Shown one piece after another: positions 1 through 64,000 of a DNA stretch of 64,000 nt. The DNA comes from Nitrospirota bacterium (GTDB taxonomy: Bacteria; Nitrospirota; Thermodesulfovibrionia; Thermodesulfovibrionales; UBA9159): the NCBI GenBank assembly GCA_963699545.1, contig CAVOUE010000002.1, forward strand, positions 1 through 64,000. The letters are read 5' to 3'. Both the position numbers and the translations under genes were made by a program. Below the pieces are notes generated by a model. The model ran no database searches. It worked only from the letters and a program-made list of their open reading frames with translations, and had not been told where the DNA came from. Each line of letters starts with the position of its first letter. The first letter of the stretch is position 1.

Positions 1-907
1 GCTAGTCTCGCATTAAGCTGCATAAGCCGCTCCTTTATGAGAGCGCCCTTTGCATATCCCACCGCAAGACCGGTCCCCGCGCAGATGTTCCCGATATCCC
101 CGATATGGTTATAGAGCCTCTCAAGCTCCAGCACCAGGGTCCTTATGGCCTTTGCCTTCTCCGGAATGTCGATCCCTGCCATCCTTTCCACAGCCATGCA
201 GTACGCAACGGAATGGGAAAAGGACGACGTGCCTGAAACCCTCTCTGCAAGCTTCACTCCTTCGGCAAACCCCAGGGCCTCGAAATGCTTCTCCGTGCCC
301 TTGTGCGTATAGAACAGCCTCGGCTCAAGAAGAATATCGTCTCCCCCATCGCGCTGAACCTGAAATGGCCGGGCTCGATGATCCCCGCGTGGACCGGTCC
401 CACCGGGATCTCGTAGATCCCTTCCCCTTTGACCTTCATGAAATGATACGGCTCCTTCGGAACGGTCCCCTCTCCCCACTCTTCCAGATCAGTTCCGGTA
501 ATGCTCCAGTCCTTCCTCAACGGATACGAATCCCCCGGAAAGGAATCGTGAAAAACAAGTCTCCTCGGGTCAGGATGTCCCTTCGGCACAAGGCCGAACA
601 TATCCCTGATTTCACGTTCATACCAGTGGGCAGCGGGAATGTCCGGGGTGATGGAGGGGAAGGTGAGGTCGTCTTTCAGAGAGAGCACAACAATGTCGAA
701 CCGGTCAGCCCCGGGGATCGAAAATACCGTATATATCCTGAAGACCCCATCCGTTCTTCTCTCGTCCGTGGCGAACATGAGGCGGAGGATCCCGTGCTCT
801 TTGTGCAGCAACTGGCATGCATCCTTGAAATCGTCCCTGTTCACGTGGATATACCGTTCATTCAGATGTTCCCGTGTCTTCACCGCTTTTTTCAGAATCT
901 TCTCCAT
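1..907 (-). CDS. hyfG: Hyf/Ehr-type large subunit (NuoC+NuoD-like fusion), runs off the window start, frameshift near 326
   Basis: ORF 254-907 has AAHWYEREIRDMFGL, GHPDPRRL and GPVHAGIIEPGHFRF. The alternative frame continues EPRLFYTHKGTEKHFE...ERVSGTSSFSH...ELERLYNHIGDIG. Confidence 0.85.
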
Positions 908-2433
908 TACTTCACCCCCAGGTTGGTGATGCAGGCCTTAATGGTGCTGTCGAGGAAATCCGGGACCATGAATCCGAGGACGATGATGGACAGGGCCATT
1001 ACAATCATTACCGCATTACCGAGAACATCCGAAAATCCGCAGGAACGGAAACAGAAACCCTCTGATAGTGTTTCAACCTCCGTACCTTTCGTCCGTTTTT
1101 CTTCTTCCTCTCCCGTCCTCCCGAACAACATTCTTCCAAACCCGGACAATATTCCGTAAAAGACGATGACCGCAAAGATCAGAAACACCACCACCACAGG
1201 CCAGAGTCCCTTGTCCACCGCGGCCTTCAGGATGGTAAATTCGCTCAGGAAGATATTGAACGGCGGAGTGCCCGCAAGGGAGAGGGCCCCGATGAACGTC
1301 AGTGTCCCAAGGAGGGGCATGGAGGAGAGAACCCCTCGGACATTCTCGATGCGTGTGGAACCATAATGGGACTGGATCTTCCCCGAGGCAAAGAACATGA
1401 GAGGCTTCGCAAGGGCATGGTTCAGGATGTGAAGGAGTGCGCCGTATATCCCCACGGGTCCGCCTATCCCGACCCCCAGGGAAATGATCCCCATGTGTTC
1501 GATGCTGCTGTACGCGAGGAGCCTCTTGTAATTATTTTGGACAAGGATGAATATGGACGAGAGGCCGATGGAGATGAGGCCGAAAAGGATGAGGAGATTG
1601 CCGGTGAAAAGGTCGCCGGTGGAAGGCTCCACAATGGCGACGAACCTCATCACCCCGTAAAATGCGGTATTCAGCAGGATCCCGGAAAGCAGGGCGCTGA
1701 TGGGGCTGGGTGCCTGGCTATGGGCGTCGGGAAGCCAGTTATGCACAGGAGCAAGTCCTGCCTTGGTGCCATATCCCACAATGATAAAGATGAAGGCAAG
1801 CTTCATGGTCGAAGGGTTCAGTGTGCCGGCAATGCCCCTCAGCACCGTCCAGTTCAACGCCCCCTCGGTTCCCACAACGGCAGTGGACGCATAGTAGGTA
1901 ATGAATGTCCCCAGAAGGGCGAAGGTGATACCCACCGTGCAGAGGATGATATATTTCCACGCAGCCTCTATGGCGAGGTGCCGCTTATGAAACCCGAGTC
2001 CGATGAGAACGGCAGAGACAATGGTAGTCGCCTCTATCGCGATCCACATCAGGGCGAGGTTGTTCGCGACCGTCACCAGGAGCATGGTAAAGATGAACAG
2101 ATGGAGCAGGGCATAATACCTCCTCATTCCGGTTATGTCGGTCAGATGAACCTTCAATTCGTGTTCGAGATAGCTGATGGAGTAGAGGGCTGATGCCAGA
2201 CCAAGGAATATCACCATCGCCATGACATATCCCGAAAGAGCGTCCATATACAGTATCCCGTTCATCCCCTCCGCCGGGGAAGCCGGGGAAGAAAGAACAG
2301 AAAGGACCACAGGCAGGGAAACCCCTGTGAGGACAACGGCTCCCGCCAGGCTCATATACCCGATGCCCCTGGAGTTCTTCAGCGCGTAACAGAGCGCTGC
2401 AGTGACCAGAGGTATCAAAAGTATCGTTATCAT
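907..2433 (-). CDS. hyfF: Hydrogenase-4 component F-like antiporter subunit (NuoL/M/N family)
   Basis: Polytopic protein with WIAIEATT, EAAWKY, GYGTKAGLAPVHNWLPDAHSQAPSPISALLSG and KRLLAYSSIEHMG. Confidence 0.9.
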   Translation of the reverse strand: MITILLIPLVTAALCYALKNSRGIGYMSLAGAVVLTGVSLPVVLSVLSSPASPAEGMNGILYMDALSGYVMAMVIFLGLASALYSISYLEHELKVHLTDITGMRRYYALLHLFIFTMLLVTVANNLALMWIAIEATTIVSAVLIGLGFHKRHLAIEAAWKYIILCTVGITFALLGTFITYYASTAVVGTEGALNWTVLRGIAGTLNPSTMKLAFIFIIVGYGTKAGLAPVHNWLPDAHSQAPSPISALLSGILLNTAFYGVMRFVAIVEPSTGDLFTGNLLILFGLISIGLSSIFILVQNNYKRLLAYSSIEHMGIISLGVGIGGPVGIYGALLHILNHALAKPLMFFASGKIQSHYGSTRIENVRGVLSSMPLLGTLTFIGALSLAGTPPFNIFLSEFTILKAAVDKGLWPVVVVFLIFAVIVFYGILSGFGRMLFGRTGEEEEKRTKGTEVETLSEGFCFRSCGFSDVLGNAVMIVMALSIIVLGFMVPDFLDSTIKACITNLGVK

Positions 2434-2437
2434 CGGT

Positions 2438-3112
2438 CTATCCCTTCAATGTCGTCAGTTTGTCGAGGTTCGAAGAAGTGAAGGTACGCTTGATCTGCAC
2501 CGCAAATATTCCCAGTATGATCACCCCCATGAGCATGTCGACCAGCAGCCCGAGCTCTATGATGATGGGCATCCCATAGGTCAGAGCAAACCCTGCAAGG
2601 AAAAGTCCGTTCTCCATGAAGAGCAACCCTATCACCTGGGTGATCGCCTTTCTGCGGGTGATCATGATGAACAGCCCGATGAGGATTACCGCAATGGATA
2701 TCTGGAGCACATTTTTTGAAAACCCGGACACAAAGATACCTTCCCTGAGGGAGGCATAGACCACCGCCACAAGAACCCCTGATATGGTGAGGGAAAGGGC
2801 ATTGCTTATGTACGGTTCCACATCGTGGGTCACCTTCATCTGTCGGACCGCCCTTTTCAGGAACATCGGGATCAGGATGCCCTTGCTCACGAGGGTGACG
2901 GCGGATGCAGTGTAGAGGTGGGTTTCCCCGATCATGAATGCCACGATGGCGACGAGGGACGAGAGGAGCCAGGAGTTCAGCGTGTAGGTTTTCACGCACG
3001 ACTCGAGCCTCTTGATGGCGTTCATCGATACCGCCGTGAGGAGTATCCCCACCGATATGAAATCGATCACCGAAAATGCCTGGATCCAGTTCTTCATCAT
3101 CACCTCATGCAA
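2438..3112 (-). CDS. hyfE: Hydrogenase-4 component E-like membrane subunit
   Basis: Hydrophobic 224 aa with RRKAITQVIGLLFMENG and GMPIIIELG; lies between hyfC and hyfF. Confidence 0.85.
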   Translation of the reverse strand: MHEVMMKNWIQAFSVIDFISVGILLTAVSMNAIKRLESCVKTYTLNSWLLSSLVAIVAFMIGETHLYTASAVTLVSKGILIPMFLKRAVRQMKVTHDVEPYISNALSLTISGVLVAVVYASLREGIFVSGFSKNVLQISIAVILIGLFIMITRRKAITQVIGLLFMENGLFLAGFALTYGMPIIIELGLLVDMLMGVIILGIFAVQIKRTFTSSNLDKLTTLKG

Positions 3113-3127
3113 GCAGACAGTAACTCA

Positions 3128-3176
3128 TAACGCCCCCCAACCCCCTCTTAGCTTAAGAGGGGGTTGGGGGGCGTTA
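3128..3176. repeat. Perfect 23-bp inverted repeat (REP-like hairpin) between hyfC and hyfE
   Basis: TAACGCCCCCCAACCCCCTCTTA-gct-TAAGAGGGGGTTGGGGGGCGTTA. Confidence 0.9.
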
Positions 3177-3205
3177 CTCGAAAGAATTCTTCTTTCCGCA
3201 TTCAT

Positions 3206-4123
3206 TCACTTCCCCATCATGATGTACGTCAACAGCGACAGGAGCGCCAGGACAAATGCCCCTCCGAGAAGAGAGGGGAGCTGAAAGAACCTCAGCTTCG
3301 CCCTCGTTGATTCTATGGCCGCCATGAGGAGCGCCATGAAACACATCTTGAGAACATATGCAACAAATGATACGCCGAGCCCTGTCAAGGCCGTGTTATT
3401 CGGGATCCCCACGGGGAAGAAGATATCCACCGCAAGGGTGAAGAGAAGCATCTGTTTCATGTAGTGCGCCCATTCCATAAGGGCAAGGTATCTCCCGGAA
3501 TATTCCAGGATCATCCCCTCGTGGATCATCGTAAGCTCAAGGTGCGTATCAGGATTGTCAACGGGTATCCTGCCGGTCTCTGCCACGATGGCAACGATGA
3601 ATGCGGACAGGGCAAGGATATGGGACGGTGAATAAAAGATATCCTGAGCCTCAGCGATCTTTGCGATGTTGGTTGATCCCGCTGATATGGCTGCGGTGAA
3701 TATGCTCAGCATCATCATCGGTTCCACAAGGATCGCCACCGCCATCTCCCTGCTGCTTCCCTCACCGCCAAAGACAGTTCCTGCATCGAGCCCTGCCAGG
3801 GCCATAAAGAAGCGCCCCATGGCAAGGATATAGATCAGTGCTATCACATCCCCCATGACGCCGAAGGGAGACCGCGTGGTGATCACGGGTGTGATCATCG
3901 CAGCGGCAATGGTTGACGCAAACACGATGTAGGGCGTCGCTTTGAATACCCACGAGGTGACATGGGAGACCACCATGTCCTTTTTCATCAGCCGTATCAG
4001 GTCATAATAAGGCTGGAATACACCCGGGCCGACCCTCCCCTGCATGCGCGCCTTTACCTTCTTTATCACCCCCTGTATCAGGGGAGAGAAGAGGACGATA
4101 ATAAAGAACTGAAGGTACTCCAT
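3206..4123 (-). CDS. hyfC: Hydrogenase-4 component C-like subunit (NuoH family)
   Basis: KARMQGRVGP, QPYYDL, GSSRE and AETGRIPVDNPDTHLELTMIHEGMILEYSG. Confidence 0.9.
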   Translation of the reverse strand: MEYLQFFIIVLFSPLIQGVIKKVKARMQGRVGPGVFQPYYDLIRLMKKDMVVSHVTSWVFKATPYIVFASTIAAAMITPVITTRSPFGVMGDVIALIYILAMGRFFMALAGLDAGTVFGGEGSSREMAVAILVEPMMMLSIFTAAISAGSTNIAKIAEAQDIFYSPSHILALSAFIVAIVAETGRIPVDNPDTHLELTMIHEGMILEYSGRYLALMEWAHYMKQMLLFTLAVDIFFPVGIPNNTALTGLGVSFVAYVLKMCFMALLMAAIESTRAKLRFFQLPSLLGGAFVLALLSLLTYIMMGK

Positions 4124-4124
4124 A

Positions 4125-6118
4125 TCAACCCCCGAATATGAGAAGGACGATGAGCGTCACCAGTATGTATCCGAGATAGAGGTGGAGACTCCCTGACTGA
4201 AGCAATCTCACCTTCCCGGCGATCCCGTGAATAAAGCGTGTGACCGGCTCATAGAAGTATCGTTCAAAGAACGGGGTGATCTCACTGCTGTAGGTTATCG
4301 ACTTTACAAAGAACGGTTTCAGGAGGTAGGAAACGCTCAGTTCCCGCTTCGGCAGATAGATCCTCTTAAAGATCAGGCGTATCGGTTTTGTGAATGCCGT
4401 TGCCGTGTACTGCATCCTCGCGGTAAGGGCAGTCATGCCGCAGTCCCATGAATCACCGTAGAGCGTTTTTCTCCTTCCGCCCACGCAAAGAACGAAGACC
4501 ACCACCGCCACGGCCGCGGCCAGGATCGCGACGAGTATCCCCCCGGGAGAGAGGGAAGATGCAGTCTCTCCGATGGTGAGGACGGTAGTGCCCGGTGACA
4601 GACCGGCGGCGCCGGTGAGGGCGAATACCGGGGGGGAGATGACCGTGATCACCGCGCCGGGGAACAACCCCAGGAGGAGAGCAGAGGAGAGCAAGGAAGG
4701 CCATGCCGATGATCATGGAAGGTGACGATTCCTTCACGTTCTCGGCATGGCTGCTTCTCGGCATTCCCAGAAAGGATATGCCGAATGCTTTTACAAAACA
4801 CGCTGCAGCCAGCGCTCCCGTGAGGGCAAGGGCGGCGCCGCCCAGGGGCGATATGATCTTTGAGGTCACCGAAGGAGAGGCAAACCCCAGAAGCAGCGAC
4901 TGAAACGTAAGCCATTCACTCACGAACCCGTTAAAAGGAGGAAGCGCACAGATGGATACGGACCCTACCAGGAAGAAGAATCCCGTGTAGGGCATTGATT
5001 TAAGCAGGCCCCCCATATCCTCCATGTTCTTTGTATGGGTCCCATGCATCACCGAACCCGCCCCGAGAAAGAGCAGTCCCTTGAACACGGCGTGGTTCAG
5101 CGTGTGGTAAAGCCCTGCAATGAGGGCGATGGCAGAAAGGCTGTAAAGGCCGTTACTCCCGAACATCATGGAGGCGCCTATGCCGAGAAGGATGATACCG
5201 ATATTTTCGACACTGTGGTAGGCAAGCAGCCTCTTTATGTCGTGCTCCATCAGCGCATAGAGAACGCCGAGGATCGAGGAGACCCGCCCCTATTACAATG
5301 AGGCTTATTCCCCACCATTCCGGACCCTGTCCGAGAAGGTCCATATTCATCCTCACCATCCCGTAGATCCCCGTCTTGATCATCACGCCTGACATGAGGG
5401 AAGAGATATTGGACGGCGCCGCAGGATGTGCCCGGGGCAGCCATGTATGAAGGGGGATGATCCCCGCCTTGGTTCCGAACCCGGTCAGGAACAGGAGGAA
5501 GACGATTGAACGCACCCCGGCAGGCAGTTGCATTGAAGCCGCTTTCATCCCTGCGAAGTCCATATGTCCTGTGAAGCGATAGAGGATGAGAAAAGCTGCG
5601 ATAATGAAAGCGGTACCGATATGGGTCATCACCGCATAGAGAAGTCCCGCCTTTGACGATTCTTCATCCCTGTCAAGGGTGACAAGGAAATAGGAGACAA
5701 CGGACATGGTCTCCCAGGATATGAGAAAGGTGATGATGTTCCCCGACATGACGACGGCGTACATGCTCAGGATGAAACCGTTGAAGAAAACGCCCATCAG
5801 CCTCCTGTGCTTCAACTCCCGCGCATACCCGATGGAATAAAGGGATACAGGGAAGGCCACAAGGGAGATCACGATCAGAAAGAATCCTGAAACGGCATCT
5901 CCGTAAAAGAGAAACTCGAAGACCGATGAAATGGGAACGGGGGGGAGAACAACGGGAAGGCCGAAGGAAAGGAAGAGACCGAGCACGGCAAAATTCAGGG
6001 CACCAGCAGCAGCGAGGATAAAGCACGGGGTCTTTATCCTCCGGAGGGGCACCAGGGAAACAACCGACCCCAAAAGAAAACAGAGAACACCTATAGAGAG
6101 TAACTTTTCAGGGTACAT
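4125..6118 (-). CDS. hyfB: Hydrogenase-4 component B-like antiporter subunit, frameshifts near 5285 and 4680
   Basis: ORFs 5153-6118, 4453-5250 and 4125-4694 join into one protein: GFGTKAGIIPLHTWLPRAHPAAPS, KRLLAYHSVENIG, PPFNGFVSEW, WDCG, LQSGSLHLYL. Confidence 0.85.
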
Positions 6119-6235
6119 GATGGAAAACAGCGTTCATGATATCACAGGCAGACAACGAAAAGCAATGAAGAGAATACAGCAACACTGCATGATCCCGCAC
6201 CCGGAAAAACATCCCTTCGCTGCGCAAACGACCTT

Positions 6236-7129
6236 TTAGGGGATCACCTTGTTCAATGTGTACTCGACGATGCCCGAGGCGCCCGCGCCCTTCAGTTTCG
6301 GGATGATATCCCGCACCGTCCTCTCATCGATCACCACATCAATGGCGTACCATCCGGCGTCCGAGAGGGACGAGACCGTGGGGGAATGCATGGAGGAAAG
6401 GAGACTCAATACTTTTTTGAACGCCTGCTGCGGGACATTCATCTTGAGCCCGACCTTCTCCTCGGCGGCAAGGGCGCCTTTCAGGAGCAGGGCAAGGTTT
6501 TCCATCTTCCGCCTCTTCCACTTGTTGTGCCAGGCCTTCCTGTTCGCCACAAACCTCGTGGTGGACTCGATGATAGTGTCCACGACCCTCAGGTTATTCG
6601 CCCGCAAGGACGTACCGGTCTCGGTTATCTCCACGATGGCGTCCGCAAGGTAGGGGGGCTTCACCTCGGTAGCGCCCCAGGAAAAGTCCACTTCGGCCTT
6701 GATCCCCTTGGCTTTGAAATATCTCTTCGTAAATCCCACGAGCTCCGTGGCAACCCGTTTTCCGTTAAGGTCTCTGATGCTCTTGATCTTCGAATCAACC
6801 GGCACCGCAATGACCCACTGCACCGGCCTGAAGCCCTCCTTTGCATACCTCAGTTCAGCGATCTCCACCACGTCGGCGTTCTGCTCAAGCACCCAATCAT
6901 GGCCGGTCAGTCCGCAGTCCAGGACACCGTCCTCGACATACCGCGCCATCTCCTGAGCCCTGATGAGCATTGATTCTATTTCAGGGTCATCGAAAACAGG
7001 GTAATAGGAACGGGTCGAAACGCTGATATGATAGCCTGCCTTCTTAAAAAGCCTCAGTGTCGACTCCTGCAGACTCCCTTTGGGAAGTCCGAGCCTGAGG
7101 ATGTTTCCCTTCTTATTCTTGTTATTCAC
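6236..7129 (-). CDS. hisG: ATP phosphoribosyltransferase (long form)
   Basis: [38 protein letters not shown] and a C-terminal SPTVSSL regulatory domain. Confidence 0.95.
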
Positions 7130-8396
7130 GAGCCGTCACCTCCTCGGGCAGACCGATCCTTCCCAGGACCGCGGTCGCTGCCGCCACCGCGGGATTCGCC
7201 AGGTAGACCTCACTCGCGGGATCCCCCATCCTTCCCACAAAGTTCCTGTTCGTAGTGGCCAGCGCCCTTTCGCCCTTCGCAAGGATGCCCATATGTCCCC
7301 CAAGGCATGGTCCGCATGTGGGCGTCGAAACAACCGCCTCAGCGTCTATGAAGATCTCCAGCAACCCTTCTTTCATCGCTTCCTTGTAGATCTGCTGGGT
7401 CGCGGGGATCACGATCATCCGCACATTGGGGTTCACCTTCCTGCCCCTGATCACCTGCGCCGCCTCCCTCAGGTCTTCGAGCCTTCCATTCGTGCAGGAA
7501 CCGACGACCACCTGATCTATGGTCACCTGCGACAACTCCGCGGCAGGTTTCGTGTTCGACGGCAGATGGGGACAGGAGACCGTGGGCGGGATCTTTGAAC
7601 AGTCGTATTCCCGCACTTCCGCATACGCCGCATCCGCATCGGACCCGTAGAAAGTGTACGGCCTCTTTGCCCTTCCCTTTGCATAGGCCTCGGTGACCGC
7701 ATCCGGGATGATGATGCCGTTCTTGCCCCCGGCCTCTATCGCCATATTGCACATGGTGAGCCTTCCATACATGGGCAGGGCCCTGATAGCCTCTCCTTCA
7801 AATTCCATCGCCCTGTAAAGCGCTCCGTCAACCCCGATATCCCCTATGGTATGAAGGATGAGGTCTTTTCCCCCCACCCATTTCCCGGGCTTGCCATAAT
7901 AGATGAACTTCATTGACTCGGGGACCTTGAACCAGCATTCTCCCGTAGCCATGGCAGCTGCGACGTCGGTGGAACCGACCCCCGTCGCAAAGGCGCCAAG
8001 AGCGCCATAGGTGCAGGTATGACTGTCGGCACCTATCACAAGGTCTCCGGGGACCACCAGTCCCTGCTCGGGCAGGAGCGCATGCTCAACGCCCATCCTT
8101 CCCACCTCGAAATAGAGTCTCAGGTCATATTCCTTCGAAAAGACCTTCAGCATCCTGCACTGCTCCGCAGCCTTGATGTCTTTCTGGGGAGCAAAATGAT
8201 CCGGGATGAAGGCGATGCGGTCCTTCGCAAACACATCCTTCGCACCGATCTTCTTGAATTCCCTTATGGCGATGGGCGCGGTGATGTCATTGGCCAGGAC
8301 GAGGTCAACCTTTGCGTTGATCAGCTCCCCGGGAGACACTCCCGGTTTTCCTGAGTGAGCTGCAAGAATCTTTTCCGTGATCGTCATCTCTTCCAC
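7122..8396 (-). CDS. leuC: 3-isopropylmalate dehydratase large subunit
   Basis: [43 protein letters not shown] and [10 protein letters not shown]. Confidence 0.93.
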
Positions 8397-8471
8397 CGTT
8401 CAACAGCAAGATTTGAGATAATTATTATACTGCCGGCGTGTACATATTAACAAGAGTTCTCCAAGCAACGG

Positions 8472-9974
8472 TCAGAGCTGCTGCACCCTCCGGCTGACAT
8501 CCTTGTAATGATAATCCTCGGCAAGTATCTTCTCGTATACCGCCCTTGCCTGCTCCTTCTCTCCGGCAGCTTCGTAACAGAGCCCGAGACCGTAGTACGG
8601 CTCAAGGTTCGACTTGCCGACCGGCTCGTTCCCGATGACCCTGGAGAACTTTTCCATGGCCAGTTTTATCATGCCCTTTTCGAGGAATATCTTCCCGATC
8701 ACTACTGAAGCGGCGGCATAGTGCGCCGCGTCCGGACCGATCTTCTGGAAGGCGCTCAGCGCCCTTTCCGTCAGGTTCAGGCGCATGAATATCTCGCCTG
8801 CTTCGAAATATTCTCCGCCCTTCTCGTAAAGCTCGGCAGCCTTCAACGTCCAGTTCCTGTCCGCCACTGTATGGTATGCGTCTGCCGCGAGGATGTATTT
8901 CCCCCCTTTTTCATACGCCTCCGCTGCCCTGAGGAAATCATGTATCCTGAGGAACATTTCACCCGCCTCATTGAAGTGTCCTTTTTTGACCAGGAGTTCT
9001 CCTGCCTTCACATATTCACCCGCTTCAGCAAATATTTCAGAAGCCCGCAGCAGATCCCCGGACTTCTCCGCGAAGGAAGCAGCCTCCTTTATGAGTCCCT
9101 TTTTGTAGGAAAGAGCAGATGATATCTCGTTGGATTTCCTGATGTCACCACCCTTCTCGAAGCATTCGGCAGCCTTCTCAAGGTTCCCCGACTGCACAAA
9201 ACATTCGGCGGCCTTCATGAAATCCCCCTTCCCTTCATAGATCAGGGCAGCCTCGTTATGAAGGTTGCCTTTCAGAAAGATACGGATCGCCTTTTCAAGC
9301 TGGCCGGCTTTCCGGAACAGCTGACCGCTCATGGACGCATGCCGTTGCCTCGAGGAACCCGCAGCCGCGTGAAGCCCTTCTTCGATGAAACAGACTTCAT
9401 AGAGCTCCCCCGCCTTAGCGTACTGCCCTGCCTTTTCATAGAGTTCCGCCGCCCTTTGAAAAAAACCGCCCCTTTCATACATCTGCGCGGCATTCTTAAT
9501 ATCGTCAACCTTCAAAAAATTCTCCGCAGCCTTCGAATTATTGCCGACCTCCCGGTATAACAGGGCTGCATTTTCAAAATCCCCTGCATCTTCATACGCC
9601 CTGGCTGCCAACGCATGCTCCTTTACCTCAAGGTAAAGCCTCGCAGCTTCGGCAAACTCGTTCAGGGAACGGTGCAGGTCGGCAGCCGACAGGTAATCCT
9701 TTTCCGCCAGAGCCTTCCTGAGCTTCTTTATTACCGCTTCCCTCTCCGCCCTGCTTCTCGCCCTCTCCAGGAGAGAACTCCTCAGGAGCTGAAGCCGCCC
9801 TGCGATGCCTGTGCCCAGGGGTTTCAGCATTTTGCCGAGCATCACAAAGACAAGGACGAGAACAACCGCGGCAAGCAGGAAAGGAATAAAGGTTTCTGCC
9901 CAGGGAATATGCAGCCGCTGGGCGATCTGTCTGGAGAACTCATCAAGATACGATACTACTTTATTCACCGGCAT
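8472..9974 (-). CDS. Membrane-anchored TPR/alpha-solenoid protein
   Basis: One N-terminal hydrophobic helix followed by repeated AAELYEKAG-type helices. Confidence 0.75.
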   Translation of the reverse strand: MPVNKVVSYLDEFSRQIAQRLHIPWAETFIPFLLAAVVLVLVFVMLGKMLKPLGTGIAGRLQLLRSSLLERARSRAEREAVIKKLRKALAEKDYLSAADLHRSLNEFAEAARLYLEVKEHALAARAYEDAGDFENAALLYREVGNNSKAAENFLKVDDIKNAAQMYERGGFFQRAAELYEKAGQYAKAGELYEVCFIEEGLHAAAGSSRQRHASMSGQLFRKAGQLEKAIRIFLKGNLHNEAALIYEGKGDFMKAAECFVQSGNLEKAAECFEKGGDIRKSNEISSALSYKKGLIKEAASFAEKSGDLLRASEIFAEAGEYVKAGELLVKKGHFNEAGEMFLRIHDFLRAAEAYEKGGKYILAADAYHTVADRNWTLKAAELYEKGGEYFEAGEIFMRLNLTERALSAFQKIGPDAAHYAAASVVIGKIFLEKGMIKLAMEKFSRVIGNEPVGKSNLEPYYGLGLCYEAAGEKEQARAVYEKILAEDYHYKDVSRRVQQL

Positions 9975-10307
9975 CGTCTTTTTGCGCTCTTGCCCCTTCC
10001 CGGTAAAAGAACAGCCCGCTTGATAATAAATGATATTGCCGGGCGGGTCAATTATTTTTTGCGAGGTTCAGAGTATCCGGGTGCTTCGCCGTTGCGCATA
10101 CATGCGGTCTTTCAGCGGCATATGACTGACCCGGCTTGGGGAACCGTTGAGGGGCAAGGCTTTGTCGGGATCGTTGAACTTAATTCAGAAGAGACAGGAT
10201 AAATAAGCTGTAACATCCTGATTATAATTATTTTTTGTTCTGCCCAAAAAACAGGCGAAGCGGAGAACATCAAACAGGTACGGCAGGAGTGAATGTCATC
10301 CGGAAGC

Positions 10308-10338
10308 TTATCCACAGGTTATCAACAGATGTTAACAA
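10308..10338 (+). promoter_or_regulatory. DnaA-box cluster (one perfect, two degenerate)
   Basis: TTATCCACA at 10308-10316, TTATCAACA at 10319-10327 and TGTTAACAA at 10330-10338, near an AT-rich tract at ~10200-10250. Confidence 0.45.
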
Positions 10339-10498
10339 GTATCGGTAACGCGCCACGGGAGGAATTTTTTTTGAGGGAAGACCGGAATAATCCCGACCTG
10401 TGACGCCCGGAATGCAAACCCACTGGAAAGGCTCAAGAAACACTTATGCCGGAGGAAAAGAAGGAGGGGGTGGAGAGCACTTCCGATTTCCTTGCTTG

Positions 10499-12451
10499 TT
10501 ACGGCCTGACCTGCCGGTTCACTGCCGCCGCCTCATCATGCCTGCCCGTTTTCTGGTAAGCAAGGGCAAGGTTATGGCGTGCTTCAAAATAATCGGGTTT
10601 CAGCTGAAGCGCATGCCTGAAATACCCGATCGCCTGATCAAAACTCCCTCGGGAGCCATAGGCAATCCCGAGATTGTTATAGGCTTCCGGATAATCCGGC
10701 TTGAGCCTCAGGGCGATCTGGTAGTGCCGCATCCCCTCATCGATCCTGCCTTTGGACACATAGGCAATTCCGAGATTATTATGCGCATCCGCGTCATCCG
10801 GGTTCAGACTTAAGCCTATCATGTACTGTTCTATTGCCTGGTCGGTCATACCCTTTGCGTTGTAAGCAATGCCGAGATTGATACGCGCATCAAGATACCT
10901 CGGTCTGATCTGCAACGCGCTTACGAACTGTTCAACAGCCCGGTCCGTCATGCCCCTTGCGTTGTAAACGAAACCGAGATTATTATGCGCTCTTGCGTTT
11001 GCAGGCGCCTTGCGGACCACATCTTCCCAGAGAGTAAGGCTGTCCTTCCAGACGGTGTTCCGTGCCCAGGTGGCGCCTGAAAGCGCCGCCACTGCTATCA
11101 GGCCAAGGACAAACACTGTCCTTTCCGCTCCGGGCAGTTTTCTCTCCACCTTTATCAATGCCACACCTACCGCTCCAGCAAGCGCGAGAAAGGCCCCTGC
11201 GGAGGGCAGATAAAGCCTGTGTTCGAATATCACATCCGCGATAGGGATAACGCTGGACTCCACAGAGAGCGCGACGAAAAACCAGAGGATGCCGAAGGCG
11301 ATCAGGCGGTAATACCCGGCTTCCGTGAACCGTGAATCGTGACCCGTGAACCGCGCAATCCCCCCTTGCCCCTCGCCTCTTGCCTCTTGCCTGGCTCTGT
11401 AAAGCAGAAAGAGGGCAGTCCCAAGGATCGAGAGCAGAAAGAGAAAGGACAGCAATACGGATGGAGTAAAAAGAGAATGATAGACCGGATAATCATAATC
11501 AAGGTTCTGGTTGATGGGCAGAAATATGAGCCTTAAATAGGTGACGATCACCCGCATCTCTGTCATCAGATAATCCCCCCTTGAGATCACGGACTGGACC
11601 CTCGTCCGTTCACTCAGGTCCGAAAGGATCTCTCCCAGCGGCCTGTTCACCCCCATAATGCTCACCGGAATGATCACAAGGGTCAGCAAGACCGGTATCA
11701 GAAAAAAAAGCTTCTTCTTCAGCGATGACGTAAAAAAAATGAACTCATAGAGGAGGAGCACTACGGGAAGGGTGAACGCGATCTCCTTCGTCTTCATCGC
11801 GAGGACTGCGGATATGACAGACGACGGATACCAGGCAGCAGATGCCGTGAATCGCCTCATTGTTGATTGTTGAACGTTGATCGCCGATTGCTGCGTTGCC
11901 AGTCTTCCCTTCACATACATCACCACTGAAAGCAGATAGAACAGCGCCGCAAGAGAGGTGAACCGCTGCACAATATACGTTACCGCCTGGGTCTGTGCCG
12001 GATGGGCAACAAAAAGAAGGGCAGAAAAGAGGGCAATAAACCGTGAACCGTGAATTGTGAATCGTGAATCGTTTTCACAGCTGACAGCTGACTGTTGACT
12101 GCTGATTGCTGATTGCTGATTGCTGAAGTGCGGCGTTCTGAAGGTCAGGACCACAAGGCAATAGACGAGGATTCCGTTCAATATGTGGATGGCTAAGTTC
12201 ACGATGTGATATCCGATCACCTCAAGCCCACCGACGCGGTAGTTCAGGGCAAAGGTAAGATAGCCGACGTACCTGCGGGTATTGTAGTCGTAGAACTTCT
12301 CACTCGAAATGAAGCTGCCGAGATCATGCATCAGCGAATTGTCCACGATGTTCCCGTGATCATCGAACTGGAAGGGGACGTCGAATGTGTTCGAATAGGC
12401 GATGAGCCCGACTATCGCTATAAGAAGAACAGGCAAAGCTTTCTTTTTCAT
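10499..12451 (-). CDS. TMTC-like GT-C glycosyltransferase with C-terminal TPRs (paralog 1)
   Basis: FQFDD in the first loop, HPAQTQAVTYIVQR, KTKE, EHRLYLPS, RNTVWKD, then NNLG TPR repeats. Confidence 0.85.
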   Translation of the reverse strand: MKKKALPVLLIAIVGLIAYSNTFDVPFQFDDHGNIVDNSLMHDLGSFISSEKFYDYNTRRYVGYLTFALNYRVGGLEVIGYHIVNLAIHILNGILVYCLVVLTFRTPHFSNQQSAISSQQSAVSCENDSRFTIHGSRFIALFSALLFVAHPAQTQAVTYIVQRFTSLAALFYLLSVVMYVKGRLATQQSAINVQQSTMRRFTASAAWYPSSVISAVLAMKTKEIAFTLPVVLLLYEFIFFTSSLKKKLFFLIPVLLTLVIIPVSIMGVNRPLGEILSDLSERTRVQSVISRGDYLMTEMRVIVTYLRLIFLPINQNLDYDYPVYHSLFTPSVLLSFLFLLSILGTALFLLYRARQEARGEGQGGIARFTGHDSRFTEAGYYRLIAFGILWFFVALSVESSVIPIADVIFEHRLYLPSAGAFLALAGAVGVALIKVERKLPGAERTVFVLGLIAVAALSGATWARNTVWKDSLTLWEDVVRKAPANARAHNNLGFVYNARGMTDRAVEQFVSALQIRPRYLDARINLGIAYNAKGMTDQAIEQYMIGLSLNPDDADAHNNLGIAYVSKGRIDEGMRHYQIALRLKPDYPEAYNNLGIAYGSRGSFDQAIGYFRHALQLKPDYFEARHNLALAYQKTGRHDEAAAVNRQVRP

Positions 12452-12503
12452 GATCGAAGAGCCCGGCCGTCCACTTGACTACCTGACCTCGACCTTCTTG
12501 GCC

Positions 12504-13530
12504 TTAACCTTTTTTCCTTGCGTACCACTCATAGGTCTCTGCAATACCCTTCCTCAGCCCTGTCTTCGCTTTCCATCCGAGCGCGTTCAGCTTCGACACA
12601 TCGAGCAGCTTTCTCGGTGTTCCGTCAGGCTTGGAACTGTCATAGACAATGTCTCCCCTCATACCCGACTATTTCCTTGATAAGGACGGCGAGATCACTG
12701 ATGGAGATATCTTTTCCAACCCCGATATTTACCATTTCGGGACCATCATAGTTCTCCATCAGGAACACGCACGCCTCAGCAAGGTCATCGATATAGAGGA
12801 ATTCCCTTCTGGGCGTTCCCGTACCCCAAAGGACAACAGGTCCAGGTCTAAATCCAGGCCCAGATTTAGGTTGAGGTTGAGTAAAACCTTTAGCTTTTCC
12901 CTTATCCTTGACCTTGACCTTATCCTTATCCTCAGCCTGTTGCATGGCAACCTTTGCCTCATGGAACTTTCTTATGAGGGCGGGCAGGACATGAGACGTC
13001 TCGAGATCGAAATTGTCAAAAGGCCCATAGAGGTTGGTGGGCATCACCGAGATGAAGTGTGTCCCATACTGCCTGTTGTATGCCTGGCACATCTTTATTC
13101 CCGCGATCTTCGCTATGGCATAGGGCTCATTGGTCGGCTCCAGCAGGCCCGTCAAAAGATGCTCCTCCTTCATCGGCTGCGGTGCGTATTTCGGGTATAT
13201 GCACGAGCTTCCCAGGAAAAGGAGCTTCTTGACCCCGTTCTGGTATGACGAATGGATGATGTGCGACTGTATCATGATATTGCGGTAGATAAAATCAGCG
13301 GGGTACGTAGCATTGGCCAGTATGCCGCCGACCTTCGCCGCCGCGAGAAACACATATTCAGGCTTCTCCTTTTCGAAGAAAGCCTCGACCTCGGCCTGCC
13401 GCGTAAGGTCGAGCCCCCTGCTCGTCCTGAAGATGAGGTTGTCGTACCCCTCCGATTCCAGTCTTCTCATAATGGCTGAACCAACGAGCCCGCCGTGACC
13501 GGCAACGTAGATGCGGGAGGACTTATTCAT
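12504..13530 (-). CDS. fcl: GDP-L-fucose synthase, frameshift near 12655, in-frame low-complexity insert
   Basis: [24 protein letters not shown] and PTNLYGP. The shifted frame gives [18 protein letters not shown]...YEWY with a stop at 12504. Confidence 0.92.
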
Positions 13531-13539
13531 GCAAGACCA

Positions 13540-13741
13540 CCCGATAAGATAACCACAGAGTCACTGAGGCACAGAGGGTCATGAAACAACTCCCTTAATC
13601 CCATTCTTCAATACCGACAGATCTATTCATTAAACATCTCCCGATAAGATAACCACAGAGTCACTGAGGCACAGAGCGTTTAAGAATCTATTCATTAAAC
13701 ATCTCCCGATAAGATAACCACAGAGTCACTGAGGCACAGAG
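13540..13741 (+). repeat. Three direct copies of a 37-bp repeat containing the 24-bp CCACAGAG arm
   Basis: CCCGATAAGATAACCACAGAGTCACTGAGGCACAGAG starts at 13540, 13640 and 13705. Copies 2 and 3 extend to a 56-bp identity (13621-13676, 13686-13741). Confidence 0.95.
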
Positions 13742-13742
13742 G

Positions 13743-14156
13743 TTATGAAACAAGTCTCTTAATACCATTTTTCAATACCGCAGCATAAAAATTAATGATG
13801 AGACCAACCTTACAATTTGATAGCCTAAGATATGTTAACAGCTGGGCTTCGTGAACAGGCAAAATTGTTTCGACACACTTAAGCTCCACTACCACTTTGT
13901 CATCCACAAGCATATCCATCCGATAGCCACAGTCAAGTTTTATGCCTTTATATTCCAGTGGCAGAGGTCTCTGTCTCTCGAAGGGAATTCCTTGCAGGCC
14001 CAATTCATAACAGAGACATTCTTCATAGGCAGATTCCAATAATCCAGGTCCGAGATGCCGATGAACCTCTATCGCACATGCAATAATATCTTGTGTTAAT
14101 CCTTCATCATAATAGATCTTCTCTGTGTCTCCGTGCCTCTGTGGTTTAATGTGCAT
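13743..14156 (-). CDS. GxxExxY family protein (PD-(D/E)XK nuclease-like)
   Basis: LGPGLLESAYEECL, YRMDMLVDDKVVVELK, AQLLTYL and GLIINF. Confidence 0.92.
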   Translation of the reverse strand: MHIKPQRHGDTEKIYYDEGLTQDIIACAIEVHRHLGPGLLESAYEECLCYELGLQGIPFERQRPLPLEYKGIKLDCGYRMDMLVDDKVVVELKCVETILPVHEAQLLTYLRLSNCKVGLIINFYAAVLKNGIKRLVS

Positions 14157-14251
14157 TTTTTCGAAGAACCCCTGTCGCCTCTTTAATGGCTCTTTTTGTC
14201 AATTTACTTTCACGATAGATCTTCTCTGTGTCTCCGTGCCTCTGTGGTTTA
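14112..14251 (-). repeat. Two direct copies of a 37-bp repeat containing the inverted 24-bp arm
   Basis: ATAGATCTTCTCTGTGTCTCCGTGCCTCTGTGGTTTA at 14112-14148 and 14215-14251. Confidence 0.95.
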
Positions 14252-14268
14252 GCATTCATGTTCTTCAT
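14146..14268 (-). pseudogene. 5' relic of a second GxxExxY allele (40 aa)
   Basis: MKNMNAKPQRHGDTEKIYRESKLTKRAIKEATGVLR aligns without gaps to the gene start KPQRHGDTEKIYYDEGLTQDIIACAIEVHR. Confidence 0.7.
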
Positions 14269-14276
14269 TTGCTTTT

Positions 14277-15363
14277 CTACTCACGATGTTTGAATGTCCT
14301 GAACCCTTCCCTCTTGCAGAGCTGATCCCTCTCCGCTTCCTTCAGGTCTTCCCGCACCATCTCGGAGACCAGTTCAGGGAACGTGATCGTGGGTGACCAG
14401 CCGAGCTTCTCCCTGGCCTTTGCGGGATCGCCGAGGAGCGTGTCGACCTCCGTCGGTCTGAAATAACGCTCGTCAACTTCGACGATCACCTTTCCGGTCT
14501 CTTTGTCGCATCCTTTCTCATCGATCCCTTTGCCTTTCCACTTGATATCGATCCCGACCTCCTGGAAGGCGGCGTGCACGAACTCCCTCACCGAATGCTG
14601 CTCTCCCGTGGCTATCACAAAGTCATCTGGCTCATCCTGCTGGAGGATCAGCCACTGGGCCACAATGAAATCTCTCGCGTGCCCCCAGTCGCGTCTCGCG
14701 TTCAGATTGCCGAGGAAGAGTTTCCCCTGCAATCCGAGTTTTATCCTTGCCGCCGCGCGGGTGATCTTGCGCGTGACAAAGGTCTCGCCACGGATCGGTG
14801 ACTCATGATTAAAAAGGATGCCGTTGCAGGCAAAGAAATCATAGGCCTCGCGGTAGTTCACCGTGATCCAGTACGAATAGAGTTTTGCAACGCCGTAGGG
14901 GCTTCTCGGATAGAAGGGCGTTGTTTCATTCTGCGGCGTTTCCTTCGCCTTGCCGTACATCTCTGACGTGGATGCCTGGTAGAACCGGGTCTTTTTCCCA
15001 AGACCGAGGATCCTGATGGCCTCAAGGAGTCTCAGGGTGCCCAGGGCATCCGAATTGGCGGTGTATTCGGGTGTCTCGAAGGAGACCATGACATGACTCT
15101 GTGCCGCGAGGTTATAGATCTCATCGGGCTGGACTTCCTGGATGATCCGGATGAGGTTCGTGGCGTCGGTGAGGTCTCCGTAATGCAGCCTGAACTTGAC
15201 CCTTTTTTCGTGGGGGTCTCTGTAGAGATGGTCGATCCTGTCGGTGTTGAAAAGGGATGCCCTCCGTTTTATCCCGTGGACCACATACCCCTTGTCAAGC
15301 AAGAAACTCGGCCAGATAGGCCCCGTCCTGTCCGGTAACGCCCGTGATCAAAGCGGTCTTCAT
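14277..15363 (-). CDS. gmd: GDP-mannose 4,6-dehydratase, frameshift near 15304
   Basis: [19 protein letters not shown] from 15363, then [33 protein letters not shown] and RPTEVD. Confidence 0.95.
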
Positions 15364-15555
15364 GATGTCACGTTCTCCTTTTCTCTATGGGTATGAACTT
15401 TCACCGCATCCAGCATGATATTCTTTCCTATGAGCACGCCAAACGTCAATTGGTCGATCAGCCTGCTCACGGGAAAGAAGATCCTGCCATACAGCACAAT
15501 TGTCTTCTCGCTGAATGCGTTCATGTGTCTCCGGTCTTGTGAACTTCGTGGAAAA

Positions 15556-16971
15556 TTACCCGGGTTTTGCACTTCCCCGCCCGATCTTAATGCGGACGAA
15601 ACTGATGAGCACCATCCGCAGCAACATCAACCCGTGGCGAAATCGATTGATATTCGTGCTGCCGTATGTGCGTTCCCTGTAGCGGATAGGGATGTCCACA
15701 ATGCCGAGGCCAAGGACCGCTGCCGGGAAGATCAGCTCGAAATCCCCGAATGGATCAAAATCCCCGAAATCCTTTCGCCAGGCCGTGATGCGCTCATAAT
15801 CCGATCGGGATACCAGCTTGGTGCCGCAGAGCGAATCGCCGATCCGCACGTCGAGCACCCAACTCAGGACTTTGGCAAAAAAGATGTTTCCCAGAAGGTT
15901 CAGAAATCGCATAGCCTGTCCTTCCATCGGATACACAAGGCGTGAGCCGTTGATGAAGTCGGCATGGCCCTCGCAATAGGCATCATAGAAACGGGTAAGC
16001 AGTTCAGGCGGCATCGTGAGGTCGGCGTCAAGGATCGTCAGGAGATCGCCGCTTGCCTGGGAGAAGCCCAGACGGACCGCGTCGTTCTTCCCTCTGCCTG
16101 TCTGCTGAAAGGCCTTGATCGGAAATTTGACGCGATACTTTTCGCTGACCCTTTCTATTTCTTCCCAGGTACCGTCTGTCGAATGCCCCTCCACGAAGAT
16201 GATCTCCAGGCTGCACCCGAAATCCGGCATACGCTTCAGCGCGTTTTCGATATTGGCGTATTCATTTCGGGCAGGGATAATGCACGAGAGCGAGGGTTTG
16301 TATTGGGTCTCGGACTTGATCGGCCTGAGGACCGCAAGATATGCGAAGCTGAGCCACCGCACGCCGGGAATGCAGGGCAGTATGCGGTTAAAAAAATTCC
16401 CCAATCCCCATAACTTCCACGGGCAATAGGCGGCCAACCGGGTTCTGACTATTTCATAGCCGGAGAGTTCAGCAATGTTCTCCAGGTCCACCCTTGTAAG
16501 AAAGGTTGTCGGCACCGGCCCTTTCCGTATTCCGAAACGGTTGGCTAACCTGTACAACCAGTCCAGATAAGGATTGTAGGCAACGACCAATACCCGTGAG
16601 GTCCTGCTGAGCAAAGACTTGAGTTTCATCAGGAGCCCCTGTATATCATAGTGGTGGTTGAACGTGCCATTAAGCAAAATAGCGGTTCGAATGTTCTTCT
16701 CCCCCGTCAGATCAGGGAATACGTCGTTCTCTCTTACCACCTCTTTGCGCTTGGCCTCCATTTCACTCAAGAGTGTGCCGGTGTCCTCCTTTCTCGGCAG
16801 CCACTGGATAACCCGGTCAAAATAACGTGTCAGAGTGGATAATTCAGAGGCTATTAACCGGTTAACATACATATTCCATCCGGCATTCTTTGTGCTTGAT
16901 GAAGCAGACCCGTTCATTTTCGTAATTCCCTGTTGTGTAACCTTGCCATTGAAGTGTTTAAATGCTGCCAC
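15556..16971 (-). CDS. Family 2 glycosyltransferase with N-terminal methyltransferase-like region (start uncertain)
   Basis: IIPARNE, EGHSTDGT, ILDADLT, DSLCGTK and DPFGDFEL. Confidence 0.85.
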   Translation of the reverse strand: MAAFKHFNGKVTQQGITKMNGSASSSTKNAGWNMYVNRLIASELSTLTRYFDRVIQWLPRKEDTGTLLSEMEAKRKEVVRENDVFPDLTGEKNIRTAILLNGTFNHHYDIQGLLMKLKSLLSRTSRVLVVAYNPYLDWLYRLANRFGIRKGPVPTTFLTRVDLENIAELSGYEIVRTRLAAYCPWKLWGLGNFFNRILPCIPGVRWLSFAYLAVLRPIKSETQYKPSLSCIIPARNEYANIENALKRMPDFGCSLEIIFVEGHSTDGTWEEIERVSEKYRVKFPIKAFQQTGRGKNDAVRLGFSQASGDLLTILDADLTMPPELLTRFYDAYCEGHADFINGSRLVYPMEGQAMRFLNLLGNIFFAKVLSWVLDVRIGDSLCGTKLVSRSDYERITAWRKDFGDFDPFGDFELIFPAAVLGLGIVDIPIRYRERTYGSTNINRFRHGLMLLRMVLISFVRIKIGRGSAKPG

Positions 16972-17007
16972 GCACGATTGAAGCCCGCTCAGCCGGTCTT
17001 AAGGCGG

Positions 17008-17029
17008 GCCTGCCTGCCGGCAGGCAGGC
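17008..17029. repeat. Perfect 22-bp palindrome
   Basis: GCCTGCCTGCCGGCAGGCAGGC. Confidence 0.9.
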
Positions 17030-17219
17030 TACCGCCGTTCAGGTCACACAGAGGGCCTGTCCGCACAGTTCATATCTGCCCGTATTCATACTCACTGGGC
17101 ATCTCTTGTCATGACGTTGAGTGGCTCATCAAAAACCGTCAAGTGGTCAAGTCGTTGCGCTGTGACTACCTAACCACTTGTAAATGGCTCCTCAACTACT
17201 CAACCTCTTAACCAATTAA

Positions 17220-17837
17220 CTACTCAATTTCACTTATCGAAAAGATGCCCTTTATCTCTTTTTTGTTTGTTTTATTGCGAAGGAGCTCGGCATGGATCGC
17301 CTCCCTTTTCAGGTACGAGGCGACGATTATACAGTCATAGTCGAGAGAGGGAAGATCGCGTATCGGCCTTATATCCCTGCCGAAGAATTTCTTCCCGGCC
17401 ATCTCCCCGTCCACAACTCCCGAAAGTTCGATGTCGGTCTCCTGGAGAGTGAGGTACGCGATCTCGGCCACTTCGTCAGAGCCTGCGAAGACAACCTTCT
17501 TTACTCCATGGGAACGGAGTTCGGCAAACAACTGTTTGAGGTTGGCCCTTGCTTGACGATAGATCCTGATATAATCCTGGAACATATGGTAGCTGAGGCG
17601 GGTCTTTTCAGAGAAACCCGTCGGAGTGAGATAATATGCATACTTCCTCGGGGGTATGGACTTTACCGTGATGAACCCCTTTGCCACGAGGTTCTTTATG
17701 TAAGAGTTCACGAGGCCGAGCGCGATACCAAGACGGCTGCTGAGGTCCCTCTGCGTCAGCGATTCATTGGCCGAAAGCTCGGTGAGTATCTGGAGGGACC
17801 GGTGCTCTTCGGAATCGGAGGCGCGGCTATTGTTCAT
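17220..17837 (-). CDS. MarR-type winged-helix regulator (EPS-cluster associated) with C-terminal Rossmann-like domain
   Basis: TQRDLSSRLGIALGLVNSYIK and YYLTPTGFSEKTRL. Confidence 0.88.
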   Translation of the reverse strand: MNNSRASDSEEHRSLQILTELSANESLTQRDLSSRLGIALGLVNSYIKNLVAKGFITVKSIPPRKYAYYLTPTGFSEKTRLSYHMFQDYIRIYRQARANLKQLFAELRSHGVKKVVFAGSDEVAEIAYLTLQETDIELSGVVDGEMAGKKFFGRDIRPIRDLPSLDYDCIIVASYLKREAIHAELLRNKTNKKEIKGIFSISEIE

Positions 17838-17852
17838 ATCTTGAACAATAGC
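17826..17852. promoter_or_regulatory. Candidate autoregulatory operator over the promoter and start codon
   Basis: GCTATTGTTCA-N5-TGAACAATAGC; the minus strand shows TTGACT-N18-TATTGT. Confidence 0.6.
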
Positions 17853-17963
17853 ACCGGCCCCCCGCCGAAGTCAATACCTAAGACCCGTGAAGAGTGGTTG
17901 CCACAGCCACAACCCGGCCATCAACCACTTGACACACAACCACCTGACAATTCCGCAACCCGA

Positions 17964-18647
17964 CTACTGACCCGGCTTCTTCGCCTCTGCACCGGGCTTC
18001 ATTCCGGCTTCAGGGAGGAGTATCTCGATCTTCGCGTTCTTCTTCAGCTCCTGCTCCCACGCTCGTTTCCTCTTCTCCACCGCCCGCTCATTTCCCGCAC
18101 CTTTTTCCTTCACTTTCTCAGAGATCTCCCCGGCGGTTATCATACGGAAAAGCTGTTCCCTCTCGATCAGCTTTCTCACAGAGGCTTCTGTGATATCCTG
18201 CCTTTTAAGGTGCTCCGCGTACTCTTTTTCCGTGCCGATCTTCGCCTTATACTGCTGCAGCATTTCATCGATAGTCTGTTTCGGCACGTCCATTTTCCGC
18301 CTGATCGCCTCCTGGATCGCAAGTTCCCTGAATACGAGGAGATCGAGGGCCTCTTTCTGTACCTTCTTTTCAAGTTCGGGCGTCATCTGCTGTCCGCCCT
18401 TCACATAGTCCGAGGTAAGCCTGGTCGCTCTGGTGAAGAGGTCGTACTTCGTGATGGTTGCTCCGTTGACCCGCGCCACCACGACCTTTTTCAACTCCTC
18501 CATACCTTTCGTATACTGTTCCATCATCTTCTCATGCCCGGCAGGCTTCTCCTTCTTCCCCGGTTTCTCTTTGGAGCATGAGAAACCGGTCAGGGCGATA
18601 AGCGCCATCACAAGTACGATCATTCCTGCTGATATCCTGTTCTTCAT
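17964..18647 (-). CDS. SurA N-terminal-domain lipoprotein (chaperone-like)
   Basis: Lipobox-like LTGFSC, VVARVNGATIT, ELAIQEA and ELKKNAKIEI. Confidence 0.75.
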   Translation of the reverse strand: MKNRISAGMIVLVMALIALTGFSCSKEKPGKKEKPAGHEKMMEQYTKGMEELKKVVVARVNGATITKYDLFTRATRLTSDYVKGGQQMTPELEKKVQKEALDLLVFRELAIQEAIRRKMDVPKQTIDEMLQQYKAKIGTEKEYAEHLKRQDITEASVRKLIEREQLFRMITAGEISEKVKEKGAGNERAVEKRKRAWEQELKKNAKIEILLPEAGMKPGAEAKKPGQ

Positions 18648-18802
18648 TTGTTCTCCCTCAATCCTTCGCCCGTTTTTCGAGCTCGTCCTTTCTCTCGGCG
18701 CAGATCGTCGTCTGAATCTTCGCAGCTTTCTTCAATTCAGCCTCCCGCTTCTTTTCCTTTTTTCCACACCTTTGTCTGACGTGTTATCACCGGCCAGGAC
18801 CT

Positions 18803-20572
18803 TCAGTTCTTCTTCTCTGCAGAGAGCGGGCCGGACTGCAGGATCGCGTTGCCCACCGCCACAAACGTATTGCGGCCGTAAGCAATTCCCCGAATATAAT
18901 AGAGCGGTCCCGCGCTTCTTAAAGTCCAGGAATCGCCGTCAGTGGACGTCAAGATCATCAAATTCTTCTGCTCACGCTCAAGAGGGGTGCCAACGACAAC
19001 AAACGTGCCTGCGCCAAAGGCCGCCGCCCTGAACTTAAAACCGGAGGTAACTTCCTTGTTCCCCCAGGTCAAGCCATCGGAAGAAGAAAGGACAGCGGCC
19101 CCCTGACTTCCGGCAACGAATGTGTCGCCTCCAAAAATGATCATGTCCAGGGTCTCTCTCACGCCGGAGATAATCGCTTTCCAGTTGTCGCCGTCAGCCG
19201 ATGACACCATGGTCCCCAAATATCCCACAGCGACAAATCTTCCTCCGCCATACGCCACCGCATCCAGATTGTTTATCGTATCGGATTTGACCGCCGTCCA
19301 CTTCAGCCCGTCCGGGGAAGTCAGGGCAGTCCCTTTGTCACCGACCACTAAAAAGCGTCCGCTTCCAAATACAATTCCGCTTAATCTTTCCGTTGTCCCG
19401 GAGCTTCCTTCTTTCCACTTCAGACCGTCTGAAGAGGTCAGTATCGTCCCTTTGTCGCCTATTGCCACAAAAATGCCGTTGCCGGAAGTCACCGCAGAAA
19501 AATTATTCACGGTGCCGGAATTCACCGGGGTCCATATTTCTCCGTCACGTGAGGTGAGCATGGTTCCCTTGTCCCCCACCGCGATAAAACGTTCCTTGTC
19601 GTAGACGATCCCGCGAAGGGCATAGAGGCTTCCCGAAGTCGTTTCTATCCAGTTGCCGCCGTCCTTCGATGTCAAAATGATACCGGGTTGACCCGCTATG
19701 ACAAAGGTATTGCCGCCGAATGTCATACCTTCCAGTGTTATCCCTTCCTGCCGGGAGGTACCCTGTGAATTCGCCGACGCCCATTCCACACCGTCCGGAG
19801 AAGTGAGGATCGTGCCGTATTCTCCCAATGCAACAAAGATGTTCTTCCCGTATGCTACTCCTTTCAGCCAGCGTCTTATGCCGGAAGCCCTCCGCGTCCA
19901 CTTTAAACCGTCCTGTGAGGTCATTATGGTGCCCCGGCCTCCGACGGTGACAAACGTCTTATCGCCATATGCCACAGCTCTCAGGCTTAGCATTGTTCCT
20001 ATGCTTCTCGATTCCCAGGCAGCTCCGTCCTTTGATACCAGGACAGTCCCGGCTCCTCCGACCGCAACGAATCTGTCTTCTCCGAATGCGACTCCGTCAA
20101 GCGATTGCGACGTCCCCGAGGTGCGGGTCGTCCATGTCTCGCCTTCCTGCGACGTGAGGACAACGCCTTTATCGCCTACGACCATAAAGAGGTCGCTGCC
20201 GAAAGCAACTCCGTTCATTTTCGCCGAGGTATTGGATGATCTGACCGTCCAGTTGTCCCCATCGGAGGAGGTCAATATCGCACCGCCGTCCCCGACAGCC
20301 ACAAAGGTATTCTTCCCAAAGGCTACTGCCCGAAGCCACTGGGAAGTTCCGGACCTTTTCAATGTCCATTCCTCTCCGTTTCGGGAGGTGAGTATCGTTC
20401 CCTTCTCCCCGACAACAACAAAAAGATTCCCTCCGTGTGCAGCGGCCTGCAAAGACAGGGGGTTCCTCAGATGCCACGTTTCGACAGGCTCCACGGCAGA
20501 GGCCCGGGCGGAAAAGACAACGAGTATGGCGATTACAGACAAAGAAAAGCTTTGCAGAGCATGCCTTTTCAT
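18803..20572 (-). CDS. Secreted BNR/YCF48-like beta-propeller repeat protein
   Basis: Signal peptide from MKRHAL, then about 14 repeats of the form LxGVAFGxxxFVAVGxxGTILTSxDGxxW. Confidence 0.8.
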   Translation of the reverse strand: MKRHALQSFSLSVIAILVVFSARASAVEPVETWHLRNPLSLQAAAHGGNLFVVVGEKGTILTSRNGEEWTLKRSGTSQWLRAVAFGKNTFVAVGDGGAILTSSDGDNWTVRSSNTSAKMNGVAFGSDLFMVVGDKGVVLTSQEGETWTTRTSGTSQSLDGVAFGEDRFVAVGGAGTVLVSKDGAAWESRSIGTMLSLRAVAYGDKTFVTVGGRGTIMTSQDGLKWTRRASGIRRWLKGVAYGKNIFVALGEYGTILTSPDGVEWASANSQGTSRQEGITLEGMTFGGNTFVIAGQPGIILTSKDGGNWIETTSGSLYALRGIVYDKERFIAVGDKGTMLTSRDGEIWTPVNSGTVNNFSAVTSGNGIFVAIGDKGTILTSSDGLKWKEGSSGTTERLSGIVFGSGRFLVVGDKGTALTSPDGLKWTAVKSDTINNLDAVAYGGGRFVAVGYLGTMVSSADGDNWKAIISGVRETLDMIIFGGDTFVAGSQGAAVLSSSDGLTWGNKEVTSGFKFRAAAFGAGTFVVVGTPLEREQKNLMILTSTDGDSWTLRSAGPLYYIRGIAYGRNTFVAVGNAILQSGPLSAEKKN

Positions 20573-20733
20573 AATTTCCTCCACCGTATTGTAATAGTTT
20601 TGGTCTGTATCAGGATCGAGCTTTACCGGACCCAATTGTGATATTTTAAATCAGACGAGGCAGATTTGTCGACTGCCCGCGTTCACGTTCGGGTCCGCTG
20701 TACAAAGCTCTCTTGCAGCTTTTATAATAACCT

Positions 20734-22314
20734 ATGTCTGAAGCCGTTCATTCCTCACTTAAGACAGCCGTGAAAGGCACTGCCCTTGTCTTTGCCGGAA
20801 TAGCGGTGAACCAGATGATCTGGTTTATCACGAAGCTTTTGATCGTAAGGAACCTGTCCAAAGAGGAGCTGGGCATCTATTCGCTGGTCGTGGGTATCGT
20901 CAGCATCGTTGCGATGATGGCGGGTGTGGGGCTTTGGGAAGGCTCGACCCGGTATATTTCTATATTCCTGGGACAGGGCAGGAAACAGAATGCTGACGCT
21001 GTTCAGCGGTCCTCTCTCAGGATAGGACTGATAACCGGCGCCGGGACTTGCGCCGTCATCTTCCTTCTTTCGGGCGTACTGTCCCGATACGTCTTCTACA
21101 AGCCCGAACTTTCCGTGCCGTTGATGGTGATGTCTTTCTTCATCCCGGCGTATGTCATAGCGATGGTCTTCACCTCCGTTCTGAGGGGGCACGGCAAAAT
21201 AGCCCCCAAGGTATATTTTCTGGACATAGGGCAGCCTGTTTTCTATCTTGTCCTCCTCTGCTTTATCTTACTTTTAGGTCTGCCCTTCATAAACATCATC
21301 TGCGCATATGTTTTTTCGATGGCGGCGATGTGCGTGCTGATTGCCATTTACGGATATCACAAGACGCGAGTAAACCCCCTTGCCTCCCTGGGAAGCGGCG
21401 GGTATGTCGGAGAACTGCTCAAATTCTCGATCCCTGTATTATCGATAGATGTCATGTTCCTGATCTTCCGGTCGGCGGATACGCTCATGCTCGGCAGATA
21501 CGGGTCTACTGAACAAGTTGGAGTCTACAGTGTGAGCGTCACCCTTGCGGCCTTTCTGATCCTTCCCCTTGAGGCCCTTTGGTATGTTTATATGCCGATA
21601 GCGGGCGAGCTCCATGCGCAGAACCGTTCCACTGATCTGGCCAGAACTTATAAGGTGCTGACCAAATGGGTCTTTTCTTTAATTCTTCCGGTTTTCTTCA
21701 TACTTTTCTTCTTCCCCGAAATGACCCTCGCCTTTCTCTTCGGCGAGAGGTTTGGAGATTCCGCTGCCCCCCTGCGGATCCTTTCCCTCGGCTACCTCTT
21801 CACCGCCTTCGTGGGGGCCAACAGCATGCTCCTCCTCGTGTTCGGGCTTTCGAAAGTGGTCATGAAGGTCTCTGCTGTGTGCGCCCTTCTGAATGTCCTG
21901 CTGAACTATGTCCTGATAAAACACGTCGGGCTCGGGATCAAAGGGGCTGCGCTCGCTACAATGGTCTCGTTAATTGCGGTCAGTTTAGGTTATTCCTTTG
22001 CCCTTTACCGTCACAACGGGATGCATCCCATTGCGTCCGGTTATCTGAAGCCTGTCATAGGGTCCGCGGCCGTCGGGATGGCGATATATGCTGCAGCCAA
22101 GAGCCTGCCGCTCAATTTCTGGATGCTCCCTGTCTACTTCCTCCTCTATATCTGCGGTTATTTCGTTTCGCTCGTGGTCACGCGCAGTCTCGATGCCGAG
22201 GATGTCTTCCTCTTCGGGGAGGTCATGAAGAGGACCGGGGTCTCGCCGGAGGTCACCAGGAATATTATAGGGAGGATATATAAGGGGAATATGGAGAAGA
22301 GCGATGTTTGCTGA
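20734..22314 (+). CDS. Wzx/MOP-family polysaccharide flippase
   Basis: Polytopic 526 aa with ELGIYSL, DTLMLG, VGVYS and GIKGAALAT. Confidence 0.88.
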   Translation: MSEAVHSSLKTAVKGTALVFAGIAVNQMIWFITKLLIVRNLSKEELGIYSLVVGIVSIVAMMAGVGLWEGSTRYISIFLGQGRKQNADAVQRSSLRIGLITGAGTCAVIFLLSGVLSRYVFYKPELSVPLMVMSFFIPAYVIAMVFTSVLRGHGKIAPKVYFLDIGQPVFYLVLLCFILLLGLPFINIICAYVFSMAAMCVLIAIYGYHKTRVNPLASLGSGGYVGELLKFSIPVLSIDVMFLIFRSADTLMLGRYGSTEQVGVYSVSVTLAAFLILPLEALWYVYMPIAGELHAQNRSTDLARTYKVLTKWVFSLILPVFFILFFFPEMTLAFLFGERFGDSAAPLRILSLGYLFTAFVGANSMLLLVFGLSKVVMKVSAVCALLNVLLNYVLIKHVGLGIKGAALATMVSLIAVSLGYSFALYRHNGMHPIASGYLKPVIGSAAVGMAIYAAAKSLPLNFWMLPVYFLLYICGYFVSLVVTRSLDAEDVFLFGEVMKRTGVSPEVTRNIIGRIYKGNMEKSDVC

Positions 22315-22341
22315 AAGAAACCGGGGCACATTTCTTGGGAT

Positions 22342-23208
22342 ATGCGCATGAGTATTATCGATAAACTTTATATCGGTCATAGGGCCTTAACCGCGCTGAT
22401 CAGAAATGAATTTCAATCAGCTATAGAAATAACGACTGTTTTTCCTTGCAGTAATTCCTGCAACTTTTGCCCGCAGGACAAGTGGCGTAATGCGTATAAA
22501 GGAAAAAGTCGTCTTACATATGAAGAATTCTGCAAGATTCTCGATAAAATCCCCAAGCATGTCCGTATAGACTTTTCCGGATTTTCAGAACCCTTTTTGA
22601 ACCGTGATTCCTCTCTCATGATGCTCCGGGCTTATGAGAGAGGATATAATGTCACCCTGTATACCACATTAGTTGGGTTCAGGCAGGAAGACCTGAATAT
22701 TATTAAAGACATTCGCTTCTCTGCATGCCAGCTCCACGTTCCGGATGATAACAATTTCAAGGTGCAGGATGAGGAAAAATGGCTTGAGGCATATAAACTG
22801 TTTGCAGGACATATTCATTATGACAGCGCCCTTTATTACCTTGGGTCTCTTTCCTCCAGACTCAAAAGTGAGGTGATCGGCGTGCGAAGTATCGATTCCG
22901 TTTTGACCCGTGCAAACAATGTCAATCCCGGAGTTGCTCTGCCTCTTCCCCGTCATAAAGGGGTCATCAAGTGCTGGTCATCGGGGAATCGATTCAATCA
23001 GAATGTAATGATGCCTAACGGTGACGTGTATCTTTGCTGTATGGATTGGTCATTGCAGCACAAACTTGGGAATTTGCTTGAACAATCCTATGAAGAGCTG
23101 CATAAGAGCAAAGAATATGGCACAGTGTGCCGCGGGATGAATGATGAATCTATTGAAACGGTCTGCCGGTATTGCGAAAGGAGCAAAAGCCGCTTTTATA
23201 AACTGTAA
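22342..23208 (+). CDS. Radical SAM protein with SPASM/twitch-like domain
   Basis: CSNSCNFC, GFSEP, NGDVYLCC and CRYC. Confidence 0.85.
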   Translation: MRMSIIDKLYIGHRALTALIRNEFQSAIEITTVFPCSNSCNFCPQDKWRNAYKGKSRLTYEEFCKILDKIPKHVRIDFSGFSEPFLNRDSSLMMLRAYERGYNVTLYTTLVGFRQEDLNIIKDIRFSACQLHVPDDNNFKVQDEEKWLEAYKLFAGHIHYDSALYYLGSLSSRLKSEVIGVRSIDSVLTRANNVNPGVALPLPRHKGVIKCWSSGNRFNQNVMMPNGDVYLCCMDWSLQHKLGNLLEQSYEELHKSKEYGTVCRGMNDESIETVCRYCERSKSRFYKL

Positions 23209-23293
23209 TAATATGATCAGGTCATTTGTTTCTTTGGCAGGAACTGGAAGACAGAAGTTGTTGAGGTGTATATGATAAATATTATCTGTAAGA

Positions 23294-23992
23294 GTGCTAT
23301 GCATGTTTAACAAGTTGATGAAACGCCTTGTCAGAGAAAAGGCCCCGGTAAATGTTCAGGACCTGACAAGAATACATCCGGTAAGCTCCAATTTCGGCTG
23401 GGAGCGTGGCACCCCCATAGATCGGTACTATATTGAAAATTTTTTCCGGGCGAATACTCAGAGCATCAGGGGACGGATTCTCGAAGTCGGCGGGGCTTAC
23501 TACAGCAGGCGTTTCGCCGGAGGAAAGGCCGAATCTTTTGAGGTACTGCATGCGACGCCGGAGAATAAAGCGGCTACTATGATCGGGGACCTGACCGACA
23601 CTGCGACTCTGCCGGAAAATTCATTCGACTGTTTTATCTGCGCGCAGACATTGCAGTACATATTTGATGTTCGCAAGGCGGTAGAGGGTGCCCATTATCT
23701 CCTTAAGCCCGGTGGCGTGTTGTTGGCTACAGTGCCGGGAATCAGCCAGATCAGCCGATATGATGCGCCGCGATACGGAGAATACTGGAGGTTCACGGCT
23801 GATTCGCTGCAACGGCTCTTCGAACCTGTATTTAGAGGAGGGCTCGAAATTAAAAGCTTCGGTAATGTTATGGCGGCAACTGCATTCTTACAAGGGATTG
23901 CTATTGAGGACCTGCCGGACCTGTCTTTGCTCGATAAGCATGATCCTGATTACCAGTTGCTGCTTACGATACGGGCGAGAAAGGCGTTGTAA
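23294..23992 (+). CDS. Class I SAM-dependent methyltransferase
   Basis: RGTPIDRYYIE, ILEVG, FDCFIC and LLKPGG. Confidence 0.85.
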   Translation: MLCMFNKLMKRLVREKAPVNVQDLTRIHPVSSNFGWERGTPIDRYYIENFFRANTQSIRGRILEVGGAYYSRRFAGGKAESFEVLHATPENKAATMIGDLTDTATLPENSFDCFICAQTLQYIFDVRKAVEGAHYLLKPGGVLLATVPGISQISRYDAPRYGEYWRFTADSLQRLFEPVFRGGLEIKSFGNVMAATAFLQGIAIEDLPDLSLLDKHDPDYQLLLTIRARKAL

Positions 23993-24979
23993 TGAACAGC
24001 ATGGCATTCCGTGCTGCCAGATACTTCTATACGAGCCCCCGAAAGCTAAAAAACAGGGTGCTAAACACGATCGATCACCCTGTTGTAACTTTACTCTATC
24101 ACCGGGTAAATACACTTGCCCCTGACCCGCATTTACTGACGGTGACTCCTGAGCATTTCCATGCGCATCTCAAATTCTTGAAAGACAACTTCCATATTGT
24201 CAGATTCGAAGAGGACTGGTCTGCTCTCAAGGGACCCGCTGTGGCGGTGACCTTCGACGACGGCTATGCAGACAATGCGCTGGAAGCGCTGCCTGTTCTG
24301 GAAGCAGTAGGTGCGCCTGCCACTTTTTTTATCAGCACAGGAGTTGTCGATGCCGGACAGGTGTTCTGGTGGGATGAACTTGAGCGTATTGTTCTTGGAA
24401 ACTGGCCCTGTTCCGAAAGTTTCGAGCTGGATGACAGCCGGTTCGGGAGGTCCTGGCCGACAGGCAGTGATTTGCAACGCAACCGTCTCTACAGGGACAT
24501 ATATCCGCTCATGAAAAAAATTGATTCCGGGCGGCGAAATTTCTGGCTTGTTCAGTTACGACAATGGGCACGGGCCAAGGAAGCAAGGAGTGAAGTCAAT
24601 CGGCCGATGACGCTCGATGAACTGCGGAGAACTTGGAAGGAGCCGCTGGGTTACCATCGGGGCCCATACTATAAGCCATCCGCAGTTGTCTTCTTTGTCG
24701 GCGGAAGAACAGCGGAAGGAAATCGAGGGCTCCAAAAAACAGATGGAATCCTGGTTGGGACGGAAGGTCGCGGTGTTTTCCTATCCCTTCGGCTGCAGAC
24801 GCGACTACACACAACAGACTGTGCGTATTTGCAAGGAAGCGGGTTTTTCCAAGGCTGCCGTCGCTTTCTCCGGGCAGGCGCACAAGTGGACAGACCCGTT
24901 TCAGATCCCCCGTCAGCAGGTTCGCAACTGGCCTGTTTCACAGTTCAGCAAGGAGGTGCGATCGTTTTGGACCCTATGA
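23992..24979 (+). CDS. Polysaccharide deacetylase (NodB-like), frameshift near 24628
   Basis: LLYHRV and VTFDDGY; the second frame has IGAHTISHP and FSYPFG. Confidence 0.85.
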
Positions 24980-25867
24980 TTAAGGTTAGCGTGATTATCC
25001 CGACGTATAATTATGCGAAATTTATTCCTGAGGCGATACGCAGCGTTCTGGACCAAACCTTTTGTGATTTTGAATTAATTATCGTGGATGACGGGTCAAC
25101 CGATGAAACCAGGGAAGTAATAAAACCATACCTTGATGACGCAAGGGTAAAATATGTTTATCAAGAGAATAAAGGTCTTTCCTCGGCGAGGAATTTGGGC
25201 ATAACGACGTCCCGTGGAGAATATATTGCCTTCCTCGACGCTGACGACCTATGGATGCCGGAAAAACTTCAAAAACAAGTGCCCCTGCTGGAGAGTAATC
25301 ATAAGGTCGCTCTTATATATAGTATGGCGGAACAGATTAACCATGAAGGCAAAGCCATGCCGCATTTATCGTGGCCCCATCCGGAAAACAGATACTTATG
25401 AAGACCTCCTTTACTGCAACTGGGTTGTTGGGTCCGGCTCATCGGTGCTTATAAGAAAAAGTGTTTTTTTTGAAGTTGGTTTATTCGATGAGAGTCTTAA
25501 GGCGCTGGAGGACCTCAATATGTGGATACGTATACTGCGTTACCGCAGGAGTGCTTATGTCAATGAAGCACTGGTAAAAATAAGAAGACATGGCGAAAGC
25601 ATGCAAAGTGATATAAAAAAAATGGAACAAAACCTTTTGCAGCACATTCAAAAAAGCATCGAAATGTTCCCCGAATTAAAAAAATTTGAGGGGAAAGCAG
25701 TTTTCCATGTATATGAAGGGCTTATGTTCCTGAGCTATATTTATAACAAGAAGAAAGAAATATTGAAATATTATTTCAAGGCAGGACGTTGCAGACCTTC
25801 CTTTTTCTATAAGAGCATTATAAGATTTATGGGAAAAACTTCGAAAGGACAGACGCATGTCTTATAA
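24976..25867 (+). CDS. Family 2 glycosyltransferase, frameshift near 25380
   Basis: VSVIIPTYN, VDDGSTD and FLDADD; the second frame has GLFDESL and EDLNMW. Confidence 0.85.
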
Positions 25868-26983
25868 ATGAGAATCCTCTATGTCATAGACCACCTGAGA
25901 GGTGGAGGGGCAGAGCAGCAGTTTATCAACATCGTTAATAACGTCAATGCTGAAAAATGTGTGTATCTTACTGAAGACCGGGGCATAAGGGTTGAGAACC
26001 TGGATAAGACCATTCCCTTAAAGGGAGGCTACGGGAAAAGGGTTTTCATGAAGTCAATTATCGAACTCAGGAAAATAATTGAATCTTACAGGCCCGATAT
26101 AGTCCATGCTTTCTTAATGTATTCTTGTTTCTTAACAGCATTAAGTAAAAGAATCTCAAAACATAAATTTCTGTTCATAGCCCAGGAATTTTCACCGCCC
26201 GATGAGATATTGAAAGAGGTCAAATGGGCAGTGCTTAAAAAAAACCTGCTGAAATTCAGTTACTCCTCAGCCGATAGGATATTGACGGTATCCAAGGCCT
26301 GTAACCAGAGCTTTGTCAATGATGGCTATGTTCGAGAGGAGGGGAAAGTTGAATTCATATATGACGGACTGGAACGTGAGAAATACTCCCTGTTGGAGCC
26401 GCGCGAGGTCATCCGGGAAAAGAAAGGCCTGTCAGCCCGGTATTTTTATATATCTTTTGTGGGGTCCCTTGTGCACAGGAAAGGGGTGGAATATCTTATT
26501 AAGGCTTTTATGAGTATAGACAACACAAGCCTTAGACTCATCATTGTGGGTGACGGGCCGAACGGAGATATCTTTAAGGACATGGCGAAGGGAGACAGTA
26601 GAATAGAGTTCCTCGGATATAAAAAGGACGCCGTTAGCTATATTAAGGCATCCGATCTCTTTATCCTGCCTTCTCTTTACGAAGGACTCCCCAATGTGGT
26701 TATAGAGGCAATGTCTGTGGGAACTCCTGTCATAGCGACAAATGTTTCAGGCATCCCTGAACTTATTGAGAATAATGTTAACGGACTACTTGTTCCCGCA
26801 AGGGACGCAGTGAGACTGAAGGACGCAGCTTTGGAACTTATAAACAGAAAAGAATTGTCTGCACGCTTTGCAAGGGAATCTATAAAGAAAGCTGCCTATT
26901 TTAATATGGATAGAATGATAAGAGATTATGAAAGTCTTTACAGGCGACTTCAGGATGAAAACCTGTTATCAAGGCAAAGTTGA
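25868..26983 (+). CDS. Family 4 glycosyltransferase
   Basis: GGGAEQ, KGVEYL and PSLYEGLPNVVIEAM. Confidence 0.9.
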   Translation: MRILYVIDHLRGGGAEQQFINIVNNVNAEKCVYLTEDRGIRVENLDKTIPLKGGYGKRVFMKSIIELRKIIESYRPDIVHAFLMYSCFLTALSKRISKHKFLFIAQEFSPPDEILKEVKWAVLKKNLLKFSYSSADRILTVSKACNQSFVNDGYVREEGKVEFIYDGLEREKYSLLEPREVIREKKGLSARYFYISFVGSLVHRKGVEYLIKAFMSIDNTSLRLIIVGDGPNGDIFKDMAKGDSRIEFLGYKKDAVSYIKASDLFILPSLYEGLPNVVIEAMSVGTPVIATNVSGIPELIENNVNGLLVPARDAVRLKDAALELINRKELSARFARESIKKAAYFNMDRMIRDYESLYRRLQDENLLSRQS

Positions 26984-28059
26984 AAATCTTACACCTTATC
27001 TATGACCACATCAGTAACCCCTGGGTCGGTGGCGGGGGCGCCTTCAGGGTGCGTGAACTGTACCGGAGGATGTCGGACCGCCACGAGATTACCGTCGTGT
27101 GCGGCAGGTATCCGGGCGCCGCGAATTACCGCGAAGACAATATCGACTATGAGTTCGTCGGGACCGATCGGAACAATTATATACTGAGTACCTTCTGTTT
27201 CGCGGCGAAGGCTGCAGCGTTCGTCAGGGTCAATGCCGGGAAGTACGACGTCATTGTGGAGGATTTCGCGCCGTACAATCCAGTGCTGTCCTTTATGTGG
27301 CACAAGAACGCGGTAATCCAGTTGCACCAGCTTGAGGGGCTCCGCCATCTGAGAAAATACTGGTTCTTTGGAATTCCTTTCTTTCTGATCGAGAAATTCT
27401 ATCCCCGCTCGTTCAAAAATGCATTGGCTGAATTGCCCGCGGCAAAGGAGAAGTTCGGCCTGCGGGGAAATGTCAGCATCCTTCCCAACGGATTTGATCC
27501 CCAACTCCTGAGCGTTGAGCCCGAAGAGAAAGATTATATGCTTTTTGTCGGACGCTTCCATATCGACCAAAAAGGGCTTGACATTCTTCGCGATGCGCTG
27601 CGTCTCGTTGCGGGAAGACTTGTGATTGTCGGAGCAGGAAAGGATGAAGAAAAAGTGAGGCAGCTCTTTAAGAGGTTCATCGTCGATGGCAGGGTGACAA
27701 TCACAGGGTTCATGAGGGGAAGGCAGAAAGCGGAGCTTCTCACAGGATGCACGTTCATCGTCATGCCATCGCGCTATGAAGGTCAGCCGTTGACCGTGAT
27801 CGAGGCCGCGGCCTGCAGCAAGCCGGTCATTGTGAGCGATATCCCTGAATTAAGATATGCGGTCGAGGCGGGGTTTGGTCTGTCCTTCAGGACAGGTGAT
27901 GCTGAAGACCTAGCTGAGAAGATGAATCTTCTCCTGAGTAATCCCTCCCAAAGGCAGGAAATGGGGAAGAAGGCAAGGGAATACGCACGGAATTTTACAT
28001 GGGATAAAATCGCGGAGGAATATGAGAAGTACTTGATGGAGATAGGGAAAAAAACCTGA
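26980..28059 (+). CDS. Family 4 glycosyltransferase
   Basis: QKGLD, PSRYEGQPLTVIEAAA and FTWDKIA. Confidence 0.9.
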   Translation: MKILHLIYDHISNPWVGGGGAFRVRELYRRMSDRHEITVVCGRYPGAANYREDNIDYEFVGTDRNNYILSTFCFAAKAAAFVRVNAGKYDVIVEDFAPYNPVLSFMWHKNAVIQLHQLEGLRHLRKYWFFGIPFFLIEKFYPRSFKNALAELPAAKEKFGLRGNVSILPNGFDPQLLSVEPEEKDYMLFVGRFHIDQKGLDILRDALRLVAGRLVIVGAGKDEEKVRQLFKRFIVDGRVTITGFMRGRQKAELLTGCTFIVMPSRYEGQPLTVIEAAACSKPVIVSDIPELRYAVEAGFGLSFRTGDAEDLAEKMNLLLSNPSQRQEMGKKAREYARNFTWDKIAEEYEKYLMEIGKKT

Positions 28060-28143
28060 AGAAAGTCGTTAACTGAAACGAAGGTCCCAGAGTTTTGACA
28101 TCAGCATGGTTTATGATGTAAGATGTAAGAAAAGGATAGCCCG

Positions 28144-28394
28144 ATGAATAGTATCAAACACAGGACGCAGATATCTCTTGAGGACTGGCAGTATCATATG
28201 CTGCTTGAGACTGTCAAAGAAGACAAAAAAGAGCCTCTCAAGTATCATCAGGGATTTATTGGCCGAAAAATTCAGCAAACTGCCCGCTGATAAAAAGCAG
28301 GACCCCTTGTTTGAACTGGTAGGCATAGGTTCAGGAGACGGTTCACCAGTAGCGAGAGAGCACGACAGATATCTTTACAGGCAAGAAGAAATGA
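28144..28394 (+). CDS. Putative ribbon-helix-helix antitoxin (appears frameshifted near 28210 and 28379)
   Basis: MNSIKHRTQISL, then SLSSIIRDLL and HDRYLY directly upstream of a PIN gene. Confidence 0.65.
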
Positions 28395-28792
28395 AGAGGG
28401 TGTTTGTCGATACGGGAGGATGGTATGCGCTCGTTGACAAAAGAGATCCTGATCACGAAAAAGCCACGGGTTTCCTCAGGGCGAATATCTTTCCCCTGAT
28501 TACTTCCAATTTTGTATTCGGTGAAACAGTTACACTCATCAGAATGAGGCTGGGCTGGACGATCGCGGCGGATTTCGGTAAGAAACTCAGGGAGAGCGGG
28601 TTTGTAAGCCTTGTCTCTTTGAGAGATGAGGACGAGGCGAAGGCATGGGAGATTTTTTTGAAATACAAAGATAAGGAATTCAGTTATACGGACTGTACGA
28701 GTTTTGCATTTATGGAGAGATTGCGGATTGAAACCGCATTCTCTTTTGACAGCCATTTCAAAGCGATGAAATTTAATGTTGTGGGATTATAA
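28391..28792 (+). CDS. vapC: PIN-domain toxin
   Basis: VFVDTGGW, ETVTL, SYTDCTSF and FSFDSHF. Confidence 0.88.
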   Translation: MKRVFVDTGGWYALVDKRDPDHEKATGFLRANIFPLITSNFVFGETVTLIRMRLGWTIAADFGKKLRESGFVSLVSLRDEDEAKAWEIFLKYKDKEFSYTDCTSFAFMERLRIETAFSFDSHFKAMKFNVVGL

Positions 28793-28801
28793 GAAGACGA
28801 G

Positions 28802-28945
28802 ATGTTGGTAAGCGAAAGGGGACAGATCGTCGTCCCAAAAAAGATAAGGGACTCCGTCCACATCGATAAAGGGGATGAATTGGAAATCGAGACGGCCGGT
28901 GCCGTTAAAGAAATAATCAAACTGGCCCCGCTGCTTTCAGCCTGA
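28802..28945 (+). CDS. Short AbrB/MazE/SpoVT-like DNA-binding protein, possibly a remnant
   Basis: Own translation: MLVSERGQIVVPKKIRDSVHIDKGDELEI (47 aa). Confidence 0.6.
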   Translation: MLVSERGQIVVPKKIRDSVHIDKGDELEIETAGAVKEIIKLAPLLSA

Positions 28946-28959
28946 TCGATCACCGTCAC

Positions 28960-30060
28960 ATGGACGCAACAAAAAAAATACTCATCCTGCCGCTTTACGG
29001 CATCGGCGACGTCCTGATGTCCACTCCGGCCATCAGAAACCTGAAGGAGCAGCTGGATTGCGAGATCACCTATCTCCATATGTTCAAGACGACCCACGAC
29101 ATCCTGCTCAATAATCCTCATATCAAGGAGAACATATTCTTTCCCTTCCTGACATCCTCCAAACTTGAGGGTATCCGCTTCCTGCTGCAGTTCAGAAAAA
29201 AGTTCGACTGCTCGATAAATTTCTACCCCTCCAACAGGAGGGATTACAATCTGGCGGCGTATCTCGTCGGCAGTCCCGTCAGGATAGGACATCGCTATGT
29301 GATCAGGGACTTGGCTGAACTTAATTTCCTCAAGAACAGGACGGTGCGAGAAGACGATTCGCTGCATAATGTTGAAGAAGACCTGAGGCTTCTCGAGTTC
29401 CTTGGGGTGAGAACGACCAGGGCATATCCCCTGGATTTCTTTGCCACAGAAGATGAACTCCATTTTACGGATGGATGGATACGGGAACGGCGGCTGGAAG
29501 GACGCATGCTTGTCGGGATGCACCCCGGAGCAAGCGCTTTCAAGAACCATGCAAGGAAGAAGTGGCCGGAGGCATCGTTTGCCGCGCTCATCGACATACT
29601 TTCATCAGAATTGAAAGACAGCATTTTCCTTCTTTTCGGCGGTCCGGAGGAACATGACTTAAGAAAAACAGTTAGAGCATCAGTCCTCAACAAAAAAAAC
29701 GTCTTGTCTGTGGATTCCTTATCAGTAAGACAGGCATCATCCCTGATGATGCGCTGCCGCCTTTTTATAAGCAATGATTCGGGGCCTATGCATATGGCAG
29801 CAGCGGCAAGGGTTCCGGTTGTGGCCATTTTCGGCCCGACGAATCCGGTCTGGGTCAGGCCCTGGGGGGTTCCGCACAGGGTGGTGAGGGCGTGTGAGTC
29901 CTGTAACCCCTGCTTCAGATATTCTCCTCTATCCATGCGCTGCGTCGAAAGCCGCGACTTCGCCTGTCTCCGGGAAATAACCGTCGAGCAGGTGTATAAT
30001 GCGTGCGTGGATCTGCTCAGTCACGTGGCCGTGCTAGACCCGGGGGGCGGTGGTCCGTAA
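28960..30060 (+). CDS. Family 9 glycosyltransferase (heptosyltransferase-like)
   Basis: GIGDVLMSTP, HPGAS, KKWP, SNDSGPMHMAAA and FGPT. Confidence 0.9.
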   Translation: MDATKKILILPLYGIGDVLMSTPAIRNLKEQLDCEITYLHMFKTTHDILLNNPHIKENIFFPFLTSSKLEGIRFLLQFRKKFDCSINFYPSNRRDYNLAAYLVGSPVRIGHRYVIRDLAELNFLKNRTVREDDSLHNVEEDLRLLEFLGVRTTRAYPLDFFATEDELHFTDGWIRERRLEGRMLVGMHPGASAFKNHARKKWPEASFAALIDILSSELKDSIFLLFGGPEEHDLRKTVRASVLNKKNVLSVDSLSVRQASSLMMRCRLFISNDSGPMHMAAAARVPVVAIFGPTNPVWVRPWGVPHRVVRACESCNPCFRYSPLSMRCVESRDFACLREITVEQVYNACVDLLSHVAVLDPGGGGP

Positions 30061-30114
30061 TCCCAAAAGAAGTGCAGTTCGCCACAAGGATCACAGACAG
30101 GAACAAATCCAGAC

Positions 30115-31875
30115 ATGACCCCATTGAAAAGAAAATTCATTATTGCCGCTTTAGTTGCGCTTACCACGTTCATGGTTTATCTTCCTGCACTCCAGAATGC
30201 TTTTGTAAACTGGGACGATGACGTATATGTTTACGGGAATTTCTTCATTCGTTCTATAGATATAAAATTATTTGGATCAGCATTTTTAGGGTTTCACGCA
30301 GGTTATTGGCTGCCCCTTATATGGATATCTCATGCACTGGATTATGCCATTTGGGGATTGAACCCTCTCGGGCATCATCTTACCAACAATATTCTCCACG
30401 CCATAAATACCTTTTTGGTGGTATTGCTGGTGGTAAGGTTAATTGGGTCCGGTTTTGGCGATTCATGTTCCTCCGGAAAATCCGGGACACTTCCGAACGA
30501 CCATAGGAAGCGTCCCTATTTTCCGTCCGGTTCCCCGGTTCCCAGTCCCCATTCACGATCCACATTGATCGCCGCTGGCGCAACCGGTCTTCTCTTTGGT
30601 CTCCATCCCATTCATGTGGAATCAGTAGCATGGGTAGCGGAAAGAAAAGACCTGCTTTGCGCTTTGTTTTATTTGCTCAGTGTCATGGCGTATGTGAGAT
30701 ATGCGGTAACAACCCTTTTTAGCCAGGAAACAAAGTTTGACCACAGAGGCACTGAGACACAGAGAGATTCAAATATACAAATCCGAAATCGTCTTTTCTC
30801 CGTGACTCCGTGTCTCTGTGGTTCATTTTCTCTCCATAGATATTATCTCCTCTCCCTCCTCTTCTTCACCCTCGCCCTCATGAGCAAACCGATGGCGGTC
30901 AGTCTTCCCGTGGTTCTGTTGATCCTGGACTGGTATCCCCTTAAGAGGATACAGTCTCTCAGGACACTGAGGGCTGCATTGTTCGAAAAACTCCCGTTTA
31001 TTGCGTTCAGTATCATTTCATCCATTCTGACTGTTCTGGCACAAAAAGCGGCAGGTTCTATCGCCTCGATAGAATCCGTACCTTTATCGGCAAGAGCGCT
31101 CCTGGCTGTGAAATCTCCCATCGCTTATCTCTGGAAAATGATATTGCCTCTGAATTTGATCCCATTTTATCCCTATCCTGAGGATCTGTCACCTTTATCT
31201 TTGGACTCTATTTTACCGATCGTACTCGCGGCGGGAATTACGGTTACCGGCTTCGCACTTGTGAGGAAACAGAAATTATGGTTGGCGGTCTGGGGTTACT
31301 TCATTGTGACCCTGCTTCCGGTTCTCGGCCTTGTTCAGGCCGGAAGCCAGGCAATGGCGGACAGGTTCACGTATTTGCCCAGTATCGGACCATTCCTTAT
31401 TTTCGGTCTGCTCGCGGCGGGCGTGTATAAAAGAGTGGCCTCCCTGAGAAGATGGAAGACGTTTCTGCAAACAGCCGGTCTTATCCTGGCCGGGGTCATG
31501 CTTGTGTCTCTGTCTTATGCCACGATAAAGCAGATCGGCGTTTGGAGGAATAGTCTCGTCCTCTGGAATTATGTCATCGGCAAAGAACCCTTAAGATCTC
31601 CATCAGCGCATTATAATCTCGGTAACGCCTACTTCTCCAAAGGCCTGTCAGATATGGCATCACGACAATACCAAATTACCTTGGGTCTGAAGCCGGATTA
31701 TTCAGCCGCTCATTTCAATCTTGGAGTCATCTATCTGAACAACGGTTCCATAGACATGGCGCGAAGAGAATTTGAGTTGGTGTTGGGCATGAGACCGGAT
31801 GATGACAAAGCACGAGAGCTTCTTAATTCCATTATCGCACGCTCCAATTCCGGGGACACCATCCCTGATTATTGA
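30115..31875 (+). CDS. TMTC-like GT-C/TPR protein (paralog 2)
   Basis: FVNWDD, HPIHVESVAWVAERKD, SKPMAV and ADRFTYLP, with a short TPR tail. Confidence 0.87.
   Translation: MTPLKRKFIIAALVALTTFMVYLPALQNAFVNWDDDVYVYGNFFIRSIDIKLFGSAFLGFHAGYWLPLIWISHALDYAIWGLNPLGHHLTNNILHAINTFLVVLLVVRLIGSGFGDSCSSGKSGTLPNDHRKRPYFPSGSPVPSPHSRSTLIAAGATGLLFGLHPIHVESVAWVAERKDLLCALFYLLSVMAYVRYAVTTLFSQETKFDHRGTETQRDSNIQIRNRLFSVTPCLCGSFSLHRYYLLSLLFFTLALMSKPMAVSLPVVLLILDWYPLKRIQSLRTLRAALFEKLPFIAFSIISSILTVLAQKAAGSIASIESVPLSARALLAVKSPIAYLWKMILPLNLIPFYPYPEDLSPLSLDSILPIVLAAGITVTGFALVRKQKLWLAVWGYFIVTLLPVLGLVQAGSQAMADRFTYLPSIGPFLIFGLLAAGVYKRVASLRRWKTFLQTAGLILAGVMLVSLSYATIKQIGVWRNSLVLWNYVIGKEPLRSPSAHYNLGNAYFSKGLSDMASRQYQITLGLKPDYSAAHFNLGVIYLNNGSIDMARREFELVLGMRPDDDKARELLNSIIARSNSGDTIPDY
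30741..30821. mobile_element. 81-bp in-frame MITE/REPIN-like element with GxxExxY-type arms (copy 1)
   Basis: CCACAGAGGCACTGAGACACAGAG-33 bp-CTCCGTGACTCCGTGTCTCTGTGG. Confidence 0.65.
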
Positions 31876-32081
31876 CTTGGGTCAGGCTGACCTGCTAACC
31901 TCCTTGCATGGCTTGCATTGCCAGAGTTATAGCTGCCGGGTTCCCGCATCATGTCACCCTGCACGGCAATTCCCGCGAATGCTGACTACTTGCTTTATGA
32001 CAAAGGATTTCCTTATCCCTTTTCAAAGGACGTGCCCTTAGGGGCCGATTGGTACTTGCGGCGCGGATTAAGTAGAGCGAT

Positions 32082-34097
32082 ATGAAAAGACTGATATCAC
32101 CCATACTGGACTCACTGAGGGCGCCTGCTTTGAAGGCTTCCCTTCTGCCGTTTATTACCGTAGTCGTGCTCGTCTCAGCCGGCGTTTATGCGAACACCCT
32201 CTCTAACGATTTCGTATACGACGACAGATCGCAGGTGCTGGAGAACCGTCTCATCCTGGATTTCAGGTACCTCCCCGATATATTTACCAGGAGCGCATGG
32301 AGCTTTCAGTCGGCTCCGGTCATCTCAAATTATTACAGGCCCATGATGAATGTCATCTACATGCTCAACTATTACATTTTCGGCCTCACCCCATGGGGTT
32401 TTCACCTGGTGAACATACTCTTTCATGCGGGGAACTCTGTTCTGGTCTTTCTCCTGACGGCAAGGCTGCTGCGGGATGCCCCGGATCGGGTATCCGAAAC
32501 AGGTGGCCGTCCGGTCTCTGCGAACATTCCCCCGTTTATCGCCGCGCTGTTATTTGCAACTCATCCCGTCCATACGGAGGCAGTGGCCTGGGTTGCCGCG
32601 GTGCCGGAGCTGTCTTTTACACTTCTTTATCTTCTGTCCTTTTATCTGTTCATCGGATCCGCCGCGGCATTCAGTGGCAAGTATGTGCTGTCCGTAGTGC
32701 TGTTTTTTGTCGCCGCATTCTGCAAGGAGAACAGCCCTGACCCTTCCGATCATCCTTTTCTGCTATGACTATCTCTTTCGCTCCTCCTCTCCATCCACCC
32801 CCGGCAAGGGGGGAATAAGATGGGGGTATTACTTGAAGCGCTCTCTCCCCTATGTGGTTGCAATGGTCGTATACATCATCATAAGGTTCTATGCGCTCGC
32901 GGGACTTGCACCCCATCAGGGGCGTTTTGGCTTCTCCCAATCCCTTATCAACGTATTTCCGCTTTTCGCGCAGTACCTGGAAAAACTCCTGCTTCCTTTC
33001 AACCTCAATGCGTTTCACGTCCTGCATCCGATCTCGTCCATCCTTGAGCCGGGGGGAATGATCGCGCTTGTTGTAACCGTTGCCTTTCTTGTTTTCGCGT
33101 TCCTCTCTTTTAGAAAGGACCGAAGAGCCTTTTTGTGCCTGCTTCTCATTGTCGTCCCTTTACTGCCTGTCTTCTATATCCCGGTGCTTGGACAGAATGC
33201 CTTTGCTGAGAGGTATCTGTATCTCCCCTCGTTCGGTTTCGTTCTCCTGCAGGCTTTATTGCTGAAGCGGGCCTGGACGGCTGCGCCAAGAATGGCCAGG
33301 GGGTTGACCATTGCAATGATAGCCGTAATGGGCGTTTATTCCCTGACTGCAATAAGCAGGAATGCCGTATGGGAAAATGACTACGTCCTTTTTGAGGATA
33401 CGGTGAGAAAATCCCCGGACGCTGCGATACCCCGCGAGCGTTTCGGGACCGCGTTGCTGAGCAGGGATCGGGCTGACGAGGCCATAGAACAATATCAAAT
33501 CGCTCTGCGCTTGAGCATGGATTATCCGGTGGCCCATGCGAATCTCGGGATCGCGTTGAAGGGCAAGGGATTGCTCGATGAGGCCATCAGGCACTTTCAG
33601 TACGCCGTAGCATTGCGCCCGGGCTTCCCGAGGATCACTTCAATCTCGCACAGGCCTTTCGGGACAGGGGCTTGCTCGAAAGGGCCGTTGCCGAATATCA
33701 GACTGCGTTATTGCTGAATCCGGATTTCGTTCTTGCGCGTTTCGATCTCGGGATCGCTTACGAGATGCTCGGGTTGAAGGACAAGGCCGCCGAGCAATTC
33801 AGGGTACTTGCCGAGAGACGTCCGGGTGATGCGATGAAGGAATTCAACAGAGGGGTGGATCTCTTTAATGAAGGATTGATCGAGGAAGCAATTGAGCACT
33901 ACCTGAATGCCTTGAGACTTGATCCGAATTTAGCCGATGCCCATAACAATCTTGGTGCAGCGTATGGGTCGGCCGGGTCGCTGGATAAAGCCATTGAACA
34001 TTTTCAGTCCGCTGTAAAATTGGATCCGGCCAATCCGACGTACCGCCAGAATCTATCGAGGGCCCGGGCACTGAAAGGGCGGAAGCCTGCCAACTGA
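32082..34097 (+). CDS. TMTC-like GT-C/TPR protein (paralog 3), frameshifts near 32733 and 33630
   Basis: FVYDD, YYRP, HPVHTEAVAWV, AERYLYLPS and TPRs spread over three ORFs. Confidence 0.82.
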
Positions 34098-34120
34098 ACA
34101 GAATTTCGGGAAGAGGGGAA

Positions 34121-36566
34121 TTACGTCACATTGCGCTTCTTCCGGATGTCCCTAAAAAGTGACAGGAATATCGCCATCAGGAGAACGCCGCTTACGACCA
34201 TTGCCGCATATATGCGACGAGGCACATATGTGAAGACAAGGGCATGTTCTCCTTCCGGCACTACAACCCCCCTCTGGACAGCATTCGTCTTGTATATCTT
34301 CGCCGGCTTCCCGTCAATATACGCCTCCCAACCCGGATAGAACTGGTCGGCGAGAACGACGAACCCTGTTCCCCTGAACCTCGCTGATACGGTCACTCTG
34401 TCGGGCCTGTCTTCCGATATGCTCACCTCACCGGGAGAAAAGCTGTCCGCCCCGATCTCCCGGAGGTCCTTCGTCGAAACAGCCGCTTCGTACCACGGAT
34501 TCACCCGATACGAAAAAATCCTTTTTAATAATTCATCCGCCGAATCAACCGGCTTAAGTCCTTTTACGGAGTGAGCCCTTGGCAGGGCGATCATATTCTC
34601 ATAGATCGAGAACGAAGGGCCGGTGGCGAGTGCCCGGTAGATCGGAAGATAATCCGCTCCATCAGGCCTTTTCGCGACCGGCGGGAAAGGGACGGACCTG
34701 CCTTCTCCATCCCTGCCGAAATACCACCTGACATCTCCGGGATTTCCGACGATGTTGTCGACCACGAGATATTTCACATTCAGGATGCTGAGCAGTGAGT
34801 TGTTCATGATAACGGTACGCCAGATCCCCGGTGGTTGTGTCCACATTGAAGGCAGGATCTTTTGATACTCTTCCAGCTGCAAGGGGTGATAACCTTCGAC
34901 GAGACGGATGCCGCGCGTCATGGCATTCAGCGGCACCATGTTGCTCGACATGAAGATCGCCCTGCCGCTGTTGCCGGATAAAAGAATAACGTCATACATT
35001 TGTTTGTTGTAATTCCTTACGGCATCGGCATCCGGCAGGGGCTCTTTCTTGTAGAGCATCGCCTCCGCGAAGATGAGGAAAAAGATAGCAACCAGCGCGG
35101 CATCCCTGAGAAAGCTTTTCCCGGCTTTCAGGCGGACAAGGACACTCGCAAGATAGGCGGAAATGGTGAGGATCGGAATATATATTCCAGGGTCGCTCAT
35201 GCTCAACGCGTCTTTGGGAACGTCGCCGCGCTCCCATCGCAGTTGAAAGTGTTGCATTTGAGAAAAACTGTCCCTGAAAAAATCGCGTAATGCATCATGG
35301 AACAGGGTAAACCCGATGAGAGAAGCGAGAATTACCGCGGAAAGGGCTATGACAAGCTCTGTTCGAAAACGCCTTTCTTTTTCCCTATCCATCAGGAAGG
35401 ACATGCCGAAACCCACGAGGATACTCATGGAAAAAGACACTTCAAGTATGTGCTTCGACGGCCCTCTGAATACATTGTAGACCGGCAGATGAAAAAGCAG
35501 CTTGTTGAGAGGCCGTATGCTGTCGCCGAGGGCGAGCAGAAAGGCCAGAACTGCCATCATCCCCCAGAAGAAGATGAGGGGGTTCCTCTTCCATCTGAAG
35601 AAAATGAGTATGCAGAGCACAAATGGCAGAGTACCCACAAAAGCCTCCTGCCCCAATTCCGGTGTTGGCCCCCAAAAATCAGAGCTATAGCTGCCCCCAT
35701 AGTAATACAGAAAGGGGAAAAGAAAAGTGGGTATCATGTACACAGGAAAAGCAAAGGATGAGAAGAACTCATAGGACGCAAGCTTTGTTGTCACTGCCAT
35801 TGTTGAAAGTTCGTACGTGGCCAGAATTTGGGGAAGCACCATCAGACATCCAAGTGCAAAGGAAAGGACGCTTAACAAGGCGAACCTCGATCTCTTTGCG
35901 GGATCCAGGGAATACAGGCAGAATATAATATAGAGCGTAACCATGATATATGTGTAGAAACATACCTGGAGAGTCCCCGCAAGACCCTGCATGGCAACGG
36001 TAAGCCCTAAATAGAGAGCATCTTTGACCCTGAGGTCCTGTCTCAACCGTTCAAGAAAAAAAGGATGAGCGGTATCCATGCGCCTGGAATTACCACCATC
36101 GGATGCTGTAAATGTGCGGGAAGATAACCCAGGAGAGAGAAGACAGTGCCCGATACGAGGGAAGGGAACACCCCCAGGCCGATCTGCCTGGCGTAAAGGA
36201 ACGTAAAAAAACCGGCGAGCGCGTAATGAAGCATGAAGTTGAGATTAAAAGCGAGAATGGGATCGGGAAGTGCGGAGATTACGACATGAACAGGATAAAG
36301 AGCGCCTGCAGTCATATTGGCGAAAAAGGGGAAACCCGAAAACTGATATGGGTCCCAGAAAGGGAAAGTAAGTATCCCTGTATTGACGTGACATCATGAC
36401 CATCATAGGGTAGGATTGGTCGAAGCCGTCTCCCGATCGCAAGAACAGCGCCCTTCAGGAATACATCATAGAAATAGATACAGGTGAGGGCCGCAAATAC
36501 AGGCAGATATTTGATCTCTTTTCTTAACTTAACCATTTTTTCCTGAACAGCAAGCACATTCTCCAA
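34121..36566 (-). CDS. YfhO-like GT-C membrane glycosyltransferase, frameshifts in the 5' part
   Basis: Fragments GDGFDQSYP, AGALYP and a polytopic core; C-terminal LADQFYPGWEAYIDGK and GVVVPEGEH. Confidence 0.78.
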
Positions 36567-36695
36567 TAACAGAAGTATAGTATGACAAAGTTTTCACCAT
36601 TTGCAAGGAAGTTCCTGATGTCGCATGCACTGCTCAGGAAGTGGTGTGGGGTCAAAGCGTCAGTGCAAGTCCTGTCCGCCGCACATTATGTTCTT

Positions 36696-38723
36696 TCATT
36701 TGTGTGTTGATCGTGGGGCCTCCAGCGCGTAACATCCGTCTTTATAACCAAGATCGCATGCCTTCTGAAAATCCAGCATGGCAAGCTCCCTGTTCCCCTG
36801 ATTGAGGCTGAGCTTTCCCCGGCTAAAATAAGCCGGACCGTGATTTTGATCGAGCCGGACGGCCTTATCGAAGTCTTCAAAGGCCCTGTCATTCCTGCCG
36901 ACGAGGGCATAGGAAATGCCTCGGCTGACGTAAGCGTCAACGTCATTCGGATCTATCTCAAGAGACTTCGTGAAAGATTCTATCGCCTTACCGAACAATC
37001 CGGTCTTGTTATAGGTGAGACCTCTATTATAATATGCCTCGCGAAAAGACGGATTCGAGGCAATTGCCTTATCAAAGTCCGCGATCGCCTCATCAAACCG
37101 GCCCATTTTGTCAAACACAAAACCCCTGTTATAATATGCCTTGTGAAAGAACGGATTCATGGCGACTGCCCTGTCAAAGTCCGCGATCGCCTCATCAAGC
37201 CGGCCCATATCAATAAGAACTTTCCCCCGGTTATTATAGGCCATACTGACCCCCTGGGGTTGCCTTTCAATAACATAACTCCATAGAGCGATACTGTTCT
37301 TCCATATGCCTATCTGGTGAACGGTCGACCAGGCCAGCGAAACAGACGCAAGAACAGCGATAGATGCGATCGCGAGATCAAGGATCTTCGCGTGCTTCTC
37401 TGCCGTATGTGCCTTCGTCGCAACCCATGCTCCCGCCAAACCTATGAGGAGGAATGGACCGAGGCCGGGCAAATACGTGTATCGGTCTGCCATAGCCTGC
37501 CCCCCCACCTGAACAATGCCGAGCACCGGGATAAGCGTTATGACGTAATACCCCCAGACTGCAAGCCATACCTTCCGCTTTCTCGCGGCGGCAATGCAGA
37601 GTACCATAATTCCCGATACAAGAAGCACAGCAAGGAGATACCGGGGAGATCCAAACGACACGTCATTCGGATAGGGATAGTAAGGGACCAAATGCAGCGG
37701 AAAGGCCATATTCCGGAGATAAGCCAAAAGAGATCCGGCTGCCACGGTCACCCGTGTTGACAGCGGAACAGACTCCATCAGTTGCATCGCCGCTACCGCC
37801 TTTTGCGCCATGATAGTTACCATGGATGAAATAACGCTTAAGACGACGAACGGGAGTTTCCCGGTAAGCGCGCTCCTGAACGTCCTGAAGGATGTGATCC
37901 TCTCAAAAGGGTACCAGTCCAGGATCAGCAGAACAAGGGGAAGGCTGACCGCCATGGGCTTGCTCAAGAGGGCGAGGATGAAGAAGAGGAGGGAGAGGAG
38001 ATAATATCTATGGAGAGAAAATGAACCACAGAGACACGGAGTCACGGAGAAAAGACGATTTCGGATTTGTATATTTGAATCTCTCTGTGTCTCAGTGCCT
38101 CTGTGGTCAAACTTTGTTTCCTGGCTAAAAAGGGTTGTTACTGCATATCTCATGTACGCCATGACACTCAGCAAATAGAACAAAGCGCAAAGCAGGTCTT
38201 TTCTTTCCGCCACCCATGCTACCGATTCCACATGAATGGGATGAAGACCAAAGAGAAGACCGGTTATTCCGGCGGCGATCAATGTGAACCGTGACGGGGA
38301 ACTGGTGACCGGCGGAAAATAGGGACGCTTCCTATGGTCGTTCGGAAGTGTCCCGGATTTTCCGGAGGAACATGAATCGCCAAAACCGGTCTCAATGAAC
38401 CTTACCACCAGCAATACCACCAAAAAGGTATTTACGGCATGGAGAATATTGTTGGTCAGATGATGCCCGAGAGGGTTCAGTCCCCAGACGGCATAATCCA
38501 GGGCATGGGATATCCATGTGAGAGGATGCCAGTTGGCGGCATAGAAATCAAAAAATGCCCACTTGAAAAAAGCCGGATCAAAAGAACGGATATGAGGGTT
38601 GTTAAGAACATACCGTGGATCATCCCACTCGACGAATTCATTGCGAAGAGATGAAAGATATACAACAAACGCGATAACTGCAACAGAAAAGGCAAGACAG
38701 TAGTTGAGATTCTGTCTTTTCAT
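36696..38723 (-). CDS. TMTC-like GT-C/TPR protein (paralog 4)
   Basis: FVEWDD, NWHPLTW, HVESVAWVAERKD, ADRYTYLP and YNRG TPRs. Confidence 0.87.
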   Translation of the reverse strand: MKRQNLNYCLAFSVAVIAFVVYLSSLRNEFVEWDDPRYVLNNPHIRSFDPAFFKWAFFDFYAANWHPLTWISHALDYAVWGLNPLGHHLTNNILHAVNTFLVVLLVVRFIETGFGDSCSSGKSGTLPNDHRKRPYFPPVTSSPSRFTLIAAGITGLLFGLHPIHVESVAWVAERKDLLCALFYLLSVMAYMRYAVTTLFSQETKFDHRGTETQRDSNIQIRNRLFSVTPCLCGSFSLHRYYLLSLLFFILALLSKPMAVSLPLVLLILDWYPFERITSFRTFRSALTGKLPFVVLSVISSMVTIMAQKAVAAMQLMESVPLSTRVTVAAGSLLAYLRNMAFPLHLVPYYPYPNDVSFGSPRYLLAVLLVSGIMVLCIAAARKRKVWLAVWGYYVITLIPVLGIVQVGGQAMADRYTYLPGLGPFLLIGLAGAWVATKAHTAEKHAKILDLAIASIAVLASVSLAWSTVHQIGIWKNSIALWSYVIERQPQGVSMAYNNRGKVLIDMGRLDEAIADFDRAVAMNPFFHKAYYNRGFVFDKMGRFDEAIADFDKAIASNPSFREAYYNRGLTYNKTGLFGKAIESFTKSLEIDPNDVDAYVSRGISYALVGRNDRAFEDFDKAVRLDQNHGPAYFSRGKLSLNQGNRELAMLDFQKACDLGYKDGCYALEAPRSTHK
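38026..38106. mobile_element. 81-bp in-frame element (copy 2)
   Basis: Reverse complement of 30741-30821. Confidence 0.65.
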
Positions 38724-40663
38724 TTGCGCGTTGTTCGTAAAGCCTGCAGCGCGTTACAGCCTTCTTTATTCCCTAACCCGCATGCCTTCTGAAAATCCAG
38801 CATGGCAAGCTCCCCGTTCCCGGTATGGAGCCAAAGCCTTCCACGATTTAAATAAGCCGGGACATGATTTTGATCGAGCTGGATAACTTTATTAAAGTTT
38901 TCAAAGGCCCTGTCCTTCTGACCCAGAAGCGCATAGGAAATGCCGCGGCCGACGTACGCGTCAAAGTTATTCGGATCTATCTCAAGAGACTTGCTGAAGG
39001 ATTCTATCGCTTCGGCGAACAACCCGATCCTGTTATACGTAATACCCCTGTTATAATAGGCATCTTTAAAAGACGGGTTCAGAGTAATTGCCTTATCAAA
39101 ATCTGCGATCGCCCTGTCAGGCCTGCCGATCTTGTCAAATGCAATGCCCCTGTTACCATAGGCTATAGGGACCCCTGTGGGCTGCCTTTCAATAACATAG
39201 CTCCAGAAGTCAATGCTGTTTTTCCATATACCTATCTGGTTAACGGTTAAAGAGGCTAACGAAACAGACACAACAACAGCGAGGGCAGCAAAGGCAAGCT
39301 TAAGTATTTTGCCCCACTTCTCCGGTGCGCGCCCCTCAGCCGAAATCCACGCTCCCGCCAAACCTATGAGGAGAAATGGACCGAGACTGGGCAAATACGT
39401 GTATCGGTCTGCCATAGCCTGCCCCCCTACCTGAACAATGCCGAGCACGGGGACCAGTGTAATAACATAATAACCCCAGACCGACAACCATAATTTTTGT
39501 TGTTTTGCCGCGATGATACAGGCTGCCGTAATGCCGACCACAAGGACCGCTGCCGACAAATACCCAAAGGAGAAAAATGACGGGTCCCTGGGATAAGGAT
39601 AACAGGGGATCAGATTCAGGGGCAGTATCATGTTCCAGAGATAAGCAATAAGGGATTTGGCTGCCACGATCACCCGTCTTGATAACGGAACAAACTCCAT
39701 CAGTCTCATGGCCCCTTCCCCCTTTTGAGCCATGACAGTCAGCATGGACGAGACAACACCTAAGGCAATGAACGGCAGTTTCTCGAAGAACGCCGCCCGA
39801 AATGTCTTCAGATCATTCATCCTCTGACAGGGATACCAGTCCAGAATCAGCAGAACGACGGGAAGACTGACCGCCATCGGTTTGCTCATGAGTGCGAGAG
39901 TGAAGAAGAGGAGGGAGAGGAGATAATATCTATGGAGAGAAAATGAACCACAGAGACACGGAGTCACGGAGAAAAGACGATTTCGGATTTGTATATTTGA
40001 ATCTCTCTGTGTCTCAGTGCCTCTGTGGTCAAACTTTGTTTCCTGGCTAAAAAGGGTTGTTACCGCATATCTCACATACGCCATGACACTCAGCAAAAAG
40101 AACAGGGCGCAGAGGAGGTCCTTCCTCTCCGAGACCCATGCAACCGATTCCACGTGAATAGGATGAAGGCCGAAGAGAAGGCCGGTCACGCAGGCGGCGA
40201 TCAACGTGAAACGTGAATCGTGAACTGTGAAAGCTGAAAAGTTGAGTTGTTGAGCAGTTGACTTGTTGCCCGACCGCTCAACTACTTGACCACTCAACGG
40301 GCGCCTTGCGGCCTCTACCAGCCTCACAACAAGCAATACAACCAAAAAAGTGTTGACCGCATGGAGGATGTTGTTCGTCAGGTGATGGCCCAAAGGATTC
40401 AGGCCCCATACCGCGTAATCCAGTGCATGGGAAATCCACGTGAGCGGACGCCAGTAGTCAACTGCGGAGAAATTAAGAAATGCCCATTTGAAGAAAGCCG
40501 CGTCAAGCGAGCGTATGAAGGGGTTTTGATAAACATTCAGATCATCATCCCAATTGACAAATTCATTTTGAAGAGATGAAACATAAACCAGAAATGTAAC
40601 AACTGCAACAGAAGCGGCAAGATAGTATGTTAAATCATGTTTTTTCATTTGTGTGCTGCTCAT
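38720..40663 (-). CDS. TMTC-like GT-C/TPR protein (paralog 5)
   Basis: FVNWDD, HVESVAWVSERKD, ADRYTYLP and TPRs; 4-bp overlaps with both neighbours. Confidence 0.87.
   Translation of the reverse strand: MSSTQMKKHDLTYYLAASVAVVTFLVYVSSLQNEFVNWDDDLNVYQNPFIRSLDAAFFKWAFLNFSAVDYWRPLTWISHALDYAVWGLNPLGHHLTNNILHAVNTFLVVLLVVRLVEAARRPLSGQVVERSGNKSTAQQLNFSAFTVHDSRFTLIAACVTGLLFGLHPIHVESVAWVSERKDLLCALFFLLSVMAYVRYAVTTLFSQETKFDHRGTETQRDSNIQIRNRLFSVTPCLCGSFSLHRYYLLSLLFFTLALMSKPMAVSLPVVLLILDWYPCQRMNDLKTFRAAFFEKLPFIALGVVSSMLTVMAQKGEGAMRLMEFVPLSRRVIVAAKSLIAYLWNMILPLNLIPCYPYPRDPSFFSFGYLSAAVLVVGITAACIIAAKQQKLWLSVWGYYVITLVPVLGIVQVGGQAMADRYTYLPSLGPFLLIGLAGAWISAEGRAPEKWGKILKLAFAALAVVVSVSLASLTVNQIGIWKNSIDFWSYVIERQPTGVPIAYGNRGIAFDKIGRPDRAIADFDKAITLNPSFKDAYYNRGITYNRIGLFAEAIESFSKSLEIDPNNFDAYVGRGISYALLGQKDRAFENFNKVIQLDQNHVPAYLNRGRLWLHTGNGELAMLDFQKACGLGNKEGCNALQALRTTRK
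39948..40028. mobile_element. 81-bp in-frame element (copy 3)
   Basis: Identical to 38026-38106. Confidence 0.65.
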
Positions 40664-42879
40664 AAGGCCTGCAACGCGTTACAGCCTTCTTTGTCGCCCA
40701 GATGGCATGCCTTCTGAAAATCCAGCATGGCAAGCTCTTTGTTCCCTGTTCTGAGGTGGAGGTCTCCACGATTGAAATAAGCCAGAATATGCTTTTGATC
40801 GAGGCGGATGGCCTTAGTATAGTCTTCAAGGGCCCTGTCGTTTTGACCGACGCGGGAATAGGAAATGCCCCGGCTGACGTATGCGTCAACGTTGTTGGGG
40901 TCTATCTCAAGGGACTTATTGAGAGACTCAATTGAAGCATCAAACAGACCAGCCTTGCCATATGCGATGCCCTTATGAGCATAGGCTTCAGAATAGCGTG
41001 GTTTCAATGCAATTGCTCTATCGTAGTCTGCGATCGCCCTATCAAGCTGTCCGGTCTTTTCAAAAGCACTGCCCCGGTTATTATAGGCCTCAGAATAGCC
41101 CGGTTTCAGAGCAATGGCCTTATCATAGTCTGCGATCGCCTCATCAAACCGTCCCACTTTACTAAGCGCAATACCCCTGTTGTTATAGGCTGTGTGATAA
41201 GACGGGTACAATGCGATTGCCCTGTTAAAACCTGCAAGCGCCTTATCAAACAGGCCTTTTTCACCATAGGCGGTTCCAATATTATTGTGCCCTATCGGCG
41301 CATCAGGGCTCTTGCGGACAACGTCCTCCCACAGGCTCACCTTATCCTTCCATAATACGTTCCGCGCGTACGTGGCTGACGCAAGCCCCAGGACGATCAC
41401 CACGAACAGGGCAGCGGCAACCTTCAGTTTATATGCAGACCCGCCCGGGAACCCTTGAAGAAAGAGCGCTATGCCGGTCATTACCGCAAGGAAAAAGCCG
41501 ACCGAGGGGAGATAGACCCTGTACTCATTTATCAACATCGGTATCGGGATAATGCTCGATTCGACAGACAGCGTGATGAAGAACCAGAGGATGCCGAAAG
41601 CGATCAACCGCTGAGAGACGATAGGTGAAACAACCTCTTGCCCATTCCCCATTGCCCTTCGCCTGCTTTTGTACACGAGATACACCGCCGCTCCGAAGAG
41701 GGACGACAGAAAGAGAAAAGACAGCATAACAGGCAATGCGAAGAAAGAATGATACAAGGGGTAATGATAAGCGATGTTCTGGCCCACCGGCATGACGAGG
41801 AGCCGCAGGTAGGTGACGATCACCCTGAACTGTGTGAAAAAATAGTCTGCCGGCTCAGGCGTGATATAGCCCAGAGACGCAGGGTCCTTCACCTGGCTTA
41901 TGATCTCCCCCGGTGTGCTGCCTGTCCCCATTATCGTCAGCGGGACGATCAGCATGGTGAGGAGGAACGGCGCCAGCCGCAACACCCTGCCCTTCAGCTG
42001 CCCGCTGAAGAACAGAAACTCATAGAGCGTGATAACGACCGGCAATGTGAAAGCGTTCTCCTTCGTCTTCATGGCAAAAACGGCGGAAAGAAGAGACAAT
42101 AGATACCATAGTATCGTGAACCGTGAAGCTTTTACTGACTGCTGACCGCTGACCGCTGACTGCCGGGCTGAAAGCCTCCCTTTTACGTACAGCACCAGCG
42201 AAAGGAGAAAGAACAGGCTCACAAGGGAGGCCATCCTCTGGAAAACGTAGGTCACCGCTTCTGTCTGGATGGGGTGAGCAACGAAAAGAAGGGCAACAGC
42301 AAGGGCGAAAAATCGTGAATCGTGAATCGTGAATCGTGAATGGTGCGTAGTGAACTGAGCAACCCCTCCCTGTTCCCCCCTTGAATGAAGGGGGGATGAA
42401 GGGGGGTTATTGCTGATAGCTGACAGCTGACGGTCAAAATACGGCGTCCTGAAGGTCAGAAGAACAAGAAAATAAACCAGTATCGCATTGACGAGATGAA
42501 TCGCAAGATTAACAAGGTGATAGCCGAGGACATTAAACCCGTGAAGTTTGTAGTTCAGGGCAAAGGTGAGGTATCCTATGTACCTCGACTTGAGGCCGTC
42601 ATAGACCGGCATCCCCTCCGCCCTCGAGATGTCCGTAAAATAGCCCAGATCTCTTATGACAGCATTCCCCACGATGAACTCCGTCTCGTCCCACTGGAAG
42701 GGGCCGTGAAAAGTGTTGGAGTAAGCCAGAAAACCGAGAATCCCAATAAGCAGAAGATGGATGAGCTGTCTATTTAAGAAACCTTCTTTATCGGAAGATC
42801 TTGGAGCTGCCGGACGCCCTTTTTCATTGTCGCTGACATCGGGAGATGATGACTGTTCTTCCGTTGGAGCCTTGTCCAT
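40660..42879 (-). CDS. TMTC-like GT-C/TPR protein (paralog 6)
   Basis: FQWDE, HPIQTEAVTYVFQR, KTKE, EYRVYLPS and TPRs. Confidence 0.87.
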   Translation of the reverse strand: MDKAPTEEQSSSPDVSDNEKGRPAAPRSSDKEGFLNRQLIHLLLIGILGFLAYSNTFHGPFQWDETEFIVGNAVIRDLGYFTDISRAEGMPVYDGLKSRYIGYLTFALNYKLHGFNVLGYHLVNLAIHLVNAILVYFLVLLTFRTPYFDRQLSAISNNPPSSPLHSRGEQGGVAQFTTHHSRFTIHDSRFFALAVALLFVAHPIQTEAVTYVFQRMASLVSLFFLLSLVLYVKGRLSARQSAVSGQQSVKASRFTILWYLLSLLSAVFAMKTKENAFTLPVVITLYEFLFFSGQLKGRVLRLAPFLLTMLIVPLTIMGTGSTPGEIISQVKDPASLGYITPEPADYFFTQFRVIVTYLRLLVMPVGQNIAYHYPLYHSFFALPVMLSFLFLSSLFGAAVYLVYKSRRRAMGNGQEVVSPIVSQRLIAFGILWFFITLSVESSIIPIPMLINEYRVYLPSVGFFLAVMTGIALFLQGFPGGSAYKLKVAAALFVVIVLGLASATYARNVLWKDKVSLWEDVVRKSPDAPIGHNNIGTAYGEKGLFDKALAGFNRAIALYPSYHTAYNNRGIALSKVGRFDEAIADYDKAIALKPGYSEAYNNRGSAFEKTGQLDRAIADYDRAIALKPRYSEAYAHKGIAYGKAGLFDASIESLNKSLEIDPNNVDAYVSRGISYSRVGQNDRALEDYTKAIRLDQKHILAYFNRGDLHLRTGNKELAMLDFQKACHLGDKEGCNALQAL

Positions 42880-43116
42880 TGACTACTATACCATAAGATA
42901 GTTATTGCACCGACATTCGCCGGGAGCGTGCGTTTGTCGTGTCTCCGTGTGGTTGATGAGGTGAGAAATCAGCCTCACTTTTCATTGCCCACTTTTCACC
43001 ACTTACCGTTCACTTTTCACCCTTTTTGCAGAAATAGAAGGAGTGACATGGAAGCGGCACGAGAGCGCAAGGATTTCGTCCTTTTCATCAGGTTGGGGTA
43101 ATTGTTATAATTCTCA

Positions 43117-44106
43117 ATGAAGAAAGCCCTTGTCATTATCCCCACCTACAATGAAAAGGAAACGCTCCCCGCTGTCGTCCATTCCATTCTGAAGCACGCC
43201 GGGTTCGACATCCTCGTGATCGACGACGGTTCTCCAGACGGTACGGCCGGAGTCGTCAGGGAACTAATGGCGACCGGGAACAGGGTGTTCCTTATTGAAA
43301 GGCCCGGGAAGCTCGGCCTCGGCACCGCATACGTGGAAGGCTTCAAATGGGGGCTTGAACGGGGCTATGACTATTTTATCGAGATGGACGCAGACGGGTC
43401 GCATGATCCTGAAGCATTGCCTTCTTTTATCGGTGAGATGGAAAAAGGCCGTGATCTGGTCATCGGGGGCAGATATCTCAACGGAAGGATCAGTGTCGTC
43501 GGATGGGATTTTCACAGGCTCATGCTGTCAAAGGCCGGTAATTTCTACGCCGCATGGATGCTGGGTTCGAGGCTGACGGATCTGACGAGCGGCTTCAGGT
43601 GTTACTCCCGGAAGGCCCTCGAGTCCATTGACCTCGATAAGATACATTCTAACGGTTACGCGTTCCAGATAGAGATGGCCTACCGTGTTTCAGCGGCCGG
43701 CGGCAGGGTCGGCGAAATGCCTATCATATTCTACGAGCGCACATCGGGCATTTCCAAGATGTCGAAGAAGATAATCCGGGAGGCTGTTGGCCTTCCCTGG
43801 CGGTTGCGGCTCATGCGGACCTTCGGCGGCAGACTGAAAGGCGGGGCTGCGGACATGAGCTATCACGTCAGGACGATCATCGGACTTCTCCTTGTCATCA
43901 TGGGCCTTGCGGGCTGTCTGTACCTCGGATGGTGGCTGAGCACTGAAGGTGACATCGTCGAGATCATTCACAGAGCCAAGATGAGCCTGCCGGGGTGGGC
44001 ATGGGTTGTAATGAAGATCGGCCTTGCCGCCTTTTCCGGGGTATTGTTCATAGCGTTCTTTGCGGCTTTGGCTGTAATGGTTTTTGCGGGCGGTGGAAAG
44101 AAGTAG
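43117..44106 (+). CDS. Polyprenol-phosphate-mannose synthase-like GT2 (Ppm1/DPM1) with two C-terminal TM helices
   Basis: IIPTYNE, DDGSPDGT, GKLGLGTAY, EMDADGSH, DLTSGFR, SNGYAFQIE and SKMS. Confidence 0.85.
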   Translation: MKKALVIIPTYNEKETLPAVVHSILKHAGFDILVIDDGSPDGTAGVVRELMATGNRVFLIERPGKLGLGTAYVEGFKWGLERGYDYFIEMDADGSHDPEALPSFIGEMEKGRDLVIGGRYLNGRISVVGWDFHRLMLSKAGNFYAAWMLGSRLTDLTSGFRCYSRKALESIDLDKIHSNGYAFQIEMAYRVSAAGGRVGEMPIIFYERTSGISKMSKKIIREAVGLPWRLRLMRTFGGRLKGGAADMSYHVRTIIGLLLVIMGLAGCLYLGWWLSTEGDIVEIIHRAKMSLPGWAWVVMKIGLAAFSGVLFIAFFAALAVMVFAGGGKK

Positions 44107-44144
44107 GTGCACGCTTCTCTTTCGGTTTTGTAAGCCTTGTCCCT

Positions 44145-46453
44145 TCACCTGAACCGGGGATTCTGCAGATCGGCACAACTCTGTGTGCTCCCCAGAGAAC
44201 AGGCCTGCTGAAAGTCCGCCAGCAGCGCTGCTCATATCTCCCTTGCTGAGGTAGACGAGCGCCGCGGTTTCTGTAGGCCTCGGGATCGCGCGGACTGAGT
44301 TCCACGAATCTTGTAAAGGCGGCAAGGGCCTCGTCGAGACGTCCGAGTCTCGCGTAGGTCGTTCCAAGGCCGTGAAAGGCCGCACTATTGTTGGGGTTTA
44401 CGGCGATCGCCCTGCGAAAATTCTCGATGGCCTCATGAGGCCGTCCGAGATCCGAGTAGGCACGGCCCAGGTTGAGATAAGCGGCGCTGTTTTTCGGATC
44501 TTTTGCAACTACCGCTTAGAACTTTTCAATGGCCGCATCGAGACGGCCGGTAACGGCATAAACTACCCCGAGATTCATATAGGCGTTCAGATAGCGGGGG
44601 TTCAATGCGATAGTGTGTTCATACATCCTGATCGCTTCATCGTTCCTGCCCTTTTCATAGTAGGCGATTCCCAGATTGTTATACCCCCTTGAGGAATTCG
44701 GGCTTTTGCGGACAACGTCCTCCCACAGGCTGATCTTGTCCTTCCATAGCACGTTCCGCGCATAGGTGGCTGCCGCAAGCACCAGTATGATCAGCGCAAA
44801 CAGGGCAGCGGCAAACTCTTGGCGAATCGTGAATAGTGAATCGTGACTAGTGAACTCTGCTTAACGAGAAGCAGTGATACCCGCAACAAGCGCAATGAAA
44901 GAACCCGACCGAGGGCAGGTAGACCCTGTATTCGTTTATCAAGCATCGGTATCGGGATGATGCTCGATTCGACCGAAAGCGTTATGAAAAACCAGAGGAT
45001 GCCGAAGGCGATAAGACGATAAAAGGTGTAATAGGTGAAACGCCCCCCTTTACTTCCCCCCTTGGCAAGGGGGGATTGAGGGGGGTGTCTTCCTCATGGC
45101 TGACTGACCTGAAGGCTGATGGCCGACTTGCTCATCACTTATTGCCCTTCGCCTGCTTTTGTACGACAGATACACCGCCGCCCCGAAGAAGGCCGCCAGA
45201 AACAGAAAAGACAGCAAAACCGGCGGTCGAAGAACGAATGATACAAGGGATAATCATAATCGATGTTCTGGCCGACCGGCAGGAAGAGGAGCCGTATGTA
45301 GGTGACAATGACCCTGAACTGGGTAAAAAGATAGTCTGCCGGCGCCGGGGTGATATAACCCATGTGACGCAGGGTCTTTCACCTGGCTTATGATCTCCCC
45401 CGGTGTGCTGCCTGCACCCATTATCGTCAGCGGGACGATCAGCATGGTGAGGAGAAAGGGCGCAAGCCTCAACAACCTGCGTCTTCACCGGCCCGCTGAA
45501 GAAGAGAAATTCATAAAGCGTAATGATGACCGGCAGGGTAAAGGCGTTTTCCTTTGTCTTCATCGCAAGGACGGCGGAAAGAAGAGACAGATAGATACCA
45601 TAGGCTGAAGTCGTGAAGCGATGCAGAGCGGTTGTTAGCCTCTGACTTGCTGACCTGCTTGACTCGGTCTGACCTGCCGAGCTGATCAGCCTTCCTTTTA
45701 TGTACAGCACCAGCGACAGCAGATAAAACATGCTCACAAGGGACGCAAGCCTCTGGAAAACATAGGTCACCGCCTCTGTCTGGATGGGGTGAGCGACAAA
45801 GAGCAGGGCAACGGCAAGGGCGAAAAATCGTGAATCGTGAATCGTGAATCGTGAATCGTGCAGGGGCAGTGGTACCTCCCCCGGCCTTGACTCCTGACTC
45901 CTGACTGCCCCAGCCCCTCCTTGTCCCCGCCTTGCCAAGGGGGCGATGGGGGGGTAGGAAATACGGCGTCCTGAAGGTCAGCAGAACAAGAAAATAGACC
46001 AGTATCGCATTTATAAGATGAATGGCAAGATTAACGACATGATAGCCGAGGACATTGAACCCGTGCAGTTTATAGTTCAGGGCAAAGGTGAGATATCCTA
46101 TGTACCTTGACTTGAGGCCGTCATAGACCGGCAGACCCCTCTGCCCGCGAGATGTCCGTAAAATAGCCCAGGTTTCTGATAATAGGGTTCCCCACAATGA
46201 AATCCGCCTCGTCCCACTGAAAAGGGTTCTGGAAGGTATTGGAATACGCCAGAAGACCGAGGACAACGATCAGGAGGAGGTGGACAACCAGTCCTGAAAG
46301 GAAGAAACTCCCCTTATCGGGAGACGCTGGAGATTGTGAACGGACTGTTTCATTGTCCTTGTTGGACTGCACGGTCGTCAGGCTATCCACTTGTGAGTTC
46401 GCTGGCCCGCCGGCCTGCGCCGATGATCGTTTCTTCCTCGATGCCTTGCCCAT
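44145..46453 (-). pseudogene. TMTC-like GT-C/TPR gene (paralog 7), many frameshifts (error or decay)
   Basis: MGKASR start, FQWDE, HPIQTEAVTYVFQR, RNVLWKD and TPRs ending DFQQACSLG...RFR*. Confidence 0.75.
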
Positions 46454-46564
46454 GGAGTAATATAACACAAACATTTATTGCGGCGACAACGATGTTAACA
46501 AGAGGATTCGGCGAGCCGTTAAGTGGTTGAGCGGTTTATCCAGATCGACCCCTCAACGACCTGA

Positions 46565-48598
46565 CTACTTACTATTCATTTCATTCTTGCTTTTCAGCCC
46601 CCTGGCCCTTTCAAGGTTCTGCCGGTAGGCGGGGACGCCGGGAGAAAGCCGAATCGCCTCCTCAAAGTGCTTGATCGCCTCATCATAGAACCCTTTTTGC
46701 CCGTAGAGGACGCCAAGAATATTGCGATAATCGCCGTTTTTCGGCTCCAGGCTCACCGCCGCCCTGAGCGCACGCTATCGCTTCATCCAGCCGTTTCACT
46801 TGCACGTATACGCGCCCGAGCTTGACATGCGCCTCGGCAAAATCATACTTCAGCCGCAGTGCGGCATGAAACTGTTCAATCGCCTTTTCTGCCATGTTAT
46901 TTTCGGCATAGGCCACCCCCAGTAAATACCGGTTCCCGGCATCATTCGGAAGCAATGAGACAGCTTTCTGAAGATATTCTATCGCTTTTCCGGCCTCCCC
47001 CATTTTGAGGTACGTCTCCCCGAGGTTGATAAGGGCGTCATCATACCGGGGATCAAGTTCCAATGCCCTCTGGAACTGTTCGATCGCCGGGGCGTTCAAG
47101 CCCTGCTTCAGAAAGGCGGCTCCAAGGTTATTATGGGCGATCCTATTGCCCGGGTCCATGGTCAGGACAAGCCGGTATTGCTCAATGGCCTCGTCGATCA
47201 TGCCTTTCTCCAGTAATGCGTCTCCAAGACCCAGGTGCGGCAGGACGCCGTCAGGAGATTTCCTGGCGGTATCCCTGAATAACACGATTTCGTCTTTCCA
47301 ATCCGGCGTTTCTGCCGACCGTACCGGCGCTGTAAAGGAGCAGCACCGCTGTGATTCCTATGGTCATCCCGGCTGACGCCCGCGGATATTTTTCTGCTGC
47401 CCGGGCAAGAAGGTATGCCATGAGGAAACAAAACCCCACTGACGGGAGATAGAGATACCTTTCCGTAAAGACGTTCCTCCCGAGTCCCGGAATATAAAAG
47501 GCCGGCAGGAGAGGGATCACGATCAGCAGGAGACCGAAGAAAGCCGTCCGGTCCTTTCTGAGAGAAAGGTATGCGGCGGCCGAAAAGAACGCCGCAATGA
47601 GCAATGATGCTATTGTCCTTGTCTCTGTGATTGATCCGACAGGATGAAACACATGGTATGCATTGAGCTCCGCCGGCAGGAAGAGTTTCTCCAGATATTG
47701 GCTGAAGAGCGGAAAAATATTCATGACAATCCGGAGCGCATTCAGGTCCTTATGCAGATTTACCGGAGCGAACCCGCCGAGAGCGCTCATCCTCATGATA
47801 AAGTAGATCCCTGCAACCGCAAAGTAAGGTATGTATTTTTTTATATGATCCTTGCGTGCTCCCCCCACCCCGTGCCGGGCAACGCTTCCTTCATGGCCTG
47901 CCTCGCCCTTCTCAGGCAGCATCGGACGACGAAAAACAGAGTCATACGCAACAAGAATGAGCGGAAGCACCAGCGCCGTCTCCTTACAAAGGGCAGCCAG
48001 GAAAAAGAAGAACACGGACAGGGCATAAGAGAGACCAGCTTCGTGAGCTGACAAAGAGATAAAAGGACAGGAGACAAAAGAATGCGAACGAGACCTCCGG
48101 CAACCCGGAGACCCATGTTACGGCCTCCGTATGAACAGGATGGACTGTGAACAGAAGCGCGGCGACAAAGGCAACAGAACGTGAACCGTGAATCGTGTAT
48201 CGCGAATCGACCAGGGGCGGGGCGCCCCTGCCTTTTTCTCCGGCAACCAGCAGCCTCTCGCTCACAAGAAAGACCATAACCGAAACGCCGCAGTGGAAAA
48301 GAATGTTCACCATATGAAAGCCCCAGGGCACAAGCCCGAAGAGATAAAAGTCGAGCATGAAAACGACATGCATCAGAGGCCGGTAATAGTTGGCGGAAAA
48401 TTCTTCCTGGAAACCCCATACAGGACTTGAGAACATATCGGGGACATGGCTGATATCGGTGATCCAGGGGTTTTCCACCACCTGGGGAATATCATCGTAG
48501 ACAAAACCATTGAAGAGAGCGTTGAAGTAAACGGCAAAGCTGACAGCAACGATTATGACCGCGAGAATAAAGGTTCTTCCCCTCGATGCCTTGTCCAT
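46565..48598 (-). CDS. TMTC-like GT-C/TPR protein (paralog 8), frameshifted
   Basis: FVYDD, NYYRP, HPVHTEAVTWV, TERYLYLPS and TPRs over four ORFs. Confidence 0.8.
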
Positions 48599-48744
48599 GG
48601 AGTAATATACCATACGCAGTTACAGCAGGTGATTGAGTAGTCAAGATAAGTGGTAACGACCGATCACTCTGCGTTCCTTAGAGCCGACGCAATTATTCAG
48701 CCAATCACCCCTACATTACTGACTTCCTGCTCACTTCTCACCAT

Positions 48745-51118
48745 TTACTGTTTGCTTTTCATCCCCCTGGCCCTTTCGAGGTTCTGCCGGTAGGCAGGGC
48801 TTTCCGGGGCCAGCCGGAGGGCTGCCTCGAACTGTTTGATAGCCTCATCATATAAACCTTTTTGTCCGTATAAAACCCCGAGGGTGTTGTGATAATAGCT
48901 GTCCTCCGGCCTCAGTCTCACGGCAGCCTCGAGCTCCGCTATCGCTTTGTCCAGCTGTTTCACCTCATGTATGCGCGTCCGAGGTTGTAATGCGCCACGG
49001 GATAATCCGGCGCAAACTGCAGGATCTTCAGATAGCTATCGATCTCCTTTTCAATGTCCCCCTTTTGCCTGTACGCATTTGCGAGATTATTGAAAGCCGC
49101 GGCTGAATTGGGAGTGATCTTCAAGGCCGCCTGAAGCTCTTCAATCGCCTTGTCGGCAAGTCCCTTCTTCCCGTAGGCGTTTCCCAGATTGAGATGCGCC
49201 TGCCAATTGCGCGGGGCCAGCCGGAGGACTGTCTGATATTCCGCAATCGCCTCGTCGAGCCGGCCCATGGCCTCCAGGGTGTAGCCCAGGTTGATACGGG
49301 GAGTGGGCACATCCGGAGCGAGCTGCAATGGCCTTCCGGAATTGCTCGATCGCCTCTTCCTTTCTGCCCAGTTCCTCATAGACCAGTCCCAAGATTGTCG
49401 TATCCCATCCCCAGGCCGGGGCTCTTGCGCACGATGTCCTCCCACAGGCTGACTTTGTCTTTCCATACGCTATTCCGGGCATATGTGGCGGATGCGAGCG
49501 CAAGTATGATCAGCGCAAAACAAGCGGCAACCATCTGTGACTTGTTGACACGTGACTTGTGCCTGGCGAAGTCTGTTAACGAGAAGCGCTGACACCGGCC
49601 ACAAGCGCAAGGAAAAATCCGACCGACGGCAGGTAGACCCTGTACTCATCGATGACCATCGGTATCGGTATGATGCTCGATTCAACCGAAAGCGTTATGA
49701 AAAACCAGAGGATGCCGAAGCCGATGAGGCGTGAATAGTGAATAGGTGAATAGTGAGGATAACACCCCCCTTTATCTTCCCCCCTTGGCAAGGGGGGATT
49801 GAGGGGGGTATCTTCCTGCATGGCTGCATCTGACCGAAGGCTGACGGCCGATGAGCCGATTAGCCCTGTGCAGCTCTGCCTGCTTCTGTAAATCAGATAC
49901 ACCGCTGCCCCGAACAGGGCCGCCAGAAACAGGAAGGAAAGCAAGACCGGCGGCGCGAAGAACGACTGATATATCGGATAATCATAGAGCAGGTTCTGGC
50001 CTGAGGGCCAGAAGAGTAGCCGCAGGTAGGTGACAATGACCCTGAACTGGGTAAAGAGATAGTCTGCCGGCGTCGGGGTGATATAGCCCAGAGATACAGG
50101 GTCTTTCACCTGGCTTATGATCTCCCCCGGTGTGCTGCCTGCACCCATTATCGTCAGCGGAACGATCAGCATGGTGAGGAGAAAGGGCGCAAGCCTCAAC
50201 AGCCTGCGTCTTCACCGGCCCGCTAAAGAAGAGAAATTCATAAAGCGTATGATGACCGGCAGGGTAAAGGCGTTTTCCTTTGTCTTCATGGCAAGGACGG
50301 CGGAAAGAAAAGACAGGATAAAGCAGGTTAAGGCTGAGGTGAGGATGCGGAGCGGTGGAGCAGTCTTAGCTCTTCTGCCTTAACCTGCTGACCGCTGGCC
50401 TGCAACCTGTATCTGTCTTCCCTTTATGTACAGTACCAGCGACATCAGATAAAACAGGCTCACAAGGGACGCAAGCCGCTGAAATATATAGGTCACCGCC
50501 TCTGTCTGGATGGGGTGGCTGACAAAGAGCAGGGCAACGGCAAGGGCGACAAAACGTGAATCGTGAATGGTGAATCGTGAATGGTGCGTAGTGAACTGAG
50601 CAACCCCTCCCTGTTCCCCCCTTGACTAAGGGGGGATGAGGGGGGTTATTGCTGATCGCTGACAGCTGACTGGTCAAAATACGGCGTCCTGAACGTCAGC
50701 AGCACAAGAAAATAGACCAGCTATCGCATTTATTAGATGAATTGCAAGATTAACAACGTGATAGCCGAAGACATTAAACCCGTGAAGTTTATAGTTCAGG
50801 GCAAAGGTGAGATATCCTATATACCTTGACTTGAGGCCGTCATAGACCGGCAGACCCTCTGCCCGCGAGATGTCCGTAAAATAGCCCAGGTTTCTTATAA
50901 TAGGGTTCCCCACGATAAAATCCACTTCGTCCCACTGAAAAGGGCTCTGGAAGGTATTGGAATAGGCCAGAAAACCGAGGACGACTATCAGGAGAAGATG
51001 GACAACCTGCCTGGAAAAGAAGATCGTCCTTATCAGGAGGGTTGGAAGATACCGGCTCTTTCCTGTCTTTGCCTATATCCGCAGGTAACGACTGCGTTCT
51101 TCTTGAGGCCTTCCCCAT
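48745..51118 (-). pseudogene. TMTC-like GT-C/TPR gene (paralog 9), many frameshifts (error or decay)
   Basis: MGKASR start, YDGLKSRYIGYLTFALNY, DEYRVYLPS and TPR fragments; 5' half nearly identical to paralogs 6 and 7. Confidence 0.75.
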
Positions 51119-51290
51119 TGCGTACTATACCATAAGCGGTTATTGCGGCGGACCTACACAGAATCGCAGTTGGACGTCTCACAGAGATTCGTTCAGAAGC
51201 CTGGCACATAATTCGTTATCGGTCGGTCTGCAAGACATGCACTATCCACGAAAACAAGAAGCAGCCGGCCAGACTTCATGCTGTGCCCCC

Positions 51291-52067
51291 TCACTTTACG
51301 GCCTGGATGCCCTTGGCGGACTGATCCACCGTGATTTCGATCTTGGCGGCCTTCTTCAACCCTTCGACCCACTCATCTTCCCTCTTGTGCACCGCAGGGG
51401 TCATTAATTCCCGTTCGATGAAGGGACGCGCCTCTTCAAGGCTCATCTGCTGCCCCGACGGTCCCTTATACGACGCCTTCTTCTTTACATAGGTCTTCTT
51501 CACCTGTTGTGGATCTATCGCCACCTTACCAAAGATTTCCTTCTCCGTGATCATGTCAACGAGAATGTTCCTTTCGAACTGCTTCTTGAGCTCATCCTCC
51601 GTAAGCCCTGACCTCGCAAGATTTTCCCTGTAGGCGTCTTCCGACTTCAGACCCGTCTTCAGCTTTTTCAGCCTATCCGCAATAGCTTCAGTCGGCACCT
51701 TGATCCCCTGTCTTGTCGCCTCCTGAACAGCGAGCTCGCGGTAGATCAGTCTGTCCAGCGCGTCCTTCCTCACCTTTTCGTCCACCTTTGTGTTCCTCTC
51801 CTGTCCGGACTTTATATACTGTGGTGCGATCGTATTCATTTCCTCAATAAGGTCGCGCATAGTGATATTCACGCCGTTCACCTTTGCGACAATTGCTTTT
51901 TTCGAATCCTCAATACTTTTCTTGTATGATTCAACTGCCTTTGCCTGTTCGGGTGTCATGTTCGCAGTCCCTTTGCTTGAGGCTTTGTCCCCTTTGCATG
52001 AAACGCCTGCCAGGGCAAGGGCGCATACTATGGTCAGGGCGACCATTCTTCGTGATGTCCTGTTCAT
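51291..52067 (-). CDS. SurA N-terminal-domain lipoprotein
   Basis: MNRTSRR...LAGVSC lipobox, IVAKVNGVNIT and LKKAAKIEI; paralog of 17964-18647. Confidence 0.78.
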   Translation of the reverse strand: MNRTSRRMVALTIVCALALAGVSCKGDKASSKGTANMTPEQAKAVESYKKSIEDSKKAIVAKVNGVNITMRDLIEEMNTIAPQYIKSGQERNTKVDEKVRKDALDRLIYRELAVQEATRQGIKVPTEAIADRLKKLKTGLKSEDAYRENLARSGLTEDELKKQFERNILVDMITEKEIFGKVAIDPQQVKKTYVKKKASYKGPSGQQMSLEEARPFIERELMTPAVHKREDEWVEGLKKAAKIEITVDQSAKGIQAVK

Positions 52068-52409
52068 CTCTCCTCCGTCGTGTTTCAACGCACTCGTAAT
52101 AAGAATTCCTGAAAAAGAAGCCGTATCGAGCTTGCGGACAAACTTTATTAATATAGCATACCCCATGCAGTCCTTTCTCCCCCAACATATGCCCTGGCAG
52201 ATTCTTGTCGACAGGCTGAATTCTTTCAATTCGTGTATTAGACGATGGGCAGAGCAACCAATGGCGGCACCCACTGGACTATCGCCGGAACTTGCGGACC
52301 GTTTGAGAGATATGTAACCCATTGAAATCAGGTAGTTTTGCGGTATTTTTCACTTCTCATTGAGACGGGCAATATGGTAAATTAGAAAAATGCAGCGCAA
52401 AAGAGCCTC

Positions 52410-53183
52410 ATGAAAGTAGTCATCCTTGCCGGCGGGTTAGGAACGCGTCTCTCCGAAGAGACGGTGTTACGGCCGAAGCCCATGGTCGAGATCGGGGGCA
52501 AGCCGATACTCTGGCATATTATGAAGATCTATTCGAGCTACGGCTTCAATCACTTTTCAGTCGCTTGCGGGTATAAAGGCGAAGGAATGAAGGAATATTT
52601 TCGTAATTATTTCTTCTCCGAGAGTGATTTTTTGCTCTCACTCCGGGATGGCAGCTGCACGGTGATCAATGCTGATACTCCGGACATGCTGATAGAACTT
52701 ATTGAGACGGGACCCGACACAATGACCGGGGGACGGCTTCTCCGTCTCAGGGAAAAGAAGATGGTAGGCAACGAGACTTTCATGGTGACATACGGTGACG
52801 GAGTGTCGGATGTGGACATAGAGTCGCTCCTTGCATTCCACCGTGCGCACGGAAAGCTTGCTACAGTTACTGCGGTTCGGCCGCCCGCGCGGTTTGGCGG
52901 ATTGGTTTTGGACGGAGATAAGGTGGTAGAGTTTACTGAAAAATCTCAGACAGGCGCGGGCTGGATTAACGGTGGTTTCTTTGTTTTTGAACCCGGCGTG
53001 CTGGATCATATTGATGGTGATCAAACCAGTCTTGAAAGAGAGCCCCTGGAAAGGCTTGCAGCAGAGGAACAGCTGATGTCTTTCCGCCATGCAGGCTTTT
53101 GGCAGCCCATGGACACCCTTCGCGAAAAACATTTACTTGAATCACTGTGGGCAAGCGGTAATGCACCCTGGAAAAGATGGTGA
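52410..53183 (+). CDS. rfbF: Glucose-1-phosphate cytidylyltransferase
   Basis: ILAGGLGTRLSEET, PKPMVEIG, TMTGGR, TYGDG and GFWQPMDTLRE. Confidence 0.93.
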   Translation: MKVVILAGGLGTRLSEETVLRPKPMVEIGGKPILWHIMKIYSSYGFNHFSVACGYKGEGMKEYFRNYFFSESDFLLSLRDGSCTVINADTPDMLIELIETGPDTMTGGRLLRLREKKMVGNETFMVTYGDGVSDVDIESLLAFHRAHGKLATVTAVRPPARFGGLVLDGDKVVEFTEKSQTGAGWINGGFFVFEPGVLDHIDGDQTSLEREPLERLAAEEQLMSFRHAGFWQPMDTLREKHLLESLWASGNAPWKRW

Positions 53184-53290
53184 AAGGGATATACGGGTCG
53201 GCACGTCTGTGAGAGATCGTGGTATTTTGCGGGGTATAAGGCGCATGGCTTTGCAGGGTCTGCCGTGCGTGGCGTTCAGAGGCAGTTAGC

Positions 53291-54259
53291 ATGAAAAGAA
53301 AACTCATCTCCATAGTCGTACCCGTGTTTAACGAAAAGGCCAGCGTAGAGCCTCTCTATCATGCTGTCACCCGTGTCATGTTGACGCTTGCTGACCGGTA
53401 TGACCATGAACTTATCATTACCGACAATCACAGCGAAGACGGCACATTCACCAAGATCGAGAATATCGCCAGCCAGGACAGGCGTGTCCGTATTTTCCGG
53501 TTCTCCCGCAATTTCGGCTTTCAACGGTCCATTTCTACCGGTTACGCCAGGGCGAACGGCGATGCCGCCATCCAGCTGGATTGTGACATGCAGGATCCGC
53601 CGGAACTGATCCCCGAATTCATAAGGCTTTGGGAAGAAGGGTATAAGGTTGTTTACGGCGTACGACGCGCGAGGAAAGAATCTCGATGGATCAGCTCACT
53701 ACGAAAGATCTTCTACAGGCTGATAGATTTCTTGAGCGAAGATTACCTGCCCCACGATGCAGGTGACTTCAGACTCGTGGACCGCAGGGTGCTGGAGGAG
53801 TTGAAAAAAGTCGACGATAACCAGCCCTATCTGCGGGGAGAGATCGCGGTAATGGGCTTCAACCAGATCGGTGTCCCCTATGACCGCTCTGAAAGGGTCC
53901 ATGGAGAAAGCAAGTTTTCATTCGGGGACCTCCTCGGCCTTGCAGTGGACGGGATATTGAACCATTCTATTGTGCCGTTACGGATTGCGACGTTTACCGG
54001 TCTTGCTGTTTCTTTCATGACCTTCCTCGGCATTATCGTTTTCCTCGCCGGTAAGATTTTTTTTGGGCAGGACTGGCCCGCGGGCTTCGCAACGACCACG
54101 GTCCTCATACTCCTGTCTGTGAGCCTTAACGCGCTCTTCCTCGGCATAATAGGGGAATATCTTGGAAGGCTTTACAAACAGGTCAAGAGGCGGCCTCGTG
54201 CTATTATTGAAAAAGAAATCAATGCCAACGACGGTGCGCCATCCCAGGAAGAGAGTTGA
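53291..54259 (+). CDS. GtrB/ArnC-like polyprenyl-phosphate glycosyltransferase
   Basis: SRNFGFQ, DCDMQDPPE, GDFRL and two C-terminal TM helices, GIIGEYLGR. Confidence 0.88.
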   Translation: MKRKLISIVVPVFNEKASVEPLYHAVTRVMLTLADRYDHELIITDNHSEDGTFTKIENIASQDRRVRIFRFSRNFGFQRSISTGYARANGDAAIQLDCDMQDPPELIPEFIRLWEEGYKVVYGVRRARKESRWISSLRKIFYRLIDFLSEDYLPHDAGDFRLVDRRVLEELKKVDDNQPYLRGEIAVMGFNQIGVPYDRSERVHGESKFSFGDLLGLAVDGILNHSIVPLRIATFTGLAVSFMTFLGIIVFLAGKIFFGQDWPAGFATTTVLILLSVSLNALFLGIIGEYLGRLYKQVKRRPRAIIEKEINANDGAPSQEES

Positions 54260-54420
54260 AACTCCTGGGGACAGGACTTTCTTTAAGTGAGACGGAAGGA
54301 TCTTTCCCTGGTTTTGTTTTTTGAGCCCTTTGCGCTAATATATACCGTGCATATCCGAGACTATGGTACATAATACATATCCCGGAGAAGACCAGACCCA
54401 GGAAAGGATCGCCAGACAGC

Positions 54421-55365
54421 GTGCACCCTCATTTTTCAATAGTTATTCCCATCTTTAACGAAGAGGAGAATATTCCCGAACTGCACAGACGTCTGACTGC
54501 GGTAATGGAAAGACTCTGCAGAGGTGAGGGATACCCTCCAGATGGTTATGAGATTGTTATGGTGGATGACGGGAGCAAAGACCGCTCATGGCAGCTCATC
54601 AAGGAGCTTCACGAGAAGGATCCGAGGGTGAGGGGGATGAGTTTCTCGAGGAACTTCGGCCATCACATCGCCATCACTGCCGGCCTCGACCATGCCCGGG
54701 GTGATTCGGTAATCCTCATGGATGGAGACCTTCAGGATCCTCCTGAAGAGATACCCAAGCTCTATGAGAAGTCCAAGGAGGGGTATGATCTGGTCTATGG
54801 CATAAGGCGAGAGCGGAAGGACACCTTGTTCAAAAAACTGACCTCGTTTCTGTTCTGGTGGATGTTAAGGAGATTTTCGGGAGTCGATATGCCCGGAAAT
54901 CAAACAATGCTGAGGATATTAAGCAGAAGGGTGGCGGACGTACTCAGGGATATGAGAGAATATGCGAGATTCATCCATGGCATGATGGCATGGACAGGGT
55001 TTCATGTCACGGCATTAGAGATAGAGCACGGCGAGAGGACGAAAGGTGAAAGCAAATACACCATCCCACGGCTGTTCAGACTCGCCTTTCATGCGGTTAC
55101 CTCTTTTTCAACCGTCCCTCTAAAACTCGCAATATATACCGGGTTTATCAGCTCTTCCTTAAGCCTTGTGGTCGGACTCTATTTCATCTATAAAAAGATA
55201 TTTTATAATATCCCTGTCCTCGGTTATGCATCAATTATTGTTTCGATCTTTTTTGTAGGAGGCATCCAGCTGCTCATGCTTGGAATATTCGGAGAATATC
55301 TTGGAAGGACATACCAGGAAGTGCAACGAAGACCGCTATATATTCTGAAGGAACATATTCAGTAA
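54421..55365 (+). CDS. GtrB/ArnC-like polyprenyl-phosphate glycosyltransferase
   Basis: DDGSKD, SRNFGHH, DGDLQDPPE and GEYLGR. Confidence 0.88.
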   Translation: MHPHFSIVIPIFNEEENIPELHRRLTAVMERLCRGEGYPPDGYEIVMVDDGSKDRSWQLIKELHEKDPRVRGMSFSRNFGHHIAITAGLDHARGDSVILMDGDLQDPPEEIPKLYEKSKEGYDLVYGIRRERKDTLFKKLTSFLFWWMLRRFSGVDMPGNQTMLRILSRRVADVLRDMREYARFIHGMMAWTGFHVTALEIEHGERTKGESKYTIPRLFRLAFHAVTSFSTVPLKLAIYTGFISSSLSLVVGLYFIYKKIFYNIPVLGYASIIVSIFFVGGIQLLMLGIFGEYLGRTYQEVQRRPLYILKEHIQ

Positions 55366-55375
55366 TCTAGTCCGC

Positions 55376-56089
55376 ATGATCAGCGAATTAGAATGGGATA
55401 GTGCATTCTTCAAGAGGAAGATAGGCGAACTGAAGTTAGCCCGTGAGCCCTTCTCTCATCTTGGGACTGCACTGGGAAAGGCCAAGGCGGAGGGCTTTCA
55501 ATACATTATATGCAAACTTGAATTTCGGGATACTCGCCTTATCAGATTTCTGGAATCATCAGGGTTTTATTTGTCGGATATAGGGGTAACCTGGCAGGTG
55601 AGAACCGGGGAGTTCCGCCACACAGAGAACAGCGGGAAAGAGAAAATGGGGAGAGCCGTTGCGGCGGCCACAGTCAGGGATATCCCTATGCTAAGGAAAC
55701 TAACCAAATCGCTTTTCCGGGAAAGCCGTTTTTATCATGATCCTTTTTTTTCAAAGGAGAACGCGGACCGTCTCTATCTGGCGTGGGTAGACAACTCGGT
55801 GAAAGGCGCGGCAGCCGACATCGTTTTCTGCGTCCCCCGCGAAGGGTTTGTGACATGCCGGGAAAGACGCAGATCAGGGGAAATTGTTCTCCTCGGTGTG
55901 AAGAAAGATTCGAGGAGGAAGGGGACGGGAACGGCGCTCGTAGAGGAGGCGATGAGGTGGTTTACGGGGCAAGGTTTCCATTCCGTCAGTGTGAGAACTC
56001 AGTTGAGAAACCTCGTCGCAATGAACTTCTATCTGAAGTTGGGGTTCACGGTGAAAAGCCATGACATGGTTTTCGGGAAGATCCTCTGA
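55376..56089 (+). CDS. GNAT acetyltransferase (WecD-like)
   Basis: LEWDSAFF, SRFYHDP, RRKGTG, TQLRN and FYLKLGF. Confidence 0.82.
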   Translation: MISELEWDSAFFKRKIGELKLAREPFSHLGTALGKAKAEGFQYIICKLEFRDTRLIRFLESSGFYLSDIGVTWQVRTGEFRHTENSGKEKMGRAVAAATVRDIPMLRKLTKSLFRESRFYHDPFFSKENADRLYLAWVDNSVKGAAADIVFCVPREGFVTCRERRRSGEIVLLGVKKDSRRKGTGTALVEEAMRWFTGQGFHSVSVRTQLRNLVAMNFYLKLGFTVKSHDMVFGKIL

Positions 56090-56549
56090 GAATTTCCTCT
56101 GCAGTCGGATTCATTCATCTGAACGCTTTTGCAGCCGGCTATGTCGGGTTCCTGTACATCCCCTGGTCTCTTAGCCTTTATCTTAGAGCGCCCTCCTCAG
56201 GGACCATAAGGATGCCGCTTTCCGCCGGCGCCACTTTGATCATGATCGCGCTGTCTGTTAGGGGAAGATGGGCACCTTCTCCTTTGTTGCGGTTGTTCGA
56301 CCTTACGCCCTGCACCGTCCATGGCCTTCCATTGAAACCCCATCTTTGCAAAATGGTTTCCTTACCTGCCATCCCTTGGCTCTGCCATCCTCATAGCTTG
56401 CTCTCTCCCAGTATTGGCCAGGGTTCACAAAGGCATACCTTTCGGCATATTTCCCTTTGTCACAGCAGGTTTCACCATAGTGAGCGTTATTGCCGTCAAG
56501 GACCGGCCGAATTGCCACCAGTAAACGAACAATGCGCATGCTTTTGAAA

Positions 56550-58172
56550 ATGAAAAAAGAAGCCTGGTTGGCATCGCTTATCGCGTTTATTACGATACTT
56601 TCGTATCTGCCCGTCCTGCAAAACGGATTTGTGAATTGGGACGACGAGAGATATGTCGTTAATAACGGTGCTATTCATTCGCTGAATGTGCATTTCTTGA
56701 AATGGGCTTTTTCCGGGTTTACGGCCGCAAACTGGCATCCATTGACCTGGATATCACATGCTGTCGATTATGCGGTGTGGGGTCTCAATCCGCTCGGCCA
56801 CCATTTGACGAGCATCGTACTGCACGGATTCAACACACTGCTTGTAGTGTTGTTGACGGTCACGCTGCTCCGTAGGGCCCGGGAGGTTCCGGCGTGTGAC
56901 ATGAAGAAAGGAGCTCTTTTCGGGAGAGATTCCATACTTGTAGCTGCCGCGACCACCGGCCTATTATTCGGGATACACCCGCTTCATGTTGAATCTGTCG
57001 CCTGGATTTCCGAAAGAAAGGATCTGCTTTACGCCTTCTTTTTTCTCATAAGTCTTCTCAGCTATCTGGGATATGCGGAGAGGATGAGAGGAAGGAACAA
57101 AAGAACAACGATTTCACAAATCTATGGAAACTCCTGGTACCTTGTCAGTGTGGCGTTCTTCTTATTCTCGTTATTGAGCAAACCCATGGCGGTCACACTC
57201 CCTCTCCTTCTGCTCATCACGGATTGGTATCCGTTGGGGAGATTTGCGGCGAAGGAAAACCTGAAGGTCATAGCGCTGGAGAAATTGCCATTTGTGCTTT
57301 TGAGCCTTTTTTCCGGCTTGATTACTTTGATGGCTCAGAATTCGGGAGACTATCGGATCGTTCCTCTGGAAGCGATTCCGCTCAGTACAAGAACAATGGT
57401 TGCTTGCAAGACGCTTTTCCTCTACATTGAAAAGATTATCTTTCCCGTTAACTTGATTCCCTTGTACGGTTATCCGCACAATGTGTCTCTTTTGTCTCCG
57501 GGATACTTAATTCCGCTACTGTTGTTTGTCAGTATTACCGTGGCCTGCATCTTCACCATGCACAGAATCAAGTATGTTTCGGCTGCATGGGCTTTCTATG
57601 TGGTAACGTTGCTGCCCATCCTGGGGTTTGTTCAGGTGGGACGCCAGTCCATGGCAGACCGGTATATGTATCTGGCCCTTCTCGGTCCAGCTATCCTTGT
57701 TGGTCTGTTTGTTGCGGTCATTATAAGAAGACTGGCGCTCTTATCAAAACATAAACTTCTTGCACGTACCGTATTCTATGGATGCCTGCTGCTTATCTTC
57801 GGCGGTCTCGTATCTGCTGCAATACTTCAGATGCATATCTGGAAAGACGGCGTCAGTCTCTGGACGCATGAGATCCAGGTTGAGCCACAGCTTCCCGAAG
57901 CATATCAGCGCCGGGGAAATGCCTTCAGAAAGCAGGAAAAGTTTGTTGAAGCGGTAAAGGACTATACAAAAGCCATACGTTTGAGTCCGTTTTCGGAACC
58001 GAACTATTATAATGATCGGGGGATTGCGTACGCAAATCTTGGGCTTTTTGAAAAAGCTCTGAGAGATTTTGAGCTTGCCATAGCGATGAATCCTGCAGAA
58101 CCCATGTATCAGGATAACCGTAGAAATGCCCTGAGAGATCTTCAACGTGCCGGGGAAAATGAGAAAAAATAA
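56550..58172 (+). CDS. TMTC-like GT-C/TPR protein (paralog 10, start approximate)
   Basis: FVNWDD, NWHPLTW, HVESVAWISERKD, ADRYMYL and a short TPR tail. Confidence 0.87.
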   Translation: MKKEAWLASLIAFITILSYLPVLQNGFVNWDDERYVVNNGAIHSLNVHFLKWAFSGFTAANWHPLTWISHAVDYAVWGLNPLGHHLTSIVLHGFNTLLVVLLTVTLLRRAREVPACDMKKGALFGRDSILVAAATTGLLFGIHPLHVESVAWISERKDLLYAFFFLISLLSYLGYAERMRGRNKRTTISQIYGNSWYLVSVAFFLFSLLSKPMAVTLPLLLLITDWYPLGRFAAKENLKVIALEKLPFVLLSLFSGLITLMAQNSGDYRIVPLEAIPLSTRTMVACKTLFLYIEKIIFPVNLIPLYGYPHNVSLLSPGYLIPLLLFVSITVACIFTMHRIKYVSAAWAFYVVTLLPILGFVQVGRQSMADRYMYLALLGPAILVGLFVAVIIRRLALLSKHKLLARTVFYGCLLLIFGGLVSAAILQMHIWKDGVSLWTHEIQVEPQLPEAYQRRGNAFRKQEKFVEAVKDYTKAIRLSPFSEPNYYNDRGIAYANLGLFEKALRDFELAIAMNPAEPMYQDNRRNALRDLQRAGENEKK

Positions 58173-58224
58173 TCTGGAGCACGGGACACGGAAGAGAAGG
58201 AACAGAAACCCTTGAGCCCTGGTA

Positions 58225-59379
58225 CTATCTGAGTCTCGGGAAGTTATTGAACGCCGGGGCGTCCTGAGGTCTCAGGGGGGATCGTTTCTCAAAGGATTTT
58301 CTTGCCGACGGATATTCTGCCGGATTATGTTCCTTGCCGTGACAATTCAGGTAACACCGGCCTGCCCTGCGGTCCAACTGCATGTATTCCAAACGCCCGT
58401 TCTTCGCCGGCCTTACAGTTGAATTATCAAAATTTATGAGATGGGCGTCATGGGCGCTTCCATGGGAATCATGACATGTCTTGCACGAAATGGCCTGCGC
58501 TGAGATATGAAGGCTGTGGTATTGAAAGCTCTCATTGGCGAGGAGGCTGCTCCGCCTGTGACAGCCATAGCAGAGCTCATACTGTGAGGGCCCTTCGGGG
58601 CCGTCGGTCTCTGAGTAGTTCCTTGAGAGGATGTATCGATACTTGGACCCATGCGGCCCTTTCGGCCCTCTGGGATCATCGTTGTTATGACAATCCGTGC
58701 ATTTTATGAGGCTCGTTGCCGTGAGCGGGTACATAAGGCTCGGGACATCACTGTTTTTCCCCGGGGCCTCCACTGGGTGGAAGGACCGATTTGTGATATC
58801 GAAAAGCTCCATCTTGCCGATCTGATCTGCAGGAAGATTGGCGCTGTTCAGATGGCAATTGAAGCAGAGTTCGTATTCAAAGGTCGCCTCCTGAACCTTT
58901 GTCCCCCTCATGCTGGTGCCGCTCATTCCCGCAACCTTGTTCTTATCGGTCGCATAGTGGTGATGATGGCAATCCGCGCATTCGGAATGCCGCTCCTTCG
59001 AAGGGTCTATCTCGGGAAGGGTTTCGCCATACGTGTGGATCCCTGTTTTCTCTATAGGGTGGTGATACGTCTTTTCGAACTCCCTCTGCAGGTCCATTGC
59101 CTTCGTTTCTCTGCCCAGATCCCCTTTCTTCCGCGCCTTATCGATATTTCTGGCACGACCGTGACACTTGAAACAGAAAACGTCCTTACTGTCGGAAAGC
59201 ATTGGGGTATTGTATTTCCCATGCCCCATATGGCAGCTCGCGCATCCACGCGGCAATTTCGTCCTGTCGCCATGAGCGCTTTCTCTCAGGGACGTCGAAT
59301 AAAGGGAGCCAGGGGCCATAAGAATAACGAGACCCAGTGAGAGTGTCAGCAGACATTTTCGTTTCAGATCACCCGCCAT
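58225..59379 (-). CDS. Secreted multiheme c-type cytochrome (7 CxxCH plus 1 CxxxCH)
   Basis: Signal peptide; CASCH, CFKCH, CADCH, CFNCH, CTDCH, CYGCH, CKTCH and CYLNCH. Confidence 0.92.
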   Translation of the reverse strand: MAGDLKRKCLLTLSLGLVILMAPGSLYSTSLRESAHGDRTKLPRGCASCHMGHGKYNTPMLSDSKDVFCFKCHGRARNIDKARKKGDLGRETKAMDLQREFEKTYHHPIEKTGIHTYGETLPEIDPSKERHSECADCHHHHYATDKNKVAGMSGTSMRGTKVQEATFEYELCFNCHLNSANLPADQIGKMELFDITNRSFHPVEAPGKNSDVPSLMYPLTATSLIKCTDCHNNDDPRGPKGPHGSKYRYILSRNYSETDGPEGPSQYELCYGCHRRSSLLANESFQYHSLHISAQAISCKTCHDSHGSAHDAHLINFDNSTVRPAKNGRLEYMQLDRRAGRCYLNCHGKEHNPAEYPSARKSFEKRSPLRPQDAPAFNNFPRLR

Positions 59380-59434
59380 GTATCATCCCACGCTTATCTT
59401 CCATTCATGCATCTTCATTCCTCACTTTGTTGTA

Positions 59435-60136
59435 TCACAAATCATGACAGACAAGGCATACCTCTTCGTAGGTGGCCTTCTGCCAAAAAGGCGGCGTTCC
59501 TTCCCCCCCCGCTACCGCGTCGTGGGGTTCATGACACGATGTGCACTGAACACCACGCCCACCCTGCGTCGGATAAAGTCTCACATCACGGTCAGCTATC
59601 GGCCACTTCAGGTGCATGAGTCTGCGGTCGGAATTCCTCCGGGCCACCAGCGCCTCATCAAACACAATGGATATGGGATGGCTTCCTGACAGGTCTGTTC
59701 CGACGTGGCCTTCCGCGCCCGGCAAAAGCTTCCCTGACGCGTCAACGACTCCTTCGACGGTGAACATCTGGATGTCCTCCTGTCTTCTCAGCGCAGAGCC
59801 GAGTGCAACTGTTCCGTCATGGCAGCCAAGACACAGTTTCGAGAAACCGTCAATAGGAGGAGCCTCCGCCTGAGAACGGTAAGACTTGAGCGTTGGGCTC
59901 CAGTAATTGATATGGTTGACCGGCGGAGCCTGGTTCCACAACGCCTTGGAAGGAGAGGCATTGTGAGGGGTATGGCAGAAAATACATATCTGGCTCTCGG
60001 AAAGCGCCTTTACAGGACCTGGCCCCGAAGCAGAAAGGTTATGCTTTGAATTCGAAATCCCCGCCAGAGCGAGAAGGGGGACCAAAATAAAAATACAGAC
60101 TGCGAGTATACACACTGTTCTATATCTTCTGTTCAC
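59435..60136 (-). CDS. OmcE-like tetraheme cytochrome c
   Basis: Signal peptide, SKHNLS, QICIFCHTPHNA, LWN, CLGCHDG, GTDLSGSHPI, CTSCH and CLVCH; 233 aa. Confidence 0.85.
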   Translation of the reverse strand: MNRRYRTVCILAVCIFILVPLLALAGISNSKHNLSASGPGPVKALSESQICIFCHTPHNASPSKALWNQAPPVNHINYWSPTLKSYRSQAEAPPIDGFSKLCLGCHDGTVALGSALRRQEDIQMFTVEGVVDASGKLLPGAEGHVGTDLSGSHPISIVFDEALVARRNSDRRLMHLKWPIADRDVRLYPTQGGRGVQCTSCHEPHDAVAGGEGTPPFWQKATYEEVCLVCHDL

Positions 60137-60233
60137 CGTCGACCCTCTCGTTCAGAGTCCTTTGTTCGCAGTTCGGCGCGATCTCACAAAAAAGCCATTG
60201 AGCGTTCCCGATCTCCGAACTCGACACCCCGGA

Positions 60234-61328
60234 CTATTTTCCCTCCCTCAGATACTGAAAGACCTGGACCCTGTTATTATAGGAATCGGCTACATAGACC
60301 ATGTCTTTCTCATCGATAAATACTCCTGCAGGCAGGACCATCTCACCTGCGCCGCGGCCTGTATGGCCAAAGCCCAGGAGAAGCCTTCCCTTCCCGTCGA
60401 ATATCTGGACACTATCGAAATGGGCGTCCGATACGTAGATGTTACCCTCGGAATCAACAGCGATGCCTTTTGGTTTCGAAAAGTCCCCTGAGCCGTCGCC
60501 GGCTTTTCCAAAGGCAGAGAGAAAACTGCCGTCTGTTCTGAGAACCTGGACCCTGAAGTTCATAGAGTCCGTAATATAAAGAAGTCCGTTCCTGATAAAG
60601 ATATTCGTCGGATAGTTAAATTCCCCTTCTCCGGCGCCGTTCTTGCCGAAGCGGGAAATGAGTTCTCCGGTTTTTTTACGAAATACTAACACCTGATGGC
60701 GGTGCGTGTCAACAACGTAGGTCCTGTCTTCATCAAGCGCAATGCCTGCGGGCCTCAAGAATTCATCGGGCGATCCCATCTCCCTCAGGTACTTTCCGGC
60801 CTTATCGAACACAAAGACCCCCTTAAGAACGGAATCGGAGAGATATATCTCACCGTCCCTGTCTGCCGCAACGCCGATGGGAGAGATGAGTTCCTCCTTC
60901 TTCGTTTCTTTTATCTCAAAATATCTTTCCTCCTTCACATCAAAGACACGGAGGACGTGGGCGCCGGGATCGGTGATGTATACTCTGCGGGCATCGGCAA
61001 AGACGCCATAGGGCCTGAGAATCCTCTCTTCCATGTCCTCCTTACCGAAAATGTTGTCAATCACCCTCTTCATCCAGGATTTCCTTATCCCGACATCCGA
61101 CGGTCCTGAGATGGTCCTCACATATCGAATCCGCGGGGGCTGCGGCGGAGAAGGCCAGACAGGGGCCGGTCCCTGCGTCCCGGATCCGGGGTTCTCAGTC
61201 CTGAGCTCGGTCCCTGCACATCCTCCCGCAATAAGCAAGAAGGAACACGTTACAAGGAGCAGGTCTCTGTTGACCAGCGGCCGGAATTTCCGCGTCCTGA
61301 ACCATGAACTTTGAGCTTCTCCCTTCAT
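60234..61328 (-). CDS. NHL-repeat beta-propeller lipoprotein
   Basis: LIAGGC, FLRPAGIA, FNYPTNI, FSKPKGIAVD and DSYNNRVQVF; ATGA overlap with the upstream gene. Confidence 0.88.
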   Translation of the reverse strand: MKGEAQSSWFRTRKFRPLVNRDLLLVTCSFLLIAGGCAGTELRTENPGSGTQGPAPVWPSPPQPPRIRYVRTISGPSDVGIRKSWMKRVIDNIFGKEDMEERILRPYGVFADARRVYITDPGAHVLRVFDVKEERYFEIKETKKEELISPIGVAADRDGEIYLSDSVLKGVFVFDKAGKYLREMGSPDEFLRPAGIALDEDRTYVVDTHRHQVLVFRKKTGELISRFGKNGAGEGEFNYPTNIFIRNGLLYITDSMNFRVQVLRTDGSFLSAFGKAGDGSGDFSKPKGIAVDSEGNIYVSDAHFDSVQIFDGKGRLLLGFGHTGRGAGEMVLPAGVFIDEKDMVYVADSYNNRVQVFQYLREGK

Positions 61329-63080
61329 AGCGCTCTCGTAAGTCTCAGGAAGAGGGTGCTGACTTCCGTAGTGATGGGGCCTTCGTCTTCCGTTTTCCAT
61401 CTCCTGTATTCCAGTGAAAAATACAGCCTTCTCAGTCTGTAATAAAGCCTGCCCTCATATTCCGTTATCTTTCTCTCAAATAAACTCGCAGTCCTTTCCC
61501 ATCCCTGTTCTCCACCATGCAACCAGGGACAGGTTTCTGAGAATACTATAATTAAGCCTTGCTTCATAGTAAAAAGTTTTCAAATCAGCGCCGTTAGCAG
61601 TTCCGCTCGAATAGCTGCTTTGCAGATAAATCCCTCCTCTCCTTCCCAGGGGATAGCCTCCTTCCGCAATCAGGGAATAATAATTTGAGGTGCCGGCTCT
61701 CGTCTCCGGCTGAAGCTCTATCGCTGATGCGCCGAGATCATTTGTCGCGTTGACGTATCTCCCTTCCACAGTCCAATAGGCCCTCCCCGGGCCCCTCCCG
61801 TGTACCCCCATCCTGACGACATGCTCCATAAGACTTCCCTCATTGGACATCGTATCATAATTAAAGTTATAGTCTGCGTATATTGTCCCCCACTTTAGCT
61901 TTCTTGTCTGGAGGCCAAGCTCGACAGCGTGCCCCACGAATTCCCCGAGTTGAGTTCCGTATTTGTAAGCAACACTATAGCCCGCATCGAAATTAAAATC
62001 CTTTATCGGGGTGCTGTAGGTCAGGAACGCGGTTGAGCCGTACGTATTCTCGCTCTCCTCGTCCTGATTAATAAGGGCATAGAAGGCAGTTGCCCTGCCA
62101 CGGAGCTCCCTTGAAAAGCGGTAACCCCATGCGCCGCTCAAGTCGTGGGAATCGGATCGGGACGAATTGCTCTCATTGCTAAAGTAGCTATATGCGTATT
62201 CATGGCTGAAACGCTCCGTCGGGTTCAACGAAAGATCGGCCGTAGCAACCGTGACCTTGTTATTGTCTCCGGAACTGTAGAGGAGTGAGGTAGAAAGGAA
62301 ATTATTCCCCTTAAGCGAAGTATACGTATTTGCCCTCGCGGTTTGAGTTTCAACACTCCTGACCGTGGTCGAACTATCGATGATCTCGTATCCGAGAACA
62401 TACCTCGTACGTATCGAGTTCACGTTTCCTCTAAGCTCCAGGTTATATGAGTTGAACGAACTGAATGAGTCGGCCGAATTAGTGCCGGAGCCCTTCAGGT
62501 CATGATCAAAGTGGTTGTACTGGAACATCAGCAGCGGCAGATTCCCCGACAGGTCTCCACCACCATTCCGCCCTTTTGGCTTTAAGATGTCCTTCAGCGA
62601 TACTTTTAAGGTCAGCCCGTAGGTGTTGGTTGTCGTATCAAGAGATCCCCCGTCCGTAAAGGTCCCGCTGGATCTTGTTGCATAGACCTCAAGAGAATAC
62701 GGCCTGAACTTCAGAAAGTTCATGAAGAGATCGTAGTCGATCTGTCTCTCCTTCAAATGCGTATCCTCCGCACCGGTGCTCCCGAAGGTGGTTGCTGCAT
62801 GCCTGAAGGTTACATTCGCCTCATAGACTGCAAGCTTGGGGGTCTTTATATAACCCTGAACACCGAGTTTGACGCGCTCCTGAAAGGTCGATGCGTCGCT
62901 CTCCGTCTTCTTTCCACTGCTGGTTATTGTCGTGCTGTAATCAGAGTAATCGAGTTCTATGAGCCCTGTAATCACGTACTTCGGAAATAACGGCTGGGCG
63001 TTCCCCTCTACCGGCATAAACAGTATCAGGAGAAAAATGCTAAGCAAAAATGAATGAACAATAACCCTTTTCAGTTTCAC
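61325..63080 (-). CDS. Outer-membrane beta-barrel protein, frameshift near 61500
   Basis: Signal peptide and alternating aromatic beta strands; the shifted frame ends STLFLRLTRAL*. Confidence 0.75.
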
Positions 63081-63173
63081 CCGGAGGTCTTCCTCCCCTT
63101 CTCACCGCTGTAAGTTCCAGGTCAAGAGCCGGAAAGAACAGCCCGTGAAAATTCCCTGTTTTGTGATAGCCTG

Positions 63174-64000
63174 TCAGTTCTTCCCTGTTCCTTGATCCAC
63201 GTATTCAACCTTTGCCTTCTTCCTCAGGGCAGCGATCCATTCCGCCGCTCTCTCCTTCTTCTTCAAGACCTCCAGCTCCTGCTTTATCCTCCGCTTCATG
63301 TCATCAAAGGAGTACAGGCTTTCCGGCTTTTTGTCTTCAACCTTAATGAGATAAAAACCATATTTCGTCTCTACCGGCCCCGCGATCTCGCCTATAGGAA
63401 GACCGAAGATAGCCTTCTCGATCTCACCGTCCATTCTTCCTCTCTGGACATAGCCCAAATCCCCGTCTTTCTCCTTGTACGAATCCTCGGAGTGTTCGTG
63501 AGCGAGGGCCGCAAAGTCCTCACCGGATCTCGCACTCTGAAGTATCTCCACGGCCTTTTCACGTGCTCGTTCCTTGTCCTCGTTTCCCTTCAAAGGGTCG
63601 AATTTAATCGCGATATGGCGGAGCCTGATCATTTCCGGGTCCTTGAATCTGTCCCTGTTCTTCTCATAGTATGCCTTCACTTCATCATCCCGGACATTCA
63701 CCTTCTTCTCAACCTCCTCCCTGAATATCTTTTCCGTCATCAGGGCTTTCTCAATCCTCTTTTCATATTTCGCCTCGGTGAGCCTGTTCTTCCTGAGGGT
63801 CTCCTTAAACTCCTTTTCAGAGGGAAATCTCTTCTTGATCTCCGACAATCGCTCTTTTATCTCCTCCCTGCCCGCCGTCATCCCCTGTCTCTCTGCCTCC
63901 TGATATTCCAGCTCCTTATCGATAAGTTTCTCGACGGCCTCTTTTTTGAATGCCTCTCTTCTTTCGGGTGAGACATCCTTGTGATAAAGGGTCTGAGAGC
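63174..64000 (-). CDS. SurA/PpiC-type peptidyl-prolyl isomerase, 5' end outside the window
   Basis: LRHI, DFAALAHEHSED, GDLGY and GPVETKYGFYLIKV. Confidence 0.9.
   Translation of the reverse strand, partial: SQTLYHKDVSPERREAFKKEAVEKLIDKELEYQEAERQGMTAGREEIKERLSEIKKRFPSEKEFKETLRKNRLTEAKYEKRIEKALMTEKIFREEVEKKVNVRDDEVKAYYEKNRDRFKDPEMIRLRHIAIKFDPLKGNEDKERAREKAVEILQSARSGEDFAALAHEHSEDSYKEKDGDLGYVQRGRMDGEIEKAIFGLPIGEIAGPVETKYGFYLIKVEDKKPESLYSFDDMKRRIKQELEVLKKKERAAEWIAALRKKAKVEYVDQGTGKN

What the first reader, a model, noticed from the sequence alone, without database searches (positions are those of the whole stretch)
30741..40028. Gene-less 81-bp version of the GxxExxY arm pair sits in frame in three genes
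Seen: two inverted arms around a 33-bp spacer, in the same orientation as around the GxxExxY gene, at 30741-30821, 38026-38106 and 39948-40028. The length is a multiple of 3 and it encodes HRGTETQR...SVTPCLCG. The copies are identical and lie within a ~190-bp near-identical block of otherwise diverged paralogs. Paralog 10, of the same class, lacks it. Inference: a non-autonomous derivative inserted once and spread by conversion or duplication. It is the best local evidence that the arms move without the gene.
Basis: partly seen in the sequence, partly recalled or inferred. Interest (0 to 1): 0.8.

Follow-up and report, generated by a model that had tools for sequence, protein, structure and literature searches.

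The report
Nuclease-linked hairpin translated inside three genes
An 81-base hairpin, of the kind that elsewhere brackets a small nuclease gene of unknown function, sits in frame in a floppy loop of three related membrane-enzyme genes, but it entered once, long ago, and was then copied between those genes by recombination, so the better evidence that such hairpins travel without their gene comes from other genomes.

Summary
Observation confirmed: three identical 81-bp copies (two 24-nt arms, 33-nt spacer), in frame; arms match those round the GxxExxY gene (15 arms in the genome, 0 in a shuffle). The three copies are one event: they sit in 163-191 bp identical tracts of otherwise 49-66% identical GT-C/TPR paralogs, and two homologues from other assemblies carry a diverged copy at the same site and length. 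So they are not evidence of independent hops. The broader idea gains support elsewhere: two more gene-less pairs lie between genes in this genome, one at a junction empty in a congener, and in two other Nitrospirota genera gene-less units of one spacer family occupy different sites that are empty in congeners, with variable 2-11 bp duplications set back from the arms. Some pairs are deletion shells; one had its interior swapped. Against: no GxxExxY gene in 5 of 5 genomes of one such genus. It works like a REPIN/RPE with a PD-(D/E)XK partner; a sister arm family was listed in Geobacter in 2009 as regulator sites. The scan noted the cassette and such loops before on other DNA.

The parts
30741..30821 (+). 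gene-less arm pair, copy A, in frame in loop 2 of GT-C/TPR paralog A
38026..38106 (-). gene-less arm pair, copy B
39948..40028 (-). gene-less arm pair, copy C
30679..30869 (+). 191-bp conversion tract, identical to 39900-40090
39900..40090 (-). 191-bp conversion tract in paralog C
37979..38141 (-). 163-bp conversion tract in paralog B
30115..31875 (+). host gene A, 586 aa, GT-C-type membrane domain plus TPRs (TMTC-like; label from homologue names and recall)
36696..38723 (-). host gene B, 675 aa
38720..40663 (-). host gene C, 647 aa; element at about residues 213-239, pLDDT 50-55, between two helices
56532..58172 (+). same-class paralog without the element (37-residue loop)
13743..14156 (-). 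GxxExxY gene (TIGR04256, PF13366), only full copy found in the genome, between gmd and fcl
14121..14144 (-). 5' arm of the GxxExxY cassette (inside the longest ORF's first codons)
14161..14259 (-). second 5' arm (14224-14247) followed by a 5' remnant of a diverged GxxExxY gene
   Evidence: 57% over 33 aa
13553..13741 (+). three tandem 3' arms (13553, 13653, 13718), each followed in gene direction by a copy of the fcl ribosome-binding site and start; a 3' remnant of a diverged GxxExxY gene at about 13577-13618
   Evidence: remnant read by eye; orthologue L237 has the same three-arm layout
30449..30525 (+). second conversion tract (77 bp, A-B) over loop 1, holding a different inverted repeat like those flanking the Y1 transposase gene on C3

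Best explanation
The 81-mer is a gene-less member of a widespread family of arm-spacer-arm units whose autonomous form carries a GxxExxY PD-(D/E)XK nuclease gene. SHOWN: arms are cognate; one such unit lies in a low-confidence loop of a GT-C glycosyltransferase, in frame; it is old and kept at constant length in other lineages; in this genome it was recently copied among three paralogs by short-patch recombination using the conserved helices on each side. SHOWN IN OTHER GENOMES: gene-less units with a shared spacer appear at sites empty in congeners, mostly at stop/start overlaps, with a variable short duplication 15-30 bp outside the arms; interiors can be swapped between existing arm pairs; some pairs are deletion shells of the gene. 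INFERRED: the nuclease recognises the arms on DNA and cuts, and host repair (strand invasion or microhomology-primed synthesis) copies an arm-bounded piece into a new or an already armed site. The loop copy arose by such a gene-less insertion, surviving because its net length was a multiple of three and the loop is permissive. The peptide is a tolerated passenger with no function of its own.
For: Arms; 43 of 80 closest GxxExxY loci carry at least one such arm, 27 on both sides. Loop 63 aa against 30-48 (mode 37, 9 of 21) in homologues (two mis-parsed rows dropped). P0004/P0005: same site, same 63 aa, 59-61% loop identity against 27% for the next of 71, yet ranks 7-63 in other segments. Longest identical runs between paralogs sit on repeat-bearing loops (191, 163, 77, 56 bp; longest without a repeat 64). 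New sites: G343 unit, 158-bp insert, empty in 3 of 3 congeners aligned, 11-bp overlap duplicated; G575 unit, 144 bp, empty in 2 of 3; G451 unit empty in 3 of 3; all share spacer families with units at other loci. Interior swap at icd/mdh in G497. Within-pair symmetry exceeds shuffled pairing in 119 pairs (outer 1-4: 0.73 vs 0.47; outer 5-10: 0.40 vs 0.29). No G-U bias on the transcribed strand (15 vs 20 in 27 cassettes), fitting DNA-level recognition. PD-(D/E)XK fold (Z 7.8-7.9, weak).
Against: No GxxExxY gene in 5 of 5 genomes of genus g63 (three at least 90% complete), where the cleanest gene-less insertions were seen; five of 61 relatives have arms but no gene hit. The window spacer is shared with no other locus in this genome or in 300 genomes of the order (that search scored only 2 candidates per genome). 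In the cross-phylum sample spacers are almost all unique (3 of 7021 pairs similar). No empty allele of the exact loop was found, so insert ends and any duplication are unknown. Filled/empty polarity was inferred from majority among congeners, not from a tree. Loop swapping needs no nuclease: the flanking helices are the most conserved part of the gene. No activity of GxxExxY has been tested.
Confidence: 0.55

Rival explanations
1. Shell model: only the full cassette moves; every gene-less pair, including the loop copy, is what remains after the gene was deleted or overwritten by conversion from another pair. The loop copy passed through a broken-gene stage tolerated because paralogs are redundant.
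For: L399 spacer is a fusion of GxxExxY 5' and 3' ends, L364 a 5' remnant; 2 of 81 spacers score weakly on a GxxExxY DNA profile, none in 20 shuffles; interior overwriting is seen; remnants flank the window's own gene; at least seven same-class paralogs.
Against: 79 of 81 spacers, including all three in this genome, show no remnant (low power on short spacers). Lineage-specific units of near-constant length (104-105 bp) at separate sites in genomes with no gene found would each need insertion plus overwriting. Other repeat families sit in frame in housekeeping genes such as aroC, where a full cassette would be hard to tolerate.
Confidence: 0.25
2. Arms are host-used DNA sites (binding sites of a regulator or nucleoid protein, or mRNA hairpins at operon junctions) that spread by host recombination; GxxExxY is a passenger or a domesticated site-specific nuclease like SsnA and does not mobilise them.
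For: Gene-less units spread in genomes with no GxxExxY found; Aklujkar 2009 read the sister family as regulator sites (PMC2700814); SsnA cuts near its repeat and modulates recombination without shown transposition (PMC11893778); strong hairpin (z -4.9 and -6.6).
Against: Same junctions hold different arm families, a four-helix-bundle gene or nothing in close relatives, unlike conserved regulation; arm type varies with the GxxExxY locus it brackets; no strand bias for RNA pairing.
Confidence: 0.15
3. The three identical tracts are an assembly artefact.
For: Metagenome-type assembly; no reads examined (one search listed none).
Against: Tract ends differ by pair and fade through single substitutions; P0004 and P0005 show the same pattern, one loop on different backbones, in other assemblies.
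Confidence: 0.05

Closest known systems
Geobacter metallireducens 'class 2 predicted global regulator binding sites' (PMC2700814; I saw passages, Fig S4 file whole, Table S4 part 2 and search rows)
   Same: Three tandem units of consensus TCTCCGTS[Y], 21 pairs on opposite strands facing the same way, variable unique spacers; same 7-nt core as the arm here.
   Different: Unit spacing and tail differ; all listed rows are intergenic; the paper's passages read them as regulator sites and the term GxxExxY search did not return it; here one is translated.
REPIN/RAYT (PMC3116915; abstract and Discussion read)
   Same: Non-autonomous inverted doublet with spacer, hairpin, one partner gene flanked by the same repeats, mostly extragenic.
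   Different: Partner is PD-(D/E)XK, not an HUH/Y1 transposase; arms are tandem 8-mers, not palindromes; low copy number; spacers mostly unique.
Ssn/SRM (PMC11893778; abstract and Discussion read)
   Same: Small single-domain nuclease gene between its cognate inverted repeats, with gene-less repeats elsewhere.
   Different: Ssn is GIY-YIG with shown ssDNA cleavage; GxxExxY is PD-(D/E)XK, untested.
Rickettsia palindromic elements (seen only through the review PMC10969869, passages and Introduction)
   Same: Palindromic repeat inserted in frame, adding a peptide to a host protein.
   Different: RPEs are about 150 bp with many independent in-gene insertions; here one in-gene insertion was found, multiplied by conversion, and a candidate partner gene exists.

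Membership tests
GxxExxY arm-pair family (TIGR04256-linked) | arms match those flanking a GxxExxY gene, inward-facing | tested here: met
Geobacter class 2 paired sites | three tandem units with the same core, paired on opposite strands, variable spacer | tested here: met
   compared by eye
Geobacter class 2 paired sites | same unit spacing and terminal tail | tested here: not met
   sister subfamily
MITE | terminal inverted repeats, no coding cargo, 50-500 bp | tested here: met
MITE | fixed-length target duplication abutting the repeats | tested here: not met
   none above control in 119 pairs; variable 2-11 bp duplications set back from the arms at four sites in other genomes
MITE | same full unit at several independent sites of the genome | tested here: not met
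   three independent loci in G000 have unrelated spacers; met in genera g62 and g63
MITE | partner is a known transposase | tested here: inconclusive
   partner is PF13366, function 'Unknown' in PMC3424549; no activity testable
REPIN/RAYT | inverted doublet forming a hairpin | tested here: met
REPIN/RAYT | repeats flank a Y1/RAYT transposase gene | tested here: not met
   the two Y1 genes of G000 have other flanks and no arm lies near them
Ssn/SRM | partner is a GIY-YIG nuclease | tested here: not met
Ssn/SRM | site-specific ssDNA cleavage near the repeat | not testable with these tools
   needs purified protein
RPE-like coding repeat | in-frame insertion in an exposed, tolerant loop | tested here: met
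RPE-like coding repeat | many independent in-gene insertions | tested here: not met
   none of 20 of 22 candidate frames from 122 pairs has a Pfam domain on both sides; 1 of 79 Nitrospirota pairs is in a known gene, the window's (one further long frame, L332, not scanned)
RNase III-excised intervening sequence | stem selected and cut at the RNA level | tested here: inconclusive
   no G-U bias (n=27); no RNA data

The most novel reading that the evidence does not exclude
GxxExxY is the catalytic part of an undescribed class of transposase-free mobile DNA: a 130-residue PD-(D/E)XK nuclease cuts at its 8-mer arms and host repair writes arm-bounded DNA, with or without the gene, into new sites (splitting stop/start overlaps by duplicating them), swaps interiors between armed sites, and drives conversion of the protein loops it lands in, making it a generator of new peptide sequence and a programmable cassette-exchange tool.
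Probability: 0.3. Interest if true: 0.85.

Novelty: new variant of a known kind. Interest (0 to 1): 0.5.

Why it matters
GxxExxY is a large family listed as of unknown function. A cognate DNA substrate, natural empty/filled site pairs and a translated copy give direct tests of what it cuts and whether a nuclease with no transposase fold can spread DNA. It also offers a case of repeat DNA becoming lasting protein sequence and being shuffled between paralogs. The three window copies alone are a modest case: one old insertion plus gene conversion.

Tried and rejected
Sequencing runs: none was listed, so no read or RNA check. Rfam: no match in the window. Metagenome scan for the loop-plus-arm DNA of P0004/P0005: 0 matches, so their DNA was not seen. 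Protein search with the 42-aa loop: only the window's three (weak evidence). Adjacent target duplication: not above control. Spacer remnants of GxxExxY against 27 cassette interiors: no excess over shuffles; profile test found 2 of 81. Three independent hops: rejected (shared flanks, same site). Whole-gene duplication: rejected (backbone divergence). PDB sequence searches for host domain and GxxExxY: nothing significant; Foldseek on the host gave only TPR matches in the rows shown. Tree of 45 host proteins: quick version only, poorly resolved; first attempt failed. A count of how many homologue loops carry repeat-derived peptides was not obtained; that statement rests on reading by eye, and that set is biased to long loops by the query. 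Literature: GxxExxY in 3 papers, 2 listed, one passage read, not about repeats; PF13366 in 2; searches returned no paper whose listing links these arms to a nuclease. Subscription journals and bioRxiv supplements are not covered. Cyanobacterial SDRs and the original RPE papers are recalled only.

Full report
Observation. The three 81-bp copies are identical, in frame and at the stated coordinates. Each arm is three imperfect 8-nt units; the pair folds into a long hairpin on either strand (z -4.9 and -6.6). The genome holds 15 arms and one base shuffle none: five round the single GxxExxY gene (TIGR04256, PF13366), six in the three genes, and two further gene-less pairs, between aroC and aroK (C6, 164 bp) and between gatA and gatB (C7, 122 bp), with unrelated spacers. 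Homologue labels point to Thermodesulfovibrionales, Nitrospirota.

Host genes. They are membrane proteins with TPR tails; the model's membrane part matches GT-C enzymes (Pmt1-Pmt2, Z 18.7, rmsd 4.8, 357 aligned), and JGI names several homologues protein O-mannosyltransferase. 'TMTC-like' is my recalled label. The element falls in a loop with pLDDT 50-55 between two helices. That loop is 63 residues here, against 30-48 (mode 37 in 9 of 21; two mis-parsed rows dropped) in homologues of the family, so the net gain is about the size of the element, but its ends cannot be fixed.

One event, then conversion. Identical runs are 191 bp and 163 bp, centred on the element, in genes 49-66% identical in residues 279-495. 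Two proteins from other assemblies, P0004 and P0005, have the element at the same site with the same loop length, conserved arms and a diverged spacer. They rank first and second of 71 in the loop (59-61% against 27%) but 7th to 63rd elsewhere. The loop therefore travels between paralog backbones as a patch, and the insertion is old. The longest identical runs among 15 paralog regions sit on repeat-bearing loops (191, 163, 77, 56 bp; longest without 64), which is suggestive but also expected from conserved flanking helices. By eye, many homologue loops carry other repeat families (not counted), and this genome has such repeats in frame in aroC and other long ORFs.

Do arms move without the gene? 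Locally: gatA/gatB is 161 bp apart here, overlapping in the congener G002 and 75 bp or less in 9 of 10 relatives where both genes were adjacent; aroC/aroK holds an orthologous diverged pair in G002 and other arm families, a gene that I read by eye as four-helix-bundle type, or almost nothing in others. In-gene copies are rare: no frame with domains on both sides among 20 of 22 candidates, and only the window's among 79 Nitrospirota pairs. In that set 11 of 3081 spacer pairs were similar, several with unrelated flanks. Following these: a G343 unit is a 158-bp insert, empty in three congeners, duplicating an 11-bp stop/start overlap whose left copy keeps the coding end and right copy the ribosome-binding site; a G575 unit (144 bp) of the same spacer family is empty in two of three congeners, the third holding a different arm structure; a G451 unit is empty in three. 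At icd/mdh in G497 the interior matches the rnz/ychF unit while outer flanks stay site-specific, an interior swap. A fourth site (L382) could not be resolved. Deletion shells also exist (L399, L364). Against the nuclease as mobiliser: none was found in 5 of 5 genomes of the G343/G575 genus, though 5 of 5 of the G451/G497 genus have it.

The autonomous form. 43 of the 80 closest GxxExxY loci carry such an arm, 27 on both sides. Arms of one cassette resemble each other more than shuffled partners (22.1 vs 19.4 of 24) and show no G-U bias on the transcribed strand (15 vs 20). The window cassette has tandem 3' arms each followed by a copy of the fcl start, as has a 92% identical orthologue, plus remnants of a diverged GxxExxY gene, signs of repeated turnover at one site. 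The fold is PD-(D/E)XK with no close solved relative (best Z 7.9).

Mechanism. Most likely (0.55) a REPIN-like unit with a PD-(D/E)XK partner: cut at the arms (inferred), host repair copies arm-bounded DNA, and one unit landed in frame in a permissive loop and was later spread by paralog conversion. Rivals: shells only (0.25), host-used sites with a passenger nuclease (0.15), artefact (0.05).

Known work. A sister arm family was listed in G. metallireducens in 2009 as regulator sites (PMC2700814). REPIN/RAYT, Ssn/SRM and RPEs (review only) are the working analogues; membership fails on the partner fold or on repeated in-gene insertion. My searches listed no paper linking these arms to GxxExxY; PF13366 is 'Unknown' in PMC3424549. 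The scan itself reported the cassette and repeat-built loops on other DNA; those notes gave leads, not support.

Verdict. Real and well above chance; interpretation partly supported; new variant of a known kind; interest 0.5.

Noticed in passing
window 13530-14280: Each tandem 3' arm of the GxxExxY cassette is followed by a copy of the fcl ribosome-binding site and first codons; in orthologue L237 the copies follow that genome's own fcl start, i.e. they evolve in concert.
   Followed up: partly
G000 C7:101757-101909 (L194): The gatA/gatB arm pair is read through by a roughly 50-codon ORF whose stop overlaps the gatB start (read by eye), which could preserve translational coupling.
   Followed up: no
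G000 C6:408939; C5:238848; C6:376447; C3:154219; C3:471311: Heptamer arrays and G/C-run hairpins lie in frame inside aroC and other long ORFs; no DUF559 gene was found in this 87% complete genome.
   Followed up: partly
window 43690-51120 and 32082-33717: Several further GT-C/TPR paralogs are split over more than one ORF: frameshifts, phase variation at G/C runs or assembly errors.
   Followed up: no
G000 C6:407577-407993: aroK appears frameshifted after about codon 110.
   Followed up: no
L195-L213 (aroC/aroK junction): One junction holds at least five different repeat or cassette types across 17 relatives: a hot spot shared by unrelated families.
   Followed up: partly
L435, L389, L393, L395, L415: Ssn-type-looking hairpins (recognised from recall) nested inside GxxExxY arm pairs, and one inside a GxxExxY gene.
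   Followed up: no
L005, L006, L010: The site upstream of a folC-like gene carries GxxExxY cassettes with different arm types in different relatives (gene named by eye).
   Followed up: no
PMC2700814 Fig S4, Gmet_I219A/B: One Geobacter class 2 pair is 438 bp apart, the size of a full cassette; its interior was not examined.
   Followed up: no
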